Shown: in pieces, positions 1 through 64,000 of the stretch
How positions within the stretch are numbered: position 1 is the stretch's first letter
Layout: each line of letters begins with the position of its first letter
IMG/VR virus record: IMGVR_UViG_3300037258_001099
Coordinates: 64,001-128,000 of that record
Strand: one strand, 5' to 3'
Source: a virus
DNA: 64,000 nt
Made by a program: the position numbers and the translations under genes
The notes under the pieces: generated by a model
Databases searched by the model: none
Seen by the model: the letters and a program-made list of their open reading frames with translations, nothing else
What the model was told of the DNA's origin: nothing

Positions 1-2
1 CC

Positions 3-185
3 TCTGATAGCATTGTTATGTTACTCTCATGCAATAAGGCCCATATTTTGGCCGATCTTCTGCTCTCAAAGCTCACCCTTTGGCTGGCTGATATTCCAGC
101 GCTTCCTGTGGAGCAGCGAGCAGTACTACAAAATATTGTCTCCCTCTACCAGGAAGGTGTGAAAGGACAGTGGAAATATGCTTGA
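3..185 (+). CDS. 3' end of a hypothetical protein (truncated by window edge)
   Basis: Open frame from base 3 to TGA 183-185, overlapping the tmk start (translational coupling). Confidence 0.55.
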   Translation, partial: SDSIVMLLSCNKAHILADLLLSKLTLWLADIPALPVEQRAVLQNIVSLYQEGVKGQWKYA

Positions 186-813
186 ACGTGGCTATTTTAT
201 TTCATTTGAAGGGATCGATGGGGCAGGTAAATCTACCCAGGTGAAGTTGCTTCACGACTATTTAGTGGGCCGTGGTATTCCCACCCTTATGACTCATGAG
301 CCTGGAGGGACAACACTTGGCCGTGAACTACGCTATCTTCTCATGAGTGCAGATGCAAAGATGGACCCGCTTGCTGCAATGTTTCTCTATCAGGCCGATC
401 GCGCTCAGCACTTTGAGACGGTCGTTATCCCGCATCTCGTTATGGGTGACATGGTGCTCACCGATCGCTGTTATGACTCCACTGTGGTTTATCAGGGCTA
501 CGGGCATGGCATTGACCCAAAATTGATTGATCATATCAGCCTTCTAGCCATGCATGGCTTTATGCCACAACTCACCATCTATCTTGACCTTGATCCAGCA
601 CTTGTGTGGCAGCGCAAACGCGATAACAACCCGCTCTCCTACGATTGGGCACCAGCAGCCTTTCACGAGAGGCTACGGGCTGCCTATGTGGATCGTAAGA
701 CGAAAGACCCTGATCGCATCAAAGCTATTCGCGCAGACCAGCCACAAGAGAAAGTCCATGCTGAAGTAGTGAGACATGTTGAGGAGCTTTTTGCAAGGAG
801 GCACCATGATTGA
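178..813 (+). CDS. tmk: Thymidylate kinase
   Basis: FISFEGIDGAGKSTQ P-loop, EPGGT, LTDRCYDSTVVYQG motifs. Confidence 0.95.
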   Translation: MLERGYFISFEGIDGAGKSTQVKLLHDYLVGRGIPTLMTHEPGGTTLGRELRYLLMSADAKMDPLAAMFLYQADRAQHFETVVIPHLVMGDMVLTDRCYDSTVVYQGYGHGIDPKLIDHISLLAMHGFMPQLTIYLDLDPALVWQRKRDNNPLSYDWAPAAFHERLRAAYVDRKTKDPDRIKAIRADQPQEKVHAEVVRHVEELFARRHHD

Positions 814-1300
814 TGTCTATCCTGGTATCTATGTTGGTAGTGACAAGGATTACAATGAGTGGGCCTCCCACGGGAGTGGCTTTGCTATTGTCCATGCAGC
901 TAAAGAGCCATGGCATAGAAAGGCCGTAGGCTATCGGGGCCGAGGATGTCCAAAGGATAGCCCTGAGTATCTGGTGGCTAGACGTGACCACAGACTGATG
1001 CTCAACATGATCGACACTGAAGACCCTACCTATGTGCCAATGGCGATGATCTGGCAGTCGCTGAAATTCATCGAAGAGCATCACGAGGCTGGATACAAAG
1101 TCCTCATAGCTTGCAACAAGGGAGAGTCTCGCGCTCCATCCATCGCTATGCTCTATCTGTCCGCTTGGCTCAAAGTTATTCCAAATAAAACAATAGAGGA
1201 GGCTGAAGATCATTTTGTCGAGCTCTATCCCAATTACCATCCAAGGTCTGGTATCCGCCTTCATCTCAAGGAAAACTGGGAAAGGTATCGCAACGAATGA
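806..1300 (+). CDS. Dual-specificity/tyrosine phosphatase-like protein
   Basis: CX5R loop ACNKGESRAPS; N-terminal IYVGS; ATG 806 follows AAGGAGG. Confidence 0.8.
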   Translation: MIDVYPGIYVGSDKDYNEWASHGSGFAIVHAAKEPWHRKAVGYRGRGCPKDSPEYLVARRDHRLMLNMIDTEDPTYVPMAMIWQSLKFIEEHHEAGYKVLIACNKGESRAPSIAMLYLSAWLKVIPNKTIEEAEDHFVELYPNYHPRSGIRLHLKENWERYRNE

Positions 1301-1839
1301 AACTTTTTGAGCATATACGGCATCCCTATACCCCAAAAAATATCAATGAAATCCATGACGACCAGCTTGGTGTTGGAGACAAAGTTTCTGATAGCGTGGC
1401 TGCAACTATGGGGAGTTGGCGATTCATTATCATCCAGGGAAGTCTTCTCATTATCTGGATTATCATCAACACCATCGCCTTTTTTGCGCACTTTGATGGC
1501 TATCCGTACATTTTGCTCAACTTGGCCCTATCGTTTCAAGCGGCCTTCGCTACTCCGATAATTTTGATGTCACAGAACAGGCAATCCTCCAAGGATCGGC
1601 TAACTGCTGAGCATGATTACCAGATCAACCTCAAATCAGAGCAAGAGACTAGGCAACTTATTGCTCACCTGGATGAGCAGGATAAGCAACTTCTCCTGGC
1701 CTACGAAGAGCTGATCAAGCAGACATCTATGCTGATCTCGCTCCTTGAGCACAAGGATATGCCAACAATTCCGAAAACAACTGTTTCCGAAATTAATGAT
1801 GTTGAATCCTATAATGATTCCAATACGCCAAAGCCTTAG
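1297..1839 (+). CDS. DUF1003-family membrane protein
   Basis: MGSWRFII...FDGYPYILLNLALSFQAAFATPIILMSQNRQ signature; two TM helices. Confidence 0.85.
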   Translation: MKLFEHIRHPYTPKNINEIHDDQLGVGDKVSDSVAATMGSWRFIIIQGSLLIIWIIINTIAFFAHFDGYPYILLNLALSFQAAFATPIILMSQNRQSSKDRLTAEHDYQINLKSEQETRQLIAHLDEQDKQLLLAYEELIKQTSMLISLLEHKDMPTIPKTTVSEINDVESYNDSNTPKP

Positions 1840-1977
1840 TTTGCTGCTGTAAAAAATTATATTTGCTTGCTTTATGATGTAATATATTTTATAATGGTAG
1901 AGGTAACTAAATACTGTTGCCCCCGCGATGCTGATACATCCAGGGGCGTGAGTCAATTCTGTTTAGGAGAATTAACT

Positions 1978-2901
1978 ATGCATAGTGTAACACCTCATGA
2001 CCAAAACGACAATCCTCCAGAAAAAGCTTGCACAGGTCTTTGTGGACGTACCCTTCCGGCTACCGCCGAATTTTTCCATAGAGGGCAGAAGAATAAGAGC
2101 TCACTAGCCAGCAAATGCAAGGAATGTGTAAGCAAAGCCAAGAAAGAATATTATAGTCAGACTCGCGTTAAAGAGCATAAACGCACCTATGACAAAGTCC
2201 GTAATAGTAATCCAGAAACGCACGAACATATTCTCGCTTTAAAGAGAGTTTCTGACAACCGTCCTGATGTACATAATCGAAAAAAGCAGCGCGACAAGGA
2301 CTATCGTACTCGTTCAGGAATACGAGAACGCAAACGATCCTATGCTGAAAGATACCGTAATAGCCCAGAAGGACAGAGATATAGATACGATTATCGTAAC
2401 CGCCCAGATGTAAAGGAGCGCAGGAAAGCTTTGTGCAAAGTCTATCGCAACCAGCCAGCGATTCGAGTAAGAATACAGAACTGGAAAAGAGAGTATTATA
2501 GCCGACCTGACGTTCGTGAGAAAGTTAGACAGAACCGACGTATCTGGCAGGAAAATTACTTTAGTAATCCAGAAAAAAAAGAAATGAGAATTGCTAGAGT
2601 TCGTAATCGTCGAGCTAAGAAGAACTCTATTCCTGGTGTTCATACTCCCCAACAAATCCAGGAACAATTAACTCGACAAGAACACAGGTGCTACTATGCT
2701 GCCTGTGGTTACTCCAAGTTTGATCAAATTAATGGTAAATATATCTACCATGTTGATCATACATTTCCAATAAGTAGGGTAGCAGGGACTGATATTCCTG
2801 CAAATAGCATTGAGTACTTGGTGTTAGCTTGTCCTGCCTGCAATATGAGTAAAGGAAATAAATTCCCATGGGAATTCCCTGAAGGCGGACGACTTTTATA
2901 G
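1978..2901 (+). CDS. HNH endonuclease-like protein with basic tandem repeats
   Basis: C-terminal CYY..C, HVDH, CPACNMSKG; N-terminal Cys pairs; ATG 1978 follows AGGAG. Confidence 0.8.
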   Translation: MHSVTPHDQNDNPPEKACTGLCGRTLPATAEFFHRGQKNKSSLASKCKECVSKAKKEYYSQTRVKEHKRTYDKVRNSNPETHEHILALKRVSDNRPDVHNRKKQRDKDYRTRSGIRERKRSYAERYRNSPEGQRYRYDYRNRPDVKERRKALCKVYRNQPAIRVRIQNWKREYYSRPDVREKVRQNRRIWQENYFSNPEKKEMRIARVRNRRAKKNSIPGVHTPQQIQEQLTRQEHRCYYAACGYSKFDQINGKYIYHVDHTFPISRVAGTDIPANSIEYLVLACPACNMSKGNKFPWEFPEGGRLL

Positions 2902-2904
2902 GGA

Positions 2905-2932
2905 AAAGGGGAGCTCGTAAAATCTCCCCTTT
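2905..2932. terminator. Bidirectional intrinsic terminator
   Basis: AAGGGGAG...CTCCCCTT stem between convergent genes. Confidence 0.6.
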
Positions 2933-3620
2933 ATTTTAAGTTATAGCACTCGCACTGCATATTTTTGCATTGGCTAAAAGATACTCTCCATTTTATCCAA
3001 AATAGCATTGCAGCTTTTTGTAAATCGGTATCTAGATATCGTTCAGTTTCATGAGGGCGTCCTGGCTTGGGACGGTTCGTTGTCTCAATCTTCTCTTTAT
3101 TTGGGCCAATACCATCCTCAACATGATGTCTCCATGTGCTTCGTTTAATGCCGTGCATTTCTGCGAACTTTGAGCCAAGGATGGAGCCCTCTGGGAGATT
3201 GCTTTGTACTGGCTTTGCCGCAACACCCTCGGCTTTGAAGGTATAGGAGTCAAGATCTTCTGGTTTCAGTATGGGGGCGATGCGCTGTTCAAGACTTGCT
3301 ACTCGCCCTTCGAGAATAGCTATTGCCACCTTGAGCTCACCAATCTCCGCTTCTAGCTCCTTTCTGGTAGTATCCTGGAAGAGTACTTCCTCTCTAGGAG
3401 GTTCTAGAAAGCCCATAATCTGGGATGTGGTGAGAAAGCTTGATCGCTCTTCTTCCCAGGCTTTTTTAGCACGCTCAACCTCTTCCAGGGTAAATCTGAG
3501 CTTGCCCTGTGGGGTACGATCGCCTGTGATCCAGCCTTCATCGTAGCGTTTCTTGAGGGTCTTGTAGGACATTCCAATGAGTCGTGCGGCCATATCTCCG
3601 CCTACGAACTGTTGTGTCAT
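2931..3620 (-). CDS. MerR/excisionase-like HTH DNA-binding protein with coiled coil
   Basis: AARLIGMSYKTLKKR..EGWI...RTPQGKLRF; second HTH-like segment FAEMHGIKRSTWRHH. Confidence 0.7.
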   Translation of the reverse strand: MTQQFVGGDMAARLIGMSYKTLKKRYDEGWITGDRTPQGKLRFTLEEVERAKKAWEEERSSFLTTSQIMGFLEPPREEVLFQDTTRKELEAEIGELKVAIAILEGRVASLEQRIAPILKPEDLDSYTFKAEGVAAKPVQSNLPEGSILGSKFAEMHGIKRSTWRHHVEDGIGPNKEKIETTNRPKPGRPHETERYLDTDLQKAAMLFWIKWRVSFSQCKNMQCECYNLK

Positions 3621-3687
3621 GGTGTGCTACTTTCTTCTAGTAGTAATCGGTAGGTTCTAGAAGGATTATAGCACGCACTGGCAAAAA

Positions 3688-3716
3688 GAAACCGTGAGAA
3701 TCATTCTCACGGTTTC
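3688..3716 (-). terminator. Intrinsic terminator of the par operon
   Basis: 13-bp perfect stem GAAACCGTGAGAA-tca-TTCTCACGGTTTC followed by a T-run on the minus strand. Confidence 0.8.
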
Positions 3717-3734
3717 CTAGGACAGTCTTTCTAT

Positions 3735-3998
3735 TTAGTCTGGATCTCCATAGACATCTAGGTTTTCGTCACTAATATTACTGGTGATAAGATCATGTCT
3801 ACCATTTGACTTGATGAAGTCATCAAGATTTTGGTTAATGCGATTCTGCTCAGACATCTGATATCGTTCTTTTAGGAGATCATGGATCAGATCGGCAACA
3901 CTTATCCCTCTTTGTCTGGCCTCTTCTTGGTAAAAATTTGCAAAATCTGACCCATCCTGCATGGGGATGGAAACCTGTCGTATTTCTTCATTTTTCAT
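3735..3998 (-). CDS. ParR-like ribbon-helix-helix adaptor 2
   Basis: Small, third gene of the parM operon; paralog of 4013-4321 (FYQEEA...LKERY); acidic C-terminal tail. Confidence 0.55.
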   Translation of the reverse strand: MKNEEIRQVSIPMQDGSDFANFYQEEARQRGISVADLIHDLLKERYQMSEQNRINQNLDDFIKSNGRHDLITSNISDENLDVYGDPD

Positions 3999-4012
3999 GG
4001 TAGTTTTCCTTT

Positions 4013-4321
4013 CTAGTCTTCTATGCCGCCAAGGGCATCCAATAACTGATCATCTGCTGGAGGAGTAGGATCTTTTCTATTCTCCTCCAGCTTAGTTGCT
4101 TTTTTTAAGGAAGAGGGGACCGTAACGATCCCTCCTCCAGGCCAATATGTAGAGTGCTGAACCTTCTCGGTCATTAAAAGGTAACGTTCTTTTAAGATGC
4201 TGTGAAGTAAGCTTGTGACGCTACCAGCCTCTCTTCTTGCGGCTTCCTCTTGATAGAATCGCTCTAGTTCTGAGCCCTCTTCCATTAGGATGATAAACTG
4301 GCGAGTCCCTTGCTTTCTCAT
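4013..4321 (-). CDS. ParR-like ribbon-helix-helix adaptor 1
   Basis: Coupled to parM (ATGA overlap); beta-strand-helix-helix pattern; acidic C-terminal tail. Confidence 0.6.
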   Translation of the reverse strand: MRKQGTRQFIILMEEGSELERFYQEEAARREAGSVTSLLHSILKERYLLMTEKVQHSTYWPGGGIVTVPSSLKKATKLEENRKDPTPPADDQLLDALGGIED

Positions 4322-5508
4322 GATACTTGTCCTACATTCTGATATTGCCCTAAGAGGGCTCTAGCATAGTAGGCTAACCCATCTGCTGTGTCAAACTCAG
4401 GGTGGCTAGAAACGGTGATTTTACGGGCAGGAATACGGGGACGGAAAGCATCTCTAAAGAAGTAGAACCCTCCTCCTACAAAGTAAACAGTTGATGCCTT
4501 TTCTGCAAGCATTCCATCTTTTCCTGCACCTAATCTGCTTGCAAGCTCTGCGGTGATTTGATATCCAACACTATTGCATCCATCCCTTACCCATCTTTCC
4601 ATATCTTCTAGGCTTACTGGTCCCCTATCGCTATTGGTTTCAATGATTGGATACGCAGGTATCTCTCGATGTTCTCTCCCTCTTCCCATTTCTGTAATAT
4701 CAAAGTCATCGTTCTCTTCTTGATATCTTCGTACAGCTATGTATGCACGGAGAATGTCCTCTGTTCTCGCTTGACTAATTTCAACCCCGTACTCATTCCT
4801 TGCTTCACTAATAATATGGTCAGCTATGTTCCTGACACCCTTGTTGATAGTTCCGCACTCAGCACCATCTTGTGCCTTCATTCCTCTTAGGGTGGCATAA
4901 TCGAATGTGTAATATCCACTATCAAAAACGATAGTGTATCGGTCATCCGCTGGAGCATTCCTAATAGCAGGCCCTATTCCCTCGGCGACAATTCTCCCTA
5001 CTTTAAGATCCTGGATGCGAATTTTTCTACCATTGTACTCAATATCGTGTGGGCCATTAAGGTTTCTCTTTACTTTTTCTTTTACTACTGGGTCCGATGC
5101 TAGTGTGAGAGGCAGGCACATGACACCAACAATATTGCACTGAACAATATCCTTGGGAAGTAGGGCTGCTATCCCAGTGAGCACATTCCTTCTGCACTCA
5201 AGAGATGAGTACCTACCTGGATCTGAATGACTCGTGGATGCATCTTTGGAGCGAAAAGCTCGGTCTCCAACAAACCATGATTGTTTGTTATATTTAAGCA
5301 CATGATCTGTCGGTTCAAGAGCATCGATGTCAGCAACAACAGAATTCCCTAGCAGGCTTCTTCGAGACGCAATATCTTCAATCCGCCCTAATTTACTTGC
5401 GCTTGGGAACGTTACCCTCTCGTATACTCCTTGTTCATTAATTCTCACTGCCGTAAAGTAGGAATTTCCATCATCAATTCCTATTGCAAAGGTTGGAACG
5501 TCGGTCAT
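4318..5508 (-). CDS. parM: ParM/StbA-family actin-like partition ATPase
   Basis: Actin-fold motifs IGIDDGNSY, VAEGIG, FDSGYYTFD, FVGGG. Confidence 0.85.
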   Translation of the reverse strand: MTDVPTFAIGIDDGNSYFTAVRINEQGVYERVTFPSASKLGRIEDIASRRSLLGNSVVADIDALEPTDHVLKYNKQSWFVGDRAFRSKDASTSHSDPGRYSSLECRRNVLTGIAALLPKDIVQCNIVGVMCLPLTLASDPVVKEKVKRNLNGPHDIEYNGRKIRIQDLKVGRIVAEGIGPAIRNAPADDRYTIVFDSGYYTFDYATLRGMKAQDGAECGTINKGVRNIADHIISEARNEYGVEISQARTEDILRAYIAVRRYQEENDDFDITEMGRGREHREIPAYPIIETNSDRGPVSLEDMERWVRDGCNSVGYQITAELASRLGAGKDGMLAEKASTVYFVGGGFYFFRDAFRPRIPARKITVSSHPEFDTADGLAYYARALLGQYQNVGQVS

Positions 5509-5572
5509 TTTTCTGTTTCCCTTTCTAAATTTTAATGGAATAGCAATCTATCTTAAAATTGCCATCCAATTC

Positions 5573-5750
5573 TTCTAGAAGTATAGCATACTCTTTTTGA
5601 TAAAACAAGGCTTACTAGTACTAGAACTACTAATGTACTAGTAAGGTACTAGCAACTATTTTGCACTTCGGGATTTTAATTTTAAATTGTGTTTTACGGG
5701 CACTTTTCTAATGGTCTTTCTAGTACTTCACTAGTACCCGTACTAGTAGC
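5573..5750. repeat. TACTAG/CTAGTA repeat cluster, candidate parC centromere near the parM promoter
   Basis: About eight (T)ACTAG(T)A-like units at 5613-5654 and 5720-5749; extended -10 TGCTATACT on minus strand at 5580-5588. Confidence 0.55.
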
Positions 5751-5848
5751 TCCATTTCCCCTCTCATTTGCCCCACTTTTTGACCATACAGTAGAGTATG
5801 CTTTGCTAGCCCCCACTACCCACTAACAAGGGTATGCCAAAAATGAGC

Positions 5849-6042
5849 TTAAAAAAGCCGTCAGGAGCCTGTAGAGCGGTGGCCGCACTTTTGATTTTCC
5901 TCTGGTAGTGAGGAAGGGGGAACAGAAAACCCCCTACCCAGGGGGTTTTGCAGCTATTTTCTTACTCAAAATTGCAAAATAAGTCAGTTTTCTGTCCAAA
6001 ATCCCAGGACGCCGCTCTACAGGCCGTTGACTGGTTTTTTAA
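5849..6042. repeat. ~31-bp imperfect inverted repeat enclosing a central hairpin
   Basis: TTAAAAAA-N10-GCCTGTAGAGCGG at 5849-5879 and its reverse complement at 6012-6042; hairpin AAAACCCCCT-accc-AGGGGGTTTT near 5925-5949. Confidence 0.7.
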
Positions 6043-6051
6043 CAGAAAGGA

Positions 6052-6285
6052 ATGACCATGACAGTCATGGATTACCAATGTCCAGAGTGCAGCCACATCT
6101 GGGAAGTCACACGAGGAATGAAGGACGAGAGCCCTATCCTGTGCCCCTCGTGTAGTCATATCGGGCTTGCCTACTTTGGTAAGATGAACGCATCTGATGT
6201 ACAGTTGAGCTTCGGCTTTCGGCCAGAGAAATATGACAACGATGTGGACAGACGCATCGCCCAATTTCAACATACCCATTTGTAA
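6052..6285 (+). CDS. FmdB-family zinc-ribbon protein
   Basis: DYQCPECSHIWEV...CPSCS. Confidence 0.75.
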   Translation: MTMTVMDYQCPECSHIWEVTRGMKDESPILCPSCSHIGLAYFGKMNASDVQLSFGFRPEKYDNDVDRRIAQFQHTHL

Positions 6286-6293
6286 GGAGAAAT

Positions 6294-6503
6294 ATGAAAA
6301 CTAGCATCCATTCATTTTTTGGGAACGACAATGCTGCTTACCCTGAGAGAGCAATACAGGGAGCAATAGAGCAATCAAATAAGTTTCTTGATTCTCTTCG
6401 GAAAGAATTCCACGCTGTAGAGGTCGATGCTATTACAATGACTCACTTCACCCACGGTGAATTTTTTTCATCTGTCATTACATTGGCAATAAGCACAGAT
6501 TAG
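6294..6503 (+). CDS. Hypothetical protein
   Basis: AAGGAG RBS, in operon. Confidence 0.6.
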   Translation: MKTSIHSFFGNDNAAYPERAIQGAIEQSNKFLDSLRKEFHAVEVDAITMTHFTHGEFFSSVITLAISTD

Positions 6504-6521
6504 GCCGAAGGAAGCATAGAT

Positions 6522-6815
6522 ATGCTAGGAAAGCATCTGAAAAATATCTATGAAGCATTGCAGATTGATAATACGCTCAGTGAGGCACTGCTTCATATGC
6601 TGAACCAGCAACACGTGGAATTTCTTGATTTCCAAAAACAGTGCTACCAACAACAGCAGGACTGGATTGATTGGTGCAAGCAAAACAAAAAAGAGGAAGA
6701 GGATAAGAAAACCCAAGAGAAAGAGGCAGCTCTCCTCGTGCTTAATGAAAGAATCCGCGAGACGTTTACAGATGATGCTAAAGAGCGCTTAGAAGCCGAG
6801 GAAAAGCCCAAATGA
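6522..6815 (+). CDS. Hypothetical coiled-coil protein
   Basis: RBS, ATGA overlap with next gene. Confidence 0.6.
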   Translation: MLGKHLKNIYEALQIDNTLSEALLHMLNQQHVEFLDFQKQCYQQQQDWIDWCKQNKKEEEDKKTQEKEAALLVLNERIRETFTDDAKERLEAEEKPK

Positions 6816-7711
6816 AAATCCTTGCCCTCTATACCGAGTACAATTTCTCGATCCTGCGCCGTGTAAAAGGGCCATTCAGTGTTCTTGCAGAGCGCAATCA
6901 CTCTTTTAACCTGCTCCAGGTGAAGTCCTTCTCGACAGGGCTCTCCTTTGGCTCTGATATCACGGTGCTTGCGAACTGGGAACTTTCCGAAGAGGAACTA
7001 GGAGGGCTGCGCTCAGTTATCCCACACAGAGCTATTGTTGCCGACTGCTCTGACCCTAGGCTCCTCTACAACGAGCTCTACCGCAAGCAGCTCGAAGTGG
7101 TAAGCCTGGTGACTGTTCCCAATGACTGGACGCGTAGCGCTATCCATGGCATTAACCCCCGCGTGGTCGTGGTCCCATCGTGTGTGGACCTTCCCTATTT
7201 TGTCCAGGCTAATAAGGTGAAGATCGCCAAGAACCAACCACTCACCATCGGGTGCCTTGGTCCCTATGATTGGAAGCTGGTGAAGGATGCACTTATTGCC
7301 ATTGCAGAGAAGTATCCCAAGGTAGCTATCTGCGCTGATCAGGGATCGTACCCTATCCTAAGAGATGTGCCACGTATTCTTGGTGTGCAGACCTCAGTCT
7401 ATAATTTACCAGAGGTCATGCGTCATTGCGGCTTTGGTCTTTGCCCCTACGACGGACAGAGCGGCTGGGATGATATCTGGGAATATGAGTATGGCTCGCT
7501 GTGTCGACCAGTCATCAAGCTCCACCCACCTATCTCACAAAACACAGGAGCATGGGTTGCTCGCATCGAAGAGCTGACTAGAGACGGAGCACTTCGATCA
7601 AAACTTGGAAACCAGGCCTTTATCCGAGCAAACGAGCAGCGTACCACCAAGCTTGCCTCCAAATATCTTGCCGCATACCACAAGAAGTTGCCTCAGTTGT
7701 TTCTCGCTTAG
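6812..7711 (+). CDS. Divergent GT-B glycosyltransferase-like protein
   Basis: LVTVPN, VVVVPSCVD, TIGCLG, FGLCP...EYGSLCRPVI, LRSKLGNQA patterns resemble GT4 enzymes. Confidence 0.6.
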   Translation: MKILALYTEYNFSILRRVKGPFSVLAERNHSFNLLQVKSFSTGLSFGSDITVLANWELSEEELGGLRSVIPHRAIVADCSDPRLLYNELYRKQLEVVSLVTVPNDWTRSAIHGINPRVVVVPSCVDLPYFVQANKVKIAKNQPLTIGCLGPYDWKLVKDALIAIAEKYPKVAICADQGSYPILRDVPRILGVQTSVYNLPEVMRHCGFGLCPYDGQSGWDDIWEYEYGSLCRPVIKLHPPISQNTGAWVARIEELTRDGALRSKLGNQAFIRANEQRTTKLASKYLAAYHKKLPQLFLA

Positions 7712-7847
7712 TACCCTCAGAGGAGCACATTGTACTTTCTCTTGCCCTGTGAGGGGGTCACAAGCTGATCCCTTCAACAGATGCTTTCCCCTTCACGGGT
7801 AGTGCCTGCTTGCCTTGCAGGCTTTCCCTCTCGTGGAGAAAAGCTCT

Positions 7848-8885
7848 ATGTCACACACAGCACTCTCTGGAGCGATTGGCTTTGCTAAGCAATCAGCCAA
7901 AGACATCGCCAATACCTCCTACAATTACATGGCCTGCACATCCATTAGTATGGACCCCCAGCAAAATGCACAGGTACTTCCGCCTGAGATCGGGGGCGCG
8001 TACTTCCCGCGTGGGTCCTACAAAGCCTCGATCATGAGTAACGGCACGCTCGGCTTTTTGGTCCGTCCACATAGCATTGGGCATTTGCTCATGATGCTTT
8101 GCGGTGTAGATACCGTACTCACTGATACCCCAGTAGCAGGCGCAAACACCCATACCTTTACGCCGTTTCTGGTCGGCACTGGCAACGATTTGCCTTGGTA
8201 CACCACCGCTAAAGATGAGAGCCAGCTCTGGGCTGAGCAGCACTTAAACACCAGGCTTTCAAGTCTGCAACTCACCGTCCCCAAGTCAAGCATCATGACA
8301 GGGCAGGCAACGCTTGTTGCAACCACACCATCTGCTATCCTGTCATCCTCTCTTGGGGCCAAAACGTTCGACAACAATCCACCCTTCCAGGCGTGTCTGG
8401 CATCGATGAGTCTACAAGAAGAGGGTGGCTCTGGCAACATCTCGGCTAATTCTGTTCATGTGGAGCGCCTTGGCTTTACCTACAACAACAACCTCTCAAA
8501 CGATGAGTTTAGCGTTGGTAGCTTCAGTCTTGACGACATCACGCTGCAACAGAGGACGGTCACGGTTGACATGGATTTCGTGGTGAGAGATCCGGCCATC
8601 TATCAGGCGGTGTATTACAACGGTGGTGCAATCCCGCAGTCTTGGAGCCCCACAATTTATCGTGGGAATTTAAGCGTTGACGCCATTTCTACTGCCAATA
8701 TCGGCGCAACGACCACGCCGTTTTCTTGCCAGTTTAACTTCCCTGGATTGGATTTCTTGATGTTCCCAGCTCCCATGCAGGGTTCTGATGTTGTTCGCGC
8801 CACACTCTCAACACAAGTAACCCTTGGTCCGAGTGGGAGTGATCAGTTTAGCGTGGTGCTTATCAACGACGTAGCTTCGTACTAG
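7848..8885 (+). CDS. Major tail tube protein
   Basis: AIGFAKQS start, NTHTFTP, FTYNNNL, QRTVTVD; lies before chaperones and tape measure. Confidence 0.75.
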   Translation: MSHTALSGAIGFAKQSAKDIANTSYNYMACTSISMDPQQNAQVLPPEIGGAYFPRGSYKASIMSNGTLGFLVRPHSIGHLLMMLCGVDTVLTDTPVAGANTHTFTPFLVGTGNDLPWYTTAKDESQLWAEQHLNTRLSSLQLTVPKSSIMTGQATLVATTPSAILSSSLGAKTFDNNPPFQACLASMSLQEEGGSGNISANSVHVERLGFTYNNNLSNDEFSVGSFSLDDITLQQRTVTVDMDFVVRDPAIYQAVYYNGGAIPQSWSPTIYRGNLSVDAISTANIGATTTPFSCQFNFPGLDFLMFPAPMQGSDVVRATLSTQVTLGPSGSDQFSVVLINDVASY

Positions 8886-8897
8886 AGGAGCTGTGTT

Positions 8898-9671
8898 ATG
8901 GGGGAATTGTTTCTACTCCCAACCCATCCAGACTACCCATATGGGCAGAAAAGTGGTGAGGGGGATCAACCTTTAAAGGAGATATGTTCCCCCTCGTCTG
9001 TCCATAATATGGAGCAACTCTCCAAATCCGAGCTGCACGCCTACATGGTAACCCATAGTGTCAAAGGAAATAAATTTATGCCAAAAAGAGCGCCATTCGT
9101 CGGCGATACCAAGACCTTCGCTTCCCCAACTGATAAAGAAACCACCTTTGTCATCAGGCGGCTCTCGATCCAGCAAGTCATGATCTACCGCGATCGCAAC
9201 TCCAAGGTCCGCTACATCACTGAGGATAACGATGACAACAACCAGAAAGTGGTCACTGAGCGCGATTACCCCGCAGGCTCGATGACCGTGGATATTGCGG
9301 TGCTTGGCCTTGCCTCCTGGAACATCGCCGATCTTGCTGGCAATAACGTTCCTGTTTCTGAGGAGAACATGCTCAAGTATCTGGAGCCAGAGGAGCTGGA
9401 CTTTATCTCAGAGAAGGTTCTCGATGTCAATCCCATTCTCAGCAATCGGGGGAACCAGAAAAGCAAACCTGGAGAAAATGCTTCGCCCTCAGATGGCAGC
9501 AGTGATGGAACAGATGACACACCGACAGTACGTCAAATACTGCCAGGAGACGGAGGTGGAGAAGGAACACTACGAGACTCACAGCTATCCACATCCGTTT
9601 CTCCTCATCTGGATGGAGGCCAGACGACAAGTCAATCCCATCACGGGAGCTATGAGTTATCCCGAACCTAA
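8898..9671 (+). CDS. Tail assembly chaperone (gpG-like); alternative start 9078
   Basis: Between tube and tape measure; FVIRRLS, LASWNIAD..G..VPVSEENM. Confidence 0.7.
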   Translation: MGELFLLPTHPDYPYGQKSGEGDQPLKEICSPSSVHNMEQLSKSELHAYMVTHSVKGNKFMPKRAPFVGDTKTFASPTDKETTFVIRRLSIQQVMIYRDRNSKVRYITEDNDDNNQKVVTERDYPAGSMTVDIAVLGLASWNIADLAGNNVPVSEENMLKYLEPEELDFISEKVLDVNPILSNRGNQKSKPGENASPSDGSSDGTDDTPTVRQILPGDGGGEGTLRDSQLSTSVSPHLDGGQTTSQSHHGSYELSRT

Positions 9672-9819
9672 CAAAGGCTACCTGGAGCAAGATGCCGAGC
9701 TGATGCTGGCCTTTGAGGTCCTGGAGGAGCTCTACGAAGAGCATGAAGCTGAGCAGGAACGCATGGAAGAGATAAAGAAGGCTAGATCAGCGCATTTCGG
9801 GACCCAGCAGTCGGGATAG
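9448..9819 (+). CDS. Tail assembly chaperone C-terminal part (gpT-like), probably expressed by frameshift
   Basis: Overlapping frame with GYLEQDAELMLAFEVL; GGGGG run at 9448-9452. Confidence 0.6.
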   Translation, partial: GGTRKANLEKMLRPQMAAVMEQMTHRQYVKYCQETEVEKEHYETHSYPHPFLLIWMEARRQVNPITGAMSYPEPNKGYLEQDAELMLAFEVLEELYEEHEAEQERMEEIKKARSAHFGTQQSG

Positions 9820-9879
9820 GCCAACGTATTAAGGAAAAGTCGGTTTCACGCACATTTTTGGAAAGGACAAGAGCAGTTC

Positions 9880-12800
9880 TTGTTCCCAGAAGAAAAGGAA
9901 CGTGAAACCGTGTCAACATTCGATTACAGCGCCTGGTTTGGATTTCGTCCCAGGATTTCATCCACAGCGGAAGGGTTTGCACGCATGCCAGACTATGATC
10001 CCTCTCAGTTTGCTCCCCGTCCTGTGTGGAACCCTGCAACAGGTAAGTGGGAAGATCCAAACAAAGCAAATCGCACAATCAACCGCAGACCTACCATTGA
10101 GGCAGAGATTGCTGAGCGACAGCGCAGAGGATATTCTCTCTCTGATATTTCGCTTGCGCCACATGCTATCCCTCAAGGTGCCGCAGGTCCAGAGAAGTAT
10201 CAGTCACCAGAGGAATGGAAGAAAGCTCAGAGCACCTTCCAGTCTGTACAAGGCGCTCTTGGAGCCTCCACTGGTAAACAAGCTGCTACAGAAGCCCTAC
10301 GACGAAGTGATCTCAATAAGGCACTACGCCAGGGTCAGATAAGTACAGCAACTGCTGGCAAAGCTGCCATGATCACTGAGCGCATGAACCAAGAAGGGAA
10401 GCGTACACAGGCAGCGAACGAGGATCAGCTCAGAAATATGAGCACCCAGCCAGATGTAACGCCCTTCACCATCGTGCCACAAAAGAATCTTCCGTCACGA
10501 GCAAGCTTGCTCTCCCAGATGGAAGCTGCACAGCCCCAGGTAATAGCACTGCAACAGCAAACGCAGAAAAATGCCTCCGAGCTTATGGGCAAACAGGTAA
10601 AGATGCAGACGGTAAGTCAGTTCTTACCTGCCCTTTCACACGAGCAGCTTGGAGGGGTGCAGAGCAAGTCACAATATGTAGGGTTTCGTGGTGGTCCTGG
10701 TGGTGGCAAAAGTAAAGCGCTCATATCAGCCATCTTCAACAATCTGCTCAACCAAGGGCTCTCATCTGACGAGGCTGCTAGACTTGCCAAAAATACCATC
10801 TTTCTAAGCCAGACCAAATCAGCAGTCAGTCGCATGCGCACCAATATGGAAGGTGCAGAGCAAATGATCCCAGGCTGGGACGAGAAGGCTAGATCCGAGC
10901 AGATGATGACACTTGGCCGCTTTGCCATGAGTCTGCTTAATCGTAACCAGTCATCAGGCGGATCAATCTTACAGCAGATGGGGGCAGGTGACTACAAGCC
11001 GCTCTACCAGGGATCTGGCGAAAACATTGAAGAGGAGATGGCAAAGCGCGAGCATGAGCAGGTTTTGAAGCGCGTGCTCACCCAACATGGTTACAATACT
11101 CGGATCAATAATGTAGGCCAGCTTGCCCAAACGATCGCCGAGATCAAAGGCACAAGCAGAGAGACTTTTGAGGCAGCCTACAAACGAGGGAAGTCTCTGC
11201 AAGACCAAAATAGTCAACGGCAAGTCATCCCCTCTGAGCAGGCGCTCTACTTGTATCAGAACGAGCTGCATAGAACGAAGCAGTATGACATCAATGATGT
11301 GCCAGGAATGCTACTCAAAGCTTCGACGAAGAAGAATGTTCAGTTTCCGCGATTTGGCATGATTGCCAATGATGAGAGTCAGGACACGCCACCCATTTAT
11401 GGACAGCTCTTCCAGAAACTCCTTGGTCCATCTGGCCGACTCATTACGGCGGGCGACCCATCTCAGCAAGCGATCCGTCGCCCATGGGATATCGATCAGA
11501 CCATGAAGAGTGCTGGAGCCAAAATCCATGAGCTGAGCATCAATTTTCGTACTGGCCGCCACAATGTCTCCAGTCTCAATCCACTGCTCGCAACCCAGGC
11601 CATGGCTGATCAGCCAAAGAGCCCATTCCAGGCTGCATTCAAAGAGCATGATCAACCTATCAGAACGCATGTGGAGGAAAATTTCCCTGCCATGCACCGA
11701 GCCATGTTTGGCAACTGGATGAAAGACATGGGTCTGACTCCAGCCATGATTGCCAAAAACATGCAGTCAGGGGTCCATCCATTCTCAAGTCCAGATGCTG
11801 GGAGTCTGCTTCCAGGAGATGCACCGTTCATCTTCCAAAGAGATGAGGAAGGTCGTGGTGCATTCCTCAAAGAGATGCGGTCTACGCTGAGCAAGCACAT
11901 GGACGAGGCGATGCTTGATCGCTTCATGCAAGAGAACATCTCCAGCGAGCCACCTACCGCAAGCAATGTGATGTCTGCTCGTGCCTACACGGTTGGTCAA
12001 GCTAGGTCCCATGAGTTCCCTGAAATTCATGGCGACGTAACTCCGCAAGGTCTCTGGCCTCCAGAAGGTCATATAGGCCAGATCTATACGATGCAGTCAA
12101 GGGCTATTAATCAGCAGCATCTCTACTATTCTAAGAAGAATATGCCCAAGGGAACGCAGCATGATCTGGCTACCTCGTTCTTTGGAGGCCAAGAAGTGCC
12201 ACATGGTTGGGACCAACTTATGCAGGCAGGAACAGAAAATCTGGTAGATCAGCAAGGTATGGCTGTCGCAGATTTACCAGAGGCGATGCAGTATGCCTAT
12301 AACAGCCCACATGCCATGAACCTGGGGACTTCTCCAGAGCGGCCAACAGAAGACCCAGAGATGGTGAAGCAGTTTGTTGAGGAAACACTCTTTGCCAACA
12401 AGTTCTATAGTCCACCAGTTGACTCTGGATCTGGGCTGCTCCAGGGCAGCAAAGATGATCAATTTGCCGCTGACATGCGCACTTACGGTTTCAACGCCGA
12501 GATGCTCTCAGGGCAAACCAAGCGTTCTGTGATCTCACAGTCCAAGATGGAGATGGCAGCGCGTGCAGCCCAAGATATGATCATGAATGGCCCTGGTGTG
12601 GTCTCGCGGGGAGCAGCAACCTTCAACAGCGAAGGTGTCTGGCAAACCAAGCGTATGGGCAGGTCAGAGATCGAATCCGTTCCATCGCCCAAAGAGTTCA
12701 TGGATCGTATCCATCAGATGGCGGGACCTATTCCAGCACGTCTCATGAAGGACGATATCGAGCGAGAAGCTTCCTCAGAGTTTCCTGAGATCGATAATAT

Positions 12801-15800
12801 CCAGATGAAGCCATGGGCAGGAAAGGAGCAATCTCAAGAGGCTGGTGACACGACGCAGGTCCGTCAGTGGATGGGACACGCACTTGCTATTCCAGGGTTC
12901 CGCAATGTTCCAGAGATCATGGGCAGACTGAATGATCTACTCACTCATCCCAAGGTTCTCCAGTCGATCACGGGGCCACTTGGGAAGCTTGCTAAAAGTG
13001 ATCCAAAGCTTGCTCAACTTCAGAAGCGGATCAATCTTGGTCGGCTCGATGGTCACGAAGCTGAGAAGATCAAGAACAGGATTGCCAGACTTATAGGACT
13101 GGGTGCAAAAATCACACAGACTCAGCAAGTCCAGCTTTCTGCACTGCAATCGAAGATGAAGAAGGTTGGAGGAGAGCCTCTTCACCGGATCATCTCGCGG
13201 GTAGTGACACCAACACTCACAGGTACCAACAAACCTAATCCGCTCTATCATGCAGGGTTTGCAGATCTACTTCATGGGGCCGCAGCAAAACAGCTTCCCT
13301 GGCAGCATCTTGATCCAGACTTTGTGGGCTCGCTGGGAGGTAGGGCACGACAATTTGAAAGAGAGGGAGACACATCCAAGCGCCGTTTCTGGGGTGAGGC
13401 GGCAGGAAAATTTGAAGCATTTAGTTCCCAGGTGCATCCAGATGGATCGCCGCTCACAAAAGAGATGCTTGCCCACGCAGCTCCTCACGAGCGAGCACTT
13501 TTAGAGCGGATCTTCGAGAGCAAGCATGGTGGAGATATCCTGCCCTATAACCACCCAGATGTCGAGAGCCGCGTAAGCCAGTTTACCTATCAGCGAGGCC
13601 TCGTCAATCGTGGCATGGTCTCTCCCGAAAACATGGCAGCAATGAAGCTTTCTCGTGCTAACTCCAGGCGTGCTCCTGGTGAGACGGAGTTTGCCAACCT
13701 CTACATGGCGTTGCAAGGTGGTCTTTCGGAAGGAAGCGGCTCTGGTATCGAAGACCCAATGAACACACTTGCACGGGGAGGAGGCAGATTTGCAAGTCTT
13801 GGCGCTGGAACGCGACTTGACTCTATGATCCAGAGACTTACGGAACTCTCTGATCCTGCTGGTCGTGTGCTCACTTCAGCCGAACGTGCGGGGTTTGCTG
13901 AGCAACTTGGGCAGGCACAGTATGTGAAGTCTGAGCTCTCCAGTCCTACCAACTGGCGTGATTGGGCGCATACCCTGCGGGCGGCAAGCCTTGCCTCAAC
14001 TGGGAAAAACCTCCATGATCCAAAGCCCTTGGAGGAAGGAAAACCCAACGATCCAGTGAGAGAGCTTTTCCGCCACCGCGACCAACATGTTAAAAATGCT
14101 AGGTCTCTAGAAGGGCTGACAGGTCTCATCACTCCGCTCAAAGAGGCAACAGCACATTTACAAAAGACAGGATCACTGCGGCGGTCTCATGTGGACGAGA
14201 TCCTGAGAGCGTTTGGCTACGATCCGGCGGACAAGAATCTTACCGCGCTCCGAAAGCTAGAGGAGAAGAAAGGCTTTAGTAGCCGAGGCGGCCAAGATCC
14301 AGATCTACCAATGGCAAAATTGATCGGGCAGTTCCCAGACCAGATGAAAGATATGCGGGAGCAGCTTACCCGTGTGCCGATTATCCAGGGATCGCAGCAC
14401 TACACTTATATGGGAGGCGAGCCTGGATATGCCGATATCAAAAAAGCACAGCAGGGTATTCCCTCTGGGATCATGGGAACGCTGCATCCGCTTCCTAAAA
14501 CAGATGAGACTGGGCCTGAAGAAGAATTTGGTCTCTCCAAAAATGTCCAGTTCCACATGAGTCGGGACATGTTCTCCAAATCCGATCTGGGAGTATTCAA
14601 CCCAGAGAAGGCCAAGAGATTACCAGAGCATGTTGCAAATATGGATTATGCGCCACTCATGCAATTTGAAGGAATGCACCAGGGCAGCCACGTAAGCTTT
14701 CCAGTTCACCCAGAGCAACTTGCTCTTGCGGACACCAGTGGCCTCGAACAGGAAAAGGGTATCCAGGATCTCTTCAAACGTGCTAGGTGGACAGGTCTCA
14801 GATGGAAGGAGCAAGATCAAAATAAAAAGCAGATAGAGGTATTGCGTCGGTCAGCAGACGCTAAGCATAGAAAGGAGCATCCCCTCTTTACGCCAAGGCA
14901 GCTTGCAAACCCTCGGGGATATGCTAGTTCCTTTGGAGTTGATCCACGGACACTCCCGCCAGCGTACAGATCACACATAGGAGGGCAAATTAACTCTCCA
15001 AGCAAGGTCCTGGCGGCAGCGCAGGTAGCCCAGCACAGCCAGGGTCAGATGGCACGAGGGCTGGTGGGAATGCAGCAGCCAGTGCCAGAGCCCATGCCGT
15101 CTTATCGTGGATACCAGCTTGGTGGAGATTTAAACGAAGCGGCCATTGACTCGATCATTCGCAGCCAGCAGAAGAAGGAGCTAGAGGCAAATACGGCAGA
15201 GACACCTGAGTTTGGGCCAGTTGATCCAAATTTGCAGCCGATGCTTCCTGGCTTTGGTGGAGGCGGGGGAAATCTTCCCCCAAGGCCACCATCGGTTCCT
15301 ACACCAGAACCAGAAAACGATCCCAGTAGAATGTTCTCGGCTTTGTCTTCTCCAGAATTGGAGAGGGCACAGCCTTTTCTTGCGCATCCCAGATTCAACC
15401 AGCTCTACAAAACTTTCGAGACAGGACGGCTCTTTGGAAGACAAGTAACGTGGCAAGGGCATCTTGAAGATGAGCACGCCTTTAATCTGCGTCATCCAGA
15501 GCTCCATAAGAGTGATCTTGAGCTAACGAGCGGCCTCTTGGGGAAATCAGTTCCTCCGCCTCCACCTGATGCATCTACCATGGCTCCACGGCAAAGACAA
15601 GAATCATCCGGCTTGCGCCAAAGAATGATGGTTCAACATGCATCTGGTCTGGCACAGGCAAGAGATAGGAAAAACGATCCGCTGCTCGCAACGATTGGGC
15701 AGCATATTCCTGCCCAGGTGCCACTAGCACCAAGCCAAGGGGGAATTCCACCCCACGACATGGCTCAACTTCTTACACATCTACGCAGCGGGAAACAGTC

Positions 15801-18800
15801 CTCTGATATCGCCCTGGCAAAGCAATACGGCAAAGCGCCGATGCAATACCTAGGTAGTATTTCCGGTAATCAGAAACCATTACCGGAAATTGCAGCAGTA
15901 GCTCCTGGCGCGAGAGGGTCCTGGGATGAAGATTCGTATGGCTTCCCAGCAGAAGCTCCTCCTGATGACCTTTCTATGGGTGACGAGGAAATGTTTGAGT
16001 TTCACCAAGCTCTGGGTCAGATGGATGCGTTCGAGTCACCTGCAAAAAAAGCTACTCCAGCCCCTGTAAGTCCAACGCCTATTCCTGCTCCTGCCTCAGC
16101 GGGGCCAGCGTACCAACTCTCTCACTTGCCAAAGCTGATGCGATCACAAAGGCGCACCCTTATTAGAGGAGGCCAGATTCACCCCTTTGAGGAAGGAAAG
16201 CCTGGCATTGGTGTTGGAGGAACCAATCCTGAGCAACGTGATGTGTTAAATGCTCCTGATCGCCGCATGATTGTGCAAGGTGGGCCTGGCACGGGCAAAA
16301 CTGAGACCATGATCATGAAGATCGCGGACCTGATTGCTAAAGGCCATGTCGACCCAAGCCGTATCATGGCTTTCTCTGGTATGCACTCAGGTGTCTCTGA
16401 GCTCAACACCAGGATGAGCAAATTCTTGCAGCCATTACTTCCCCATGGAGAAGAGCACAAGCTTCCTGCGGCTCGTACACTGCACTCTCTAGCCCATCAG
16501 GTCCTCTTCCAAAGAGGCAAGCCAAGTCCAGCACTGGGTGGCATTGGACTTGGTTGGATTAAGGGGGTCATGGGTAACCCAAGCGAGGAAGAGCTCGCAA
16601 GGCAAACTCCAGAGACCCAGGAAAAGCTCCGCGACCAGCAACGTCAATTCTTGCACGGGGCTATTAAGCAAAACTTCCCGAAAGCCAAATGGCTTCCAAG
16701 CACACCAGACGAGCTTGATCGTGTCATGGGGGATATCAAGAAATACAAGTCTAGTCGCACTGGAGAGGACCCACTTTACGATAAGATGATAAAAAAAGGC
16801 CTTGGGGATATTTCTCATGGCAAAAAGTTCACCCATGCCGGAGCCCTTGCTGTCTATGAGCAATCTGTGGCGCAGACAGGCAACATTGATTTTGAGGATC
16901 TGATCACCTACGGCAGTTCTGCTCTTGGCCGTCTCGGAAGCGAAGCTATCCCGCAAGGTGTTGAGGGAACGCAGCTCCTCGCCTATGACGAGGCGCAAGA
17001 CGCCAACCGAGAGAACCTGGGATTTGTCTCCAATCTCGTGAGTGCTCTTGGACCAGAAACACATGCAGTTGTCGGTCTTGATCCACTCCAGTCGCTTTTT
17101 CAGGGAGCTGGAAGCCTGCCTGGAGAGCATATTGTGCCAGCCATTCAGCAGATGCTGGGTGGAGCAGGACACATTCAGCTTCGCGGAAACTATCGCAGCT
17201 CCATGAAGGATGTGGCGCTCTCCAATTCGATCTTACAAATGCATGCCATGAGCGGAAAGAAAGGACTTTCCCCACTTCAGGTCCCCTATTCACAGAAGCT
17301 TGGATCAGAGCCAAGCTTCATGCTTAGAAAATCCCAGCCTGAGCTCTATAAGAAGATGTTTTCCTCTATGCTTGCCCATGCTGGTGTCTCTCCAAAAACC
17401 ATGCGAGAAAATATTTTGGCTGGAGAGCATCCCTTTAAAGGAGTGGACTGGAACCAGCCAGACAAGATTCGGCCAGGGGAAATGCCTGCACTTTTTATGA
17501 TGAAGGCGCAGCGCTCACTCTTTGAGCATATTGCCCCATCAATCATTCAGGGGCTTGATCCAGCGGGCAAGATTGATCCTGAGATGGCAAAGAAAGCCTT
17601 TGGGCAGATGTATCGGCCAGGTCTGCCTGGCAAAGCCGCAAGCGATGAAGAACAGACTATATTTGCCAATAAGCTCGCATTCCGAGGACTCACCGTGGGC
17701 CAGAGTAGAGGACTCTCCTTTGAGAACCCACATATGGATGCCTCCCCCGTAGGGGAATGGCGGCGTCCTGGGGAGAAGGCTGAGGAGTCGTACTTGCACA
17801 ATCTGGGAGTCATGGTTTCTCGCACAAAAGAGGGTGGACGCAGCTTTATTGGGGCGGCAAGCACCCCGTTTTCTGGCGATCAGATGAAGGATTTTGTCCA
17901 GACACAAGGAAAGCACTACCGCGAGACCTCTCCAGAGTCACATAATCGTGGATCGGTATGGTATGGGGAACCTGGCTCTGATCCGCTATCTGTCCATCCC
18001 CGCAATGAGTTCGATACCCACGAAGGTCAACCAGTAGCACACTACTTTGGCGAGATTATGGGACTCCAGAAGAAGCAGGTAGATGACTGGAAAGCGATGA
18101 AGAATTCCCCTGCCCAAGCGGCTGTTCCAGCACAACTTGTCTCGCAAGAAGCAGTTGCCGCATCACCCCCTAGAAAGCAAGATCTTGCCAAGACAGCTCT
18201 GTCTGACCTTCAATCACGTGCGCCATCTGGCAGGAGTGCTCAAATAGAGTCGCTGCTAGCAAAGACGGTTGCATCGCCCCACGCGTCAGATCCTAGCCAG
18301 CACGCAATGGTCGGTCAACTCCACACAGAGTTTGCCAAACTTGGTGGCTCAGCTTCCTGGTCAGATTTCATGAAAGCAAAAGCACCAGAGATTGAGAATC
18401 TAGCAGGACCACAAAGCCCTGTGACCAAGCTTGCTCAAACAATGGCCGCATCCCCTGATAAATATGCGCCTGGATCTACGGCGATATCAGCCAAAGATGT
18501 CACCGTCAATGCTGCCGCCAATTCCAAAATCACCGTTGCAGGGGGCGCACAGGTTGATGTGATCCGAGCAAGCACGCCTCCTCTCGCCTCTATGGCAGCA
18601 GTAGGTAAAGGCGCATCGCCCGTGAGCTCCACCATTGCCAAAAATACACCAATAGAGGACTTACCTCTCTCGGGAGCAACTCCTGTCACGCGTATTAGCC
18701 GCAATCCTTTTGCAAGCACTGGAGGCATTCCGTCTACGTCAACAACGACAGTGGCTCAGGTCACAGGTGGTGCTCCTTCTGGGACAAGTGTTGGCGCAAG

Positions 18801-21800
18801 CACAGTAGGTGGGCCATCATCTAAAGGTGGCATTGGCTCGTTGGTTATCCACCCAGGAGCATCTGTTGGCGCTATCAACGTCTACGGAGGTGGACCAACT
18901 ACGGGCGGAGGCGGAGATGGTGGGGACAAAGAGCCGCCAAAGACCACGCTTGCGAAGTTCTCCGACGGGCTCACGAATACTGGTCGTACCTTCGCTCGTA
19001 TTGGGCAGGAGATGCAGTACTTCGGGCAGCTCTTCAATGATGTTACGCAGAAGGCACTTGAGCAAGGATCAGACTATAGACTTGCCTCTGGGACATTTAA
19101 AGCATCTGGCGCAACCGCTGACAGGGGCTTCTACGACTTTGCCAATCCTGCGAGCGGCATCTCTCAGATGCAGACGAATAGCCTGCCGATGTTCTCCAAG
19201 ACCGATATTGCACAAAATCTCCAAAATGTAGCAGGCATGGTAGGAGGCCAGCTTCCACCTTCTGGGACGTCAACGAGTATCATGCAGCTTGCAGCACTAA
19301 CTGGGGCAGATCCGACACAGCTTACCTCTCAGATAGGCTACATCAGTGGCTCGATGGGACAAGGGATGACCGCTACACCTGCAATCGAAGGATACACGGG
19401 GAGCCTCTATCACGGCCAGGTAAACGCAACCAACCTTGCTCCAACGCTCCAAGCGGTCTCCTCGGCGCTTCCCAGCATGCAAGGGCTCACATTTGGACAA
19501 GGCAACAATCTAGGAGCCTTCTACGGCCTCATGAATGCGGCTCAAGGCGGAGGCATGACAGCGGCCAATATGCCCGATGTCTCTGACCTTACGAATTCTC
19601 TGGCTCAAGTAGGCACTGCGCCTAATCTCAATCAGCAGGCAGCACTCAATCAGCTTTTCCCAGGACAGCTCACAGGCGGTGCCCAGCTTGCCCAGTTCCA
19701 ACAGCAACAAGTGGGAATGAGTGAGCAGGCAGGAGAGCTTGGTCTTCAGCAGCAGTTCAATGTGCCAGGCCTTCAGATGCAGATTGGCAATGCCAACGTC
19801 GCGATGCAGCAGGCTAATGTTGATCTCGGGCAGATCCAACAACAGCAAGGCTATGCCCAACTTGGCCTCTCTCAGCAAGAGCTTGGATCAAGCCAGGCGA
19901 ACCTTGATTACCAGAGAGACCAGCATGACTATCAGCAAGCCAGCCTGAACTATCAGAAGCAGCAGCTTAATTATAGTGAGGCACAGCTTGGCTATTCCCA
20001 GCAGCAATTTCAATATAGCCAGGCTCAGTACAGCCAAGCGCAACTCCAGCAGCAATATGCGCAAGCGAGCTTTACCCAGCAGCAATATGTCCAGACACAG
20101 GAGTATGGCCCCATTGGTGCCGACACTGGACGGCAGAGCTACTTCGATTTCATGCGTAATCAGCAAGCGGCAGGATACAACCCGCTCTCCGCTGAAACTG
20201 GGACCCAGTTCAAGCCGTCAGCGCCTCAAGGTATCCAGAACATGCAGTTCTACGCAGGGATTGAGAACCAGCGTCAGATGAGCATCCTCTCGCGGTCACC
20301 GCTGCTCTCAGATGCTGCATTTCAGCAACAGCAAAAATACTTAAACGAGCAAGAGGCCTTCTATAAGGAGCAGCTAGACTTAACAAACGAGCAGCGTACC
20401 TTTGACGTGACCTGGGGACAGAAGATGCTCGACTCCCAGCAGAAACTCCTCGACCTACAAGGGCCACTGCTCACTACACAGAAGAAGCTCCTGGATATGC
20501 AGCAGCCAATGCTCGATACCCAAAAGAGCCTGCTGAACCAACAGCAAGGGCTTCTCAACACTGAGGGGCATCTCCTCGATCTCCAACAAGGCATTCTGGA
20601 TACCCAAAAAGGCATGCTTGTCTATACCCAGGAAGCCCTTGATCAGCAGGGCAAAATCCTGGGTATCCAGCAGACCCAGGTGGGCCTTACAGCGCAGATG
20701 AATGATTACCAAAATGCTCAGCTCAAGCTTCAACAAGCGTATCTGCCAGCCCAGCTTGGGGCTCTTCTCGCAGTCCAGACAGCCATGGAGCAGCAAATTA
20801 ATGGACAAGGCCCTGTCAATGGCACAAATCCCACGCCACAGCAGATCATTAAGCAGCTCTCTCTTATCCAGAATCCAACCCAGCAACAGGATATTATGCG
20901 CAACCTGGGACTGCCTCCCAATCAGGTAAATACCCTGCAAACTATCCTCAATGGTATGAAGAAGGCTGGCGGCTATGATGCAGCCATGAGTGGGGTTTCC
21001 CCTGCCGACAAAAGCATCCAGGCGCAGGTGAACAACCTCATCAAGTCAGGAGCCTTTGCTGGACAAACAAATCAAGCTGCACAGTCTGACACCTCGCTCC
21101 TGCTTGGTGGCACAGCAGCGCAGTGGACAAAGTTCACGCAGGCTTTTGATACGGCCAACAAATATGCAGAGCAAACAGCAAACGCTGCATCCTCCATCAA
21201 CGACTATATCAAGGGCTGGGGAACCTTCTTTTCTATGGCTGGTCCTGCCATTGTTGGCATCGGCATGCTGCTCCAGGGTCTTGGGCTTGGCGGACAGGCA
21301 CTGAACTTCTTTACATCAGGAGGTGCCTCTGCTGCTGCTGGCGGGGCTGCAAGCTGGGTAACACAAACAGCAGCTCCAGCAGTCGCCTCGGCGGCATCAA
21401 CAACGGCAAGCGCAATCTCGTTAGCCCTTACCACTGCTGCCCCTATCATCATTCCTCTGGTTATTGCTGCTGCCGGAACGGCAATTATAACATTCGCATT
21501 AAAGTGGCTTGGGGATCAGGCATCAAATATTAATCAGCAGAACTTTAACAACCCAAAGAATGCAACCTCAAATCTTCCGTCGTGGCTTCAGTGGCTTCCT
21601 GGCAAAACAGCTTCTCCACAAGTTGTTGCTTCTGCGCAATCGAAGCAAGATGCGTACCGAGCCTCTCACGGCGGAAAAGACATGCCGATGCCTGATGAGA
21701 GTCCGCTCGCCAAGGGAACGCTTCTTGGGGATGCCTGGAGCGGTATTAAGACAGGCGTAGGCAACGCCTGGAATTGGCTGACAGGTGGAAACAACAAAGC

Positions 21801-23646
21801 TGAAGCATCTCCCGCTCCAGCAAATCCCAAAGGACATGACTTTGGGGCACAACCAAATGCACCAGTGATACCCACGCCACCATCGGTATCACCATGGAGT
21901 ACGGCATACAAAGCTATTGTGGGGGTATTTGCGCCGCTAGGCAAAACTTTCCAGGGCTATTGGAACGCTGTAGCTAGCGGATCTGACTGGTTAAGAACAT
22001 ATATCAAAGGTAAAATAAGCGATTCATGGAATGCTATCGTCACTAAGTTCTCTCCTCTAGGTAAGTTTTTTAGCAATCTTTGGGTTGATGTACAAAATGT
22101 ATGGAAATCAGCTCCTGGATGGCTACACGATAGATTTCAAGATGCATGGAACAGGGTAACAGGGGTATGGTCCCCTCTCGGTAAGATTTTCCAGGGCTTT
22201 TGGAAAGACGTACAGAATGTATTTGTAGGAGCACCCAAGTGGTTCCAAGGTGAATGGCAAATTGCGTGGAATAATGTAACAAATATATGGTCTCCAATCG
22301 GTAAAACATTCCAGGGATACTGGAATGATATCATGGGAGGAGTTAATTGGCTCAGAACGAATATATCTAATACATGGAATAGTATAAAGGTAGATACTGA
22401 AAATATATTTCACAATATGATAAACGGGATTATCGATCATTTAAATGATGGAATATCGGGCGTAGAGGGATTTATTAACTTTTTTGGGCAAGGACTCGAT
22501 AAAATTGCTGGGGCCTTCCATGTCAGTGATCCTATCCCACAGAATAATCACCTCGGTCGCATTCCCCACTATGCTCTTGGTACCGACTCCCATCCTGGCG
22601 GCCCTATGGTTGTAGGTGAAAAAGGTCCCGAACTGCTTTTTGCTCCAAAGGGCTCTACAGTTGTTCCGGCTGATCTGACCGAAGCGCTGCTCTCAATGTT
22701 TAAAGGCAAGGTTCCAGGCTATGCTGGCGGCGTTGGTGATATCACAGCGTCTATCATCGATTGGGTAACAGGTGGCGCTAAATCGTTATTGGACAACGTT
22801 GTGAGCACTCTGCATATCACGGCTCCAAATCTCGGACCAATGAAGGACATTTCATCTGGTGTCTTCAACTCATTGGAGAAGTGGGCGCTAAGTTGGATCA
22901 GTTCGATTTTGCCATCTTTCGGTGGCAGTGGCAGCCAAGGGAGCCCAGGAACACTGACAGGTGTTCCTGGCAATGTTGCTTCATGGATACAATCCGCTAT
23001 GGCGCTCACGCACGTGCCTGCAAGCTGGCTAGCAGACCTAGAAATTATCGCTATGCACGAATCGGGCGGCAATCCGAATTCTATTAACCTTTGGGACAGC
23101 AATGCCCTAGCTGGTCATCCTTCACAAGGCCTGTTTCAGACGATACCTGGCACTTTCGCCGCCCATGCTCTTCCAGGTCACGGAAATATATTAAACCCGA
23201 TAGACAATGCTGCTTCAGCTATTGGGTACATAGAGGGTAGATATGGCGATGTGTTCCATGTGCCTGGAATAGTCTCAATGAGTCATGGTGGCCCTTATGT
23301 CGGGTATTCTGGAGGCGGCATACTCTCTGAACCTGTTGTTGGCACGGGACTGAGTACTGGGACACGATATAGCTTTGCAGAGGCTGCGCCAGAGGCAATT
23401 GTGCCACTCTCAAAGCTTTCCATTGCGCTCAAGTCTCTTCCCAAGAGCGGGAGTAGTGCCGTCTCTACCCAGCCAACAACAATATCTTCAAATTCTGGAC
23501 AAAGCATTCAAATAAAGAGCCTGATTGGGACCGCAACCATTAACATAAACACCAATGGAACAAAAATTGCTGACACCGAGAAAGATGAGCTGATGAGTCA
23601 GATCATGGATCTCTTTAGTGATGCGCTCAAGCAGTTGAACACCTAA
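9880..23646 (+). CDS. Giant tape measure protein with two SF1 helicase-like domains and a C-terminal lytic transglycosylase (start uncertain, possibly ATG 9985)
   Basis: Position after chaperones; Q-rich heptads, two TM segments, Trp-periodic repeats, VVGEKGPEL, IAMHESGGNP...SQGLFQ (SLT); two sets of UvrD-like motifs. Confidence 0.85.
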   Translation: MFPEEKERETVSTFDYSAWFGFRPRISSTAEGFARMPDYDPSQFAPRPVWNPATGKWEDPNKANRTINRRPTIEAEIAERQRRGYSLSDISLAPHAIPQGAAGPEKYQSPEEWKKAQSTFQSVQGALGASTGKQAATEALRRSDLNKALRQGQISTATAGKAAMITERMNQEGKRTQAANEDQLRNMSTQPDVTPFTIVPQKNLPSRASLLSQMEAAQPQVIALQQQTQKNASELMGKQVKMQTVSQFLPALSHEQLGGVQSKSQYVGFRGGPGGGKSKALISAIFNNLLNQGLSSDEAARLAKNTIFLSQTKSAVSRMRTNMEGAEQMIPGWDEKARSEQMMTLGRFAMSLLNRNQSSGGSILQQMGAGDYKPLYQGSGENIEEEMAKREHEQVLKRVLTQHGYNTRINNVGQLAQTIAEIKGTSRETFEAAYKRGKSLQDQNSQRQVIPSEQALYLYQNELHRTKQYDINDVPGMLLKASTKKNVQFPRFGMIANDESQDTPPIYGQLFQKLLGPSGRLITAGDPSQQAIRRPWDIDQTMKSAGAKIHELSINFRTGRHNVSSLNPLLATQAMADQPKSPFQAAFKEHDQPIRTHVEENFPAMHRAMFGNWMKDMGLTPAMIAKNMQSGVHPFSSPDAGSLLPGDAPFIFQRDEEGRGAFLKEMRSTLSKHMDEAMLDRFMQENISSEPPTASNVMSARAYTVGQARSHEFPEIHGDVTPQGLWPPEGHIGQIYTMQSRAINQQHLYYSKKNMPKGTQHDLATSFFGGQEVPHGWDQLMQAGTENLVDQQGMAVADLPEAMQYAYNSPHAMNLGTSPERPTEDPEMVKQFVEETLFANKFYSPPVDSGSGLLQGSKDDQFAADMRTYGFNAEMLSGQTKRSVISQSKMEMAARAAQDMIMNGPGVVSRGAATFNSEGVWQTKRMGRSEIESVPSPKEFMDRIHQMAGPIPARLMKDDIEREASSEFPEIDNIQMKPWAGKEQSQEAGDTTQVRQWMGHALAIPGFRNVPEIMGRLNDLLTHPKVLQSITGPLGKLAKSDPKLAQLQKRINLGRLDGHEAEKIKNRIARLIGLGAKITQTQQVQLSALQSKMKKVGGEPLHRIISRVVTPTLTGTNKPNPLYHAGFADLLHGAAAKQLPWQHLDPDFVGSLGGRARQFEREGDTSKRRFWGEAAGKFEAFSSQVHPDGSPLTKEMLAHAAPHERALLERIFESKHGGDILPYNHPDVESRVSQFTYQRGLVNRGMVSPENMAAMKLSRANSRRAPGETEFANLYMALQGGLSEGSGSGIEDPMNTLARGGGRFASLGAGTRLDSMIQRLTELSDPAGRVLTSAERAGFAEQLGQAQYVKSELSSPTNWRDWAHTLRAASLASTGKNLHDPKPLEEGKPNDPVRELFRHRDQHVKNARSLEGLTGLITPLKEATAHLQKTGSLRRSHVDEILRAFGYDPADKNLTALRKLEEKKGFSSRGGQDPDLPMAKLIGQFPDQMKDMREQLTRVPIIQGSQHYTYMGGEPGYADIKKAQQGIPSGIMGTLHPLPKTDETGPEEEFGLSKNVQFHMSRDMFSKSDLGVFNPEKAKRLPEHVANMDYAPLMQFEGMHQGSHVSFPVHPEQLALADTSGLEQEKGIQDLFKRARWTGLRWKEQDQNKKQIEVLRRSADAKHRKEHPLFTPRQLANPRGYASSFGVDPRTLPPAYRSHIGGQINSPSKVLAAAQVAQHSQGQMARGLVGMQQPVPEPMPSYRGYQLGGDLNEAAIDSIIRSQQKKELEANTAETPEFGPVDPNLQPMLPGFGGGGGNLPPRPPSVPTPEPENDPSRMFSALSSPELERAQPFLAHPRFNQLYKTFETGRLFGRQVTWQGHLEDEHAFNLRHPELHKSDLELTSGLLGKSVPPPPPDASTMAPRQRQESSGLRQRMMVQHASGLAQARDRKNDPLLATIGQHIPAQVPLAPSQGGIPPHDMAQLLTHLRSGKQSSDIALAKQYGKAPMQYLGSISGNQKPLPEIAAVAPGARGSWDEDSYGFPAEAPPDDLSMGDEEMFEFHQALGQMDAFESPAKKATPAPVSPTPIPAPASAGPAYQLSHLPKLMRSQRRTLIRGGQIHPFEEGKPGIGVGGTNPEQRDVLNAPDRRMIVQGGPGTGKTETMIMKIADLIAKGHVDPSRIMAFSGMHSGVSELNTRMSKFLQPLLPHGEEHKLPAARTLHSLAHQVLFQRGKPSPALGGIGLGWIKGVMGNPSEEELARQTPETQEKLRDQQRQFLHGAIKQNFPKAKWLPSTPDELDRVMGDIKKYKSSRTGEDPLYDKMIKKGLGDISHGKKFTHAGALAVYEQSVAQTGNIDFEDLITYGSSALGRLGSEAIPQGVEGTQLLAYDEAQDANRENLGFVSNLVSALGPETHAVVGLDPLQSLFQGAGSLPGEHIVPAIQQMLGGAGHIQLRGNYRSSMKDVALSNSILQMHAMSGKKGLSPLQVPYSQKLGSEPSFMLRKSQPELYKKMFSSMLAHAGVSPKTMRENILAGEHPFKGVDWNQPDKIRPGEMPALFMMKAQRSLFEHIAPSIIQGLDPAGKIDPEMAKKAFGQMYRPGLPGKAASDEEQTIFANKLAFRGLTVGQSRGLSFENPHMDASPVGEWRRPGEKAEESYLHNLGVMVSRTKEGGRSFIGAASTPFSGDQMKDFVQTQGKHYRETSPESHNRGSVWYGEPGSDPLSVHPRNEFDTHEGQPVAHYFGEIMGLQKKQVDDWKAMKNSPAQAAVPAQLVSQEAVAASPPRKQDLAKTALSDLQSRAPSGRSAQIESLLAKTVASPHASDPSQHAMVGQLHTEFAKLGGSASWSDFMKAKAPEIENLAGPQSPVTKLAQTMAASPDKYAPGSTAISAKDVTVNAAANSKITVAGGAQVDVIRASTPPLASMAAVGKGASPVSSTIAKNTPIEDLPLSGATPVTRISRNPFASTGGIPSTSTTTVAQVTGGAPSGTSVGASTVGGPSSKGGIGSLVIHPGASVGAINVYGGGPTTGGGGDGGDKEPPKTTLAKFSDGLTNTGRTFARIGQEMQYFGQLFNDVTQKALEQGSDYRLASGTFKASGATADRGFYDFANPASGISQMQTNSLPMFSKTDIAQNLQNVAGMVGGQLPPSGTSTSIMQLAALTGADPTQLTSQIGYISGSMGQGMTATPAIEGYTGSLYHGQVNATNLAPTLQAVSSALPSMQGLTFGQGNNLGAFYGLMNAAQGGGMTAANMPDVSDLTNSLAQVGTAPNLNQQAALNQLFPGQLTGGAQLAQFQQQQVGMSEQAGELGLQQQFNVPGLQMQIGNANVAMQQANVDLGQIQQQQGYAQLGLSQQELGSSQANLDYQRDQHDYQQASLNYQKQQLNYSEAQLGYSQQQFQYSQAQYSQAQLQQQYAQASFTQQQYVQTQEYGPIGADTGRQSYFDFMRNQQAAGYNPLSAETGTQFKPSAPQGIQNMQFYAGIENQRQMSILSRSPLLSDAAFQQQQKYLNEQEAFYKEQLDLTNEQRTFDVTWGQKMLDSQQKLLDLQGPLLTTQKKLLDMQQPMLDTQKSLLNQQQGLLNTEGHLLDLQQGILDTQKGMLVYTQEALDQQGKILGIQQTQVGLTAQMNDYQNAQLKLQQAYLPAQLGALLAVQTAMEQQINGQGPVNGTNPTPQQIIKQLSLIQNPTQQQDIMRNLGLPPNQVNTLQTILNGMKKAGGYDAAMSGVSPADKSIQAQVNNLIKSGAFAGQTNQAAQSDTSLLLGGTAAQWTKFTQAFDTANKYAEQTANAASSINDYIKGWGTFFSMAGPAIVGIGMLLQGLGLGGQALNFFTSGGASAAAGGAASWVTQTAAPAVASAASTTASAISLALTTAAPIIIPLVIAAAGTAIITFALKWLGDQASNINQQNFNNPKNATSNLPSWLQWLPGKTASPQVVASAQSKQDAYRASHGGKDMPMPDESPLAKGTLLGDAWSGIKTGVGNAWNWLTGGNNKAEASPAPANPKGHDFGAQPNAPVIPTPPSVSPWSTAYKAIVGVFAPLGKTFQGYWNAVASGSDWLRTYIKGKISDSWNAIVTKFSPLGKFFSNLWVDVQNVWKSAPGWLHDRFQDAWNRVTGVWSPLGKIFQGFWKDVQNVFVGAPKWFQGEWQIAWNNVTNIWSPIGKTFQGYWNDIMGGVNWLRTNISNTWNSIKVDTENIFHNMINGIIDHLNDGISGVEGFINFFGQGLDKIAGAFHVSDPIPQNNHLGRIPHYALGTDSHPGGPMVVGEKGPELLFAPKGSTVVPADLTEALLSMFKGKVPGYAGGVGDITASIIDWVTGGAKSLLDNVVSTLHITAPNLGPMKDISSGVFNSLEKWALSWISSILPSFGGSGSQGSPGTLTGVPGNVASWIQSAMALTHVPASWLADLEIIAMHESGGNPNSINLWDSNALAGHPSQGLFQTIPGTFAAHALPGHGNILNPIDNAASAIGYIEGRYGDVFHVPGIVSMSHGGPYVGYSGGGILSEPVVGTGLSTGTRYSFAEAAPEAIVPLSKLSIALKSLPKSGSSAVSTQPTTISSNSGQSIQIKSLIGTATININTNGTKIADTEKDELMSQIMDLFSDALKQLNT

Positions 23647-24170
23647 TGGGAAATGCAAGTGGCTTTGGCATTGGAACATACCAGCCTCTCTCTGGGGTAA
23701 CAACAACCATCGGATCAGGCTTTCCAAATGCTCCATTTCAGCTCGTCCATCCGTATGCAGGTACCTACGGTGGCAACTATGGGTACGTGATCGACACGAC
23801 GATCAAGTCACCAAACGAGGTCCAGTGGACTCCTGCGCCAGAAATCGGCATTGATGGGATTGGCAACTCTGTCATTCGTGGATTTCCACAGATTGAGTGG
23901 GACTACCCGATTATGCGGCCAGATCATTGGTACAAGCTAAAATTTTTGAGAAATCAGTCAGCTAAAGTGCCACCTGCATATCAGTACATTGTGTTGCTCC
24001 AGTACCCCGACGTTTTTGGATCAGGGGTGCTCGCACAACAACTAGCACGATTTGAGCCCATCACCTTTTCAAGCCGAACATCTGCGATCTTCCAATCGGT
24101 CGTCTTGAAATTCACGTACGTGGGGCAAGCACAACTGCTTTCTGGAACACCTATTTCTATCATTGCATAA
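23646..24170 (+). CDS. Putative distal tail/minor tail protein
   Basis: Coupled directly after tape measure; beta-rich; function inferred from position. Confidence 0.5.
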   Translation: MGNASGFGIGTYQPLSGVTTTIGSGFPNAPFQLVHPYAGTYGGNYGYVIDTTIKSPNEVQWTPAPEIGIDGIGNSVIRGFPQIEWDYPIMRPDHWYKLKFLRNQSAKVPPAYQYIVLLQYPDVFGSGVLAQQLARFEPITFSSRTSAIFQSVVLKFTYVGQAQLLSGTPISIIA

Positions 24171-24181
24171 GGAGGCGACCT

Positions 24182-25243
24182 ATGACTTGCCAGGATGTTA
24201 CAAAGGTTACAGGACAACATCTGATCTTTCTTGGGGTGGGTGCCGCGTCCTGGTCTCTTGCGCAGTTTAGCCAAGCAGGAGCCTTTGCCAAAGCGCATGG
24301 GGTAGATAGCCTTCTTCTCAAAAGCGCAGATGGAACGAACAGATGGTACGGGGGGATGGACGGGTACCGCCAAAGGAGAGATGCGATCAAAGCTCAAGGC
24401 GTTGGTGTTGTCCCCTATACCTATAGCTACGGCAACAAATTTGGGGCTATTGATGGAGAAATTGCGATCCTCAAGAGCTTTATGGCAGAGGACGGCGTGG
24501 TATGCATGGATGCTGAGGCCGAGTGGAATGGGCAAGTTGGCTGGGCTTCCCACCTGTGTTCTGCAATGACTGGCACTCCTGGCATCTTCCTAGTCTCCAC
24601 ATGGGCAGATCCATCGATCCAAAACTGGATGGGTGTGCTCCAAGCAATGAACCCGTGTGTGGATGCCTACATGCCACAGCAGTACAGTAATTTCCTGGCA
24701 CCACTTTGGACGCAGTTTGGAGCAACGGGAGCAGCCTGTATCCAACCAACCGTGGATCTGAGCCAGGAAGCAGGGCCTAACGATCCTGTCGCTATTGCAC
24801 GGGCCGCAAGCGCACAGGGGCATACAGCACTTTCTGTCTGGCATCATGATCTGGCCGTTGCCAACCCTGCACTTCTTGATGCGATCCTGGCCGCATTCCC
24901 AAAAATAGAGGAGGACATCCCTATGGTTATTAATCTCACAACGCCCCTGGTTGGCAACTATTACGAATCTACTGGCAATGATGCTGTATGGAAGTGCAAG
25001 CAAACAGGCTTTCTGGTAGGACACGGCATCCTAGCCTTCTACCAGAAATTTGGGGGAGATGCCCTTTGTGGGCTCACCTACCTCGGGATAGCGATGAGTA
25101 ATGAAATTGCAATAACAGGACATCCTGGCAGTGTGTACCAAAAATTTGAGCGAGGGATTGCGGTTTATAATCCAGACCACAGCTTCGACTTTCCCCCAGG
25201 AGCGGGTCCTGTATACATGGCCCATACTGACGCAAAGTTTTAG
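24182..25243 (+). CDS. Endolysin-like glycoside hydrolase with LGFP-like C-terminal domain
   Basis: LLKSADG, VPYTYSYG, MDAEAEW (DxE), YMPQQY; C-terminal GHGILAFYQ..LG...SNE...QKFERG. Confidence 0.65.
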   Translation: MTCQDVTKVTGQHLIFLGVGAASWSLAQFSQAGAFAKAHGVDSLLLKSADGTNRWYGGMDGYRQRRDAIKAQGVGVVPYTYSYGNKFGAIDGEIAILKSFMAEDGVVCMDAEAEWNGQVGWASHLCSAMTGTPGIFLVSTWADPSIQNWMGVLQAMNPCVDAYMPQQYSNFLAPLWTQFGATGAACIQPTVDLSQEAGPNDPVAIARAASAQGHTALSVWHHDLAVANPALLDAILAAFPKIEEDIPMVINLTTPLVGNYYESTGNDAVWKCKQTGFLVGHGILAFYQKFGGDALCGLTYLGIAMSNEIAITGHPGSVYQKFERGIAVYNPDHSFDFPPGAGPVYMAHTDAKF

Positions 25244-25253
25244 GGGGACGACT

Positions 25254-25415
25254 ATGATGCACTTCTTGCAAAATTGCATTCAGCCTAGCGCTGTACTCAT
25301 GCTTTTTATATCGGTGGTCTGCCTGGTTGGATATGGGTATTCAGGATATAAAGCAAATAATGGTCTTCTCTGGCTGCTCTGGCTTTTTATTGGTATTCTA
25401 GCCCTAGTATCCTAG
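25254..25415 (+). CDS. Small two-TM protein, possible holin
   Basis: 53 aa, two hydrophobic segments, directly after the lysin. Confidence 0.4.
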   Translation: MMHFLQNCIQPSAVLMLFISVVCLVGYGYSGYKANNGLLWLLWLFIGILALVS

Positions 25416-25439
25416 TTCATGATTGTAGGATCGTAAAGT

Positions 25440-27563
25440 ATGGCTTCTCCCTACGCACTCACCAATTACGATCTGAGCCTGGTCAATCTTACTGGGCAAG
25501 CTTTTCGTGTCTATGTTGCCTTCATGAATCCGGTAAGGATTACTACTTCCTGGGCTTCGCTTAACCAAGATGCGCAAGGAAATTGGCTTCCGCCTCCAAA
25601 CTTCGACACTGCTGCCAACCATAAGCAGCCGTATGCGCCCACGGCGAACTTAGGGTCGAATAGAATTGGGTTTGTGGGTGAGCCACTCTACTTTGATGGC
25701 TCGCGATCAACCCAGCGCTATGATATTCCGGTGATTACTGGAAGCTATGTCTGGACGATTACTGGCCCTGCTAGCACCACTTCTTATAATGGCAATTCTC
25801 AGGTTGCTATCTCCTGGTCCAATCCTGGTCTCTACACGGTCTCTCTTTCGGTTAAAGACCGTGCTGGGACAGCCGTGGTGGGCACAAGACAGGTGATGAT
25901 CTATCAGGACAGGAACTCAACACTACCAGGTGTGATCAGCGTCTCAGGGCTCTCTGGAAGCCTTGCCAATGGTGGCTGGACCATGCAGCTTACCACGGTC
26001 AATTCCCAGACCACGATTCTCAGTCCCGATGTGCTTCCTTCTGGGAGTTATCTGCCAGTCGTACTGTTGTGCGAGACGAGCTATGAAGTTACTCCTGGCA
26101 ACTGGGTGAGTCGCACCATCGGGCCGCATGGGTTGTTTAATCCAGGATATCCCTATATTGACTCCAGGGTGCTCTTCGATGGCTACGTCCAAAATGGTAC
26201 TATTCACCAGGATGTGGACAAAGATAGTCTTTCCTGCACCTGTGTAGGTCCACAGATGATTCTTCAGCTTGCTCAAAGCGCCCAGCTCGGCTACTATAAC
26301 TGTGCGTACACAAGTGTTGTTAACAACGTACCCCTTGGATGCAAGACTTCTCCTGCTGGTCAAGGATATCAAGTGGGGTATCTCGGTTCAGCCGATGTTA
26401 TTCACTCGCTTCTACAAGACCACTGCAATATCGGCACCTATCATGATATCCATATCTGGAATCCACTCATTGTGACCAATCCGTATAGTCCAAGCAAAAC
26501 AAATGCCTACTACTATCAGTACTACACCACGCTCTCAGTCAATCAGGGAACGATCTGGCAGTGCATCGGGGATCTGACCGCCAATGAATGGAGCCAGTGC
26601 TACTGTGAGCGAGATGGTTCTATCCGCGTTGGCCCAATGGTGAACTACCAGGGGTATGACTTCTGGAATCAGCCAACACTTCTTGGAGGGCTTGCCGCCC
26701 CCTACTTGATTAATCTTGTCCAAGATTTGGGGTATTCCACGCCTGGGGATCTCAACACTATTGCCTCCAATATCCCAATACTACCAGCAACACCCATGCC
26801 TATTCAATTCGTGCATCCCTGGGGGCAGCAGCAGAACCCGCCGCAGTTCTTAAAGCCTTTTGGGGAGCCCAATGCGCAAATCCAGGTAACGCAATCAGCC
26901 CTTGTCGGGCCACCCATCCTTTGCGCCTTTAGTGATGTGCCCCTCTATGACCAATCAGGAACGCCTCCTGATACACAGGCGCTCTTTCCCTGGATCGTTG
27001 CCAATTGGCCCCAAGATCTAGTCGTCTATCCAGTCGCTTTTGACTTCCAAGAAAACTACACTACAAGAGACAGCTTGGTAAAACTCATCACGACCACCTA
27101 CGGTCAGACCACGCTCTGGAGTGCCTGGTATCCACTCTCCGCCTTTAGCCTTACTGGAGATGGCACGGTCTCTATTGTGCAAACCATTCTCCCTGCTGGA
27201 AACTGGACCGTGGACCAATCTCATCTGCTTCCCGACATCACCACCAACCAGAACAAGCTACTTGTCTGGAATTACCTCTGGGAGATGGCGAGACGTACCT
27301 ACTATGACCAGAATACTAACTATACTGGTACGATCACCCTTGGGCAATTTACTGCGATCTCCCTTGGCGATATCGTGAGTGTCACACGGCAAGGCGGCAC
27401 CCTTGGACCAAAATTTGCCCAGAAGCTCTTTTATGTGCAAGGCATTGACTATTCCATTGATCTTACTGCCCGTGTCTGGCAGACCAGTCTCACCGTCTCA
27501 GAAGTTACCTCAAATACCCTTGGCCCTATCCAGACGCCTCCAGTGACGATACCCAAGGCGTAG
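25440..27563 (+). CDS. Minor tail/baseplate hub-like protein with PKD domain
   Basis: PKD motifs LYFDGSRS, YVWT, PGLYTVSLSVKD; LFDGYV; LGDIVSV...FYVQGIDYSI hub-like C-terminus. Confidence 0.65.
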   Translation: MASPYALTNYDLSLVNLTGQAFRVYVAFMNPVRITTSWASLNQDAQGNWLPPPNFDTAANHKQPYAPTANLGSNRIGFVGEPLYFDGSRSTQRYDIPVITGSYVWTITGPASTTSYNGNSQVAISWSNPGLYTVSLSVKDRAGTAVVGTRQVMIYQDRNSTLPGVISVSGLSGSLANGGWTMQLTTVNSQTTILSPDVLPSGSYLPVVLLCETSYEVTPGNWVSRTIGPHGLFNPGYPYIDSRVLFDGYVQNGTIHQDVDKDSLSCTCVGPQMILQLAQSAQLGYYNCAYTSVVNNVPLGCKTSPAGQGYQVGYLGSADVIHSLLQDHCNIGTYHDIHIWNPLIVTNPYSPSKTNAYYYQYYTTLSVNQGTIWQCIGDLTANEWSQCYCERDGSIRVGPMVNYQGYDFWNQPTLLGGLAAPYLINLVQDLGYSTPGDLNTIASNIPILPATPMPIQFVHPWGQQQNPPQFLKPFGEPNAQIQVTQSALVGPPILCAFSDVPLYDQSGTPPDTQALFPWIVANWPQDLVVYPVAFDFQENYTTRDSLVKLITTTYGQTTLWSAWYPLSAFSLTGDGTVSIVQTILPAGNWTVDQSHLLPDITTNQNKLLVWNYLWEMARRTYYDQNTNYTGTITLGQFTAISLGDIVSVTRQGGTLGPKFAQKLFYVQGIDYSIDLTARVWQTSLTVSEVTSNTLGPIQTPPVTIPKA

Positions 27564-27609
27564 TCTTTGACACATAGGCTAGGATAGCTCAAAAGGAGAG
27601 AGAGAGACT

Positions 27610-27768
27610 GTGCTTGAATTGCTACGCAAAAAGCTTTTTGTACGCCCAAAATCAAAGCTGGTCTTCTTAGACGGGGCGAATCACTGGAACCCCAATTGGA
27701 AGCCAGAGCAAGAAACACCGAGCAGGAAGCTCCACAAGATCACCCTTATTTCGGAAACAGTTGTTTAG
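27610..27768 (+). CDS. Small hypothetical protein (52 aa)
   Basis: GTG after purine-rich RBS; fills the gap before nrdJ; below the ORF-track cutoff. Confidence 0.3.
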   Translation: MLELLRKKLFVRPKSKLVFLDGANHWNPNWKPEQETPSRKLHKITLISETVV

Positions 27769-27786
27769 AAAATTGGAGAGAAATAA

Positions 27787-30700
27787 ATGGTCACTGAGAA
27801 AAGAACAATTCTAGACGGTATTCGCCAAAAGGTCTTTCTGGATCGCTACGCACTCAAAGATGCAGGGGGAAACCCCATCGAGGAGTATCCAGAAGAAATG
27901 TGGAGACGAGTTGCCTTCGCCATCGCATCCGTTGAGAAGACAAAGCCAGATCAAGACCTCTGGGAAAAGCGCTTCTACCATGCCATGGCTGATTTCAAAT
28001 TTGTCCCTGGTGGCCGTATTCTCTCTGGTGCAGGAACTGGGTTTGATGTAACATGCTATAACTGCTATGTGATCGAAAGTCCTCATGACAGTCGTGAAGG
28101 TATTATCGATAATCTGAAGATCATGACCGAGATCATGGCACGTGGTGGTGGTGTTGGTATTAATCTCTCTACGCTGCGTCCACGCGGAAGTTATATCAAG
28201 ACGGTCAATGGGACAGCATCGGGACCTTGCTCGTGGGCACAATTGTACTCGGTTGCCACAGGTGATGTGATCCAGCAAGGTGGCTGCTTTGGGCCGCATG
28301 TAGAAATTGAGACAGACCGTGGAGTGATCGCAGCAAGTGATCTTGCTGACCTGCTCGATAGTGGCGAGGATGTACAAGCACTTACCCATAAAGGATATCA
28401 CCCCATTACGGCGGTTTTTCGCAATGGGAAAAAGAAACTCTTCCAGGTAAAAACCTATTCTGGCTTTGAAATTGAAGTCACAAAAGACCATAAGATGGGC
28501 GTCCTTCGTGACGATACCATAACGACCGTTCCCCTTGAACATCTGCGCATCGGTAGCTCTATTCTTCGTTTCCGCAAAGAGTCGAGTACCTGCCACCCGA
28601 CAAGCATCTCCTCTATCACGCCTATTGGCGAGCACGAGACCTTTGATTTTGAAGTTGCAGATGTGCATCTGCTTGTTGCTAACGGCCTCTATACCTCAAA
28701 CTCCAGGCGCGGCGCACTTATGCTGATGCTCAATGATAATCATCCTGATATTGAAGAGTTCATCACGGTCAAAAAGCAGAAGGGCATGATTGAGCATGCG
28801 AACCTTTCTATCTGTGTCTCAGATTCGTTCATGAAGGCAGTTGAGCATGATGCTGACTGGAACCTCATCTGGGACGACAAAGTACAAAAGACAGTGAAGG
28901 CTCGCTCACTCTGGGATCTCATCTGCACCTCGGCCTGGGAGTCAGCCGAACCAGGACTGGTATTTATGGAGCGGTGTAACGAGCAAAGCAATACATGGTA
29001 CTATGAAAAGATTAATTGTGTCAATCCATGTGTGGCTGGAGACACCCTTGTCTCTTGCTTCTACTCGATAGAGCCCATTCCTATCAAAGAGCTCGCAGAG
29101 AGAGGAAAAGATGTTCGGGTAGAGTGCTTTGACAAAGAGCGCGGTACGAGAGAAATACGCCTTGGGAGATCTCCACGTCTTACCCGCAAAGATGCGGAAG
29201 TCTGGAAGCTTACGCTTGATGATGGATCAGTCTTTCGAGCAACCCCTGACCATAAAATGCTGCTTGCAAACGGAGAAGAGCGCCAGCTTCAAGATCTTCA
29301 GGTAGATGATTACCTTGCTTCTTACGTTCGCAAAGAGGGAGTGTCGCCAACAACTAGGCAAGTTGCGGGCATTGTTCCTTATGGCAGAGAAGATGTCTAC
29401 AACATTACTGTGGATGACTATCATACCGTTGCCTATATAACAAATGCAGAAAAGTATTCTGGCATCTTTGCCATGAATTGCGGCGAGCAGCCGTTAGGGG
29501 ATTGGGGTGTATGTAATCTGGGAGCGATTAACTTAGCAGCTTTTGTAGAAGATGAGACCTTTGACTACACAGAGCTCAGATTAGTCACAAGAGAAGCAAT
29601 GCGCTTCTTGGACAACGTGATTGACGCAACCACCTATTTTATTCCTGAGAACAAAGAAGCCCAGCTTGGTACCCGCCGTACGGGTCTTGGAACCATGGGT
29701 TTGGCCGACGCGCTGATTAAAATGCGTATCTCGTATGGGAGTCTAGAATCGCTCACTCTTATTGAATCTATCTATACCAACATTCGTAACGTTGCCTATG
29801 AAACATCTGCGCACCTGGCAGGTGAAAAGGGAGCGTTTCCAAAGTATAGCTGGGGTGAGTATAAGCAAGGCTACTTTATTGAGCGGCTTCCTTCCCACAT
29901 CCGAAGTGAGATCGCGGCAAACGGGATACGTAATGCAGTCCTGTTGACTCAGGCCCCTACAGGCACCACAAGTCTATTTGCGGGTGTCAGTTCTGGCATC
30001 GAACCTGTCTACGACTTTGCGATGATCCGGCGCGATCGTACAGGTGAGCATGTGATGTATCATCCACTGATGCAGAAGTGGCTTGACACCTGCTCTGAGA
30101 AAACACATGGATCACTTCCAAGCTACTTTGTCTCCTCAAAAGATCTCACCCCAGAACAACATGTGGCCGTACAAGCCAGGATACAGAAGTTTACCGACGC
30201 TTCCATTTCCAAAACTGTAAATGCTCCCAGTAATCATACTGTTGAACAAGTAAAAAAGCTTTATCAGCTTGCCTACAATGAGGGTTGTAAAGGTATTACT
30301 TACTACCGTGACGGCTCACGTGACGCGGTACTCACCCGTATTGCTGACGAGAAGATACTAGAAACGCCCCAGGTCGCGGAAATCTTTCAGAGAGATCGTC
30401 CAGAGATCGTCTATGGCTACACCAGGCAAATCCAGGCTCCTGAAGGCAAAGCTAATGTAACGATCAATAGTGATGAGGCAGGGCTTTTTGAGGTCTTCAT
30501 AAATGTAGGGAAAGCAGGCTCGGATATCGCGGCACTATCGGAAGCACTAGGGCGGCTGATTTCCCTCAATCTTCAAATACCAAGCCTACTCTCCCCAGAG
30601 ATGAAGACGATGGAGATCATCAAACAGTTACGTGGCATTGGTGGAAGCCGTACTGTTGGCTTTGGAACGCGCCAGGTGCGTTCCCTTCCTGATGCAGTAG

Positions 30701-30897
30701 CGCGTACCCTGGAGCTCCACAGCAGCCGTGTGAGCCAAGCAGAAAGCGCAGAGATTATCAGCGATGTTATTGCGTGCATGGGGTGCGCTGCTGAACCTAT
30801 TCTCACTGGCAACCTCTGTCCTGAGTGTGGATGTGACAGCGTGGTCAGAGAAGAGGGATGCAAGAAGTGCCACATCTGTGGTTATAGTGAGTGCTAA
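27787..30897 (+). CDS. nrdJ: Class II (B12-dependent) ribonucleotide reductase with two inteins
   Basis: FVPGGRIL, NCYV, GGGVG, NP|CGEQ, CNLG, APTGT, ISKTVN, GCKGITYYRDGSR; C-terminal TSCPD-like and Zn-ribbon domains ending CGYSEC. Confidence 0.92.
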   Translation: MVTEKRTILDGIRQKVFLDRYALKDAGGNPIEEYPEEMWRRVAFAIASVEKTKPDQDLWEKRFYHAMADFKFVPGGRILSGAGTGFDVTCYNCYVIESPHDSREGIIDNLKIMTEIMARGGGVGINLSTLRPRGSYIKTVNGTASGPCSWAQLYSVATGDVIQQGGCFGPHVEIETDRGVIAASDLADLLDSGEDVQALTHKGYHPITAVFRNGKKKLFQVKTYSGFEIEVTKDHKMGVLRDDTITTVPLEHLRIGSSILRFRKESSTCHPTSISSITPIGEHETFDFEVADVHLLVANGLYTSNSRRGALMLMLNDNHPDIEEFITVKKQKGMIEHANLSICVSDSFMKAVEHDADWNLIWDDKVQKTVKARSLWDLICTSAWESAEPGLVFMERCNEQSNTWYYEKINCVNPCVAGDTLVSCFYSIEPIPIKELAERGKDVRVECFDKERGTREIRLGRSPRLTRKDAEVWKLTLDDGSVFRATPDHKMLLANGEERQLQDLQVDDYLASYVRKEGVSPTTRQVAGIVPYGREDVYNITVDDYHTVAYITNAEKYSGIFAMNCGEQPLGDWGVCNLGAINLAAFVEDETFDYTELRLVTREAMRFLDNVIDATTYFIPENKEAQLGTRRTGLGTMGLADALIKMRISYGSLESLTLIESIYTNIRNVAYETSAHLAGEKGAFPKYSWGEYKQGYFIERLPSHIRSEIAANGIRNAVLLTQAPTGTTSLFAGVSSGIEPVYDFAMIRRDRTGEHVMYHPLMQKWLDTCSEKTHGSLPSYFVSSKDLTPEQHVAVQARIQKFTDASISKTVNAPSNHTVEQVKKLYQLAYNEGCKGITYYRDGSRDAVLTRIADEKILETPQVAEIFQRDRPEIVYGYTRQIQAPEGKANVTINSDEAGLFEVFINVGKAGSDIAALSEALGRLISLNLQIPSLLSPEMKTMEIIKQLRGIGGSRTVGFGTRQVRSLPDAVARTLELHSSRVSQAESAEIISDVIACMGCAAEPILTGNLCPECGCDSVVREEGCKKCHICGYSEC
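28285..28701 (+). other. Mini-intein 1 in NrdJ (139 aa)
   Basis: QQGG|CFGPHVEIET...VTKDHK...TFDFEV...ANGLYTSN|SRRGA. Confidence 0.9.
29029..29478 (+). other. Mini-intein 2 in NrdJ active site (150 aa)
   Basis: VNP|CVAGDTLV...ATPDHK...VYNITVDDYH...GIFAMN|CGEQ. Confidence 0.9.
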
Positions 30898-30898
30898 C

Positions 30899-31063
30899 AT
30901 GCCGCTAGAAGTTATCCGAGAACTCTTTGTGGTCCTTATTATGGGTGCCATCATTATCATTGCCATGCTTCTCTTTCTCGTTGTAGCGTGGAAACTCTTT
31001 GTGCTTATAAACAAGATAACCTGTGCAGCAATGGATAGGTTTCAGAAAAGGAATGTTCGATGA
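30899..31063 (+). CDS. Small membrane protein
   Basis: One long hydrophobic segment; coupled to neighbours. Confidence 0.5.
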   Translation: MPLEVIRELFVVLIMGAIIIIAMLLFLVVAWKLFVLINKITCAAMDRFQKRNVR

Positions 31064-31281
31064 ACAGAGAAGAAAAAAGAAAAAAGATTATCCATTCATT
31101 CACTTACCATAGTCCAAAAGGTGATCAGCAAGAGCGCTACCAGGCGCTACGAGAGAAGGGCCTAGAGCTTGCGCTTCTCATCTTTGACACAACTCCAGAG
31201 TCTCTGGAGCAGGATCAAGCACAGATGCTTCTCAACCTGGCAGTAATGAGCGCCAACGCTTCTGTAGCAAGGAATGAATAG
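31060..31281 (+). CDS. Acb2/Tad1-like helical hairpin protein (candidate cyclic-nucleotide sponge)
   Basis: FTYHSP...QQERYQALRE..LELA..I...TPES...AVMSANASVAR resembles the family consensus as recalled. Confidence 0.6.
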   Translation: MNREEKRKKIIHSFTYHSPKGDQQERYQALREKGLELALLIFDTTPESLEQDQAQMLLNLAVMSANASVARNE

Positions 31282-31655
31282 TGGCACCACCAAGAAGAGC
31301 CGCTGATTCGGCAAGGTATAACGCTGTTATCGCCAGGCGCATTAAGAGCCAACGGATAGCAGTAGGTCTCACACAAGACGCGCTTGCAGAAAGGATTGAT
31401 TATACGCGGGTCACGGTACATCATGTTGAGACAGGCAGACATGACGTTAGCATTTATTTGCTCTATAGACTATCCTCTGCCTTTGGCTGCTCCATCTATG
31501 ATTTGCTGCCGGAGCATATTGAGGAAGAGCTGGAGAAGGAGAATGTCTACCATCTGGCAAGTATTCTCAACGTTGACGCAGACATTAATGAAGAGGATCT
31601 CTCTACTATCTTAGGGAAGATCAAAGGTCTCAAACCAAAAAGTCGAGAGGAGTGA
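31281..31655 (+). CDS. XRE-family HTH transcriptional regulator
   Basis: RIAVGLTQDALAERIDYTRVTVHHVETGR. Confidence 0.85.
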   Translation: MAPPRRAADSARYNAVIARRIKSQRIAVGLTQDALAERIDYTRVTVHHVETGRHDVSIYLLYRLSSAFGCSIYDLLPEHIEEELEKENVYHLASILNVDADINEEDLSTILGKIKGLKPKSREE

Positions 31656-31673
31656 TCTCTCGGCTTTCCTTTT

Positions 31674-32237
31674 CTATAGCTGAACGTAACCTCGTTTCAC
31701 ATCATCAATGTCGGCGGGGTTCTCTTTAACATGAAGGTACCTATTAAGCGGGTCAATCCACCTGAACGCTGAGAGATTTTTTTCCTTAATGTAGGCGCTT
31801 TCCCCTGTCTCGGGAAATCCTTGGACCTCGAATTGTAGATCCTTTTTCTCCATGCCAAGGGTGACCATTACTGATTTCATATAGCTAATCACATGGGAGG
31901 CAGACATCCTCCCACTTTTGCCTGGGAAATGGATAGTAATATGCGTGACTTGTCCCTTCTCAGTCGATAGGTTGAGGCAGGTAAGCTCACGTGCTTTTTG
32001 TGAGGTTGCAAAACGGATCTCAAAGGGAGAGCCTTGTTGCTCTTCGATCATATCCTCTAGATAGTAAGCCTGGAGCCTACTCTCTGACCTATCCGGCCAA
32101 ATCATATCGTTGTTTAGGCTGCCAAGAAGTGTCTCAATGCCAGGGAGTTGATACTGATCTGCAATTTTCTCGTAGATCAAGCTAAGCAGCAGGGGATATT
32201 TAAGAACGTTACTGATGGTAATCTGGGTGACGTACAT
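31674..32237 (-). CDS. Hypothetical protein
   Basis: 187-aa ORF with GAAGGA RBS. Confidence 0.6.
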   Translation of the reverse strand: MYVTQITISNVLKYPLLLSLIYEKIADQYQLPGIETLLGSLNNDMIWPDRSESRLQAYYLEDMIEEQQGSPFEIRFATSQKARELTCLNLSTEKGQVTHITIHFPGKSGRMSASHVISYMKSVMVTLGMEKKDLQFEVQGFPETGESAYIKEKNLSAFRWIDPLNRYLHVKENPADIDDVKRGYVQL

Positions 32238-32269
32238 AGTTTCAATCCTTCTCTTCAGGTAATAAAAAA

Positions 32270-32289
32270 TGCCAGACTTTCATCTGGCA
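32270..32289 (-). terminator. Intrinsic terminator
   Basis: TGCCAGA...TCTGGCA stem with T-run on the minus strand. Confidence 0.5.
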
Positions 32290-32447
32290 GAAGTACCCTC
32301 ACGGGCTGTTTTAATCCCAACTGGGACGATAGTTCCAAGTGTTGTAGGCATGCTACAGAAAAGTTTCAATCGCTAGTGCGTTCTAGAGGAAGAATACCAT
32401 GATGATCGGTACGTGTCAATGGGTTCCGATCATCATGGGACTTTTGC

Positions 32448-33461
32448 TTATCCAAAGATCTCATTAAAGAAATCATTTGCATCTTCAGATGACTTTACTT
32501 CCTCTTCAAGATCTGTCTTTGTCGGCCAGCCATGCTTGGAATTGTTTTCCTCTCCAAGTGGCACCCATCCATGTTTTCGACTATCCTCTTTCCACTGCTC
32601 ATCTGTTTGTCGTGGTCCTCGCTTACAAGAAGCGTTGCCGTATCCTATAACAGTTTCTTTAGCAGTATAGGACTCTATATCTCGAACTGGAATGCGGTAG
32701 TACTTGCTTGCAATATCGCGGTCATGATCACTTCCGCGATCACTTATATCAATAGGGGCTTCAGCTAACGCCATCTGAGTAAGCTTCTTCTCTCCAAATG
32801 TTTTCTGCGCCCATTTATAGAGATCGTCTCCATGACAACTACATCCTCGAACTATTGCAGTAAGGGCTTGAAATGCAAGTTTCCCTTCACCTTTATAAAC
32901 ACCAATATACTCCTGCCATTGCTCTTGGTAGAGTTGGTCAGCAAGAGTAGATGGGACCCATCTTCGTATAGCGCTGCCATAGTGTTCTTCCCAGATATTA
33001 TGGCCCTTATAAGAATAGGGATAAAAGCCCACACCAGTCCCCAGCGTTCCAGTTTTAAAACCCTGTCCTTGTGCGTCTTGCCGTTTTGTTGATCCCTTGA
33101 GCATGAGAGTGGTACAAACATACCCATCAAGAGCAGTCTTGATCCACTCTGACTCCCGATCTTTCTCAGCTTTCTCCTTATTTCGCTCCTGCTGGTACTC
33201 TTGATCCTTCTTCTCTTTCTCGGCTTTCTCTTCAGCATTCATAGCATCATAGAACGCCTTTGTAGGAAGAGGTCGATGCATGACTGTCCAGCCTACCTCG
33301 CTGTAGTAATAGCCTCCACGCTCTCTTGCTTGTGCTGACAGCTTGGCAATAATGGTAAAGGGGTAATCGTCATTGTCGGTAACTTTGACTTTCTGCACAA
33401 GTTCTTGGTCAACTGAGTCTAGACTTTCAAACCACTGGTCGTAGACTTGGTTACTATTCAT
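32448..33461 (-). CDS. Hypothetical protein
   Basis: 337-aa ORF with AGAAAGGAAAA RBS. Confidence 0.7.
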   Translation of the reverse strand: MNSNQVYDQWFESLDSVDQELVQKVKVTDNDDYPFTIIAKLSAQARERGGYYYSEVGWTVMHRPLPTKAFYDAMNAEEKAEKEKKDQEYQQERNKEKAEKDRESEWIKTALDGYVCTTLMLKGSTKRQDAQGQGFKTGTLGTGVGFYPYSYKGHNIWEEHYGSAIRRWVPSTLADQLYQEQWQEYIGVYKGEGKLAFQALTAIVRGCSCHGDDLYKWAQKTFGEKKLTQMALAEAPIDISDRGSDHDRDIASKYYRIPVRDIESYTAKETVIGYGNASCKRGPRQTDEQWKEDSRKHGWVPLGEENNSKHGWPTKTDLEEEVKSSEDANDFFNEIFG

Positions 33462-33552
33462 GGGTTTTCCTTTCTATTTAAAAGACTTCTGCCTCTAAGT
33501 ATAAAGAGAAAACCCGCAGGGATTGCGGGAATTCTCATGAGTTTTTGCTAAT

Positions 33553-33750
33553 TTAGAGCTTTCCTTCATGCCTTCCGCATTTAGTCCTTATACTTCCAGG
33601 GGGACACCAAAATGGACCGCCACATCCTGGGGCATTGCAGTATCGGGTCTCTCTCTTCTTAGTGCTATCCTTGAGTTTCCTCTCATGTTCCTGCTGTTTT
33701 GCTACTTTATCTCGTCGAAGTCTTTCTGTTTCTTGTGGGTCCTGGTACAT
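33553..33750 (-). CDS. Small Cys-rich (Zn-finger-like) protein
   Basis: CNAPGCG...KCGRH; GAGG RBS. Confidence 0.5.
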   Translation of the reverse strand: MYQDPQETERLRRDKVAKQQEHERKLKDSTKKRETRYCNAPGCGGPFWCPPGSIRTKCGRHEGKL

Positions 33751-33762
33751 ATATTTTCCTCT

Positions 33763-34080
33763 CTACTGCTCTAGTATAGTCCTGATAGCCTTACACTTTT
33801 CAGGACTTATCTCTCTCCAATCGATTTCTCGGAGATAGCTAACATTTTTATGATGCTCGATTGTTTCCCGTCTTTCTGAAGTGAGTGGATAAAGCTCCGA
33901 TCTACTAAAATGTCCTCCTTCTATTTTTCTCCCATCTTTTTTGTAGGTCTCTCCGTTCTCTAGGGTGATTCTCCCGCCAGGGGAGATCCTTTCGACCTTG
34001 ACAATACGCCCTACTTCCCGAAATGTTATCTGCAAGTAGAGTTCATCTCCAGTCTTCACTTGGTCTTTCTCTTCTAACAA
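33763..34080 (-). CDS. Hypothetical SH3/beta-barrel-like phage protein
   Basis: KTGDEL...KVERISPGGRITL...YKKDG; AAGGAG RBS. Confidence 0.55.
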   Translation of the reverse strand: MLEEKDQVKTGDELYLQITFREVGRIVKVERISPGGRITLENGETYKKDGRKIEGGHFSRSELYPLTSERRETIEHHKNVSYLREIDWREISPEKCKAIRTILEQ

Positions 34081-34104
34081 AGTTTCTCCTTCCCAGCTAT
34101 GCTG

Positions 34105-34644
34105 CTATTTTTTCAGGCTCTCGCAGACCCTGATCTTGCACCCTGTCTTCTCAGCAAGCGAGAGTACTGCCTCTCGTATTGGTTCCTCGTCGTCTACGAA
34201 ACAAAGATACTCGATATTTAAAGCATAAATGAGTAGCTCTACTGCACCAGGCTTCCAGAGAGCTGTTTTAACAAACCTAAAAAAATCCATGTCTTTGCAG
34301 TAGATATTTCCGTCAACAGGAAGATCATGTTTGCGTATCCACTTTCTTGTGGCATTAAGTAGATAACTAGGTCTACTGGTAAGGTAGCTGATGCTATACC
34401 CGCTATTGCGTATAGCATAGATGCTCTCTCGTGCATTTGGAATAAGCTCGTCTTTTAGCACAAGCTCCTCTTTATAGAAGGTGTCCTTGTGATAAAAAAC
34501 TTTCTTTTTAAGATCTTCCATCTCTTTCTCATCGAGATACGGCGCAGCACGATTTGTTACCATATAAGCTGTATCCTTGGCATATATCTCGCGCTTTGTG
34601 CAGTCTGCAACAACTCGGTCAATATCAATAATTGCTGTACCCAT
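34105..34644 (-). CDS. HAD-superfamily phosphatase (PNK-phosphatase/5'-nucleotidase-like)
   Basis: IIDID motif I, YLTSRP motif II, Lys motif III, FVDDE motif IV. Confidence 0.8.
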   Translation of the reverse strand: MGTAIIDIDRVVADCTKREIYAKDTAYMVTNRAAPYLDEKEMEDLKKKVFYHKDTFYKEELVLKDELIPNARESIYAIRNSGYSISYLTSRPSYLLNATRKWIRKHDLPVDGNIYCKDMDFFRFVKTALWKPGAVELLIYALNIEYLCFVDDEEPIREAVLSLAEKTGCKIRVCESLKK

Positions 34645-34666
34645 CAGTCTTCTCCCTTTCCTTCTC

Positions 34667-35359
34667 CTAATTATCCAGGAATATTCCTGCTTTTGCGTCC
34701 TCCGCCGATTCGGCAAGGCGAGCTTCAATCTGGAGATTCATATCTTTTTTATCGTAGCGCTCTTGCTCAAGCTCCTTTGCTTTGCGCTGTGCCTCCTCTG
34801 CCTGATCCCTTGGGAATGGCTTGGGATGGATAAAGGAGACCTCCATGGTTGGGTTTCCCCATAGCTGCTCCTGCTGGCGGAAGTAGCAGAGGAAGTAGGC
34901 TGCATGTGGATGGTTCTTCTCAATACGCTCTCTCCAACGCTTTTGCTCTTCTTCTCTATCATGATGCTCACAAGACTGAGAAGATGGCTGGAAAGTAACA
35001 ACTTTTGGCTCTGGTACTGGAGTAAGTACTCCATTTTCCCAGAAGAGCTTGCCACTTGGCATACTCCCATCATTATTACTTTCGTAAATGTGTAAATTTA
35101 TCCCAACAAGGGAAAATTTGTAGGTTTTTCTATCCTGGACGTGACATGGCTCTATAAAGGCTGTAGCACATCCTGGGAGCACACGAGGATGCCCAAGAGG
35201 AGGCGACCCCTCTTCTCCCTCAATGAAGTATCCTCCATCACGATCCTTGAGAATCTGTCGGAAGCTTTTTGCTGCAAAGTGGTCCTGTGCCCAGGAGAGA
35301 TCTGAGAGGATACGATCGATAGCTTCTTTGAGTGTTGTATAAATTGGCGCTGGTTTCAT
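34667..35359 (-). CDS. Hypothetical protein
   Basis: 230-aa ORF with AGAAAGGAAA RBS. Confidence 0.6.
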   Translation of the reverse strand: MKPAPIYTTLKEAIDRILSDLSWAQDHFAAKSFRQILKDRDGGYFIEGEEGSPPLGHPRVLPGCATAFIEPCHVQDRKTYKFSLVGINLHIYESNNDGSMPSGKLFWENGVLTPVPEPKVVTFQPSSQSCEHHDREEEQKRWRERIEKNHPHAAYFLCYFRQQEQLWGNPTMEVSFIHPKPFPRDQAEEAQRKAKELEQERYDKKDMNLQIEARLAESAEDAKAGIFLDN

Positions 35360-35426
35360 ACGTTTCCTTTCTAATTGGGCTACGATTTCTCCATCATAGC
35401 CCAGACATCCGACAGCTCGCGTCGCA

Positions 35427-35651
35427 CTAAGACCGAGGCAATGCTGCCTGAATCTTTAGCCCACGAATGTAGCGCTCTCGATCTTCCAAGAGGACCCTAG
35501 CGAGGATATCTTCGTCAGGTATCTCAATAGGGTCATCCTCCAGACAGCATGCTTGCCTCTCAAGGATAGAGAGATCACGGCGGATGGCCTCATGTTTCTT
35601 TGCCGCCCATGCAGCGTCTTCAATTTCTTGTTCTGTAAATTGTTCTGTCAT
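35427..35651 (-). CDS. Hypothetical protein
   Basis: RBS, co-oriented cluster. Confidence 0.55.
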   Translation of the reverse strand: MTEQFTEQEIEDAAWAAKKHEAIRRDLSILERQACCLEDDPIEIPDEDILARVLLEDRERYIRGLKIQAALPRS

Positions 35652-35665
35652 GGATTTTCCCTTTG

Positions 35666-36244
35666 CTAAACGAGGTGTAGTGGCATGCTATCAAGACTAT
35701 TTGGCTGATACTTTTTCACTAGACGCTCTGGAGCCCAAAGTATGCCAACCGATCCCCAGAATGTTGTTTTAACACCACTATGAATGCCCTTGTGATCACC
35801 AGCAAATGCAAGAATGGCATTTTTATTAATGCGATTCCATCCATGAATGTTCTCTATGTCATAGTCTTCTGGTCTTTTGTGGTTATTTGTCGTATAGACA
35901 AATCCGTATTTGTTTCCCAGATCCTCAACTGGCTGAAAATCATTATCAACTTTGATGCTCTCAATAAGTGCAAGAGCGTAAAGTCCTCCAACTCTATTTT
36001 CTATGTCTACGGCATATCCAAGAGCTTCGGCCTCCTCCTTGGAATAGATCCAGTGTCGCCAGTAGCAGGCTGCAAGACGCAAATCGGCAGGATCTTTCCT
36101 TCTATTCATTTCCTGATACTCTTTAGGGATAGAGCGAAGGTATAAGTCTAGAGTGTCATCTGGAAGGCTTTGTAGCGCAGCTTTTCCCTTGTGGAGGTAG
36201 CGTGCGCTAAAAACAATTTCACTTGCTGGGATGTGATTGCTCAT
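35666..36244 (-). CDS. Hypothetical protein
   Basis: AGAAAGGAAA RBS. Confidence 0.6.
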   Translation of the reverse strand: MSNHIPASEIVFSARYLHKGKAALQSLPDDTLDLYLRSIPKEYQEMNRRKDPADLRLAACYWRHWIYSKEEAEALGYAVDIENRVGGLYALALIESIKVDNDFQPVEDLGNKYGFVYTTNNHKRPEDYDIENIHGWNRINKNAILAFAGDHKGIHSGVKTTFWGSVGILWAPERLVKKYQPNSLDSMPLHLV

Positions 36245-36319
36245 GAGTATTTCCTTTCTCTTGGGAATAAATCCCTATCTATTGGTATTTTACCAAATCG
36301 TCCGAGACAGAATCTGTCC

Positions 36320-36748
36320 CTACGAGAGCAATTCCTTTGTGTCGATCACATTAGGGAACGATTGGTGAGGATGGTCAGGGAAAACAATCCTGCCATACTC
36401 AATCTTTCGACTGTTATAAAAGTAGCGTGCCTGCCAGTAGACTCCTTCGTCGCTAAAACCAGTAGCATAGCTCCCAGGATTGATAACCCCGATAAGCTGA
36501 TTGAGAACTTCATTGTCTTCAATCCAAAGCTCACCAGCAAAAATCTCTCTGTTGATATAGAGATCATCGCCTTGGGTTACGACACGAAATCCAGCGGACT
36601 GTAGGATTCTCTTTACTCTCACAATAGGAATAAGCTTTCGATTTGATATCTCTTCCTGGTGAATTCGCTGTAGCACCGCAAGTGCTCGATCCATCTGAGC
36701 CGCGAGAATGCAGAGCTCTGTGTACTTTGGAACAATAGTATCTGTCAT
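36320..36748 (-). CDS. Hypothetical protein
   Basis: GAGG RBS before ATG 36748. Confidence 0.55.
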   Translation of the reverse strand: MTDTIVPKYTELCILAAQMDRALAVLQRIHQEEISNRKLIPIVRVKRILQSAGFRVVTQGDDLYINREIFAGELWIEDNEVLNQLIGVINPGSYATGFSDEGVYWQARYFYNSRKIEYGRIVFPDHPHQSFPNVIDTKELLS

Positions 36749-36750
36749 GA

Positions 36751-37239
36751 CTACCTCTTTCCTCTCTCCTGGCTGTACCAACGCTGATACTCTCGCGCAA
36801 ACTGGTCTCGCAGCTCTGGGCTGAGATCACCAAGCTCTGGGTCGTACCATGTTGGTATTTCTGCGTAGGTTTTTGCCAAGCGCTCTATGTCATAGGTCTT
36901 CTTGATAGAGAGGTGATAGGCCACATCATCCTCTGCCATCTTCCTTGCCTGATCAAGGGCAAAGACTTTTAGCTGGTCTTCCCAGCCTGCTGATGCTTGG
37001 TAGTATGCTTTTTGGTACCGAGCCACATAAACGTAATGAAACATTCGATAGTCGTTGGTAAGATCTTTGTGCGTTTCCTGCAAGCTTCTTGCGCGAGCCG
37101 ATGCAAAATCGAATAGCTCCCGTTGATGAAACGTTACTCCCGATGTTTTGCTGTCGGCGTAGTCCTCACTTGCATCATCTGAGGCAAGTTGCTGAACTTC
37201 AAGTTCCGCTTCAGGGAGCGGATAAAGTGTGTTTGCCAT
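36751..37239 (-). CDS. Hypothetical protein
   Basis: AGAAAGGAAA RBS before ATG 37239. Confidence 0.6.
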   Translation of the reverse strand: MANTLYPLPEAELEVQQLASDDASEDYADSKTSGVTFHQRELFDFASARARSLQETHKDLTNDYRMFHYVYVARYQKAYYQASAGWEDQLKVFALDQARKMAEDDVAYHLSIKKTYDIERLAKTYAEIPTWYDPELGDLSPELRDQFAREYQRWYSQERGKR

Positions 37240-37278
37240 GCTATATTTCCTTTCTGTTAATGGAATGATCCACTCATA

Positions 37279-37450
37279 TTGTATCACTAATCGACTTTGT
37301 GACGTATCCCTGCCCGAAGGTAGAGACTCCTACGCTGTTTCCAACGTTAGACTCGTCCGGCCTAATAATTGCTTTTGCCCAAGTGTTAGGATGTTCACGG
37401 CGGCATTTACATCTCTATCTAGTTCGCACCCACAGGCGCAAGAGTGCCAT
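37279..37450 (-). ncRNA. Predicted TnpB omega-RNA (scaffold ends ...CGTCAC at 37299; guide AAAGTCGATTAGTGAT...); 5' boundary approximate
   Basis: Hairpin TCTCTACC-TTCG-GGCAGGGA after the tnpB stop, then the TCAC end motif typical of IS200/IS605 right ends. Confidence 0.6.
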
Positions 37451-38523
37451 CGCTCCGAGAGATCTTTCTTACGGATAGTTCCGCATCCTGAGCATGTCTG
37501 ACTTGTGTAGGCTGGATTCACAAAGAGGACTGTCCGCCCAGCATTTGCAGCTTTGGCTTTGACCATCTCTGTAAAGCTATGCCATCCCACATCATTGATA
37601 CTTTTGTTAAGACCTGCCTTGGTGCTTGCTCCATTAGGTAGGTACTTCCCGTTTCCATCCTGCTTTGCCTTTGGTCTCTTGCTCAGATTGGCGGGTGCCA
37701 AATCTTCAAACACGATTATCTGGTAGCGATTGACCAGCTTTCTGGACTCTTTGTGGTGAAAGTCTCGTCTCTGGTTACGCACTTTGCGATAAGCTTTGGA
37801 AACTGTCTTGACGGCGTTCTTACGCCTGTGAGAACCGCGCCTCTTACGGGAGAGTGTCTCTTGCAGCTTCTTGAGCTTATTCTCAGATTTTCGATAATGA
37901 CGCGGATTATCGATCATTTTACCATTCGAGAGAGCAGCAAAATGCGCAATACCCAAGTCTATGCCTACATCCTCATAAGCTACTAGCAACTTCTCAGCTT
38001 CGACTTCGCAGACAAATGTCACATACCAGTGCTCACCCTCACGTTTGATCGTACATGTCTTAATCTTGCCTTCAATAGGACGATGAAACCTGATGTTGAT
38101 TGAGCCAATTTTTGAGAGATTGAGCTTAGCATGCTTCTTCTCACCAACTTTGAGCTTCCATCCCTGCAATTCAGGATAAACAAAGCTATCATAGCGGTTG
38201 TACCCCTGAAATCGAGGAAATCCTGGCTTTTCTCCACGTCTTACTCGTTTGAAGAAGCCTTGGAATGCTAAGTCAACACGCTTTATCACGTTTTGTAGTA
38301 CATGGGCGCTAATATCTTTATACTCAGTCCTGATTGCTTTGATCTCTGGAAGATCGCCCTGTTGGTCATAATAGCTGATTGATTTGCGTTTATACTTCCA
38401 AGCTTCTTTTCGTTCTTGCAAAGCAGCGTTGTAGAGCTCTCTACACCGATCAAGAATCCATTGCAGCTTCTCAGCTACTTCTTTATTTGGATAAAGGCGA
38501 TATCTAAAGCTTTTCATGTTCAT
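37330..38523 (-). CDS. tnpB: RNA-guided endonuclease TnpB
   Basis: FRYRLYP, CRELYNAAL, RuvC GIDLG / FEDL / DRDVNAA, Zn finger TSQTCSGCG...CACG. Confidence 0.95.
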   Translation of the reverse strand: MNMKSFRYRLYPNKEVAEKLQWILDRCRELYNAALQERKEAWKYKRKSISYYDQQGDLPEIKAIRTEYKDISAHVLQNVIKRVDLAFQGFFKRVRRGEKPGFPRFQGYNRYDSFVYPELQGWKLKVGEKKHAKLNLSKIGSINIRFHRPIEGKIKTCTIKREGEHWYVTFVCEVEAEKLLVAYEDVGIDLGIAHFAALSNGKMIDNPRHYRKSENKLKKLQETLSRKRRGSHRRKNAVKTVSKAYRKVRNQRRDFHHKESRKLVNRYQIIVFEDLAPANLSKRPKAKQDGNGKYLPNGASTKAGLNKSINDVGWHSFTEMVKAKAANAGRTVLFVNPAYTSQTCSGCGTIRKKDLSERWHSCACGCELDRDVNAAVNILTLGQKQLLGRTSLTLETA

Positions 38524-38686
38524 CTTTTTGCTTCTCTCCTTTCCTTTTCGCGGCATAATCTCTCAATATCCAAATAATCTCACCATTGAATGAACGTTCA
38601 TCTTCCTGTGCAAACTGTTTCGTGTCTTGCCAAACATCCACAGGGAAACGAACTTGTACTTTTTGTTCCGAATGTTTCTCTTTCAT
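38504..38686 (-). CDS. Arc-family ribbon-helix-helix protein
   Basis: VQVRFP...AQEDERSFNGEIIWIL; ATG 6 nt after TATAAT, so probably leaderless. Confidence 0.8.
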   Translation of the reverse strand: MKEKHSEQKVQVRFPVDVWQDTKQFAQEDERSFNGEIIWILRDYAAKRKGEKQKDEHEKL

Positions 38687-38692
38687 GTACCT

Positions 38693-38721
38693 ATTATACA
38701 CCTATTTTAGATGTATGTCAA
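38693..38721 (-). promoter_or_regulatory. Consensus sigma70-type promoter for arc-tnpB
   Basis: TTGACA-17 bp-TATAAT. Confidence 0.85.
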
Positions 38722-38728
38722 TGATAAT

Positions 38729-38749
38729 TAATCGACTTTTTCTTAAATC
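38729..38749 (-). repeat. Copy of dispersed motif TAAG(G/A)AAAAGTCGAT (others at 9829, 47608, 53477, 59286, 61083; half copy at 37288)
   Basis: Direct sequence comparison. Confidence 0.8.
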
Positions 38750-38794
38750 TCTCGGGACTATCATGAGTTTTCTCTCCTGATTTATACTCTCTTC

Positions 38795-39853
38795 ATGACA
38801 AATTCTCAAGACCCGTTTCACCAGTATCCCGCAAAGTACCCTAAAGCCAGACGCAAAGCTGTGGAAGTTGCTGGGCATATCCACAGGTTGGTTAAGAATG
38901 GGCCGCGTACTGTTGTGGGTACGGTTGTTGACACCAGCTTCCACACGTCTGCTGGCTATGTCAGTTGCACTACGCAGCTTGGAAGCATCGTGAATGTGTT
39001 CGGCGTTCCATACGGCTCTGTGGTAAACGGTATGCGGATTTTCTGTCGTCAGATTGGAGGAGCAGCAACCAATAGATCCTATGTCTATGATGGAGCAGCA
39101 CCCAATCTCTCTGGATTGGGATACACAGGAAGTTTTGCCTATAACACTACTTTTACAGGAAGTCCCTCGGCCATTGCTCTCACCTTTGGAGGCGCTGTCC
39201 CTACCTCGGCCAGCATCATAACAGCGCAAGGTTATTTTGCTTACTGGTTTTTCTACATTCCCGCGCTTCCCACAAGTAATGCCATCCTCTGGCAATTAGT
39301 AAATGGAACGAATGTGCTTTCCTGCACGTATCTACCCAATGGTCGTCTGCAAATAAGCTCACAAGACGGACACGGCTACGCCACAACTGCCCCTGTCTCT
39401 GCCCACAATGTCCACTGGTGTATCTTGCAGCCTGGCCTCTCTGGCCTAGAGCTCCTTGTTGATATGGTGGCAGCCTATAGCGGCTTGCTCTCTTCTCCTG
39501 ATATTCCAACATTTATTGGTGGCAGCTCAGGGTACCAGCTTTCCTTGCTTTCTGATCTTTTTGGAAATAGTCTTTGTCCTCTTGGCACCTGGATTAGCAA
39601 ATTCTCAGTCGGCACTGCCTGGAATACTGTCTACGTGCCACAACTTCAGTCACTGGGAACAGGCCTTGGTAGTGTGCCAAGCTTAGATAGCGAGCTTCCT
39701 TGTGCCACAGCACAGCAAGACGTTTCCCTAACATACGAGCTCCTCTGTGAAGACGTGATAGGATCAAGCAACTTGGTCGATTCTGCCGGAGCTGGGGGAA
39801 CAAATATCTTCATCTCGTCAGGAGGCGCAGTCCAAGCCATAGGTCCCTATTAG
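38795..39853 (+). CDS. Putative virion structural protein
   Basis: Gly/Ser/Thr-rich beta protein; N-terminal OB-like VGTVVD segment, possible LamG-like core. Confidence 0.45.
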   Translation: MTNSQDPFHQYPAKYPKARRKAVEVAGHIHRLVKNGPRTVVGTVVDTSFHTSAGYVSCTTQLGSIVNVFGVPYGSVVNGMRIFCRQIGGAATNRSYVYDGAAPNLSGLGYTGSFAYNTTFTGSPSAIALTFGGAVPTSASIITAQGYFAYWFFYIPALPTSNAILWQLVNGTNVLSCTYLPNGRLQISSQDGHGYATTAPVSAHNVHWCILQPGLSGLELLVDMVAAYSGLLSSPDIPTFIGGSSGYQLSLLSDLFGNSLCPLGTWISKFSVGTAWNTVYVPQLQSLGTGLGSVPSLDSELPCATAQQDVSLTYELLCEDVIGSSNLVDSAGAGGTNIFISSGGAVQAIGPY

Positions 39854-39956
39854 AAAGTAGCCTCTCTTGCTGCTGTCCCCCTAGAATGATCGTATCCCTC
39901 TACACGGGAGGGTAGATTTTGGGAGATTGCTACTTTACCTTTGGGAGGATTTTTCT

Positions 39957-40808
39957 ATGGCCCTTACCACCACACAAATAACCCAGATAACAGATTCACT
40001 TGCTAAAGGCTGTGACGACTTTAATACCGCCTTTATCCTCAACACCAACACTAACACACCACTCTACTCCACCATTGTTACTGGTGTCTCAGGGACCGGA
40101 GCAAGCCAGACTTTGGGAAGAGTTTTGAACTTTTTGGAGCTCGCATCTGAAGTCAATATGCTTGGCAAGATGCAAGCAGTTGCCGCTACCGTGACTTCCT
40201 ATATCGCCTCGATCAGGTCACTGGCTGGGTACTATCAAACGCTCTACCCAGTACTGGACGCGCTTGACCTCTCCATCTCTGGTGGACTCAACGCCTTTCT
40301 CACAACAAACTCACTTCAGGTAAGTGCCCATGTAGCCACTGCTTTCAATAACTACCAGAATGTAGCAGTAGCCGCAGGCTTCCGTAGCGCAGGGAACATC
40401 CCTACAGCTATTGCTGTGCCAAACTACTTCCCATACGCAGTAGTAGACGATATGTGGGATATGACTGCATCTGGTGCTACAACTTTCTCAGCTAACTTAG
40501 TGGGCGCAAATACGTCTACAGCCGTTTCAGGAGGGGGATCAGCGCAATTATACATATACAAGGTCAATGCGGGAAATGCCGCTGGAGGAGCAACCTTTAC
40601 AATTACCTATACAAATGCTCTTGGCGGATCATCCCAGGCAACGTACAGCACTGTCTCTGGTACTCCAACAGCCTCCGGCTCTCTTGCTGCTGGTTTCTCT
40701 ATATCTGGAGCCATTGTTCAGGCTGTCACGGCTGTCACGGCTACTGGAATGACCTCTGGGGAGCAGTATCGCCTTGGATGTAAATTGCTTAGAAGCCCTG
40801 CGTACTAG
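39957..40808 (+). CDS. Putative virion structural protein
   Basis: Thr/Ala/Gly-rich, FTITYTNALG; GGAGG RBS. Confidence 0.5.
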   Translation: MALTTTQITQITDSLAKGCDDFNTAFILNTNTNTPLYSTIVTGVSGTGASQTLGRVLNFLELASEVNMLGKMQAVAATVTSYIASIRSLAGYYQTLYPVLDALDLSISGGLNAFLTTNSLQVSAHVATAFNNYQNVAVAAGFRSAGNIPTAIAVPNYFPYAVVDDMWDMTASGATTFSANLVGANTSTAVSGGGSAQLYIYKVNAGNAAGGATFTITYTNALGGSSQATYSTVSGTPTASGSLAAGFSISGAIVQAVTAVTATGMTSGEQYRLGCKLLRSPAY

Positions 40809-40818
40809 GAGAACGCCT

Positions 40819-41229
40819 ATGAACAGCCAGGCAATCCGCTCTCTCTTTGCCGATCCGGTCACGATCGCCATTATCCTCACGCCACTTGGGTTACTTGCCT
40901 GCGATATTGCGACGGGCATTCTGCGAGCAGTGATGACCAATCAGTTCAAGGCTCGCCGCCTAGCTGACTTTCTAGGGACCAGCTTTATGAAGTATGTGGC
41001 AATGCTTGTTGGCGTCATTATTGTCTGGTTGGCAAGCGGGGACAGCGTTGCAACCTCTACAGCATCCTTGCTTGGCATGGGTATTCTCTCCCTCTCCATT
41101 GGGGCCTCGATCATTGAGAATATGCAGGCGCTTGGGCTTCCACCAACAGTTGAGCGTGATGCTGAAACGGTAGTCAAAGACCTGGAGAGTATTGCAGATC
41201 CAGCAGCAAAGCCAGAGGTAAAGCCATGA
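40819..41229 (+). CDS. Phage holin-like protein
   Basis: Three TM segments; DIATGILRA...F...RLADFL..., ASIIENM. Confidence 0.65.
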   Translation: MNSQAIRSLFADPVTIAIILTPLGLLACDIATGILRAVMTNQFKARRLADFLGTSFMKYVAMLVGVIIVWLASGDSVATSTASLLGMGILSLSIGASIIENMQALGLPPTVERDAETVVKDLESIADPAAKPEVKP

Positions 41230-41453
41230 AGAATACGTGTCCTAAGTGCCTGACCGAGACAGGTGTGTCCATGGAGAGGATCACCAGAGAAAGCGAGAAT
41301 GCTGAGGACATTGCTCATATCCCAGAAGGACTTGCAGCTATTACTGTCATGCAGTGCAGATCCTGCTGTTATGAGTGGCATAACGTTTCACATAGCCATG
41401 TACTACAATCTCTTCGACTCTGGAATGCACCACTGCCAACAGGAAGGAGCTGA
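41226..41453 (+). CDS. Small zinc-ribbon protein
   Basis: CPKC...CRSC. Confidence 0.5.
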   Translation: MKNTCPKCLTETGVSMERITRESENAEDIAHIPEGLAAITVMQCRSCCYEWHNVSHSHVLQSLRLWNAPLPTGRS

Positions 41454-41455
41454 GT

Positions 41456-42082
41456 ATGACTCGCATTCAGTGCTTCTTATTAGAAAAAACAGGGCGAGTG
41501 GAGGTAATGCTCCGGCGATATCGCTCACCGAGTACTTTTCCAGACACCTCTTGTCCAACTGGGTATGGATACCATAATGCTTCTTTCCCCATTGGAGATG
41601 AAACAGAAGTATGCGATGAGCAAGGCTCTATCCAAAATGGCCGCATGGATATTCCTGCACATGATGACACCCGTTGGCCCACCACATGCCCCTGTGGTTA
41701 CATCTTTGAGGAAGAAGATAACTGGCAGCGCACAGCTTACCCTCTCTACAGGAGAACTGATACTGGAGAAGAAATGGTCCTCAAGGATTTGCCAGTTGGC
41801 GCTATGTATTACGCAGAATGGCTAGATGATGTTTTTTGTCCTCAAAATGAGCATTGTCTTGTGGTACAAACTCCAGGTGGAGAGTGGATCATCGATAGTC
41901 AAAGTTCTAATTGTTCTATGAAAGATGATTTTAGGCAAGAAAGGCACCATTGTTGGATACAACATGGATATCCACCTAATGTGACAGTCGATAAGCAAGG
42001 CGTGAGTTGTTCAGCAGGAGGTGGAAGTATTGAATGCAATAATTATCACGGCTTCTTGAGGAATGGATGTTTAGTCAATTAA
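41456..42082 (+). CDS. Cys/His-rich hypothetical protein (DUF6527-like C-terminus)
   Basis: CPCG, HHCW, GGSIEC..YHGFLRNG. Confidence 0.5.
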   Translation: MTRIQCFLLEKTGRVEVMLRRYRSPSTFPDTSCPTGYGYHNASFPIGDETEVCDEQGSIQNGRMDIPAHDDTRWPTTCPCGYIFEEEDNWQRTAYPLYRRTDTGEEMVLKDLPVGAMYYAEWLDDVFCPQNEHCLVVQTPGGEWIIDSQSSNCSMKDDFRQERHHCWIQHGYPPNVTVDKQGVSCSAGGGSIECNNYHGFLRNGCLVN

Positions 42083-42095
42083 TGGAGGACGTTTG

Positions 42096-42440
42096 ATGAA
42101 GATCCACATCGATACCGCTGATGAGAAAGAGAAAGCCCAGGCAAAGACCATTGCAACCAAGGGGAACGCCACAAAGTCCTCTGCAAAACAGAAGCCTGGT
42201 ACCCCCATGAACACCAAGCCTGCACAGCAAAGCCAGCCGAGTCAGCAGCCACTTCCCAAGCAGAAAGCGAATTTGCCTAAGAGCCCTCCAAAAGAGCCCA
42301 AGGCTCCCAAGGATGTAGTGGCAGCACGCAAGGCACAGACAGATGTTCTTCAGGCTAGGCAACAGCGTGAATTGCAAGGGAAAACGGATGCCTTTAAGGA
42401 ACAGGCAGGGGTAGGGTTTTGGCCGACCATGTTTCTCTAG
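42096..42440 (+). CDS. Lys/Gln/Pro-rich hypothetical protein
   Basis: GGAGG RBS; low complexity. Confidence 0.55.
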   Translation: MKIHIDTADEKEKAQAKTIATKGNATKSSAKQKPGTPMNTKPAQQSQPSQQPLPKQKANLPKSPPKEPKAPKDVVAARKAQTDVLQARQQRELQGKTDAFKEQAGVGFWPTMFL

Positions 42441-42452
42441 AGAAGGCTATGT

Positions 42453-42803
42453 ATGCAAGAACCAATAAAGGATCTCAGCTCTCTTATTGCTATGCTCAAT
42501 ATTCCCGTAAAGCAGGCCATTGATGTGAGTGAGCAAAACAGAAGATCTCTTGATGAGATGGCTCGCAAGATGATTATTCAGGAAGAAAGGCTTGTGAGAG
42601 TGGCAGATGAAAACAAGGAGTTACGGTTGGAGTTACGAGAAAGATCCAAAGAGCTAAAAGATCAAATATCTGTGCTTGAGGCCACTCTTCTAACAGATCA
42701 GAAAAAGCGAACCAATATGATTATCGGCTCGCAGGCCACAGTTCTTCTTCTTATTGTTGGAGCTTTTATCACGTACATTTTTCTTTTTCTGCCGAGGCAC
42801 TAA
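42453..42803 (+). CDS. Coiled-coil protein with C-terminal TM
   Basis: Heptad region then hydrophobic tail. Confidence 0.6.
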   Translation: MQEPIKDLSSLIAMLNIPVKQAIDVSEQNRRSLDEMARKMIIQEERLVRVADENKELRLELRERSKELKDQISVLEATLLTDQKKRTNMIIGSQATVLLLIVGAFITYIFLFLPRH

Positions 42804-42812
42804 GGAGTTATC

Positions 42813-43601
42813 ATGCTCAAACCACTCCTCTCTCGTTCTGGCATCGCGTATATGAGTGTATTTGTGGTCATAGCATGCCTTATCATTTTTTCCAATATCC
42901 TTACGCAGATCACCTTTGCCCAGGAAATAACAACGCGCAGTCTTGCTTCAACAATGTCGCTTCAAGAACTACGCACCCAGTCACTCTTTCGCAACGGACT
43001 GCTTGCAATTGTGCCTGCACCCCACCGAAATCAGCTCAATTCGCTTAAAGTAGATCCCATTGCCTCACTCAAAAGCAACCTTACCGCTATCGAGGCAACC
43101 AACAAGATACTCATCAGCCCTGCGACTCTAAGTTCTACCGCAAAACAAATGAGAGCCCTTCAGCCTGACTTTATTCTCATGGATAAGGCTGGTCGTACTA
43201 TCCTGGTTGATGTTGCAAGTAAAAACGCGAAGGATGCAGGTCAGCAGATTGCCATTCTCTTTATTCACGAGCAGAAGTATCTGCAAGGAACCTACGCTGC
43301 CTACCAGGATCTCACGCGGACAGCAGATGATCAGATCAACTCTATCATGCAACTTGAGCGCATTATCCTGGCGCTTTCTCTCATCACACTCGCGGCAGAG
43401 GCACGATTTGTAGCCTGGCCGCTGATCCGAGATCACTATACACTCATCAGTGAGATTGATAATCTACGAACACTACAAGAACAGAGGAGAGAAGACCATG
43501 CCGAAGAAGACCATTCAGATACCAGTACAGATACCGGAACAGGAAACACCGCCGCAACAGGAGAAACAACTCTCGCCAACGGAGAAAAGGCGGATCATTG
43601 A
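42813..43601 (+). CDS. Two-TM protein with NarX/PilJ-like extracytoplasmic helical domain
   Basis: TM1, QELRTQSL, helical bundle, TM2; no kinase domain. Confidence 0.45.
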   Translation: MLKPLLSRSGIAYMSVFVVIACLIIFSNILTQITFAQEITTRSLASTMSLQELRTQSLFRNGLLAIVPAPHRNQLNSLKVDPIASLKSNLTAIEATNKILISPATLSSTAKQMRALQPDFILMDKAGRTILVDVASKNAKDAGQQIAILFIHEQKYLQGTYAAYQDLTRTADDQINSIMQLERIILALSLITLAAEARFVAWPLIRDHYTLISEIDNLRTLQEQRREDHAEEDHSDTSTDTGTGNTAATGETTLANGEKADH

Positions 43602-43899
43602 ACAGAGCCCAGCCGTCCACCAGGCGACTCTGGCGCTCATCCGTGGCCGCACCTTTGCAACGACACGCTTCCCGCACTACGGAGGCTTTCTCTGCAAGCT
43701 CAGGCTCGCCTATCAGGATGATAATAGGTCAGACTTTCTCTATTATCTAAGGGAGTATCTTAAAGAAGGAAATAGATATGTGTCGCAGATCCCCGACGCA
43801 CAAAAGGCAGAGAAAATCCTTGCGGATATCTCTGCCTTGGTTACTACCTACGGAACAAGAGCGGTGGCGAGCTGCGTGCTAGCTCGACTGCTTGGCTAA
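43498..43899 (+). CDS. Hypothetical protein
   Basis: GGAG RBS before ATG 43498; overlaps previous gene by 104 nt. Confidence 0.5.
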   Translation: MPKKTIQIPVQIPEQETPPQQEKQLSPTEKRRIIEQSPAVHQATLALIRGRTFATTRFPHYGGFLCKLRLAYQDDNRSDFLYYLREYLKEGNRYVSQIPDAQKAEKILADISALVTTYGTRAVASCVLARLLG

Positions 43900-44135
43900 T
43901 CTCTAGGGAAGAAGAAGTCGTGAGATCTGAGCTCACGGATAATAATCTCACGCTTTTCATCGAATGTGAGCGCATCAGGGCCTAAGTCCTCACGAGTGCA
44001 AAGCCAGGCGTCAATTTCCATAGCAAGCTCGAAAATGAGTTGCCTTCCTGCGGAATCGATAAAGTCTTCGGCGTGATAGGCAACCTTCTCCTCACAAAGA
44101 GCTCTTGCTGCCTTCTTTCTTTCCTCATCATTCAT
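43896..44135 (-). CDS. Hypothetical protein
   Basis: Coupled leftward cluster. Confidence 0.55.
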   Translation of the reverse strand: MNDEERKKAARALCEEKVAYHAEDFIDSAGRQLIFELAMEIDAWLCTREDLGPDALTFDEKREIIIRELRSHDFFFPRD

Positions 44136-44454
44136 CAGTTTTCTCCCTGGTTAAAAGCTTGGCAATAATATCATCAATAGTCACTTCGCGCAGAACGTCA
44201 TCTGCCCACCAATAGTAGTACCTATCTGTCTTGTACTTCTTACATGCATAGGCAAGGTCTAGGTAGGCTCTGTCTCCAGGCAAGAATATATCAGTCCCAC
44301 ATTCGCGAATGCCCCAACCAAATTCCTGTGGGGCGTCAAGGTCCATCATTACACGGGCATCGTGTACTTTCAAGTCGTCTTTAAAAGCTTCCGGCCAGCC
44401 AAGTTCTTCCGCTTTAGCACAGATGGCTGCATATCCTTCTATATTATGTGGCAT
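44128..44454 (-). CDS. Hypothetical protein
   Basis: AGAAAGGA RBS. Confidence 0.6.
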   Translation of the reverse strand: MPHNIEGYAAICAKAEELGWPEAFKDDLKVHDARVMMDLDAPQEFGWGIRECGTDIFLPGDRAYLDLAYACKKYKTDRYYYWWADDVLREVTIDDIIAKLLTREKTDE

Positions 44455-44478
44455 GGCTCTATCCTTTCTTCTTGTCGT

Positions 44479-44709
44479 CTAACATGCGTTCTTAATTCGT
44501 GCCCACAGATGAGTGAGCATTGCCCTTGCGCCATTGAGATGGATCATTTCATCAGTAATACGCTTCCTATCTCGTGTCTGCTGGAAGCCCTCTCCTTTAA
44601 TAGATTTCCCTTCCTCTGCATACTTTCTCAAATTTTCGTCGCATAACTCCATCTCTTGCTCAATGAATGCGACGATATCTTCTCTTGTTTCTAGTTCTTC
44701 CCTGGTCAT
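44479..44709 (-). CDS. Hypothetical protein
   Basis: ATG 44709 after GAAAGGGAAA. Confidence 0.55.
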   Translation of the reverse strand: MTREELETREDIVAFIEQEMELCDENLRKYAEEGKSIKGEGFQQTRDRKRITDEMIHLNGARAMLTHLWARIKNAC

Positions 44710-44710
44710 T

Positions 44711-45058
44711 TTAGATTTCCCTTTCCCAAAGACTCCCAAGCGTTGCCTCAAATGGCTCATCTGCTGGAATGTTCTCCTGAATATACCGGATGATCCTCTG
44801 CCATTCACGGGTGAGGATGCCCCATTGAGTATTTGTACGAATCGCGTCCTGGATAGCAAACCCACAGAATGTTTCATTATTTACGTAGTCCTCCCAAACT
44901 TTACAGGATGTCTCACTACGTACTACTTCATAGAGTTGCCCAAGGAGATCCTTCACGGGATCTAACATATCGAGCTCATCAACATTGATGCGATGAGCCC
45001 AACCTAGATCATGCCGGTTGAGGATGGTGATTCCCTCGGCGATATCTCTTTCAAACAT
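44711..45058 (-). CDS. Hypothetical protein
   Basis: AAGGAG RBS. Confidence 0.55.
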   Translation of the reverse strand: MFERDIAEGITILNRHDLGWAHRINVDELDMLDPVKDLLGQLYEVVRSETSCKVWEDYVNNETFCGFAIQDAIRTNTQWGILTREWQRIIRYIQENIPADEPFEATLGSLWEREI

Positions 45059-45065
45059 GTGATTC

Positions 45066-45629
45066 TTACTCCTTATGGTTAAATGGCATAAAAAATGCTA
45101 CAATTTTCCACTCATCACTCATCTGCTTACGGAAGGACACACGAACTGGCTGGATTTGCAGAGGATCTCCTGGCTTGTAGAGCATTTCCCAGCGAAAGTG
45201 GTAGTCAAGGTCAATTTCCATTGGAGCAAGGATGTCAGTAAGTCTTTTGTTGATCCAGACAGTAACTACCTTGTTATTGGGAGTCTCAGGTGTTCTATTC
45301 GTGAACTTGCGTACAAGAAAACCATCGAATGGTTGATAGAAGTAGTCTTTGGGGTAGACTATATGAGTATCAATAAACTCTGACGACCATCCTTCCCATA
45401 GCCGAGATGGGTTGTGGATATGTTCCTCAAGGAAATCCGATTCATCTCTAGCCTTTATGTATGCCTTTCCGTGGACTCCAGGATCGCAAGCAGCTAAATC
45501 TTTGTGTCGCTCTACCTGAAACATCGCGCTACTCTCTCCAATAAGAAGATGCTCTTCTGTTGCATAGACCATAAGTTGTCTATCTTTGAGATACGATGCA
45601 AGCTTCTTGATGTTAAATGGGGTCTTCAT
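45066..45629 (-). CDS. Hypothetical protein, paralog of 45654-46217
   Basis: Shared KL.SYL, ATEE, RKFT, VW.NK, EMLY.P, PVR.SFR. Confidence 0.7.
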   Translation of the reverse strand: MKTPFNIKKLASYLKDRQLMVYATEEHLLIGESSAMFQVERHKDLAACDPGVHGKAYIKARDESDFLEEHIHNPSRLWEGWSSEFIDTHIVYPKDYFYQPFDGFLVRKFTNRTPETPNNKVVTVWINKRLTDILAPMEIDLDYHFRWEMLYKPGDPLQIQPVRVSFRKQMSDEWKIVAFFMPFNHKE

Positions 45630-45653
45630 ACGATGTCCGCCTTTTATCATTAC

Positions 45654-46217
45654 TTACTTCTCCTCCATGTTCTTGAAAGGAGAAAGAAGCGCAATAGGCT
45701 GCCAATCATCTTTGGCATTCATTCTAAATGAGATGCGAACAGGAACTGCCCAGTCTGGATTAGAGGGATGGTAGAGCATCTCAAACTGAAACGCTTCCGC
45801 AAGATCCCACTCCATAGGACCAAAAATGTCTGTTGCCACCTTGTTGAGCCAAACGGTATTCTCGCCATCGGTGAACTTGCGAAGCAGGATTCGCTCTTCT
45901 ACTTGGTAGAGGTGATTAGTTGGGCAAACAATATAGGCATCGGTCATAGCTATATGCTTGTCCCATTCCTTCCTCACCCTGTCGAAAGCGTACTCTTCAA
46001 GCTCTCCCTTTTGACCTTTGTATTCCTGATGAAGTTTTGCTGGAAGGTATGGACCAAGTTCTTTGTGATACTGCTTAGTAAAGATCTGCGGTACACGAAA
46101 GAGTGAGCCCTCTTCTCCAAAGAAGACATACTCCTCTGTCGCATGGACACGATACTCTTTCCCATTTAAGTACGAGACAAGCTTTGGCGCTTTGAATGGC
46201 CGCAGTATGTGATACAT
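45654..46217 (-). CDS. Hypothetical protein, paralog of 45066-45629
   Basis: Same shared motifs; RBS. Confidence 0.7.
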   Translation of the reverse strand: MYHILRPFKAPKLVSYLNGKEYRVHATEEYVFFGEEGSLFRVPQIFTKQYHKELGPYLPAKLHQEYKGQKGELEEYAFDRVRKEWDKHIAMTDAYIVCPTNHLYQVEERILLRKFTDGENTVWLNKVATDIFGPMEWDLAEAFQFEMLYHPSNPDWAVPVRISFRMNAKDDWQPIALLSPFKNMEEK

Positions 46218-46268
46218 AGTATTTTCCCTTTCTAATAGAAAGAAGAGGGCAGAGAGCCCTCCTCATAA

Positions 46269-46520
46269 TCATTTGGCTACTAGCCCCAGTCTTATCTGGA
46301 CAATAGCATCAACTTCTTTCGACAGGAAAACATATCCACTACCAGCTAGCGCAGCTCCATCCTGGATAGTCTGGAGATAGAGTTCTCCATCACGGTAAGA
46401 TGTCATCTCTATCTGTGTCCTCTGATCTATCCTCACGCTATACGTTGCCGCAATTTCATTGTCAGTCTTTACGGAAACATCTGTTCCCATAATTGACTGG
46501 ATCGCTTCCTCTGTGGTCAT
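46269..46520 (-). CDS. Hypothetical protein
   Basis: AGGAGG RBS. Confidence 0.55.
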   Translation of the reverse strand: MTTEEAIQSIMGTDVSVKTDNEIAATYSVRIDQRTQIEMTSYRDGELYLQTIQDGAALAGSGYVFLSKEVDAIVQIRLGLVAK

Positions 46521-46528
46521 ACTTCCTC

Positions 46529-46819
46529 CTAAATGGCAACAGGTGTCGCTACGATCAAATCTACACGCACTTGATCTTCTTGCTCCCACCGCTCAACCGG
46601 ATAATGGGAGATGTCGTCGTTCTCGAATACGTAGCTGTACCAGCCAGGCTCGATCTCTTCCCTTTCGCAGTCCCCATATTTATTTTTTAGGAATTCGTTG
46701 ATCTCCTCTATTTTGTGGAATATATGGGTACTATAGTCCATGTGGTTAAAGGGCTCTTCTGAGCCGATGTCCCTTTGAGATTTAGCGATACTTACCTCAA
46801 AGTATGTTCTGCTCTCCAT
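46529..46819 (-). CDS. Hypothetical acidic protein
   Basis: AAGGAG RBS. Confidence 0.55.
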   Translation of the reverse strand: MESRTYFEVSIAKSQRDIGSEEPFNHMDYSTHIFHKIEEINEFLKNKYGDCEREEIEPGWYSYVFENDDISHYPVERWEQEDQVRVDLIVATPVAI

Positions 46820-46820
46820 G

Positions 46821-47180
46821 CTATGCTACTCCTTCAAAAACAATAGAACCGTCTTCAAGAAGCTTTTCAACTTCATCGTAAATCTGGTAGTCTGGAAACC
46901 AATAGACTCTTCCAATAGTTTCTGCTTCTCCGTGATCGTCATACGTTGCCTCATCTGAGAGGACAGGGCAGTAATCACTAATAAGCGCGGCAATCTCTTC
47001 TGGATGAATCAAATCCCAGCCATTGGCAAGCTGAAATTCAATCACGTCACAGAACTTATGAAAGATCCCTATATCCTCTCTGCGCTGAATCTCTTCAACT
47101 TCTTCTCTTCCCTCGGGTAAGAGCTCTATCCTAAGATTGCCGCTGGGGAGTTTCTTGAACTCGACGAGTCTTTCTGTCAT
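46821..47180 (-). CDS. Hypothetical acidic protein
   Basis: GAAGGA RBS. Confidence 0.6.
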   Translation of the reverse strand: MTERLVEFKKLPSGNLRIELLPEGREEVEEIQRREDIGIFHKFCDVIEFQLANGWDLIHPEEIAALISDYCPVLSDEATYDDHGEAETIGRVYWFPDYQIYDEVEKLLEDGSIVFEGVA

Positions 47181-47296
47181 GGACTTGTCCTTCCTGCTAT
47201 ACTAGAGACCTGTGAGAGAGTGCCAGCTATTTGTTCCTTCACTAACTGAGAATAGTTTTAGCTGTACTGCATATCGCTCTCTCACAAGGCCTTCTC

Positions 47297-47503
47297 CTAA
47301 CCTCTAAGTGCCTCATTAAATTTTTCGAAGTCCGCAATCTCCTCTTTAAGCGCCTTAATGTGATTTACAGCAGATTGGTGCCTCCTTTTTGCTTCTACCA
47401 CCCATGGTGCGCTATCTGTCAGCTCTTCCAGCTCTGCATAGACACCTGAAAGTGCAAGCAAAGTATCCTCTAGGTGAAGCTCTGCCTTGGCAAACTCTTT
47501 CAT
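47297..47503 (-). CDS. Hypothetical protein
   Basis: AAGGAG RBS; extended -10 TGGTATAAT upstream at 47547-47555. Confidence 0.6.
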   Translation of the reverse strand: MKEFAKAELHLEDTLLALSGVYAELEELTDSAPWVVEAKRRHQSAVNHIKALKEEIADFEKFNEALRG

Positions 47504-47698
47504 AAAAATCTCCTTCTTTGTTGTAATAACAATCTAACTTAGCATTATTATACCACTAAACGCGGGAGGATGTGTCTCTCTCCTCCTCTTCTACCATCCT
47601 GGTCAAATAATCGACTTTTCCTTAAATCGCTGGGGAATAGACGGCCCTCTTGGGAAATAATTGATTCTTTGTTGGTGGATTAATAATCTCTCTTTGGA

Positions 47699-47727
47699 TT
47701 GACATGCATGTTAAAATACGGTATACT
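47699..47727 (+). promoter_or_regulatory. Sigma70-type promoter
   Basis: TTGACA-17 bp-TATACT. Confidence 0.8.
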
Positions 47728-47749
47728 ATAGACAAGAAAGGGAAGAAGT

Positions 47750-47908
47750 ATGAATAAGAAAAATGTTACCTATCGGCTTGATGAAGACGACAAGAAGCTC
47801 ATTGTTTCACTTGCTAAACACTTTGGCATCAGTGAAACAGATGTTGTGAGAATGCTCGTCAGGAAGTCTGCAAGGGAAGAAGGAGTTAAGGCCAGCAACA
47901 CTGAGTAA
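47750..47908 (+). CDS. CopG/RHH-family small DNA-binding protein (52 aa, not in ORF track)
   Basis: MNKKNVTYRLDEDDKKLIVSLAKHFGISETDVVRMLVR; promoter and RBS upstream. Confidence 0.75.
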   Translation: MNKKNVTYRLDEDDKKLIVSLAKHFGISETDVVRMLVRKSAREEGVKASNTE

Positions 47909-48118
47909 GAGGAATTTGTATGAGCTCTTCTGTGACGAAGCATGCAACTAAACCACAGAAGAGCGAACCCTCGTAGAGCGAACTACTGCAAAGTCTAGAT
48001 AAATCATATCTCATGGCTTTGCAGTTAGCAATATGTCAAGCCATTAGGAATCCTAGTGGTTTGATAGCAACTTCAGTTGTCCGGCAAAATCGGACAACTG
48101 AAAAGGAAGGAAAGCAGC

Positions 48119-48973
48119 ATGACTAAAGATAGTCAGATCGTTCACTTTGAAGACAACAGCGATATCCGCCGCACATGGCATAGCAACGAATGGTACTACA
48201 GCATCGTAGATATTGTCTCAGTACTTGCCGACAACAAACGACCACGTAAATACTGGAGCGACCTTAAAGTAAAACTTACCGAAGAGGGGTACTTTGAAAC
48301 GTCCGAAAAAATCGGACAGTTGAAAATGAAAGCACCAGACGGCAAGATGCGAGAAACAGATGTCGTAGACCGAAAGACAGTTCTTAGAATTATCCAGTCT
48401 ATCCCAAGTCCAAAGGCTGAACCTTTCAAGCTTTGGCTTGCTCAACTTGGAGAAGAACGGCTTGAAGAAATAGAAAATCCAGAGCTTGGAATGAAACGAT
48501 CACGTGATCGCGCAAAAGCAAGCTGGAAATCGCAAGGCCATGATGAGTCATGGATTAAGTCAAGAACGGATGGCATAGATGTACGAAATCGGCTTACTGA
48601 TGGCTGGGATGCCCGTGGAGCAGAAGATGGTCTTCAGTTTGCCATTTTAACAAATACTATTCATGAGAAAGAATTCGATCTTTCGACCCAGGGACATAAA
48701 AAGTACAAGAATCTTCCTGCCAATGTAAGCCTTCGAGACAATATGACTCCTATGGAACTTGCGCTAACTACCCTGAGTGAGACAGCGGCTCTTCAAATGC
48801 ACGAAGATAGGGATAGCCAGGGATTTGATGAGCTCAAGAGAGATGCTACTGATGCTGGTCAAGCCGGAAGAAAGGCTCGACTAGCCTTTGAGGAGGCAAT
48901 GGGATCACCAATTGTTAGTTCAGAAAAGTACCCAAACCAAGGTGGTCAGCAAAAGAAGAAAGGAAGGGGATAA
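48119..48973 (+). CDS. BRO-N domain protein (antirepressor-like)
   Basis: IRRTW...WYYSIVDIV...PRKYWSDLK, IIQSIPSPKAEPFKLWLA, LRDNMT. Confidence 0.85.
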   Translation: MTKDSQIVHFEDNSDIRRTWHSNEWYYSIVDIVSVLADNKRPRKYWSDLKVKLTEEGYFETSEKIGQLKMKAPDGKMRETDVVDRKTVLRIIQSIPSPKAEPFKLWLAQLGEERLEEIENPELGMKRSRDRAKASWKSQGHDESWIKSRTDGIDVRNRLTDGWDARGAEDGLQFAILTNTIHEKEFDLSTQGHKKYKNLPANVSLRDNMTPMELALTTLSETAALQMHEDRDSQGFDELKRDATDAGQAGRKARLAFEEAMGSPIVSSEKYPNQGGQQKKKGRG

Positions 48974-49232
48974 ATTTGAAGATGCCATAGCCATAACCAC
49001 TTGTGAAGTTAGCGGCCAAGATCCTTCTCAACATTGGCTTACCCGTGCTGGTAAGCCAATAATTAGTAGTAAAGGACATGTTCAATAGTTAAAATATTAC
49101 TGCATGAAACGTTATACTTGTTATCATAGAGCAAGCAAAAGTAGTTAGTAAAAAGAGTGGGCAATCCATATCAGATCATGTTAACCTCCAAGTTAACATG
49201 ATATCCACGGGGACAAAGAAAGGAAACACACG

Positions 49233-49817
49233 ATGGCAGCAAATTTTCAAGAGAATGACCCACATGGCCTTCCAATGTCTGAGAGAGACTACGAGCGGCT
49301 TGTAGACGCAGAGGATATCCCGCACTATGAATTAATAGACGGTGTTGTCTACGATATGACAGGATCAAGCGAAGAGCATGGTCACATAACAAATACCATC
49401 TCGACACTTATTAGCTCTCACATTGGACGGAGAGGATCTTGTCGAGTCTATCAGGACCAATACGTTAAGGTTCCTGGCAGACCATCTTCTGTTCCAGATG
49501 TAGTTGTCACTTGCAATAGCGATGATTGGAATAAAGAGAAAAAGCTGAAACCGTTCAAGATTCAGTATCCCCGCATCATTGTCGAAGTGCTTTCTCCCAG
49601 TACAAAAAACTTTGACCGCACAGAGAAGTTTGAGCGGTACAGATGCTGCCCTTCTCTTGAGGTTTACATCCTCGTAAGTCAGGATGAGACAATTATAGAC
49701 GTGTACCGAAAGATAAATGGGTGGAAGAAGGAACGATTTATTGAGGGCCAGATAATCACGCTAGACCAAATTGGGATGGATCTCTCCGTTGACGAGAGCT
49801 ATGAGGGAGTTTTCTAG
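49233..49817 (+). CDS. Uma2-family PD-(D/E)XK endonuclease
   Basis: YELIDG, PDVVV, IVEVLSPST...DR.EK...Y. Confidence 0.9.
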   Translation: MAANFQENDPHGLPMSERDYERLVDAEDIPHYELIDGVVYDMTGSSEEHGHITNTISTLISSHIGRRGSCRVYQDQYVKVPGRPSSVPDVVVTCNSDDWNKEKKLKPFKIQYPRIIVEVLSPSTKNFDRTEKFERYRCCPSLEVYILVSQDETIIDVYRKINGWKKERFIEGQIITLDQIGMDLSVDESYEGVF

Positions 49818-49831
49818 TATCTCAAGGATCT

Positions 49832-49870
49832 AAGATACCTCCCAGCCATAAGAAGTTGGGAGGTATTCTT
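49832..49870. terminator. Terminator hairpin between convergent genes
   Basis: ATACCTCCCA...TGGGAGGTAT stem. Confidence 0.65.
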
Positions 49871-49962
49871 ATCGCTACAGGTTCATTTTATGCATCTCCA
49901 TAAGCTTCTGATGGCCCGCCGCGTCTTGGCGGTACGGTGTCTCCCACCCGCATTCTTGACAT

Positions 49963-50160
49963 TTATAAGTGTTTCGTGGCAATGCACTTAATACAAGAAC
50001 AATAAACAAGACAACAACTACTAGACCTATGATAGCCATATCGTTCCTCTGTTGTACAAGATACGTTAAAGTATGTTACTTTAACAATATGCTGAACGGG
50101 CAGAAGAATTACTAGTAACAGAACAAAGAAAATGGCCCATGAGACAAACCCATGGGCCAT
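49963..50160 (-). CDS. Small membrane protein
   Basis: N-terminal TM; Cys-rich tail. Confidence 0.35.
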   Translation of the reverse strand: MAHGFVSWAIFFVLLLVILLPVQHIVKVTYFNVSCTTEERYGYHRSSSCCLVYCSCIKCIATKHL

Positions 50161-50163
50161 AGC

Positions 50164-50550
50164 TTACTCTGAATCAAAATCTCCTAGCTGATCATCTCTC
50201 CACCCTTCTTCCTCCAGAAGACTGGCTATCTCCGATTTCTCTACTGGTGTCTCCTCTGTTGGACTATCCATTTCAGCCCACGGTGGAAGCGGAGTCTCTA
50301 CCCAAAGCTCGTCATCGTGCTTGTTTTTTCCTGACGGTGTGCTCTTTGGAAGAGATCCACGCAGCTTAATGAAAAATTTGTACGGGATGTGCATTTTCAG
50401 CTCCCGTATCTCTGCCAACCTCTTCTTTGCCTCTACCTTTGGGAGACCGCAGGACTCATATTGGTAGCTCTGTGGAACCCCAAGAGATGGTACAGGGCTC
50501 CTGTAAAAGTGAATATCATAGAGCATTGGAACCCTATCCACATTGTCCAT
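50164..50550 (-). CDS. Hypothetical protein
   Basis: 128-aa ORF in leftward cluster. Confidence 0.55.
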   Translation of the reverse strand: MDNVDRVPMLYDIHFYRSPVPSLGVPQSYQYESCGLPKVEAKKRLAEIRELKMHIPYKFFIKLRGSLPKSTPSGKNKHDDELWVETPLPPWAEMDSPTEETPVEKSEIASLLEEEGWRDDQLGDFDSE

Positions 50551-50609
50551 GTCATCGCGTGCCGCCTTTCTTTCTTTTGTCTATTTATACGATCAAGATG
50601 GGGAGGAAG

Positions 50610-50831
50610 TTATTCATCTACGCATGCTTGTTCGACTGCATCCCAGTCCACATAATCTAGGCTCGATTTTTCTTGATCAAGGCTCGCGTAGAGCCCTGGA
50701 GGAGCATTGCCTTCACGCACAAATGCTTCAATAGTATCTGCATCCTCTCCAAGTGCCTCTGTGTAGCAGTACTCATCATTGATGAGCCAGGCGATAACCT
50801 CTTGTGTCTCCCAATTTTCTTCGTTTTCCAT
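50610..50831 (-). CDS. Hypothetical acidic protein (NWET...VDW type)
   Basis: ATG 50831 after AAAGGGGAAA. Confidence 0.55.
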   Translation of the reverse strand: MENEENWETQEVIAWLINDEYCYTEALGEDADTIEAFVREGNAPPGLYASLDQEKSSLDYVDWDAVEQACVDE

Positions 50832-51008
50832 CTTAGCTTTCCCCTTTCTTTTCTTCCTGAGCAACCGCCTTGACTCCTTCACACTGTGACGGAACCCTGC
50901 ACTCGCAAAGGTATCTGCTTCCACCACCAACATAGCGAGCGGTTGGGCATTTTCTGTAGTGCTCATTGAAAAGGGGGTACTCTTTATACTCCTGGCTTTT
51001 TTTTCTTG

Positions 51009-51383
51009 TCACTGTTCACTCCTTACAAATGCTTCAAGTCTTCTGCGGAAAGACTCGCAGTACTCTGTGGTCCTTTTGCGGTACTCCAGGTTAAGCTGAT
51101 TAAACTTTCCTCTGTTCTGAGGGGTATGTGTGGTAATATCGTGGTACTCTGCAACATTCATCTGGTAGCGCTCAGCAACGATCCGGAGGTAGTCGTCGTC
51201 TTGAAGGTAATAGTGATATCTCGGATCAGCGGCCTTGAGGTATACTTTGCATTCAAAAACGAGCTCTCCACGTCTCAAATGAACAGTGATTGGCACTGGC
51301 TCACTAATATGTCCTCTCCGTTCTGGGTGGTGTTGATAGCTATCAACACCAATCCCAGCAGCCTTTAGCTGTTCAATATCCAT
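51009..51383 (-). CDS. Hypothetical protein
   Basis: GGAGG RBS. Confidence 0.6.
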   Translation of the reverse strand: MDIEQLKAAGIGVDSYQHHPERRGHISEPVPITVHLRRGELVFECKVYLKAADPRYHYYLQDDDYLRIVAERYQMNVAEYHDITTHTPQNRGKFNQLNLEYRKRTTEYCESFRRRLEAFVRSEQ

Positions 51384-51797
51384 CTAGTCTGCCTCCAGGA
51401 ACCGATCATAGTCCTTGCCAAGGAATGCTCGTATGTTACGAGAGATCTCCATCTCATCTTTGTACTGCCGCTCTCTCTTACGGCTATCTGAGTCATAATC
51501 AGATTCTCTACACCACTCCTCGAAGCTTATATCCTCATCAATAACGTTTCTAATATGCGTGGAAAGGATCTCGTCTGCGGTTGGGTCCTCTGCCACCTTA
51601 CTTCCCACGTACCAGTAGAGGGCAAGATCACGTCCCTGGAAGTGATATGTGGCAGTCCAGCCAACAGCATCAGCGGAAACAAGCTCGCTTACCGGAGCAG
51701 TAAAAGATTCAAGTTCTACGCTAAAGTTAAGCTCTCGCATGAGCTCCAGTGTTGTAGGATTTGAGGGATAGAGCCCTCCCTCTTGATAGTTTGCCAT
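51384..51797 (-). CDS. Hypothetical protein
   Basis: PTADEIL...SFEEWCRESDYDSDSRK motif; AGAAAGGAAAA RBS. Confidence 0.65.
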   Translation of the reverse strand: MANYQEGGLYPSNPTTLELMRELNFSVELESFTAPVSELVSADAVGWTATYHFQGRDLALYWYVGSKVAEDPTADEILSTHIRNVIDEDISFEEWCRESDYDSDSRKRERQYKDEMEISRNIRAFLGKDYDRFLEAD

Positions 51798-51814
51798 AGT
51801 GTATTTTCCTTTCT

Positions 51815-52537
51815 TTATACTAGAGGATGACTTGAACGCTCCCACCAGTCAGGTTTCACCATAGTTGGGGAATGCACAATCATCTCAAGGTTGGGGCGGT
51901 ACTCTGGATAGATCTTACGAATGGCACGAACAGCTTCGTGATTTTCAGGCACAGCTACGCTCCGCTTAGATTCAATAAACTGTATCCACTGATCTTCAAC
52001 ATCAGTGTAATAGCGCTCTCTGAACCGAAAATTCCAGATGATTGTATCCCCTTCTATGCTCGGTCCCCAAAGGACTTTTTGCTCCTTGCGCTGCTCACTT
52101 GATAGAGACTTGTTAACTGCTATATTGTTGAGGCGGTAGTAAGGAATAGGCCAGATGAGCATATCATTCTTCTCCTCTGGATCATGATAGCAAGACATTA
52201 GGTGTCTGTAACGCTCATGTTCCCAGGAATCGAAGCGGCTGCTCTTCATCGAAACAGGAATGTAGATTGAGGAAAAGTCGAGATAGCCTCTTTCGTCTCG
52301 GAGATCGTCAATGACACGATACTCACCATCTCTCTCAGGGTCAGCAATTACCCCGTCTGGGCCGCTACGAGGAGTATCTCCGCGTGAAGTAAAGACACTC
52401 TGGATAAAGTACGAAGGATACCCTGGAGCATCACCGTGGCATCCACTCCCTAGATTATCAGAGAGATGATGTCCTGGACGTAGACGATAGAGTGGAAGCT
52501 TCCTCAGCTCCTCAAGGTTGATGGTTGAATAATCCAT
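51815..52537 (-). CDS. Hypothetical protein
   Basis: 240-aa ORF, AGAAAGGAAAA RBS. Confidence 0.65.
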   Translation of the reverse strand: MDYSTINLEELRKLPLYRLRPGHHLSDNLGSGCHGDAPGYPSYFIQSVFTSRGDTPRSGPDGVIADPERDGEYRVIDDLRDERGYLDFSSIYIPVSMKSSRFDSWEHERYRHLMSCYHDPEEKNDMLIWPIPYYRLNNIAVNKSLSSEQRKEQKVLWGPSIEGDTIIWNFRFRERYYTDVEDQWIQFIESKRSVAVPENHEAVRAIRKIYPEYRPNLEMIVHSPTMVKPDWWERSSHPLV

Positions 52538-52558
52538 GGATGTGTTTTCCTTTCTATA

Positions 52559-53077
52559 CTACTTTAGCTTGTTGGTTAACTGTTCCCAGTCAACTGACTC
52601 AATAACGATAGCAAAGTACTTCTTTACTAGAAGAGAGAGCGGAGAAGTGGCATGAGACCTTGCATCTGCCGACTCTACCCAGGTAATGATGCTATCCCTC
52701 ACCCAGATCTTGAGAGCTTCATCCTCGCGCTGTTCTCGGCCAGCAATAATGTTCTGCCAGAGTCCAACCTCCAGATAGGCAATGGTAGCCTCGTCGAGAT
52801 TGGAGAGCTCTTTATAGAGTATCTTGCCTTCAAGTGCGAGCATCACAAGCGGCCACTCCACAAACTGTATAGCAAGAGTGAGAAGATCCTGCATCAGCAA
52901 CTCACGGAAATGGTCCTTATAGATGATGCTGAAGAAGCCCTTGAGCTTGAGGGTGAGCCACTCTTGCACCCCTTGCTTTACAAAAACCTCTTGGAGATTG
53001 TTGTCCGTGATATGGGTGTATGCCGCCCATGTGGCGTAGTTGCTCCACCCGTTATATTCGGGAAACTCGATGTCCAT
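52559..53077 (-). CDS. Hypothetical protein (YNGWSNYATW type)
   Basis: RBS; internal duplication ending V(E/D)W. Confidence 0.6.
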   Translation of the reverse strand: MDIEFPEYNGWSNYATWAAYTHITDNNLQEVFVKQGVQEWLTLKLKGFFSIIYKDHFRELLMQDLLTLAIQFVEWPLVMLALEGKILYKELSNLDEATIAYLEVGLWQNIIAGREQREDEALKIWVRDSIITWVESADARSHATSPLSLLVKKYFAIVIESVDWEQLTNKLK

Positions 53078-53090
53078 GTGTTTTCCTTTC

Positions 53091-53408
53091 CTAGTCCTCG
53101 TAGACAATTGCTTCAATGCGTTTAAGCTTCTCATAGCTAAGCCCATCAAGACCTCCAGAGCTCAGAGATTCTCGTATGCTCTCTGCTTCTACTTCCTTCC
53201 TTGTCTCTTCTGTAATCTCTGTAAGCGAGTAGTTGCCTTCAGCGTAATGAGTCTTGTTCTTTGGGCTGCCATCTAAATGAAAGATGGTTCCTCCTGCTGT
53301 GATATAGAACTTATCTACCGTTGTTGCTTCTACAATGTGATGAGGACTGCCTTCATAGCAAAGAACAAGCTTGTCTCCTTCATGGACAACTGTTTCTGGT
53401 TTAAGCAT
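53091..53408 (-). CDS. Hypothetical beta-barrel-like protein
   Basis: AGAAAGGAAAA RBS; similar style to 33763-34080. Confidence 0.55.
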   Translation of the reverse strand: MLKPETVVHEGDKLVLCYEGSPHHIVEATTVDKFYITAGGTIFHLDGSPKNKTHYAEGNYSLTEITEETRKEVEAESIRESLSSGGLDGLSYEKLKRIEAIVYED

Positions 53409-53430
53409 GTACTGTTTTCCTTTCTCCAAT

Positions 53431-53465
53431 AAAAACGAGGGAGGAATCCCTTCGACTCCTCCCTC
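53431..53465 (-). terminator. Intrinsic terminator
   Basis: GAGGGAGGA...TCCTCCCTC stem plus T5 on the minus strand. Confidence 0.7.
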
Positions 53466-53489
53466 TCCTGCATCGCAATCGACTTTTCC

Positions 53490-53717
53490 TTACAATGTTT
53501 GTGTTTGGCTAATCTCTGGGGACATTATAACGCCTTCTTCCGCCCAATCAAGACCCTGATAGTACTCAGTGCGCAGATCGTTTGATCGCTGCTCCACTTG
53601 CTCCTCGGGAACATCACGGATATTGCCGACAATCTGGTAGGGACAGCCCTCCTGGTAGATAGCACAGGCCATCGTGTAGTACCCCCAGCCTTGTGGAATG
53701 ATGACAACTCTTCTCAT
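53490..53717 (-). CDS. Hypothetical protein
   Basis: RBS and upstream extended -10. Confidence 0.5.
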   Translation of the reverse strand: MRRVVIIPQGWGYYTMACAIYQEGCPYQIVGNIRDVPEEQVEQRSNDLRTEYYQGLDWAEEGVIMSPEISQTQTL

Positions 53718-53835
53718 CGCACACCCCTTCTCTCCTCTGAATTAAAGAGGACCACTCCAGTTACATAGAACATTGTAAACAAACAACGTTAGTGGAATGG
53801 TCCTTCTTTATTATATCATCATTGATGCTATAAGG

Positions 53836-54543
53836 TCAATCCGGCTCCCAGAAGGAGACATATTTGATGCCTGCGGGAGTCAGGTATTTGCATTTTGCAG
53901 AACTAGGCTCGACTACTCTGGCTCGGTAGTAGAGCGTTTGCCTGGACTCTTTGTCTAGACAGCTAAAGACTATGCGGTCCTGGAGCCGAAGTGTGAGTAG
54001 TCCTTCTTTATCCTGGCAAAGGATGCCCATACCAATGGCCTCAGCGATCCCTGTCCAGCCATACTTGAAATTGATAGCCTCGGATAACCTGGCTGCAATC
54101 TTTCGGCTCGGATCAGCAGGACTATAACCGTAGACAGTTTTGAGTTGTGCAGCATTGGAGACTCCACGCTCTAGCAGATAGAGCCGTGCCTGATCAGCGT
54201 GCCTTGTGTGCCAGAAAAGGGCACCATGCCACCAGGAGGTCATCTGGGTAAGTATTTGCTGCTGCAAGAGTGAGGCCTCTGTTATGAGGCGTTTTCCTGG
54301 GGCAATCGGCTCTCTTGGACGATAATCACTTGCGATATCTGCCGCCTCCCTATCATCTACCTGCTCAAAGTCAGCAATAAGATCTGTTACTGTTCCCTTC
54401 CACCCACACTTGCACTGTGCAACACTACCACAGACACGAAACTGTCCTGTTCCGCAAAAGAGGCAGGTATAATAGAGCGTCTCTCCCGCCTCTATAGCTG
54501 GCTTTCTACAGAGGCGAGAAAGATACTGCTCTATGCTCAACAT
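53836..54543 (-). CDS. DnaG primase-like protein lacking TOPRIM
   Basis: Zn-binding CLFC..CKCG..G...D; ARLYLLERGV, YGYSP, DRIVF, RAR, KYLT; ends before any TOPRIM EG/DxD. Confidence 0.65.
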   Translation of the reverse strand: MLSIEQYLSRLCRKPAIEAGETLYYTCLFCGTGQFRVCGSVAQCKCGWKGTVTDLIADFEQVDDREAADIASDYRPREPIAPGKRLITEASLLQQQILTQMTSWWHGALFWHTRHADQARLYLLERGVSNAAQLKTVYGYSPADPSRKIAARLSEAINFKYGWTGIAEAIGMGILCQDKEGLLTLRLQDRIVFSCLDKESRQTLYYRARVVEPSSAKCKYLTPAGIKYVSFWEPD

Positions 54544-54950
54544 GGGATCAGTTCTGCCACTGGCTCCGAATAAACATGGAGCCCCAAGAACTTATTTCCG
54601 TAGTCGCGCACTCGCTCAATCTGGTGTTCATCGTCATCGACCAAGAGAAAGATAACGTCCCTGCCTGCAAGCGCACAGTGGCGTCGTTCTATGTCTGCTA
54701 GGTCCACCTGACGAGTATCCAGGTAGGTGAGGAGCGCACTATAACGCTCCTCAATCTCCTGTGGCGTTTTCGGCTCGTTTGGGAGCGCATGCCCACCTCT
54801 GCCTGGCTGTCCACGCCTGGTTTCTCGCTTGGGTGTAATTTTGAGCAACCTTGCCTCTTCACGGCAAGAGTAGCAGTGGAGAGAAAATTTCTCTCTCGCT
54901 TTTTTATGCTGTTTCACTATGGTGTACCTTTTTTTTAACTCTATGTTCAC
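54537..54950 (-). CDS. Hypothetical protein
   Basis: CYSC motif; coupled to the primase-like gene. Confidence 0.5.
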   Translation of the reverse strand: MNIELKKRYTIVKQHKKAREKFSLHCYSCREEARLLKITPKRETRRGQPGRGGHALPNEPKTPQEIEERYSALLTYLDTRQVDLADIERRHCALAGRDVIFLLVDDDEHQIERVRDYGNKFLGLHVYSEPVAELIPC

Positions 54951-55287
54951 TATCCAATTGAAAGCTCCTCTTCTTCCAAAAAAAACAGTGGTTCTGTTTT
55001 ACTAACTCATCTTGTACAACCTCCAAAAAAGTTATTTTGCCTATTTTATCTTATCTACAAAATTTTTGTCAAAGATGGGAGAAAAATCCTATTCTCTCTA
55101 TCTTGTGTATCCCATCTAGCTTCATAGATGATATAGTACTATACTCACGTCTTTTTGGCATCTTGCGCTAGACGCTATAACCTATTGCTCCTATATTCGG
55201 TATAATGTTTTGGGCGGCTTGCCAGATGCCACTTCTGGCTCGCATTATCCGCGTAGCTATGGTGTACCGCACCAGCATTCACTCCTC

Positions 55288-56445
55288 TTAGTGGGATGCT
55301 GGTGTTTGCAAAAAGCAAGTTGGCCCTTTTCCAGGGAGAGCGCCGACCTGCGAAATGATTTGCGGAATGTGATTATATTTCTCCGAGGTGAGATACACCA
55401 ATTTTCCTGATGTTTTGTAGGGAAATCCATCTGGACCTATCTCATCAGAGAGCCTGGCTATGCGACCAGTAGCCTGGTGGTGCCCAATCGTGTACTTGCC
55501 AGCCATCCAGGAGTCCTTGGCGATGATCGCCCCCATAAGCCATGGTAAATCCACTCCTGTTACAAGCACACCGACATTGCAGAGAACCTTCACATCCTTT
55601 CCGTGGAGCGCCTCATAGATGCTTGCTCGGCGATCAGAGACAGTTTTACCAATCACCACAGCGCTTGCGATACCTTCCCCGCGAAAATGATTACGGAAGC
55701 GGTAGGCATCACGAATGTTGTTAGCAAAAAGCACCGTTCGCTCTTCTTCCAAGTGCTTGCTCCATGCCCACACTGCTTGCTCCATACGGTTTGCTGGCGT
55801 TGTCTGGACACGATAGGTCGCGTAAGGTAGGACATGACCCTCTTCTACCAATGTGTCTCTGCCGATTGAGTAGAAGAGACCGTCAGGGTATCTCGTGAGG
55901 AGCGATGTCTCATCAGATCTCCAGGGAGTAGCAGTAACCCCAAGTCGCAGCGCATAGGGAGCCTCTAGATCTGCCAGTATCTCCTCCAAAGTTCCCTGGA
56001 CACGCAGATGACACTCGTCGATCCATAGAAAGTTGAACTTGCGGAAACGCTGCGCTCGGAAGAGCTTCCTACGGGTAATAGGGTTCGCTAGAGTGTCGAT
56101 GGTTGCCACCACAATGGGGTGGTTGTACTCCCTATTCTCGGCCTGAACTAGCCCAACTTCGTGCTGTGGGAAGAAGCGACAGGCTTCTCTCGCATTCTTA
56201 ACGGCAAGATCAATCGTTGGCACTAAAAAAAGACCCGTAGTACTCGGGTCTCTTCTGCAAAGCTCATCATATACATTAAGGGCGACATGCGTTTTGCCAG
56301 CTCCGCAGCTCATTTCTACGACACCTTTCTCACGGTTGCCGTAGAAGTAAGATGAGAGAACTGTATCTACACAGTCCTGCTGGTAGGGACGCAGGTGGAA
56401 CGGCTCACATGCCGATGTGAGCCCTGGGAGCGCTGATTGAAACAT
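55288..56445 (-). CDS. SF2 DExH helicase
   Basis: LRPYQ, CGAGKT, LVPT, DECH, TAT, TGVD, QATGRIAR. Confidence 0.9.
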   Translation of the reverse strand: MFQSALPGLTSACEPFHLRPYQQDCVDTVLSSYFYGNREKGVVEMSCGAGKTHVALNVYDELCRRDPSTTGLFLVPTIDLAVKNAREACRFFPQHEVGLVQAENREYNHPIVVATIDTLANPITRRKLFRAQRFRKFNFLWIDECHLRVQGTLEEILADLEAPYALRLGVTATPWRSDETSLLTRYPDGLFYSIGRDTLVEEGHVLPYATYRVQTTPANRMEQAVWAWSKHLEEERTVLFANNIRDAYRFRNHFRGEGIASAVVIGKTVSDRRASIYEALHGKDVKVLCNVGVLVTGVDLPWLMGAIIAKDSWMAGKYTIGHHQATGRIARLSDEIGPDGFPYKTSGKLVYLTSEKYNHIPQIISQVGALPGKGPTCFLQTPASH

Positions 56446-56504
56446 GCTGCACCTCTACCACTTCATGGTTAAGACAAAGCACAGGAACAGCGGCCAGGAG
56501 TTCT

Positions 56505-56816
56505 TTATGCAGCTTCATAGCTTCTCTCCTCCTCTCGAATCAGATGAGGAAGCGCGTACTTAATACTGAAGAAGAGAATATCTGCTGCGGTAACACTATC
56601 CCTGATTGTGAAGGGATTCATGGGTGTGTAGATGTATCTGCCTAGTCTGCCAATAAAGGACTCCAGGTGGATAGGGACCTCTGGATTCCATTCAACAAAG
56701 AGGATCTGTACAATATCGGCGATGGGAAGTTTTGTTCCCGAGTGGATGATCTTGTCAATCCTTTGCTCAAACTCTTCCTGGAGATCACGCGGAAACTCAT
56801 CAGTGTAGTGGCGCAT
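56505..56816 (-). CDS. Hypothetical protein
   Basis: GAAAGGGAAAA RBS. Confidence 0.55.
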   Translation of the reverse strand: MRHYTDEFPRDLQEEFEQRIDKIIHSGTKLPIADIVQILFVEWNPEVPIHLESFIGRLGRYIYTPMNPFTIRDSVTAADILFFSIKYALPHLIREEERSYEAA

Positions 56817-56877
56817 GGTTTTCCCTTTCCGACAATTTCCGGTAATCATTTCTCGTTACCGGAAATTGTCTTCTGTT

Positions 56878-58119
56878 CTAGGCGGATTTCTTCGAGGTGA
56901 CTAGGAGAGCCACCCGATCCTTGTGGTTAGCCTTCACATCTTCTGGAAATTTCTCAACTGCTTCCTTGTTTGCGAGAGCCGCAGTTTTGAGCTTGCCAAA
57001 GTAGCCATTGAGGATGGCGCTCTGCTTGGCATGCCCGAAGATGTCGAGGGGATGCTCAATAGCATGTTTGCCATCTGCAAATTTAGCACCAATGGCCTGC
57101 AATTCTTTGTACTCAGTGTCAAAGATCTTGGCCGTCTCGGTGAAGAATCTGGCAAGAGATAGATCATCAAGGGCTCGTGCAACCGCAGGTGCGGTCAACT
57201 CGTCTAAGGCTTTTCCAAGGGTTCGGTCCTGGAAGGCCTTGAGACGTTCCGTGGTAAATTCCTTGGTGTGGCCTATGAAGGCCTCTTTCATCGAAGCTGT
57301 GGCTGGATAGAGCGCCAGCTTCATGGCAGCTTTACGATACTCAATAGATTTGAGATCGCCTTCAGGTGATACTTCGATCCCAGCAGACTTGAAGAAAGCA
57401 TCTCTCTCCTGCTGAGTCGCGTACTTCTCGAAGAGGCTGAGGGCTGCCTTGTCTTCTTCAATGGTGAGCTTTGCTGGAGCTTGTCCCTGATTTGCTGTCT
57501 TTGGCTGCTGAGCAGCATTGCCATTATTTTGGCCCTCCTGATTAGAGGACTCGGCATCCTTGCTTGTCTGATCTTCAATATCCACACGCCCATCTCCGTA
57601 GAGAGAATTGGCAAACTGATTGCCGTAAACGCGCAGACATCGTTTCAGTCCGTCCGTTGCTGCACCTTTGCCAGCTTGCTCGTGGCTCTCCATAATGGTT
57701 CTGCGAGCATTGTCAATTTCCCAGTCCTCAACTGGCTTTTCTCGATCTTTGGGTTTCCAGTTTCTTCTGCGAGTATCGATAAGATCCTGCACTGAGACAG
57801 AAGCCGCTGGTTGATATCCGGGCTCAATGGTAGGGCCAATACATCCTCGTACCGTGAGCTCCACCATTGCTGTGTACATAATCCCAATGACCTCTCCTGA
57901 TCTTGGATCTATGACGGAGCTTGGCTCACAAGAAAGCGTTCGATGATTCCAGTTTCCTTTACCGAAAATGCGATCTGCCTGATCAATTGCGGTATGTCCC
58001 TGGATATAGCTAAGCTTCTTTTTGTTTGCCCCTTCTCTCTCGCTTATAAGTCTGGGATCAAGCTTCGCATCAAGGGCAACTTCCTGTTCATCGGTAAAAA
58101 CTTGGTGATGTTTGTGCAT
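56878..58119 (-). CDS. Rad52/Rad22-family (Sak) single-strand annealing protein
   Basis: LSYIQGHTAIDQADRIFG..NW, HEQAGKGAATDGLKRCLRVYGNQFANSLY. Confidence 0.9.
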   Translation of the reverse strand: MHKHHQVFTDEQEVALDAKLDPRLISEREGANKKKLSYIQGHTAIDQADRIFGKGNWNHRTLSCEPSSVIDPRSGEVIGIMYTAMVELTVRGCIGPTIEPGYQPAASVSVQDLIDTRRRNWKPKDREKPVEDWEIDNARRTIMESHEQAGKGAATDGLKRCLRVYGNQFANSLYGDGRVDIEDQTSKDAESSNQEGQNNGNAAQQPKTANQGQAPAKLTIEEDKAALSLFEKYATQQERDAFFKSAGIEVSPEGDLKSIEYRKAAMKLALYPATASMKEAFIGHTKEFTTERLKAFQDRTLGKALDELTAPAVARALDDLSLARFFTETAKIFDTEYKELQAIGAKFADGKHAIEHPLDIFGHAKQSAILNGYFGKLKTAALANKEAVEKFPEDVKANHKDRVALLVTSKKSA

Positions 58120-58178
58120 AGTTTCTCCTTTGTGTGGCGAACAAAATGGGGCAGCACACTCGTACTACCCCGAAACTA

Positions 58179-58694
58179 CTAATAGTTAGCACTGTCCACA
58201 CTACTATCATCTGATAACAAATGCTTCCATGATCTGTTTAGCTTTATGTCGGAAATGGATCTACCAGAAACAGAGAATTGTTTTGCAATGGATAGTCCAC
58301 TAACTCCACCTGCCAGCAATTTCTTTATTTCTCTGACCTTATCGTCTGTCAGCTTGGCGTGAGGATGGCGCTCTCCAATAGCAAACCTTTTCCTATTAAC
58401 AGAGTCCCTAGTGTTGTCCTTTCCTGTTCCTAACTCAAGATGATTGGGGTTTACATATGGTGGATTATCGCATTTGTGCCGGATAACTAACCCTTCTGGA
58501 ATAGGCCCCTTATGTAGTTCATATGAAACTCTGTGGGCCAATGCCATTGTAGGGGCTCCTCTTGCGTCATCACATCCAAATGTTCCGTAGTTCCATGCAT
58601 TGCGATAGGCAGTCCACTCCCAGCACTCATCCTCTTCCCTCCTGTCAACCTTCATCCAAAAACGCTCTTCCATAGTTAAGACGCTTTTAAACAT
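58179..58694 (-). CDS. HNH homing endonuclease
   Basis: ECWEW, AHRVSY, HKCDNP.YVNPNHL..GT..DN; C-terminal HTH. Confidence 0.85.
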   Translation of the reverse strand: MFKSVLTMEERFWMKVDRREEDECWEWTAYRNAWNYGTFGCDDARGAPTMALAHRVSYELHKGPIPEGLVIRHKCDNPPYVNPNHLELGTGKDNTRDSVNRKRFAIGERHPHAKLTDDKVREIKKLLAGGVSGLSIAKQFSVSGRSISDIKLNRSWKHLLSDDSSVDSANY

Positions 58695-58754
58695 ACTAAC
58701 CTCCTTGCAATAGATGCAAAACGAGACATGCATTAATTATCCAGTTTTTTGTGC

Positions 58755-59144
58755 TCAAAAGGGGTGGTCCTCTAGCTCCCCGAGATCCTCTATACTGCTA
58801 TCAGTATTGTTGCTGGACTGACTTCTTGGAGTGAGGAACTCCAAGTCACTTGCTACGATCTCAACGGAGGTTCGATCGATCCCATTCTTGTCCTGATACT
58901 TACGAATATCTAGGCGGCCCTCAATGTAAACTTTGTTGCCTTTCTTGAGGTACGAACTACACGTCTCGGCTAGCTTTTGCCACGCGACTACTCGGAACCA
59001 TGTTGTGTTATCTTGTGCCTCTCCATCCTTACTCTTGCGCCTGTCATTAACTGCTACGCTAAACTTGGCAACCGCTGTACCGCTTGGAGTATAGTTAAAC
59101 TCCACATCTGATCCTAAGTTTCCAATGATTATCACTTTGTTCAC
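58755..59144 (-). CDS. ssb: Single-stranded DNA-binding protein
   Basis: NKVIIIGNLG, WFRVVAW, KGNKVYIEGRL, acidic tail ending PF. Confidence 0.95.
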   Translation of the reverse strand: MNKVIIIGNLGSDVEFNYTPSGTAVAKFSVAVNDRRKSKDGEAQDNTTWFRVVAWQKLAETCSSYLKKGNKVYIEGRLDIRKYQDKNGIDRTSVEIVASDLEFLTPRSQSSNNTDSSIEDLGELEDHPF

Positions 59145-59342
59145 TTGGTCTGGTCCTTTCTGCTAAACAAATCATTAGTGGAATAACAATCTATCTTGAG
59201 ATTATTATATCACTTATCAAGAGGTCAAAACAACCTCGTCCTTTGGCTTGTGGGGCTGTTTTCTTGACACAAAATGGGGATGGGGATCGACTTTTCCTTA
59301 CTGTCTTGTGGATGCGATCCCCTTGGAAAGATATATCCTACG

Positions 59343-60203
59343 TTACAATGCTTCTTCTATCCAGGCTCCAAGTTCTTGTTCTGAGAGTAGTGATGATTCT
59401 CCTTCGATTTTGAACTTGTAGGTGACATGCCCTCTTTTGATGGCGGTGATATGTTCCTCGGAGAGAAGAACAGATCCTCCTTTAAAGGAGAGCTGACAGA
59501 TAGATGGGTCATAGGAATCGACTGGGATTATTATAAGGGGCTTGTCTGTTCTCTTGCCACTTGCGGCAGCCATTCTGCGGACTTCCTCTGTTGGCAGATC
59601 AAGGATTGTCTCAGCACCTTTCCTGATCTCCTCTCCACACATCTTATCTACTGTCTGCTTCACTTCAGCTTTCTTATCCTGGGGAAGATCTCGAAAAGAT
59701 TTACTTCCTGCGGCCCGTGCTTGCTCTTCCTGGATCTTTTTCTTCTGGCTCTCAACATCGCCTACCATATCCTTAATAGCATCGATCTGACCGCGACTTG
59801 CACCTTGAATACGCTCTTTGGCAATTCCCTGGTTGCGAACCTTGACCCAGATCATGTAGCTCGACTTTGACTGATTAATGAGCTCGCGTGAGACGCCTCG
59901 ATGAAATTCTAGGTAGTCCTCCATCGAGGTCTCATTAGAAGGAAGAAAAATGCCCCGAGCATTTCCTGAGAAAATGAGGAAACCGATTTCCAAGCGTGAG
60001 ATCTCGATGTGACTGGCGAGGGCCTTGATGCGCCCTGAATAAATCCAGAGGTAACGCTCTTCGTCTGTCTCACCTTCTGCCCCTTTAAAGTCATCAGGGT
60101 AACTTTGCTTGGCATTACTGGGATCAACAAGTTTGCTCGCAAGCTCTCCGAACTCTGAGACGATTTCTGCATCGGAAAAAGGAACGAGTGATTGATTTGG
60201 CAT
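59343..60203 (-). CDS. Hypothetical protein
   Basis: Long ORF, GAAAGGGGAAG RBS. Confidence 0.65.
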   Translation of the reverse strand: MPNQSLVPFSDAEIVSEFGELASKLVDPSNAKQSYPDDFKGAEGETDEERYLWIYSGRIKALASHIEISRLEIGFLIFSGNARGIFLPSNETSMEDYLEFHRGVSRELINQSKSSYMIWVKVRNQGIAKERIQGASRGQIDAIKDMVGDVESQKKKIQEEQARAAGSKSFRDLPQDKKAEVKQTVDKMCGEEIRKGAETILDLPTEEVRRMAAASGKRTDKPLIIIPVDSYDPSICQLSFKGGSVLLSEEHITAIKRGHVTYKFKIEGESSLLSEQELGAWIEEAL

Positions 60204-60216
60204 ACACTTCCCCTTT

Positions 60217-60834
60217 CTAAGATAAAGCGATTCCTGGATCTTGGATCGCAAACACGCTACAAGGGGAGGAATTGCTTTCTGGAGCTCTCTTTTTCAAAGA
60301 AATAACCTGATAATTGGTCGTTGCGGTGATAACTTGTGGCTTTTGTGGCGGAAACGCGGAAAGAAAAGCACGCAGCGACCAGCCTTGAGAAATCACATAT
60401 AAGAGGGTAAAGAACCAGGGGTTGCACATCGTGTCTATATAGGTCTTTACCTTCACCCGACTCATCTGTTCCCAGCAGCCAGGTTCTGCAACACAGAGCC
60501 ACTCAGGGAGATCTCGGTTTTTTCGCTTGGCACAATCACCGCATATTTTGAAGACATCATACTCAATCTTTTGCGCATGTTTTCCGTACAACTTTACCTT
60601 TTCGTCGTAGACTGGATATAAATAGAGGCATTGCTCTTCGTGATTGGGTCCAATCCCAATACAACAGAGATCACATGTAAACCAGGGGATAAGCAGCTTG
60701 CTGGCGTTGGTTTCTACTCCAGCAGCCGTATCCATTTTCTTCTGCGCTCGCCAATCTCCTACCCGCATAACGGTAAACTCACGCGGACTTTCGTAGGAAA
60801 TGACACCAAAACGAAGAAAAAAAGAAACAGACAT
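60217..60834 (-). CDS. Hypothetical Cys-rich protein
   Basis: CDLC and CGDC pairs. Confidence 0.5.
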   Translation of the reverse strand: MSVSFFLRFGVISYESPREFTVMRVGDWRAQKKMDTAAGVETNASKLLIPWFTCDLCCIGIGPNHEEQCLYLYPVYDEKVKLYGKHAQKIEYDVFKICGDCAKRKNRDLPEWLCVAEPGCWEQMSRVKVKTYIDTMCNPWFFTLLYVISQGWSLRAFLSAFPPQKPQVITATTNYQVISLKKRAPESNSSPCSVFAIQDPGIALS

Positions 60835-61126
60835 AGGGAAATTCCTCCTCTAACTAAAAAAGATCATATCCTTTCTCTCTTCATTATAGCCAAGCACACA
60901 GCCAGAAAACGCTAAATTTCCGGTAATTCTTTGGAAGGACCACTATATCCATATTTTTCTATTCAATGACAAACAAAAGAGACCCCGCTCTTTTTGTCTC
61001 TTGTTTATAACCTGCTTAGAAAGGAAAACGAAAGCATCAGGCAGAGCAGCAGTCTCTAGACCTTATCATAACACAAAGGGATTAAGGAAAAGTCGATGAA
61101 AGCCCAGGTATGTGCCTATAAGGGTA

Positions 61127-61155
61127 TTGACAGGAGTATATGATTTTGGTATACT
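61127..61155 (+). promoter_or_regulatory. Sigma70-type promoter
   Basis: TTGACA-17 bp-TATACT with TG extension. Confidence 0.8.
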
Positions 61156-61197
61156 TAGGCCATAAGTACATACTTTAGTTACGAAAGGAAAACAACT

Positions 61198-61665
61198 ATG
61201 ACACTTACAGCAGAGAAAGCAGTAAAGCACATTATTAAGATGGAACAAGGCGTTCTCTACATGAAGCTCAGGGAGAGCTTCAACACAACAACGATGCAGA
61301 TAGACTGCACGCTTGCGCAAATATCAAGAGAAGGCGTCCGTATTATCATAGCCAAGAGTAAAGACCTCTCCGATGTTACTTTCACAACAGAAGAGATGGG
61401 TCTCTTGGAAGAGGGCAGGCTTATCGTCGAGCGCTTCTGGGAAAGCGATCCTCTAGCGAAACGACATGTCTTATTAGAATGCGGACACACTGAAGATTGG
61501 GATGAGTGGAACGAGCGCATTAAGTCGTATTCTAGCACTCCTGAATACTATATGTACACGCAGCCGCAAGAAGGAACATTCTATTGCTGGGAATGTGAGA
61601 GAGATATGAGAGCGCATCGCTTCAACGAAAAGGACTTTGCAGAGGAGGTATCCACTCATGAGTAG
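61198..61665 (+). CDS. Hypothetical protein with Zn-binding motif
   Basis: LECGH...CWEC; GAAAGGAAAA RBS. Confidence 0.65.
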   Translation: MTLTAEKAVKHIIKMEQGVLYMKLRESFNTTTMQIDCTLAQISREGVRIIIAKSKDLSDVTFTTEEMGLLEEGRLIVERFWESDPLAKRHVLLECGHTEDWDEWNERIKSYSSTPEYYMYTQPQEGTFYCWECERDMRAHRFNEKDFAEEVSTHE

Positions 61666-61855
61666 GCATGGATTAAATAGGCAAGCTGACATTAGCAATG
61701 AAGTCCAGGGCAGAGCATACAAAATCCCTAAGTCAGACTGGCAAGAGATGTACTTTGATCTCTATCGCCAAACGCACGGCGAGGACCGCACTGACCAGGA
61801 TGTAATGCAGGATGCAGAAAAGCGGAGAGGGATCTTGAAGAGAGCGAGAGGGTAG
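61658..61855 (+). CDS. Hypothetical protein
   Basis: GAGGAGG RBS. Confidence 0.55.
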   Translation: MSRHGLNRQADISNEVQGRAYKIPKSDWQEMYFDLYRQTHGEDRTDQDVMQDAEKRRGILKRARG

Positions 61856-61882
61856 AGAGAGTCCACTTAATATCGATATATT

Positions 61883-61911
61883 GGGAAGGAGCAACATCCT
61901 TCCCTTATTTT
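61883..61911 (+). terminator. Intrinsic terminator
   Basis: GGGAAGGA-N6-TCCTTCCC plus T-rich tail. Confidence 0.7.
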
Positions 61912-61963
61912 TGCGCTATGCTATACTACCTGAAAACAATTTTCTTTAACGAAAGGATGATCG

Positions 61964-62263
61964 ATGACGACCTACGAACAGCCAACGCTTAGTAACTTCC
62001 GCGCCGAGAAGGGGTTTTATACAACCCGTGAGCTCGCAGAGATTTATCACGTGACTCCACAAACTATTACGGGATGGATTAGGAGAGGATGGCTCAAAGG
62101 GGAAATGCGCGAGCCTGTATCGAAAAATGCAAAGTCAATGAGAGGACGCTGGCGTATCTTCCCACAACAAATAGAGGACATTGAGTCTCATAAAGAGGAG
62201 CTAATCGAAGCTTCGAGGAAGTATTGGGTAAGATTACTTGTGTCTATTAGGAAGGGAAAATAG
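61964..62263 (+). CDS. Excisionase/MerR-like HTH protein
   Basis: YTTRELAEIYHVTPQTITGWIRRGWL...GRWRI. Confidence 0.8.
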   Translation: MTTYEQPTLSNFRAEKGFYTTRELAEIYHVTPQTITGWIRRGWLKGEMREPVSKNAKSMRGRWRIFPQQIEDIESHKEELIEASRKYWVRLLVSIRKGK

Positions 62264-62266
62264 AGG

Positions 62267-63310
62267 ATGGAACCACAACCACAGCGTCAAATGGATTTTG
62301 AGAAAGTCTCGATTGAATATCTCTACAATTACATGCGAAGTCGTATTTACTACCCAGACTACCAGCGGGGTTCTGTTTGGGAGCTGTCCAAGCGCCAGCG
62401 TCTTATTCAGACCATCCTCTCTGGTAGATCCATCGGAACGCTCACCGCTTTTAAAAGAATGAATGAGGATGGTTCAACATCCTACGGTCTCATTGATGGA
62501 CGCCAGCGCTCCGAGACAATCTTCTTTTATCTCGATGGCGCGTTCTCAACGGCAACCCAGGCATCATTTAAAAAGATGGAGCCACGAGCTCAAGTTATCC
62601 AGCCAGGAAGAAACTATGGCGAGCTTAGCCCCTATGCCAGGAGCATCCTAAATGGATATGACATCATTATCTACTCTGCCCCAACCGAAGAAGACAGAGA
62701 GGGACAAGGGCAGTCCTACCGCGACTTAAATAGCCACAAGCGCATGACTCATGCCCAGATACTCAAGTCCTATCCATCCAAGATGAATACTGCTGCAACT
62801 GCGCTCTCTGAGCATCCATTCTGGGTTGAGCTCTATAAAGGACCGAAGAAAGGCGATGAGCGCTTTCGAGGAGCACTTCATACCCTTGTCATGCAGATAG
62901 CAGGGGACTGTATCCCTCAGTCTGATGTCGTTTTGCGGGAATACTCAAGCGGACTCAAAGACAATTTTGTGACTGATGCACTGGTGGAGACATGTAATGT
63001 CAACCTGAGCATTGCATCCCACCTCTTTTCAAAGGTGAAGATTGGCAATCCTTATGAGGCCATCCCAATCTACCAGGCCGTGCTCTTTTTGCTCCGAGAT
63101 AACTATAATCTCGATCATGTAGAAAAGGGGTGCCTCACACCATGGTACGAAGAGCTCCAATCGGAATCCTTTAAGGCAAGGTATATCGGAGGACGGTCAG
63201 TCTTCTATAAGCTAGCGCAGCTTGAAGAGCAACGCTACTTCTGGGAGCACAAGGGCCAGCTTGATAAGGTAAAGAATAGTATACGAAAAGCGCAGAGAGT
63301 GACAACATGA
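62267..63310 (+). CDS. DUF262 (ParB/Srx-fold, GmrSD N-terminal-like) protein
   Basis: PDYQRGSVW, LIDGRQR, YRDLN motifs. Confidence 0.8.
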   Translation: MEPQPQRQMDFEKVSIEYLYNYMRSRIYYPDYQRGSVWELSKRQRLIQTILSGRSIGTLTAFKRMNEDGSTSYGLIDGRQRSETIFFYLDGAFSTATQASFKKMEPRAQVIQPGRNYGELSPYARSILNGYDIIIYSAPTEEDREGQGQSYRDLNSHKRMTHAQILKSYPSKMNTAATALSEHPFWVELYKGPKKGDERFRGALHTLVMQIAGDCIPQSDVVLREYSSGLKDNFVTDALVETCNVNLSIASHLFSKVKIGNPYEAIPIYQAVLFLLRDNYNLDHVEKGCLTPWYEELQSESFKARYIGGRSVFYKLAQLEEQRYFWEHKGQLDKVKNSIRKAQRVTT

Positions 63311-63627
63311 CAGAGACAACCCTTACCAATAATGATGGAAAAACCACTATCCGCACTGGCACGAGCGGTTTCACTGTAACAGCCCAGCGAGATGGTGTAA
63401 ATCTCTCAGTCCTTATGGAGTTCGATCAGGCAACGCTAGAGGAAGGGGTTGCCATGGTCGCAACTGTGCTCACCCAGCTAGAAGAGATGTACGGAGAAGC
63501 ATATGTTGCGGCGATCTGCGGACACTATGCTGAGGATACTGGGAAAAAGTTCTTTACGGAAGGTGATCACAAAGTAGGCATTATCCGAGGTGGAAATCGC
63601 GGGAAGCCACCGAGGAAGAAAAGATGA
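63307..63627 (+). CDS. Hypothetical protein
   Basis: ATGA coupling to the DUF262 gene. Confidence 0.55.
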   Translation: MTETTLTNNDGKTTIRTGTSGFTVTAQRDGVNLSVLMEFDQATLEEGVAMVATVLTQLEEMYGEAYVAAICGHYAEDTGKKFFTEGDHKVGIIRGGNRGKPPRKKR

Positions 63628-63630
63628 CAC

Positions 63631-63663
63631 AGAGCACTCTCTTTGATAGGAGAGTGCTTTTTA
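63631..63663 (+). terminator. Intrinsic terminator
   Basis: AGCACTCTC...GAGAGTGCT plus T-run. Confidence 0.7.
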
Positions 63664-64000
63664 TACTGGAAGCAAACCGTGCAATAGAAACCATCCAATA
63701 ACTATTGCAAGCACTACGAGGAAAACGATAACGCAGCCAGTTTGAAAAACGTTCTTCATATTACTAGTATAGTTGTGAACGAAAGAGAGTAATTCAGCGG
63801 TAAATGGATAAGCAGGTTGAAAAGGCCTGCTTTTTCTTTGGAATGGAGTGTGCCAAAAAGGAATGGATAATGGCACAGCTCGTCTTCAGAAAATTTTTCT
63901 TTACTTGAGCTCTTGACAAAGTGGCAAAAAGGTGGCATAATCAAAGTGTCAAAACTTTTCCTCTGTTAATGGGAAAGTGGCACAAAGGAAGGGAAAGCTA

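Follow-up and report, generated by a model that had tools for sequence, protein, structure and literature searches.

A soil phage with a 137-kb genome encodes a giant tail tape measure protein with two UvrD-like DNA helicases fused into its front part. The gene lies within the late structural block, both helicase modules retain intact motifs, and the fusion is conserved among uncultured relatives. From this conserved arrangement it seems likely that DNA motors of the phage itself are delivered to the host along with its genome. The evidence comes from a window of 64,000 nucleotides, the whole stretch of DNA analyzed here (positions 64,001 to 128,000 of IMG/VR record IMGVR_UViG_3300037258_001099), to which all nucleotide coordinates refer unless stated otherwise.

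A giant gene in the late structural block

A single uninterrupted open reading frame of 4588 codons runs from a TTG at 9880 to 23646 on the plus strand, in what the first-pass annotation took for the tape measure slot. Translation more likely begins at the ATG at 9985, giving 4553 residues, because the database copy of the protein (P0002) and a relative (P0003) both begin at that Met, 35 codons inside the longer frame (MPDYDP / MVYDP), and the sequence GGAAGGG lies ahead of it. Upstream are the terminase (TerL), portal and major head genes and a tail gene, followed by two overlapping frames in the position usually taken by tail assembly chaperones. The features discussed below are as follows.

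7815..8885, plus strand: upstream tail protein gene (phrog_290 'minor tail protein', E 4.6e-20)
8898..9819, plus strand: two overlapping ORFs (8898-9671 and 9295-9819) in the usual tail assembly chaperone place
9880..23646, plus strand: giant tape measure gene (ORF; probable start ATG 9985)
9880..10611, plus strand: N-terminal region, residues 1-244, kept in closer relatives (BLASTP segment map)
10612..12159, plus strand: helicase module 1, residues 245-760, UvrD-like SF1A (Pfam, AlphaFold2, Foldseek, VIA, invariant residues)
12160..16191, plus strand: inter-helicase region, residues 761-2104, about 1340 residues, conserved in the family
16192..17874, plus strand: helicase module 2, residues 2105-2665, UvrD-like SF1A (Pfam, PDB sequence matches, AlphaFold2, Foldseek, VIA)
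17875..18966, plus strand: low-complexity Ala/Ser/Gly/Pro-rich spacer, residues 2666-3029 (P+G+S+A+T fraction up to 0.66)
18967..20811, plus strand: Gln-rich conserved region T1, residues 3030-3644, family-specific (family alignment)
20812..23577, plus strand: region like known tape measure proteins, residues 3645-4566 (PHROGs, tblastn)
21403..21513, plus strand: strong hydrophobic, membrane-type segment, residues 3842-3878 (Kyte-Doolittle scan)
21892..22359, plus strand: four 40-residue Trp-rich SPLGK repeats, residues about 4005-4160 (sequence)
23038..23250, plus strand: SLT lytic transglycosylase domain, residues 4387-4457 (Pfam PF01464)
23646..24170, plus strand: 174-residue gene right after the tape measure gene (tblastn, five of five metagenome loci)
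25440..27563, plus strand: 707-residue gene downstream of the tape measure gene (tblastn, four of five loci)

The five related metagenome loci all begin inside the giant ORF, and synteny here refers to the downstream genes only. The 707-residue product is probably a tail tip or baseplate protein, given a weak PKD_4 match and ESM Atlas assignment to 'tail protein' clusters (scores 0.86-0.91). Searches of PDB sequences with phmmer returned nothing for this protein or for the upstream tail protein, and the two overlapping frames at the chaperone position have no family match.

The C-terminal third is a conventional tape measure

From about residue 3030 to residue 4588, the protein has what is expected of a tape measure, namely a ruler, a membrane portion and a portion that cuts the cell wall. 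The tape measure PHROGs 167 (E 7.7e-72), 4070, 5448, 1535 and 58 match residues 3645-4566, and tblastn with residues 3031-4588 matched 957 phage records; among the 15 matches listed (residues about 4006-4543), nine are annotated as tape measure proteins. The SLT domain scores 30.5 bits against a Pfam cut-off of 21.3. PHROG matches and SLT domain together bear out the first-pass reading of the C terminus as a tape measure, and the Trp repeats noted at the same time are found as four copies of a 40-residue SPLGK..W unit at residues 4018-4138. Of the transmembrane pair then proposed, the strong segment at residues 3842-3878 stands, whereas the first, a weaker Gly-rich segment placed by eye at about residues 3779-3805, falls below the Kyte-Doolittle threshold used. 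A membrane segment and a muralytic domain are thus both present, a combination shared by many tape measures from phages of Gram-positive bacteria. The muralytic domain itself is swapped within the family, being SLT in this protein and P0003, and M23 in P0004, P0005 and the family consensus. Immediately ahead of the PHROG-matched region, the Gln-rich, helical T1 has no PHROG match, yet conservation across the entire protein peaks within it, at residues 3405-3515.

The phage appears to have no tape measure protein other than this ORF product. Five reading frames of at least 600 residues occur in the 137-kb genome, and none of the other four lies in a tail position; three of them were checked and gave no tape measure match, and the remaining one is on the minus strand at 7-10 kb of the genome. 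The protein is three times the usual size of a tape measure because two helicases are built into its front part.

Two intact helicase modules

Both modules score above the 23-bit gathering cut-off of the Pfam UvrD-helicase family PF00580, module 1 with 54.2 bits (E 2.3e-14, residues 254-529) and module 2 with 82.1 bits (E 6.8e-23, residues 2116-2407). Module 2 also matches PcrA, UvrD and AdnB among PDB sequences by phmmer, a search that was empty for module 1. The modules are distant from the named bacterial enzymes, scoring 22-44 bits with the NCBIfam equivalog models for PcrA, UvrD, Rep and helicase IV against cut-offs of 543-1168, and neither has a match to Pfam UvrD_C (PF13361) at E<=1, such that the 2A half is recognized by structure only.

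Structure prediction, proposed in the first-pass annotation as a check on the two segments, returned complete helicase folds. AlphaFold2 models reached pLDDT 87.1 and pTM 0.85 for module 1, and 86.6 and 0.82 for module 2. Foldseek matched them to UvrD structures 3lfu (module 1, E 7.9e-18) and 4c2t (module 2, E 3.5e-19), and VIA aligned module 1 with E. coli UvrD 2is4_B (Z 30.4, 447 residues) and module 2 with 2is4_A (Z 26.3, 446 residues). These alignments span residues 1-641 of the UvrD chain, and so take in both RecA-like domains, 1A and 2A, plus the inserts 1B and 2B. Both modules are accordingly modeled as complete SF1A helicases of the UvrD/Rep/PcrA type.

All 16 motif strings listed at first pass occur once each, in the order and places given for them, spanning LSHEQ (residue 252, nucleotide 10633) to YTMQSRA (residue 736, nucleotide 12085) in the first domain and NPEQ (residue 2116, nucleotide 16225) to VSRT (residue 2646, nucleotide 17815) in the second. 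Motif names follow the UvrD/PcrA consensus, together with PcrA/UvrD alignments. Module 1 carries Q256, GGPGGGKS (271-278), DESQD (498), AGDPSQ (524), NFRT (555), TVGQARSHEF (704) and YTMQSRA (736); module 2 carries Q2119, GGPGTGKT (2134-2141), DEAQD (2370), DPLQS (2401), NYRS (2437), TVGQSRGLSF (2605) and VSRT (2646). Across 12 of 12 family sequences, the Q motif, Walker A GxGK, DExQ(D), motif III Gln, motif IV Arg and motif VI Arg are invariant in both modules. In module 1 the invariant positions are Q256, G274/G276/K277, E499/Q501, D526/Q529, R557 and R741, and in module 2 they are Q2119, G2134-K2140, D2370/E2371/Q2373/D2374, Q2404, N2437/R2439 and S2647/R2648 (12 of 12 in each case). The Walker A Lys and Walker B DE that the earlier annotation had seen in both modules are therefore kept, and the motif VI Arg with them in all 12 members. 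Motif V (T-x-H-x-x-K-G-L-E), seen here as TVGQARSHEF and TVGQSRGLSF, varies within the family, its Lys being mostly replaced by Arg, and the aromatic residues that UvrD has in motif III are missing from module 1. Both helicases appear catalytically intact and apparently active.

A reduced 2B subdomain had also been suspected, and the motif spacing agrees. In all 12 family members, 146-175 residues separate motif IV from motif V in module 1, and 158-174 in module 2. Of 135 ordinary helicase matches, 63 had both motifs, and their median spacing is 269. With some 100 residues fewer in this stretch, the 2B region is shortened in both helicases.

The N-terminal region has no Pfam or PHROG match. 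The inter-helicase region, the last part of which is Pro-rich in composition, has no match in Pfam, NCBIfam or PHROGs and no usable one in the ESM Atlas. The low-complexity spacer is poorly conserved in the family.

A family of uncultured relatives

Among 1.84 billion cluster representatives, 14 match helicase 2 at E<=1e-30, beyond which scores drop to ordinary helicases at about 1e-12; ten of the 14 are 3891-6121 residues long. The search for tape measures of the same architecture suggested at first pass yielded, with P0003 included, 11 further full-length proteins in which helicase 1 is likewise followed by helicase 2 and then by T1/T2, plus one 5'-open ORF of at least 4283 residues at locus L004. 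The latter contains the fragment P0011, which covers helicase 2 together with a portion of helicase 1 and the beginning of T1. Overall identity within the family is 25-53%. By sequence comparison, the order N terminus, helicase 1, linker, helicase 2, tape measure is kept in at least a dozen uncultured relatives. One perhaps incomplete protein, P0005, has helicase 2 only (2248 residues, Met start, on a 38.6 kb contig), and two helicases may therefore not be obligatory.

In a quick IQ-TREE search, the 12 helicase 1 and 12 helicase 2 sequences each form one group (SH-aLRT 95 and 99, respectively), and eight ordinary UvrD-like proteins, hand-picked as an outgroup from the 135 ordinary matches, stand apart (SH-aLRT 100). 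The tree topology indicates that helicases 1 and 2 descend from one old duplication.

A metagenome scan confirmed five of 319 pattern matches as family loci. Scans of IMG/VR gave no family member among the matches listed, only the weak generic helicase loci L001 and L002, and a scan of genome contigs gave none either, so no prophage copy was found. The gene had no megablast match among 50,697 phage records, and tblastn with residues 1-3000 against the phage collection matched a single record, a Bacillus phage helicase at 24% identity; neither search of phage records thus found a cultured relative.

Possible roles of the helicases

How long-tailed phages complete genome entry once the pressure in the capsid has dropped is a question of long standing. 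The answers known so far rely on host or phage RNA polymerases, as in T7, N4 and a model for P23-45. Tape measures with two intact DNA motors would offer a different solution.

The explanation that we consider best, and to which we give about even credence, is a tape measure with a conserved helicase cargo that works on the entering genome; that is, we infer, by analogy with gp96 of Thermus phage P23-45, that the helicases are present in the virion and act on DNA as it enters. The N-terminal two-thirds of the protein would be the cargo, made up of two paralogous helicases and about 1,600 residues of unmatched sequence in the N-terminal and inter-helicase regions. At infection, the tape measure would exit the tail before the DNA, its C-terminal part opening the wall and building a membrane channel. 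The N-terminal part would adjoin the leading DNA end and, by virtue of that position, would reach the cytoplasm, where ATP is available. Both helicases could then remain attached at the channel and handle the incoming genome there. Their most likely role would be that of a stationary motor, pulling the DNA inward and/or opening its end and occupying it.

Several points count against this reading. Motif V is degenerate, the aromatic residues of motif III are lost in module 1, UvrD_C has no match in either module, and P0005 has a single helicase. Storage in the virion is a further difficulty. The lumen of a siphovirus tail is about 4 nm wide, and folded helicase modules are unlikely to be accommodated in it as a trimer; the cargo would therefore need to be stored unfolded or extended, or be removed. 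As for activity after delivery, the short 2B and the presence of two modules per chain may render the helicases active without a partner, since deletion of 2B is described as activating the Rep monomer (PMC13238157). Natural, covalently paired UvrD-family helicases with a short 2B thereby bear on the debate over helicase activation. A more specific proposal, which we advance only tentatively, is a self-contained DNA import machine in which, after the C-terminal part has built the channel, tethered, 2B-poor motors use host ATP to reel the 137-kb genome from the capsid through it. If true, it would be a phage-encoded, virion-delivered translocase behind the pressure-independent phase of genome entry.

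Two other roles are each rather unlikely, though to be taken seriously. In the first, the helicases would be injected cargo for counter-defense. On the incoming DNA they would strip off or outcompete host nucleases (RecBCD/AddAB, for instance), restriction complexes or CRISPR effectors. Precedent exists in the polyvalent proteins, very large proteins that contain helicases and are believed to accompany the DNA into the host, for which, with DarB of P1 as the archetype, such a counter-defense role has been proposed (PMC5512222). The 1,600 or so conserved, unmatched residues would fit a cargo of several activities, and the exchange of SLT for M23 is typical of conflict-driven modular proteins. 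Yet no methylase, nuclease, effector-type peptidase or typical polyvalent domain was found with Pfam, NCBIfam or PHROGs, and the architecture is unusually fixed at 25-53% identity, whereas polyvalent proteins shuffle their domains. Moreover, the main text of Iyer et al. 2017 never uses the term 'tape measure', and the UvrD-like helicases described there are confined to giant plasmid proteins of actinomycetes (PMC5512222).

Comparably unlikely is that the helicase part never enters the host, being cut off around tail assembly or working in the producing cell, for example as an ATP-driven chaperone that prevents the long ruler from collapsing, or as an enzyme that processes DNA late in infection and is kept in fixed ratio to tails. 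Tape measures are reportedly processed in lambda (gpH to H*) and T5 (pb2), globular domains fit a tail lumen poorly, and the 360-residue low-complexity spacer between helicase 2 and the ruler could be a cleavage zone. Against this, Pfam and NCBIfam reveal no protease domain in the protein, a helicase fold with strictly conserved DNA-motor motifs has no obvious part in protein assembly, and the tape measure gp96 of Thermus phage P23-45 is a virion protein that retains its enzyme (PMC10770324).

It is far less probable that the entire chain is stored extended and sets the length of a very long tail, with the helicase motifs as relics. Enzyme-bearing tape measures can indeed count fully towards tail length, but the ATPase residues are invariant in both modules over 12 proteins at 25-53% identity, and AlphaFold2 gives confident, complete helicase models.

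Last, an assembly or gene-calling artefact fusing a helicase gene to a tape measure gene, a chimera that the first-pass annotation had named as a possible refutation, is refuted for practical purposes: the record is a metagenome-derived virus contig and the sole sequencing run that contains the window is a DNA run, probably the contig's own source (no RNA run carrying the window was listed), but the same order of parts is repeated in 11 full-length proteins on other contigs and at the separate locus L004, and G+C stays level, at 0.515-0.538, between 10 kb and 22 kb in the window. A 22,744 nt contig from a second assembler also agrees over 9500-24000 with 0 differences, but derives from the same sample and so lends no independent support.

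Comparison with known systems

The best matches of the two modules in fold are UvrD, Rep and PcrA, which share their Pfam family (PF00580), with Z of 26-30, about 446 of about 640 residues aligned, and the motif order Q, I, Ia, II, III, IV, V, VI in common. Structural alignments show 12-21% identity, however, NCBIfam equivalog scores reach 25-44 bits where the cut-offs exceed 900, the motif IV-V stretch is about 100 residues shorter here, and the two modules share one chain that is joined to a virion protein.

AddAB, AdnAB and RecBCD likewise place two SF1 motor modules in one particle, and the first-pass annotation had drawn an analogy to AddAB/AdnAB. We consider it weak, because no nuclease was found and the two motors do not differ in type, SF1A in each case. 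In those complexes each motor is a subunit of its own and carries a RecB-type nuclease domain; here Pfam, NCBIfam and PHROGs detect no nuclease domain in the protein, although a very divergent one could lie in the approximately 1,600 unmatched residues. AdnB, AddA and RecB do appear among the structural matches, but at Z 16-22 versus 24-30 for UvrD/Rep/PcrA. DarB-type proteins differ in another way, being described as pairing an SF2 helicase with a methylase and traveling in the head (PMC5512222).

The first-pass annotation knew of no tape measure with this architecture. For helicases that holds, as no paper on a tape measure-helicase fusion was found, although the supplements of PMC5512222 and PMC10770324 could list such proteins; for N-terminal enzymes in general it does not, since P23-45 gp96 is described as a 5002-residue tape measure whose N-terminal part is a virion RNA polymerase (PMC10770324). 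Both are giant tape measures (5002 residues versus 4553-4588 here), and both combine, in one chain, an N-terminal nucleic-acid enzyme with C-terminal membrane and cell-wall-hydrolase domains, a peptidase in the case of gp96. The enzymes differ, a two-barrel RNA polymerase there and two SF1A helicases here, and tblastn with residues 1-3000 matched no Thermus phage, P23-45 being perhaps absent from that collection. By these comparisons, the helicase tape measure resembles gp96 in architecture but appears to be no relative. The state of the evidence also differs: virion presence and RNA polymerase activity of gp96 are experimental (Chaban et al. 2024, Nat Commun, PMC10770324), whereas for the helicases both are predicted. 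In the model put forward in that study, the enzyme is located at the pore of the tape measure and acts on entering DNA (PMC10770324), much the position that we favor for the helicases. Two such enzyme-bearing designs would extend the single published example toward a general principle, in which the tape measure serves as a delivery vehicle.

Gene structure and order of parts

The giant tape measure gene is a single open frame of 4588 codons counted from TTG (9880..23646, plus strand), carried by a record that consists of one virus contig of 136,990 bp, of which the window covers bases 64001-128000. G+C content is even along the gene, and a 22,744-nt contig of a second assembler, probably from the source sample, spans 9500-24000 with 0 differences. 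ATG 9985 appears a likelier start than TTG 9880 because GGAAGGG precedes it; P0002 (4553 aa), the protein as stored in the database, also starts 35 codons inside the ORF (MPDYDP), as does P0003, its closest relative (MVYDP). All 16 motif strings quoted in the first-pass annotation occur once each, in the right order and where it had placed them, and its observation of two helicase modules within a tape measure is confirmed in full. The parts of the protein, numbered from the TTG, are as follows.

Parts of the giant tape measure protein
aa 1-244: N region, no family match
aa 245-760: helicase 1 (H1)
aa 761-2104: inter-helicase region, conserved in the family, no family match, Pro-rich at its end
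aa 2105-2665: helicase 2 (H2)
aa 2666-3029: low-complexity spacer
aa 3030-3644: T1, Gln-rich, containing the best-conserved block of the protein
after T1: part recognisable as tape measure, bearing the membrane segment, Trp repeats and SLT

Five tape-measure PHROGs match aa 3645-4566, while T1 has no PHROG match. This later part carries a strong hydrophobic segment (aa 3842-3878), four 40-aa Trp-rich SPLGK repeats and a Pfam SLT match (aa 4387-4457). A tblastn search with aa 3031-4588 matched 957 phage records, none reaching 80% query cover; the best 15 of these 957 match aa ~4006-4543, and in 9 of the 15 the annotated feature is a tape measure protein of Bacillota phages. Of the five frames of at least 600 aa in the genome, none besides the giant gene stands out as a tape-measure candidate. 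The other four are the ribonucleotide reductase (RNR) gene, a 707-aa gene, a frame of 653 aa that matches no PHROG, and a 1010-aa minus-strand frame at genome 7-10 kb, well away from the tail genes.

The helicase modules

Against a cut-off of 23 bits, the Pfam UvrD-helicase family (PF00580) scores 54.2 bits at aa 254-529 and 82.1 bits at aa 2116-2407. Models built with an alignment of family members reached a mean pLDDT of 87.1 and pTM of 0.85 for module 1, and 86.6 and 0.82 for module 2. In Foldseek searches of the PDB, UvrD, Rep and PcrA came top (E 7.9e-18 for module 1 and 3.5e-19 for module 2), followed by AdnB, AddA, RecB and HelD. VIA-align superposed 447 residues of module 1 on UvrD 2is4_B (Z 30.4, rmsd 4.6) and 446 residues of module 2 on UvrD 2is4_A (Z 26.3, rmsd 3.7). 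Because these alignments span UvrD residues 1-641, both RecA-like halves are present in each model. As modeled, then, the two segments are complete UvrD-like folds, despite the lack of a Pfam UvrD_C match in either, which bears out the first-pass assignment of helicase domains.

The two modules align to one another over ~460 residues at 23% identity (E 7e-12). The NCBIfam equivalogs for PcrA, UvrD, Rep and helicase IV all score below their cut-offs (22-44 bits against 543-1168), and by sequence the modules are best described as a distinct kind of UvrD-like helicase, orthologous to no named enzyme. The strong reduction of 2B suggested in the first-pass annotation is supported by shorter distances from motif IV to motif V: 149 (H1) and 168 (H2) residues in the window protein, and 146-175 (H1) and 158-174 (H2) across 12 of 12 family members, against a median of 269 (range 94-347) in the 63 of 135 ordinary UvrD-like matches that carry both motifs. 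Deletion of 2B is described as turning the Rep monomer into an active helicase, and UvrD as being activated through dimerisation (PMC13238157).

A family with a probable single ancient duplication

A word-indexed protein search limited to lengths of 2523-8029 aa yielded P0003 (4332 aa, 42% identity in the best local alignment), whose source name is 'SLT domain-containing protein/superfamily I DNA/RNA helicase', and P0004 (4669 aa). When 1.84 billion cluster representatives were searched exhaustively with HMMER, module 2 matched 1924 of them at E<=1e-3; 19 of these reached <=1e-10 and 14 reached <=1e-30. Beyond the top 14, matches weaken to E ~1e-12, with only partial matches to ordinary helicases. 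Ten of the 14 best matches are 3891-6121 aa long.

When ten segments of the window protein were mapped by BLASTP onto 16 proteins, helicase 1, helicase 2, T1 and the later tape measure part (T2) appeared in one order in 11 of them (P0003, P0004, P0006-P0010 and P0012-P0015). Ten of these 11 have a recognisable inter-helicase region, and ten, all but P0013, a recognisable C-terminal end. A search for homologous tape measures, which the first-pass annotation had suggested, thus finds the same architecture in 11 further full-length proteins. P0011 and P0016-P0018 are fragments, P0011 belonging to an ORF, open at its 5' end and at least 4283 aa long, on a metagenome locus, L004. The family therefore has at least 12 full-length members and one 5'-open ORF, all uncultured. 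The reading of the long ORF as a chimera is rejected, since 11 other proteins share its order of parts.

P0005 (2248 aa, Met start, on a 38.6-kb contig) has helicase 2 only and M23 instead of SLT, and is 68% identical to the window protein in T1; it may be a natural one-helicase form, or else a miscalled start or truncated gene call. The wall-cutting domain at the C-terminus is swapped within the family: the window protein and P0003 have SLT, whereas P0004, P0005 and the family consensus have peptidase M23. The SLT at window 23038-23250 marks the site of this hydrolase swap relative to P0004-P0015.

In an alignment of the 12 full-length proteins (25-53% identity to the query), Q256, G274, G276, K277, E499, Q501, D526, Q529, R557 and R741 are invariant in module 1, and Q2119, G2134-K2140, D2370, E2371, Q2373, D2374, Q2404, N2437, R2439, S2647 and R2648 in module 2. 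In a quick maximum-likelihood tree that also included 8 ordinary UvrD-like proteins picked by hand, the 12 H1 and the 12 H2 sequences each fall on one side of a branch (SH-aLRT 95 and 99; outgroup split 100), and the groupings inside the two sets run parallel. This separation and parallelism indicate that a single duplication preceded the diversification of the family, both copies having since been kept under selection.

Genome neighborhood

Large terminase, portal and major head genes lie upstream on the same strand, with a phrog_290 tail gene (7815-8885) nearer to the giant gene. The late structural run, from head to tail genes, is interrupted by HNH endonuclease and reverse-strand actin-like ParM genes.

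Features upstream of the giant gene
178-813: thymidylate kinase gene
1867-2901, plus strand: HNH endonuclease gene
4318-5508, minus strand: actin-like ParM/ALP partition gene
8898-9671 and 9295-9819, plus strand: two overlapping ORFs of no family, in the usual place of tail assembly chaperones

The second overlapping ORF is in the +1 frame relative to the first, with no slippery site identified, and any frameshift in the pair would be +1 or -2, not the usual -1. Directly 3' of the giant gene lies a 174-aa gene, with the 707-aa gene farther on; these follow the giant ORF in 5/5 and 4/5 related loci, respectively, all of which begin inside that ORF. Between them, a 353-aa gene (24182-25243, plus strand) has no family match and occurs in 0/5 related loci, and may have been inserted into the tail module recently. 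The RNR large subunit gene (27787-30897, plus strand) has a Pfam Intein_splicing match (46.9 bits, aa 464-670) and appears to carry an intein, its barrel domain split in two stretches. The window also contains an ORF of 408 aa at 37330-38556 (minus strand).

Proposed function

If the protein is oriented like lambda gpH, its C-terminus, with the muralytic and membrane parts, would lie at the tail tip and its N-terminus would point toward the head and the leading DNA end. In the current view, long-tailed phages store their tape measures in the tail tube in a metastable state and drive them out into the envelope at infection to build the DNA channel (PMC10770324). That order would make the helicase part the final stretch of protein to pass the channel, just ahead of the DNA. 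It would reach the ATP-containing side while the remaining chain tethered it to the channel, and a fixed motor translocating on DNA would move that DNA. Import by a tethered motor parallels, in its logic, the transcription-coupled entry that has been proposed for P23-45 gp96, a Thermus phage tape measure with an N-terminal virion RNA polymerase.

That the helicases are delivered to the host and act on entering DNA strikes us as an evenly balanced proposition; that they serve as a tethered import motor is a more tentative one. Instead of importing DNA, or besides doing so, the helicases may unwind or cover its end and thereby shield it from host end-processing enzymes or restriction complexes. 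We nonetheless favor import over pure counter-defence, which we consider unlikely. The architecture is established, in that the product of a tape measure gene bears two intact, conserved SF1A motors on its N-terminal side; the functional part of the first-pass interpretation is plausible.

Packing looms as the main difficulty for delivery: a tail lumen of ~4 nm should be too narrow for two folded 60-kDa helicases in three copies. Too large for the lumen when folded, the cargo would have to be stored extended, present in fewer copies, or removed.

Relation to known systems

Literature searches on both terms, at listing level, showed no paper describing a tape measure-helicase fusion. A separate word search with module 2 turned up no look-alike beyond this genome. 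A jumbo-phage survey names tape measure and helicase separately (PMC7824862). The polyvalent proteins of PMC5512222 are injected giants with helicases; in that account UvrD-like modules occur only in giant plasmid proteins of actinomycetes, and the term 'tape measure' is absent from its main text.

As far as the published account goes, the closest system is P23-45 gp96, which shares its topology with the window protein, whereas its enzyme is different and unrelated (PMC10770324). The enzyme-bearing P23-45 tape measure, of 5002 aa, defines a very long tail (PMC10770324), which suggests that its enzyme part counts toward tail length. Because it appears to do so, a helicase part that counted likewise would predict a tail of ~680 nm, not ~230 nm. 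The window protein extends the known enzyme-bearing tape measures.

Follow-up and report, generated by a model that had tools for sequence, protein, structure and literature searches.

An Arc-TnpB-omegaRNA cassette without transposase, located within one copy of a repeated phage motif and beside a near-copy of its own predicted target

TnpB nucleases of the ISDra2 type (PDB 8bf8, 8exa and 8h1j; Karvelis 2021, PMC8612924; Nakagawa 2023, PMC10097598) possess three Pfam domains, a D/E/D triad and a zinc finger, and are accompanied by an omega-RNA whose scaffold overlaps the end of the ORF, finishes with ..TCAC and takes its guide from the right flank. According to PMC8612924, cleavage by ISDra2 TnpB falls at 15 nt in the non-target strand and at 20–21 nt in the target strand. 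IS605 elements composed only of arc and tnpB have also been described, with Arc binding and repressing the native promoter (Moon, Zedaveinyte, Wiegand, Sternberg 2026, 10.64898/2026.09.24.754181); as presented there, arc adjoins tnpB behind a strong promoter with repeated boxes. The TldR proteins, as reported by Wiegand et al. (PMC10705468), belong to the TnpB family, have lost the catalytic triad and repress promoters with guides of 9–16 nt, ChIP binding being found at the TAM plus a seed of ~6 nt. A further point of comparison is provided by the free-standing homing endonucleases of T-even phages covered in a review (PMC13565253), which also outlines 'transposon non-restorative homing': a nuclease gene located between phage genes would cut the cassette-free allele and be copied in at co-infection, and differences in sequence would shield the self allele.

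The locus analysed here lies in a 64-kb stretch of phage DNA (hereafter the window; whole phage record, 136,990 bp). It harbours an Arc-TnpB-omegaRNA cassette of the IS200/IS605 type, devoid of a transposase, which sits within one copy of a repeated phage motif. The domains, the triad, the zinc finger and the omega-RNA arrangement of ISDra2-type systems recur in the window, which differs from them by the absence of TnpA and left-end hairpins, the near-copy of the target on the left and the Arc gene upstream. The strong promoter with repeated boxes and the adjoining arc and tnpB resemble the Arc-containing IS605 elements as described; in the window, however, the two genes overlap and run in the same direction, the element resides in a phage, the left end is missing and Arc is a presumed repressor. 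As with TldR, a TnpB-family protein is found on phage DNA with a guide resembling a promoter-proximal site. In contrast to the TldRs of that report, the full-length protein of the window retains its triad, and its sites read AAGGA (self site AAGAA) against a clade TAM of TTGAR, whereas the TldR target carries the cognate TAM. Unlike in the reviewed T-even homing endonucleases, recognition would be RNA-guided, the guide template would be a displaced copy of the target, and homing would be a predicted property; protection of the self allele by sequence differences is proposed for the window as well. The features of the cassette are as follows (coordinates, here and below, refer to the minus strand of the window unless marked otherwise).

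36751..37239, minus strand: first downstream phage gene, 162 aa, no family
37283..37298, minus strand: predicted 16-nt guide template, AAGTCGATTAGTGAT after an A (= AAAGTCGATTAGTGAT), placed by the scaffold boundary
37299..37394, minus strand: omega-RNA scaffold (right end), 3' 96 nt, ending ...CGTCAC, based on covariance model, covariation and multi-copy boundary
37330..38523, minus strand: tnpB, 397 aa, ISDra2-type, RuvC D189/E273/D371 and zinc finger intact
38504..38686, minus strand: arc, ribbon-helix-helix protein of 60 aa (PF03869, 23.2 bits; cut-off 20.4)
38693..38721, minus strand: sigma-70-type promoter TTGACA-17-TATAAT, 12/12 consensus match
within 38693..38721, minus strand: pair of AATAGGT boxes with a spacing of 11 nt, overlapping the -10 box, read from the sequence
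38724..38739, minus strand: left near-copy of the target, AAAGTCGATTAaTtAT, 14/16 versus guide, completing the phage motif
38740..38745, minus strand: 5' half of the left motif copy, TAAGAA, at the would-be TAM position

The unit of arc and tnpB is of a known kind. The two AATAGGT boxes are presumed to represent the Arc operator. The arc reading frame overlaps the start of tnpB by 20 nt, and homologues of arc are located immediately 5' of tnpB in seven loci (L058, L060, L063–L065, L068 and L089), with the upstream proteins of L063 and L089 assigned to Arc by Pfam. TnpB matches PF12323 (HTH_OrfB_IS605; E 1.1e-10), PF01385 (OrfB_IS605; E 2.6e-24) and PF07282 (Zn-ribbon/TNB; E 7.2e-23), and its residues 3–379 form a full-length alignment with ISDra2 TnpB (E 5e-49). 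The triad residues D189, E273 and D371 as well as the zinc-finger cysteines C344, C347, C362 and C364 (CxxC..CxC) are invariant in an alignment of 19 sequences, and the RuvC D/E/D triad is thus intact, as the initial annotation had stated. Residues E278 and D361 of ISDra2 TnpB are taken here to be catalytic. They align with E273 and D371 of the phage protein, and D189 aligns with D191 (8bf8), which is named in PMC8612924. The proteins flanking the cassette (352 and 162 aa) belong to no Pfam family, and the Rfam gathering scan of the window yielded 0 matches. A second TnpB encoded in the phage genome displays no flank duplication and no match to model R1.

The boundary between scaffold and guide was derived in two ways. 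Seven right ends served to build a covariance model, which gave 87 matches in 100 sources; it places the scaffold end of the window exactly at 37299 (70.9 bits, E 1.3e-16, model positions 1–99), and the scaffold ranks 10th among the 87 matches. Compensatory changes were observed at 10/10 modelled base pairs with 91.6% of cells paired, a result reached by 0/500 shuffles. Multi-copy relatives agree with the model: in a 63%-identical IS, present in 13 copies in one Ktedonobacter genome, the sequence is common up to ...ACGTTCAC and divergent beyond. In the window, the scaffold sequence ...GGGCAGGGATACGTCAC finishes at 37299 and is followed on the minus strand by AAAGTCGATTAGTGATACAA, which confirms the guide boundary as originally placed. 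The scaffold overlaps the end of the tnpB ORF and the guide is taken from the right flank. The first 11 nt of this guide are the displaced 3' part of a motif copy, without its TAAGGA half.

The same bases recur on the other side of the cassette. The left near-copy matches the guide over 11 contiguous nt and at 14 of 16 positions, the mismatches falling on guide positions 12 and 14, and its similarity to the target ends at +16. The 11-bp repeat reported earlier upstream of the -35 box of arc-tnpB is accordingly real, with a spacing of 7 nt (ATTATCA, between the 11-nt match and TTGACA) instead of the claimed 8 bp. Exact copies of AAAGTCGATTA occur three times in the window, all on the minus strand (37288–37298, 38729–38739 and 47608–47618), and copies with one mismatch are located at 53476 (minus) and 61089 (plus). 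The bare 11-mer at up to two mismatches is found 18 times versus 14.0 ± 3.4 expected (20 of 100 shuffles reach 18) and is not above chance, so the signal resides in the exact copies and their common 5' context. Among 72 loci, the guide matches its own upstream region at 14/16 positions in the window, at 13/16 in the next best case (L178, where the match lies within an ORF) and at no more than 11 positions in the others; the exact guide prefix found in the own upstream region measures 11 nt in the window and at most 8 nt in the other 69 valid loci. A guide that matches its own upstream region is therefore specific to the window (1/72 loci) and is not a design of the family. In a gapped local alignment of right-end flank versus upstream region in 75 loci, the top score belonged to L104/L105 (one element in two assemblies), where the matching stretch is found ~600 nt 5' of an intact left end and has the appearance of a neighbouring element. 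A target-site duplication generated by a DDE transposase was rejected, since the cassette has neither inverted repeats nor such a gene.

The motif interrupted by the cassette is a property of the phage, a Ktedonobacteria-type soil phage. Counted as copies of one 13-mer pattern, the motif (A/T)T-TAAGGA-AAAGTCG-RY is present in 17 strict copies in the whole phage genome (expected from 100 shuffles: mean 0.03, maximum 1), and its 15-mer form has 8 exact copies among 21 matches at up to three mismatches. On a crude ORF map (88% coding), 14 of the 17 copies are intergenic, and 16 of the 17 share the orientation of the next gene. Information is high from -7 to +7 relative to the would-be TAM/guide boundary, moderate at +8/+9 and at background from +10; the copies fall into two classes, and seven of the 17 have only 7 nt in common with the guide. 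In the reconstructed empty site, the motif would lie ~55 nt before the ATG of the gene at 36751..37239, which is the usual motif spacing. Taken together, the motif looks like a regulatory element of 16–17 nt repeated at phage gene heads. An origin as IS end or MITE remnant was dismissed, as hairpins are missing and only 16–17 nt are conserved. No match to Sigma70_r2 was obtained in the phage (control positive in 10/14), nor to the T7-type RNA polymerase family, for which the control matched nowhere either. The following further copies resemble the guide.

9830..9846, plus strand: motif copy of the AAAGTCGG class, TAAGGA before the site at 9836, 7 contiguous nt and 9/10 in common with the guide
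47608..47624, minus strand: motif copy, TAAGGA followed by AAAGTCGATTA, 11 nt in common
53476..53492, minus strand: motif copy, TAAGGA before the site at 53477, 10 nt in common
59284..59300, minus strand: motif copy, TAAGGA before the site at 59286, 9 nt in common
61083..61099, plus strand: motif copy, TAAGGA before the site at 61089, 9 nt in common

All five further guide-like sites listed in the initial annotation were thus recovered, each after TAAGGA; as a group of their own they did not stand, since they are simply members of the 17-copy family. The guide resembles many phage sites because the cassette landed in one member of a repeated motif family. What had been offered as the simpler alternative, namely that the element inserted into a motif copy already present, was essentially right.

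A TAM of the form TAAGRA had been predicted from these sites and is not supported by the relatives, the left ends of which are preceded by TTGAA or TTGAG in 35/35 distinct flank instances; TAAGGA is the conserved 5' half of the phage motif. The last base of the TAM covaries with the residue equivalent to S56 of ISDra2 TnpB, which contacts TAM position -1: TTGAA is accompanied by Gln in 13/13 and TTGAG by Lys in 22/22 flank instances. These pairings suggest a residue-to-base rule for position -1 in this TnpB clade (Q-A and K-G; tentatively also S-T and M-C). Since the phage TnpB has Gln at the S56-equivalent, a TAM ending in ..GAA is predicted. Its Gln77, equivalent to ISDra2 Q80 which reads the A at -2, is retained. 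Other TAM contacts deviate from ISDra2 TnpB, with K76/F77 replaced by A/H throughout the clade and T123 (contacting -4) by Q120 in the phage protein. The latter residue is unusual, Gln occurring in only 2 of 125 residues read at this position including that of the window; the only other locus, L067, has no recognisable left end, so no TAM is obtainable from it. Compared with the clade TAM TTGAA, the bases before the target agree at 3/5 positions for AAGAA and at 2/5 for the motif consensus AAGGA, and cutting of an empty allele is therefore not assured. TAM positions -5 and -4 are relaxed in SisTnpB7; neither this nor Q120 shows that AAGAA acts as a TAM. GAA at -3 to -1 is found in the cassette's own motif copy alone (1/17), whereas at -2 the A of the clade TAM is replaced by G or C in the other 16 copies.

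At its left side the cassette is truncated. In Arc-tnpB relatives, a hairpin-rich left end of ~65–100 nt follows TTGAR and precedes the same TTGACA-17-TATAAT promoter; in the window, only the 7 nt mentioned above separate the 11-nt match of the phage motif from the -35 box, and the left-end hairpins are missing. The Y1 transposase TnpA (PF01797) gave 0 matches in the 136,990-bp record, with the control positive in 6/14 genomes, which extends the earlier remark on the missing tnpA to the entire record. TnpA may be supplied by the host genome.

Three features combine in the window to a layout with a spare target: a near-copy that starts at guide position 1, an exact junction of right end and target, and a missing left end. 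Such a duplicated-target layout was detected in two loci (n=2), the window and its closest relative L061, the TnpB of which is 74% identical and which has phage-like flanks and no left-end hairpins. The left flank of L061 encodes ..AFRNNEKLS*, and ..AFRNNAALS* is encoded by the right-end flank once this is joined to the left at TTTAG|; the pair agrees at 15/23 nt and, with the stop counted, at 5/7 residues (simulated P ~1e-5), and the similarity runs to +23, slightly beyond the known cut positions. That the same layout recurs with a protein-preserving spare gene end points to selection. The small ORF preceding tnpB in L061 belongs to no Pfam family, is not matched in tblastn by the Arc of the window, and is not called Arc. 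Among the related proteins, the TnpB cluster P0002–P0013 is 74–75% identical, and an unusual LQGWK motif is common to the phage TnpB and P0010 (123-kb contig).

A comparison with the empty allele in related phages had been proposed as a check. Neither a cassette-free allele nor a related phage turned up in the collections searched, which contain no close relative of this phage, so that the negative result is uninformative. Searches of viral_contigs with the flanking proteins (352 and 162 aa) returned no relatives, the phage collection gave no blastn match to the region, and the exact 15-mer motif occurs in 37 contigs of viral_contigs with one match each, so that these single chance-level matches identify no related phage. 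The sole sequencing run with this DNA, probably its source, contains one contig, identical to the window, and no alternative junction; no RNA run is listed as containing it.

On balance, these observations lean towards a TnpA-independent cassette of the homing type, or the scar of one, inside a single copy of the phage motif. Arc would repress the strong cassette promoter, and the omega-RNA guide would be templated by the right-end flank, i.e. the displaced 3' part of the motif and the bases next to it. Loaded with this guide, TnpB would cut only the uninterrupted version of this one motif copy, as present in cassette-free relatives of the phage or in the genome after cassette loss, and repair off the cassette-bearing genome would copy the cassette in. 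The left near-copy would then be the portion of the cut target kept up to the cleavage site, in line with its end at +16 and the ISDra2 cuts at 15 and 20–21 nt, and would have become immune later by changing at guide positions 12 and 14. Of the readings put forward at the outset, the one favoured is a TnpB directed against related phages in which the site is uninterrupted. The guide matches the 'own promoter region' because the left near-copy adjoins the cassette promoter, where it keeps the motif whole. IS605 transposition accounts for the duplication less well than a non-transpositional route by homing or repair; Campbell-type integration via microhomology or illegitimate recombination could also have produced a short duplication without TnpB. 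A bolder version, considered rather unlikely, would regard the cassette as a phage RNA-guided 'gene drive' without transposase that cleaves rival or sibling genomes at the motif copy where it is uninterrupted and is copied in by repair. The TAM and 16 nt would be a fossil of the cut position and the spare copy would restore a non-coding motif while being immune by the changes at 12/14; the RNP may in addition bind the left 11-nt seed by the -35 box, uncut, and feed back on its own promoter. No published description of a TnpA-independent TnpB homing cassette with a spare target copy was found in the literature searched.

Against the homing-type reading stands a different history, in which an IS605-type element from the host transposed beside or within a motif copy and later lost its left end through deletion or illegitimate recombination, the repeat being an accidental product of the repair, no cleavable target existing and the cassette decaying as a passenger. 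The absence of tnpA from the record and of left-end hairpins, the bases before the target that differ from the clade TAM, and the failure to find an empty allele in the searched collections are all in keeping with this. However, the parts are intact throughout (397-aa ORF, clade-invariant residues, 12/12 promoter and arc), the scaffold is among the better matches of its model (10th of 87), the left junction leaves precisely the promoter and the whole motif, and L061 has the same layout with a spare gene end that preserves the protein; an inert remnant is for these reasons unlikely, yet deserves to be kept in mind. Confining the function to self-regulation is also conceivable: TnpB-omegaRNA would bind the left near-copy uncut, 3 nt from the -35 box, and, in addition to Arc, damp the promoter of the cassette, the phage motif or both. 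The geometry fits, with GAA at -3 to -1, the 11-nt seed and 14/16 matches, the retained Gln77 would read the A at -2, and TldRs do repress promoters with short guides, as reported in PMC10705468. But repression is already provided by Arc in such elements, TAM positions -5/-4 do not fit the clade TAM, and since the nuclease is intact, stable binding at 14/16 would risk self-cleavage; moreover, the arrangement occurs only once in 72 relatives and has therefore not been selected in the family. Self-regulation as the sole function is accordingly regarded as improbable.

The reading least supported is the one originally given prominence, namely a domesticated TnpB with a TAAGRA TAM and a 9–11-nt seed acting as global regulator at many phage promoters or operators. 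It draws on the same 6 nt preceding the seed at every motif copy, on the existence of RNA-guided repressors with short guides (as described in PMC10705468) and on the unusual Q120 at a TAM-contact position. The distribution of conservation argues otherwise: the conserved block reaches 7 nt upstream of the boundary and just 7–9 nt into the guide, being at background from +10, agreement with the guide is limited to 7 nt in seven of the 17 copies, and in 16 of the 17 the base at -2 is G or C, although the conserved Gln would be expected to read A at this position. Furthermore, relatives in the clade use TTGAR as TAM, the full-length protein is a nuclease of the active type with intact triad rather than TldR-like, and guide self-matching is absent in relatives. 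The 17-copy, two-class motif would more simply be read by a phage DNA-binding protein and predate the single-copy cassette. Multi-site regulation by TnpB is thus highly improbable, and the locus has more the look of a selfish homing cassette than of a regulator acting at many sites.

Matches of a guide to many sites need not mean regulation when the element landed in a repeated motif. By-products of the analysis that are open to testing are the residue-to-base rule for TAM position -1 and the motif that this Ktedonobacteria-type soil phage carries in 17 copies at gene heads. If the homing-type reading is true, TnpB cassettes could maintain themselves and spread within phage populations independently of TnpA, and their flanks would record the entry as a target kept up to the cut site and subsequently altered by escape changes. 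Not only a coding end but also a regulatory site could then be preserved by the spare copy, and an RNA-guided member would be added to the phage homing endonucleases.

The window corresponds to bases 64001–128000 of a virus record of 136,990 bp (~91 % complete), and the single sequencing run containing its DNA is a soil metagenome. The cassette, comprising arc, tnpB and the right end of the ω-RNA, has the following organization, with no terminator-like sites detected within 37150–38900:

38747–38729, minus: copy of a repeated phage motif, TTTAAGAAAAAGTCGATTA
between motif copy and promoter, minus: 7-nt spacer ATTATCA
38721–38693, minus: sigma-70-type promoter TTGACA-17-TATAAT (12/12 matches)
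38686–38504, minus: arc, 60-aa Arc-like ribbon-helix-helix protein (PF03869, 23.2 bits versus a cut-off of 20.4)
38523–37330, minus: tnpB, 397 aa, overlapping arc (PF12323, PF01385, PF07282)
ending at 37299, minus: scaffold end ...GGGCAGGGATACGTCAC, ~30 nt past the tnpB stop
directly after the scaffold end, minus: right flank AAAGTCGATTAGTGATACAAT, then the next phage gene (ATG at 37239)

Residues 3–379 of the phage TnpB align with ISDra2 TnpB (8bf8/8exa/8h1j; E 5e-49). D189, E273 and D371 as well as four zinc-finger cysteines are invariant in a 19-sequence alignment, and the triad falls on ISDra2 D191, E278 and D361; the RuvC D/E/D was thus rightly described as intact in the initial annotation. 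Catalytic D191 is named in PMC8612924. The reported absence of tnpA likewise holds, as the 136,990-bp record proved to be free of Y1 transposase genes.

Relatives of the TnpB (52–75 % identity) originate nearly all from Ktedonobacteria, other Chloroflexota and soil metagenomes, and the phage host therefore probably belongs to this group. A tnpA-tnpB IS encoding a TnpB with 63 % identity to that of the phage is present in at least 13 copies in one Ktedonobacter genome; these copies coincide up to ...GGGGAGGTACGTTCAC and are divergent beyond, and ...GGGATACGTCAC of the window aligns there. Seven sequences were used to build a covariance model (R1) spanning the final 99 positions of the scaffold; this model yielded 87 matches in 100 sources and a single one in the window (37299–37394, minus; 70.9 bits, E 1.3e-16, model positions 1–99). 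In the resulting alignment of 75 distinct sequences, pairing is kept in 91.6 % of cells, and each of the 10 pairs has changed on both sides (0/500 shuffles as high; slid controls 37–58 %). Multi-copy IS end, covariance match and covariation therefore agree with the guide predicted from the first reading (AAAGTCGATTAGTGAT, 37298 downward). A second, unrelated TnpB of the phage (441 aa; PF07282, 73.3 bits) is located outside the window (G000:C1:39890–41215, plus, of the whole record; L194:547–1872) and possesses its own TTGACA-type promoter; at this locus neither a match to model R1 nor a flank duplication was found.

Three exact occurrences of the guide 11-mer are present in the window. For the 15-mer TAAGGAAAAGTCGAT, the whole genome contains 21 matches at ≤3 mismatches, 8 of them exact (0–7 in 30 shuffles), and the stricter pattern TAAG[GCA][AG]AAAGT[CA]G has 17 copies (mean 0.03, maximum 1, in 100 shuffles). 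The shared 5′ context noted initially was confirmed, TAAGGA preceding every copy listed there. The following copies were located by sequence in the window:

9830–9846, plus: motif copy
38729–38745, minus: motif copy beside the cassette
47608–47624, minus: motif copy
53476–53492, minus: motif copy
59284–59300, minus: motif copy
61083–61099, plus: motif copy

On a crude map of 198 greedily chosen ORFs (88 % coding), intergenic positions account for 14 of the 17 copies, and the next gene is co-oriented in 16; the three copies scored inside genes include that of the cassette, where the map chose a doubtful antisense ORF. The consensus (A/T)T-TAAGGA-AAAGTCG-RY (16–17 nt) is oriented toward the next gene; one class of copies reads ...TCGAT.., the other ...TCGGY-TYC-RC and includes a mini-hairpin. 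The TAAGGA/AAAG boundary is surrounded by high information content (-7 to +7), which becomes moderate at +8/+9 and falls to background from +10; this argues for a 16–17-nt gene-head element of the phage whose conserved block has the boundary at its centre rather than tracking the guide. No phage sigma factor was found in a family search of the phage record. Oriented multi-copy operator sites occur in other phages, and by this analogy our guess is that the motif is read by a phage DNA-binding protein, repressor or activator. Past two copies (53440–53476 and 47560–47608, minus), a G+C-rich hairpin follows within ~15–25 nt and then a T-rich stretch (AGGGAGGA..TCCTCCCT-CGTTTTT; GGAGGA..TCCTCC-CGCGTTT), which just past the motif would seem odd for a plain promoter.

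While boundary, triad, lack of tnpA and site matches were all observed correctly, the guide matches many phage sites because the cassette is inserted in a repeated phage motif, which explains the multi-site matches. Regulation by TnpB at these sites, as initially proposed, is very improbable: the motif block is centred on the boundary rather than on the guide, and only 7 nt of the guide are matched by a set of seven copies, most of them in the left arm, with the reading AAAGTCGG.... The left copy, i.e. the near-copy of the guide target upstream of the cassette promoter, matches the guide at positions 1–11, 13, 15 and 16 and mismatches it at 17–21. For TldR, PMC10705468 describes ChIP signal from TAM plus a ~6-nt seed and repression by 9–11-nt guides, and TnpB may therefore, by analogy, bind weakly at the left copy.

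The clade TAM was deduced from the pentamers preceding left ends. In 13/13 copies of the Ktedonobacter IS (Ktedonobacter sp. SOSP1-85, loci L005–L016 and L052), TTGAA stands ahead of the left end, and a search with this left end revealed a core conserved in many other relatives after TTGAG or TTGAA. ISDra2 TnpB contacts its TAM TTGAT via Y52 and S56 (-1 T), Q80 (-2 A), K76 and F77 (-3 G), T123 (-4 T) and N124 (-5 T), as given by Nakagawa et al. (PMC10097598); profile alignment places Y51, Q55, Q77, A73/H74, Q120 and G121 of the phage TnpB at the respective positions. Across 35 distinct flank instances (the Ktedonobacter loci and about 25 further relatives), 13/13 with TTGAA, which derive from two lineages of elements only, have Q at the S56-equivalent, and 22/22 with TTGAG have K. 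By eye, among Arc-tnpB relatives, L063 (S at this residue) appears to follow TTGAT, whereas L068 and L089 (both M) appear to follow TTGAC and ATGAC. This residue is a possible readable rule for position -1 in the clade, and the phage TnpB is expected to read -2 A and -1 A because it has Q55 and keeps Q77. Ahead of the boundary, the 17 motif copies read TAAGGA (12), TAAGCA (3), TAAGGG (1) and TAAGAA (1), the last being the copy adjoining the cassette; the cassette is located at the sole copy in which the three bases nearest the boundary agree with the clade TAM. TAAGRA, initially taken for a shared TAM, is therefore not one. At -5/-4, the cassette copy mismatches the clade TAM (AA instead of TT). 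These positions are relaxed in one TnpB studied in PMC11043419. The T123-equivalent of the phage TnpB is unusual, being Gln in 2 of 125 residues read (the window's own and that of locus L067), the rest being mostly Ala or Ser; an LQGWK motif is common to the phage TnpB and protein P0010. The genome's only clade-type TAM before ≥6 nt of guide (TTGAG then AAAGTC; window 62298–62308, plus) is probably meaningless, with ~0.26 such places expected by chance.

Homologues of the window Arc are located directly 5′ of tnpB in seven loci (L058, L060, L063–L065, L068, L089), in two of which (L063, L089) the upstream gene is Arc by Pfam. These relatives possess a TTGACA-17-TATAAT-type promoter overlain by ATAG-containing repeats and, ahead of it, a hairpin-rich left end of 65–100 nt. 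The -10 box of the window's cassette is overlapped by two AATAGGT boxes spaced 11 nt apart, whereas the left-end hairpins are absent. According to a 2026 preprint (10.64898/2026.09.24.754181), Arc of IS605-family elements, including those with arc and tnpB only, is a repressor that binds the transposon's native promoter; the cassette resembles such elements in carrying arc and tnpB behind a native promoter and differs in its missing hairpins. From its anatomy, the cassette is a known arc-tnpB unit minus its left end. A canonical counterpart is found on a 67.5-kb viral contig (L179:3700–4000), where a phage-borne TnpB is accompanied by a weak RHH-like ORF, a palindromic operator-like repeat over the -10 box and an intact left-end hairpin with TTGAC just ahead.

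The closest relative in hand, L061 (74 % TnpB identity; 2.2-kb contig with small phage-like flanking ORFs), likewise lacks left-end hairpins and has, where Arc would be, a 57-aa ORF without family assignment. On its left (516–549), the upstream gene end is re-spelled as ..AFRNNEKLS*, and the right-end flank in guide position (1991–2013) would, once fused to the left side after TTTAG, encode ..AFRNNAALS*. Between these ends, 15/23 nt and 5/7 residues agree, stop included (simulation P ~1e-5). Both loci have a TAM-like pentamer and a diverged target copy to the left of a cassette that lacks its left end, and the original target after the right end. Guide self-matching as a family design was discarded: when the first 16 guide bases were compared with ~1 kb upstream in 72 loci with a model-defined right end, the window alone scored 14/16 (null frequency 0.001), followed by L178 with 13/16, inside an ORF, and all others with ≤11. 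The exact upstream guide prefix is 11 nt in the window and ≤8 nt in the other 69 valid loci, four loci being left out because the slice included the guide itself. In L104 and L105, the 28-nt right-end flank resembles a stretch ~600 nt upstream of the left end (z ~4.9 versus shuffles), which may reflect a neighbouring or nested element.

The duplicated target may well have arisen when TnpB cut an uninterrupted site and repair templated by cassette-bearing DNA stopped copying short of the left end. The broken end, retaining target up to the cut, would then have been joined beside the promoter, and the retained copy would later have escaped re-cutting by mutation while keeping its encoded feature, the phage motif in the window and the gene end in L061. 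ISDra2 TnpB cleaves the non-target strand 15 nt from the TAM and the target strand at 20–21 nt (PMC8612924). In the resulting allele, flush homology would be available to either side of a later cut, so that it could home without TnpA; a 2026 review (PMC13565253) treats 'non-restorative' homing of IS605 that is independent of TnpA, and no published description of left-end-less TnpB cassettes with spare target copies was found in the literature searches. However, neither an empty, cassette-free allele nor a related phage was present in the collections searched, the TAM fit is partial, the duplicated-target layout comes from two loci, and the same structure would result from other routes, such as Campbell-type integration at the 11-nt homology or illegitimate recombination during co-infection by a diverged genome. 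With these points weighed, the anatomy is best read, with fair probability, as a TnpB cassette of homing type, controlled by Arc and lacking its left end, or as the scar of one, and active homing today would be a tentative, rather doubtful proposition.
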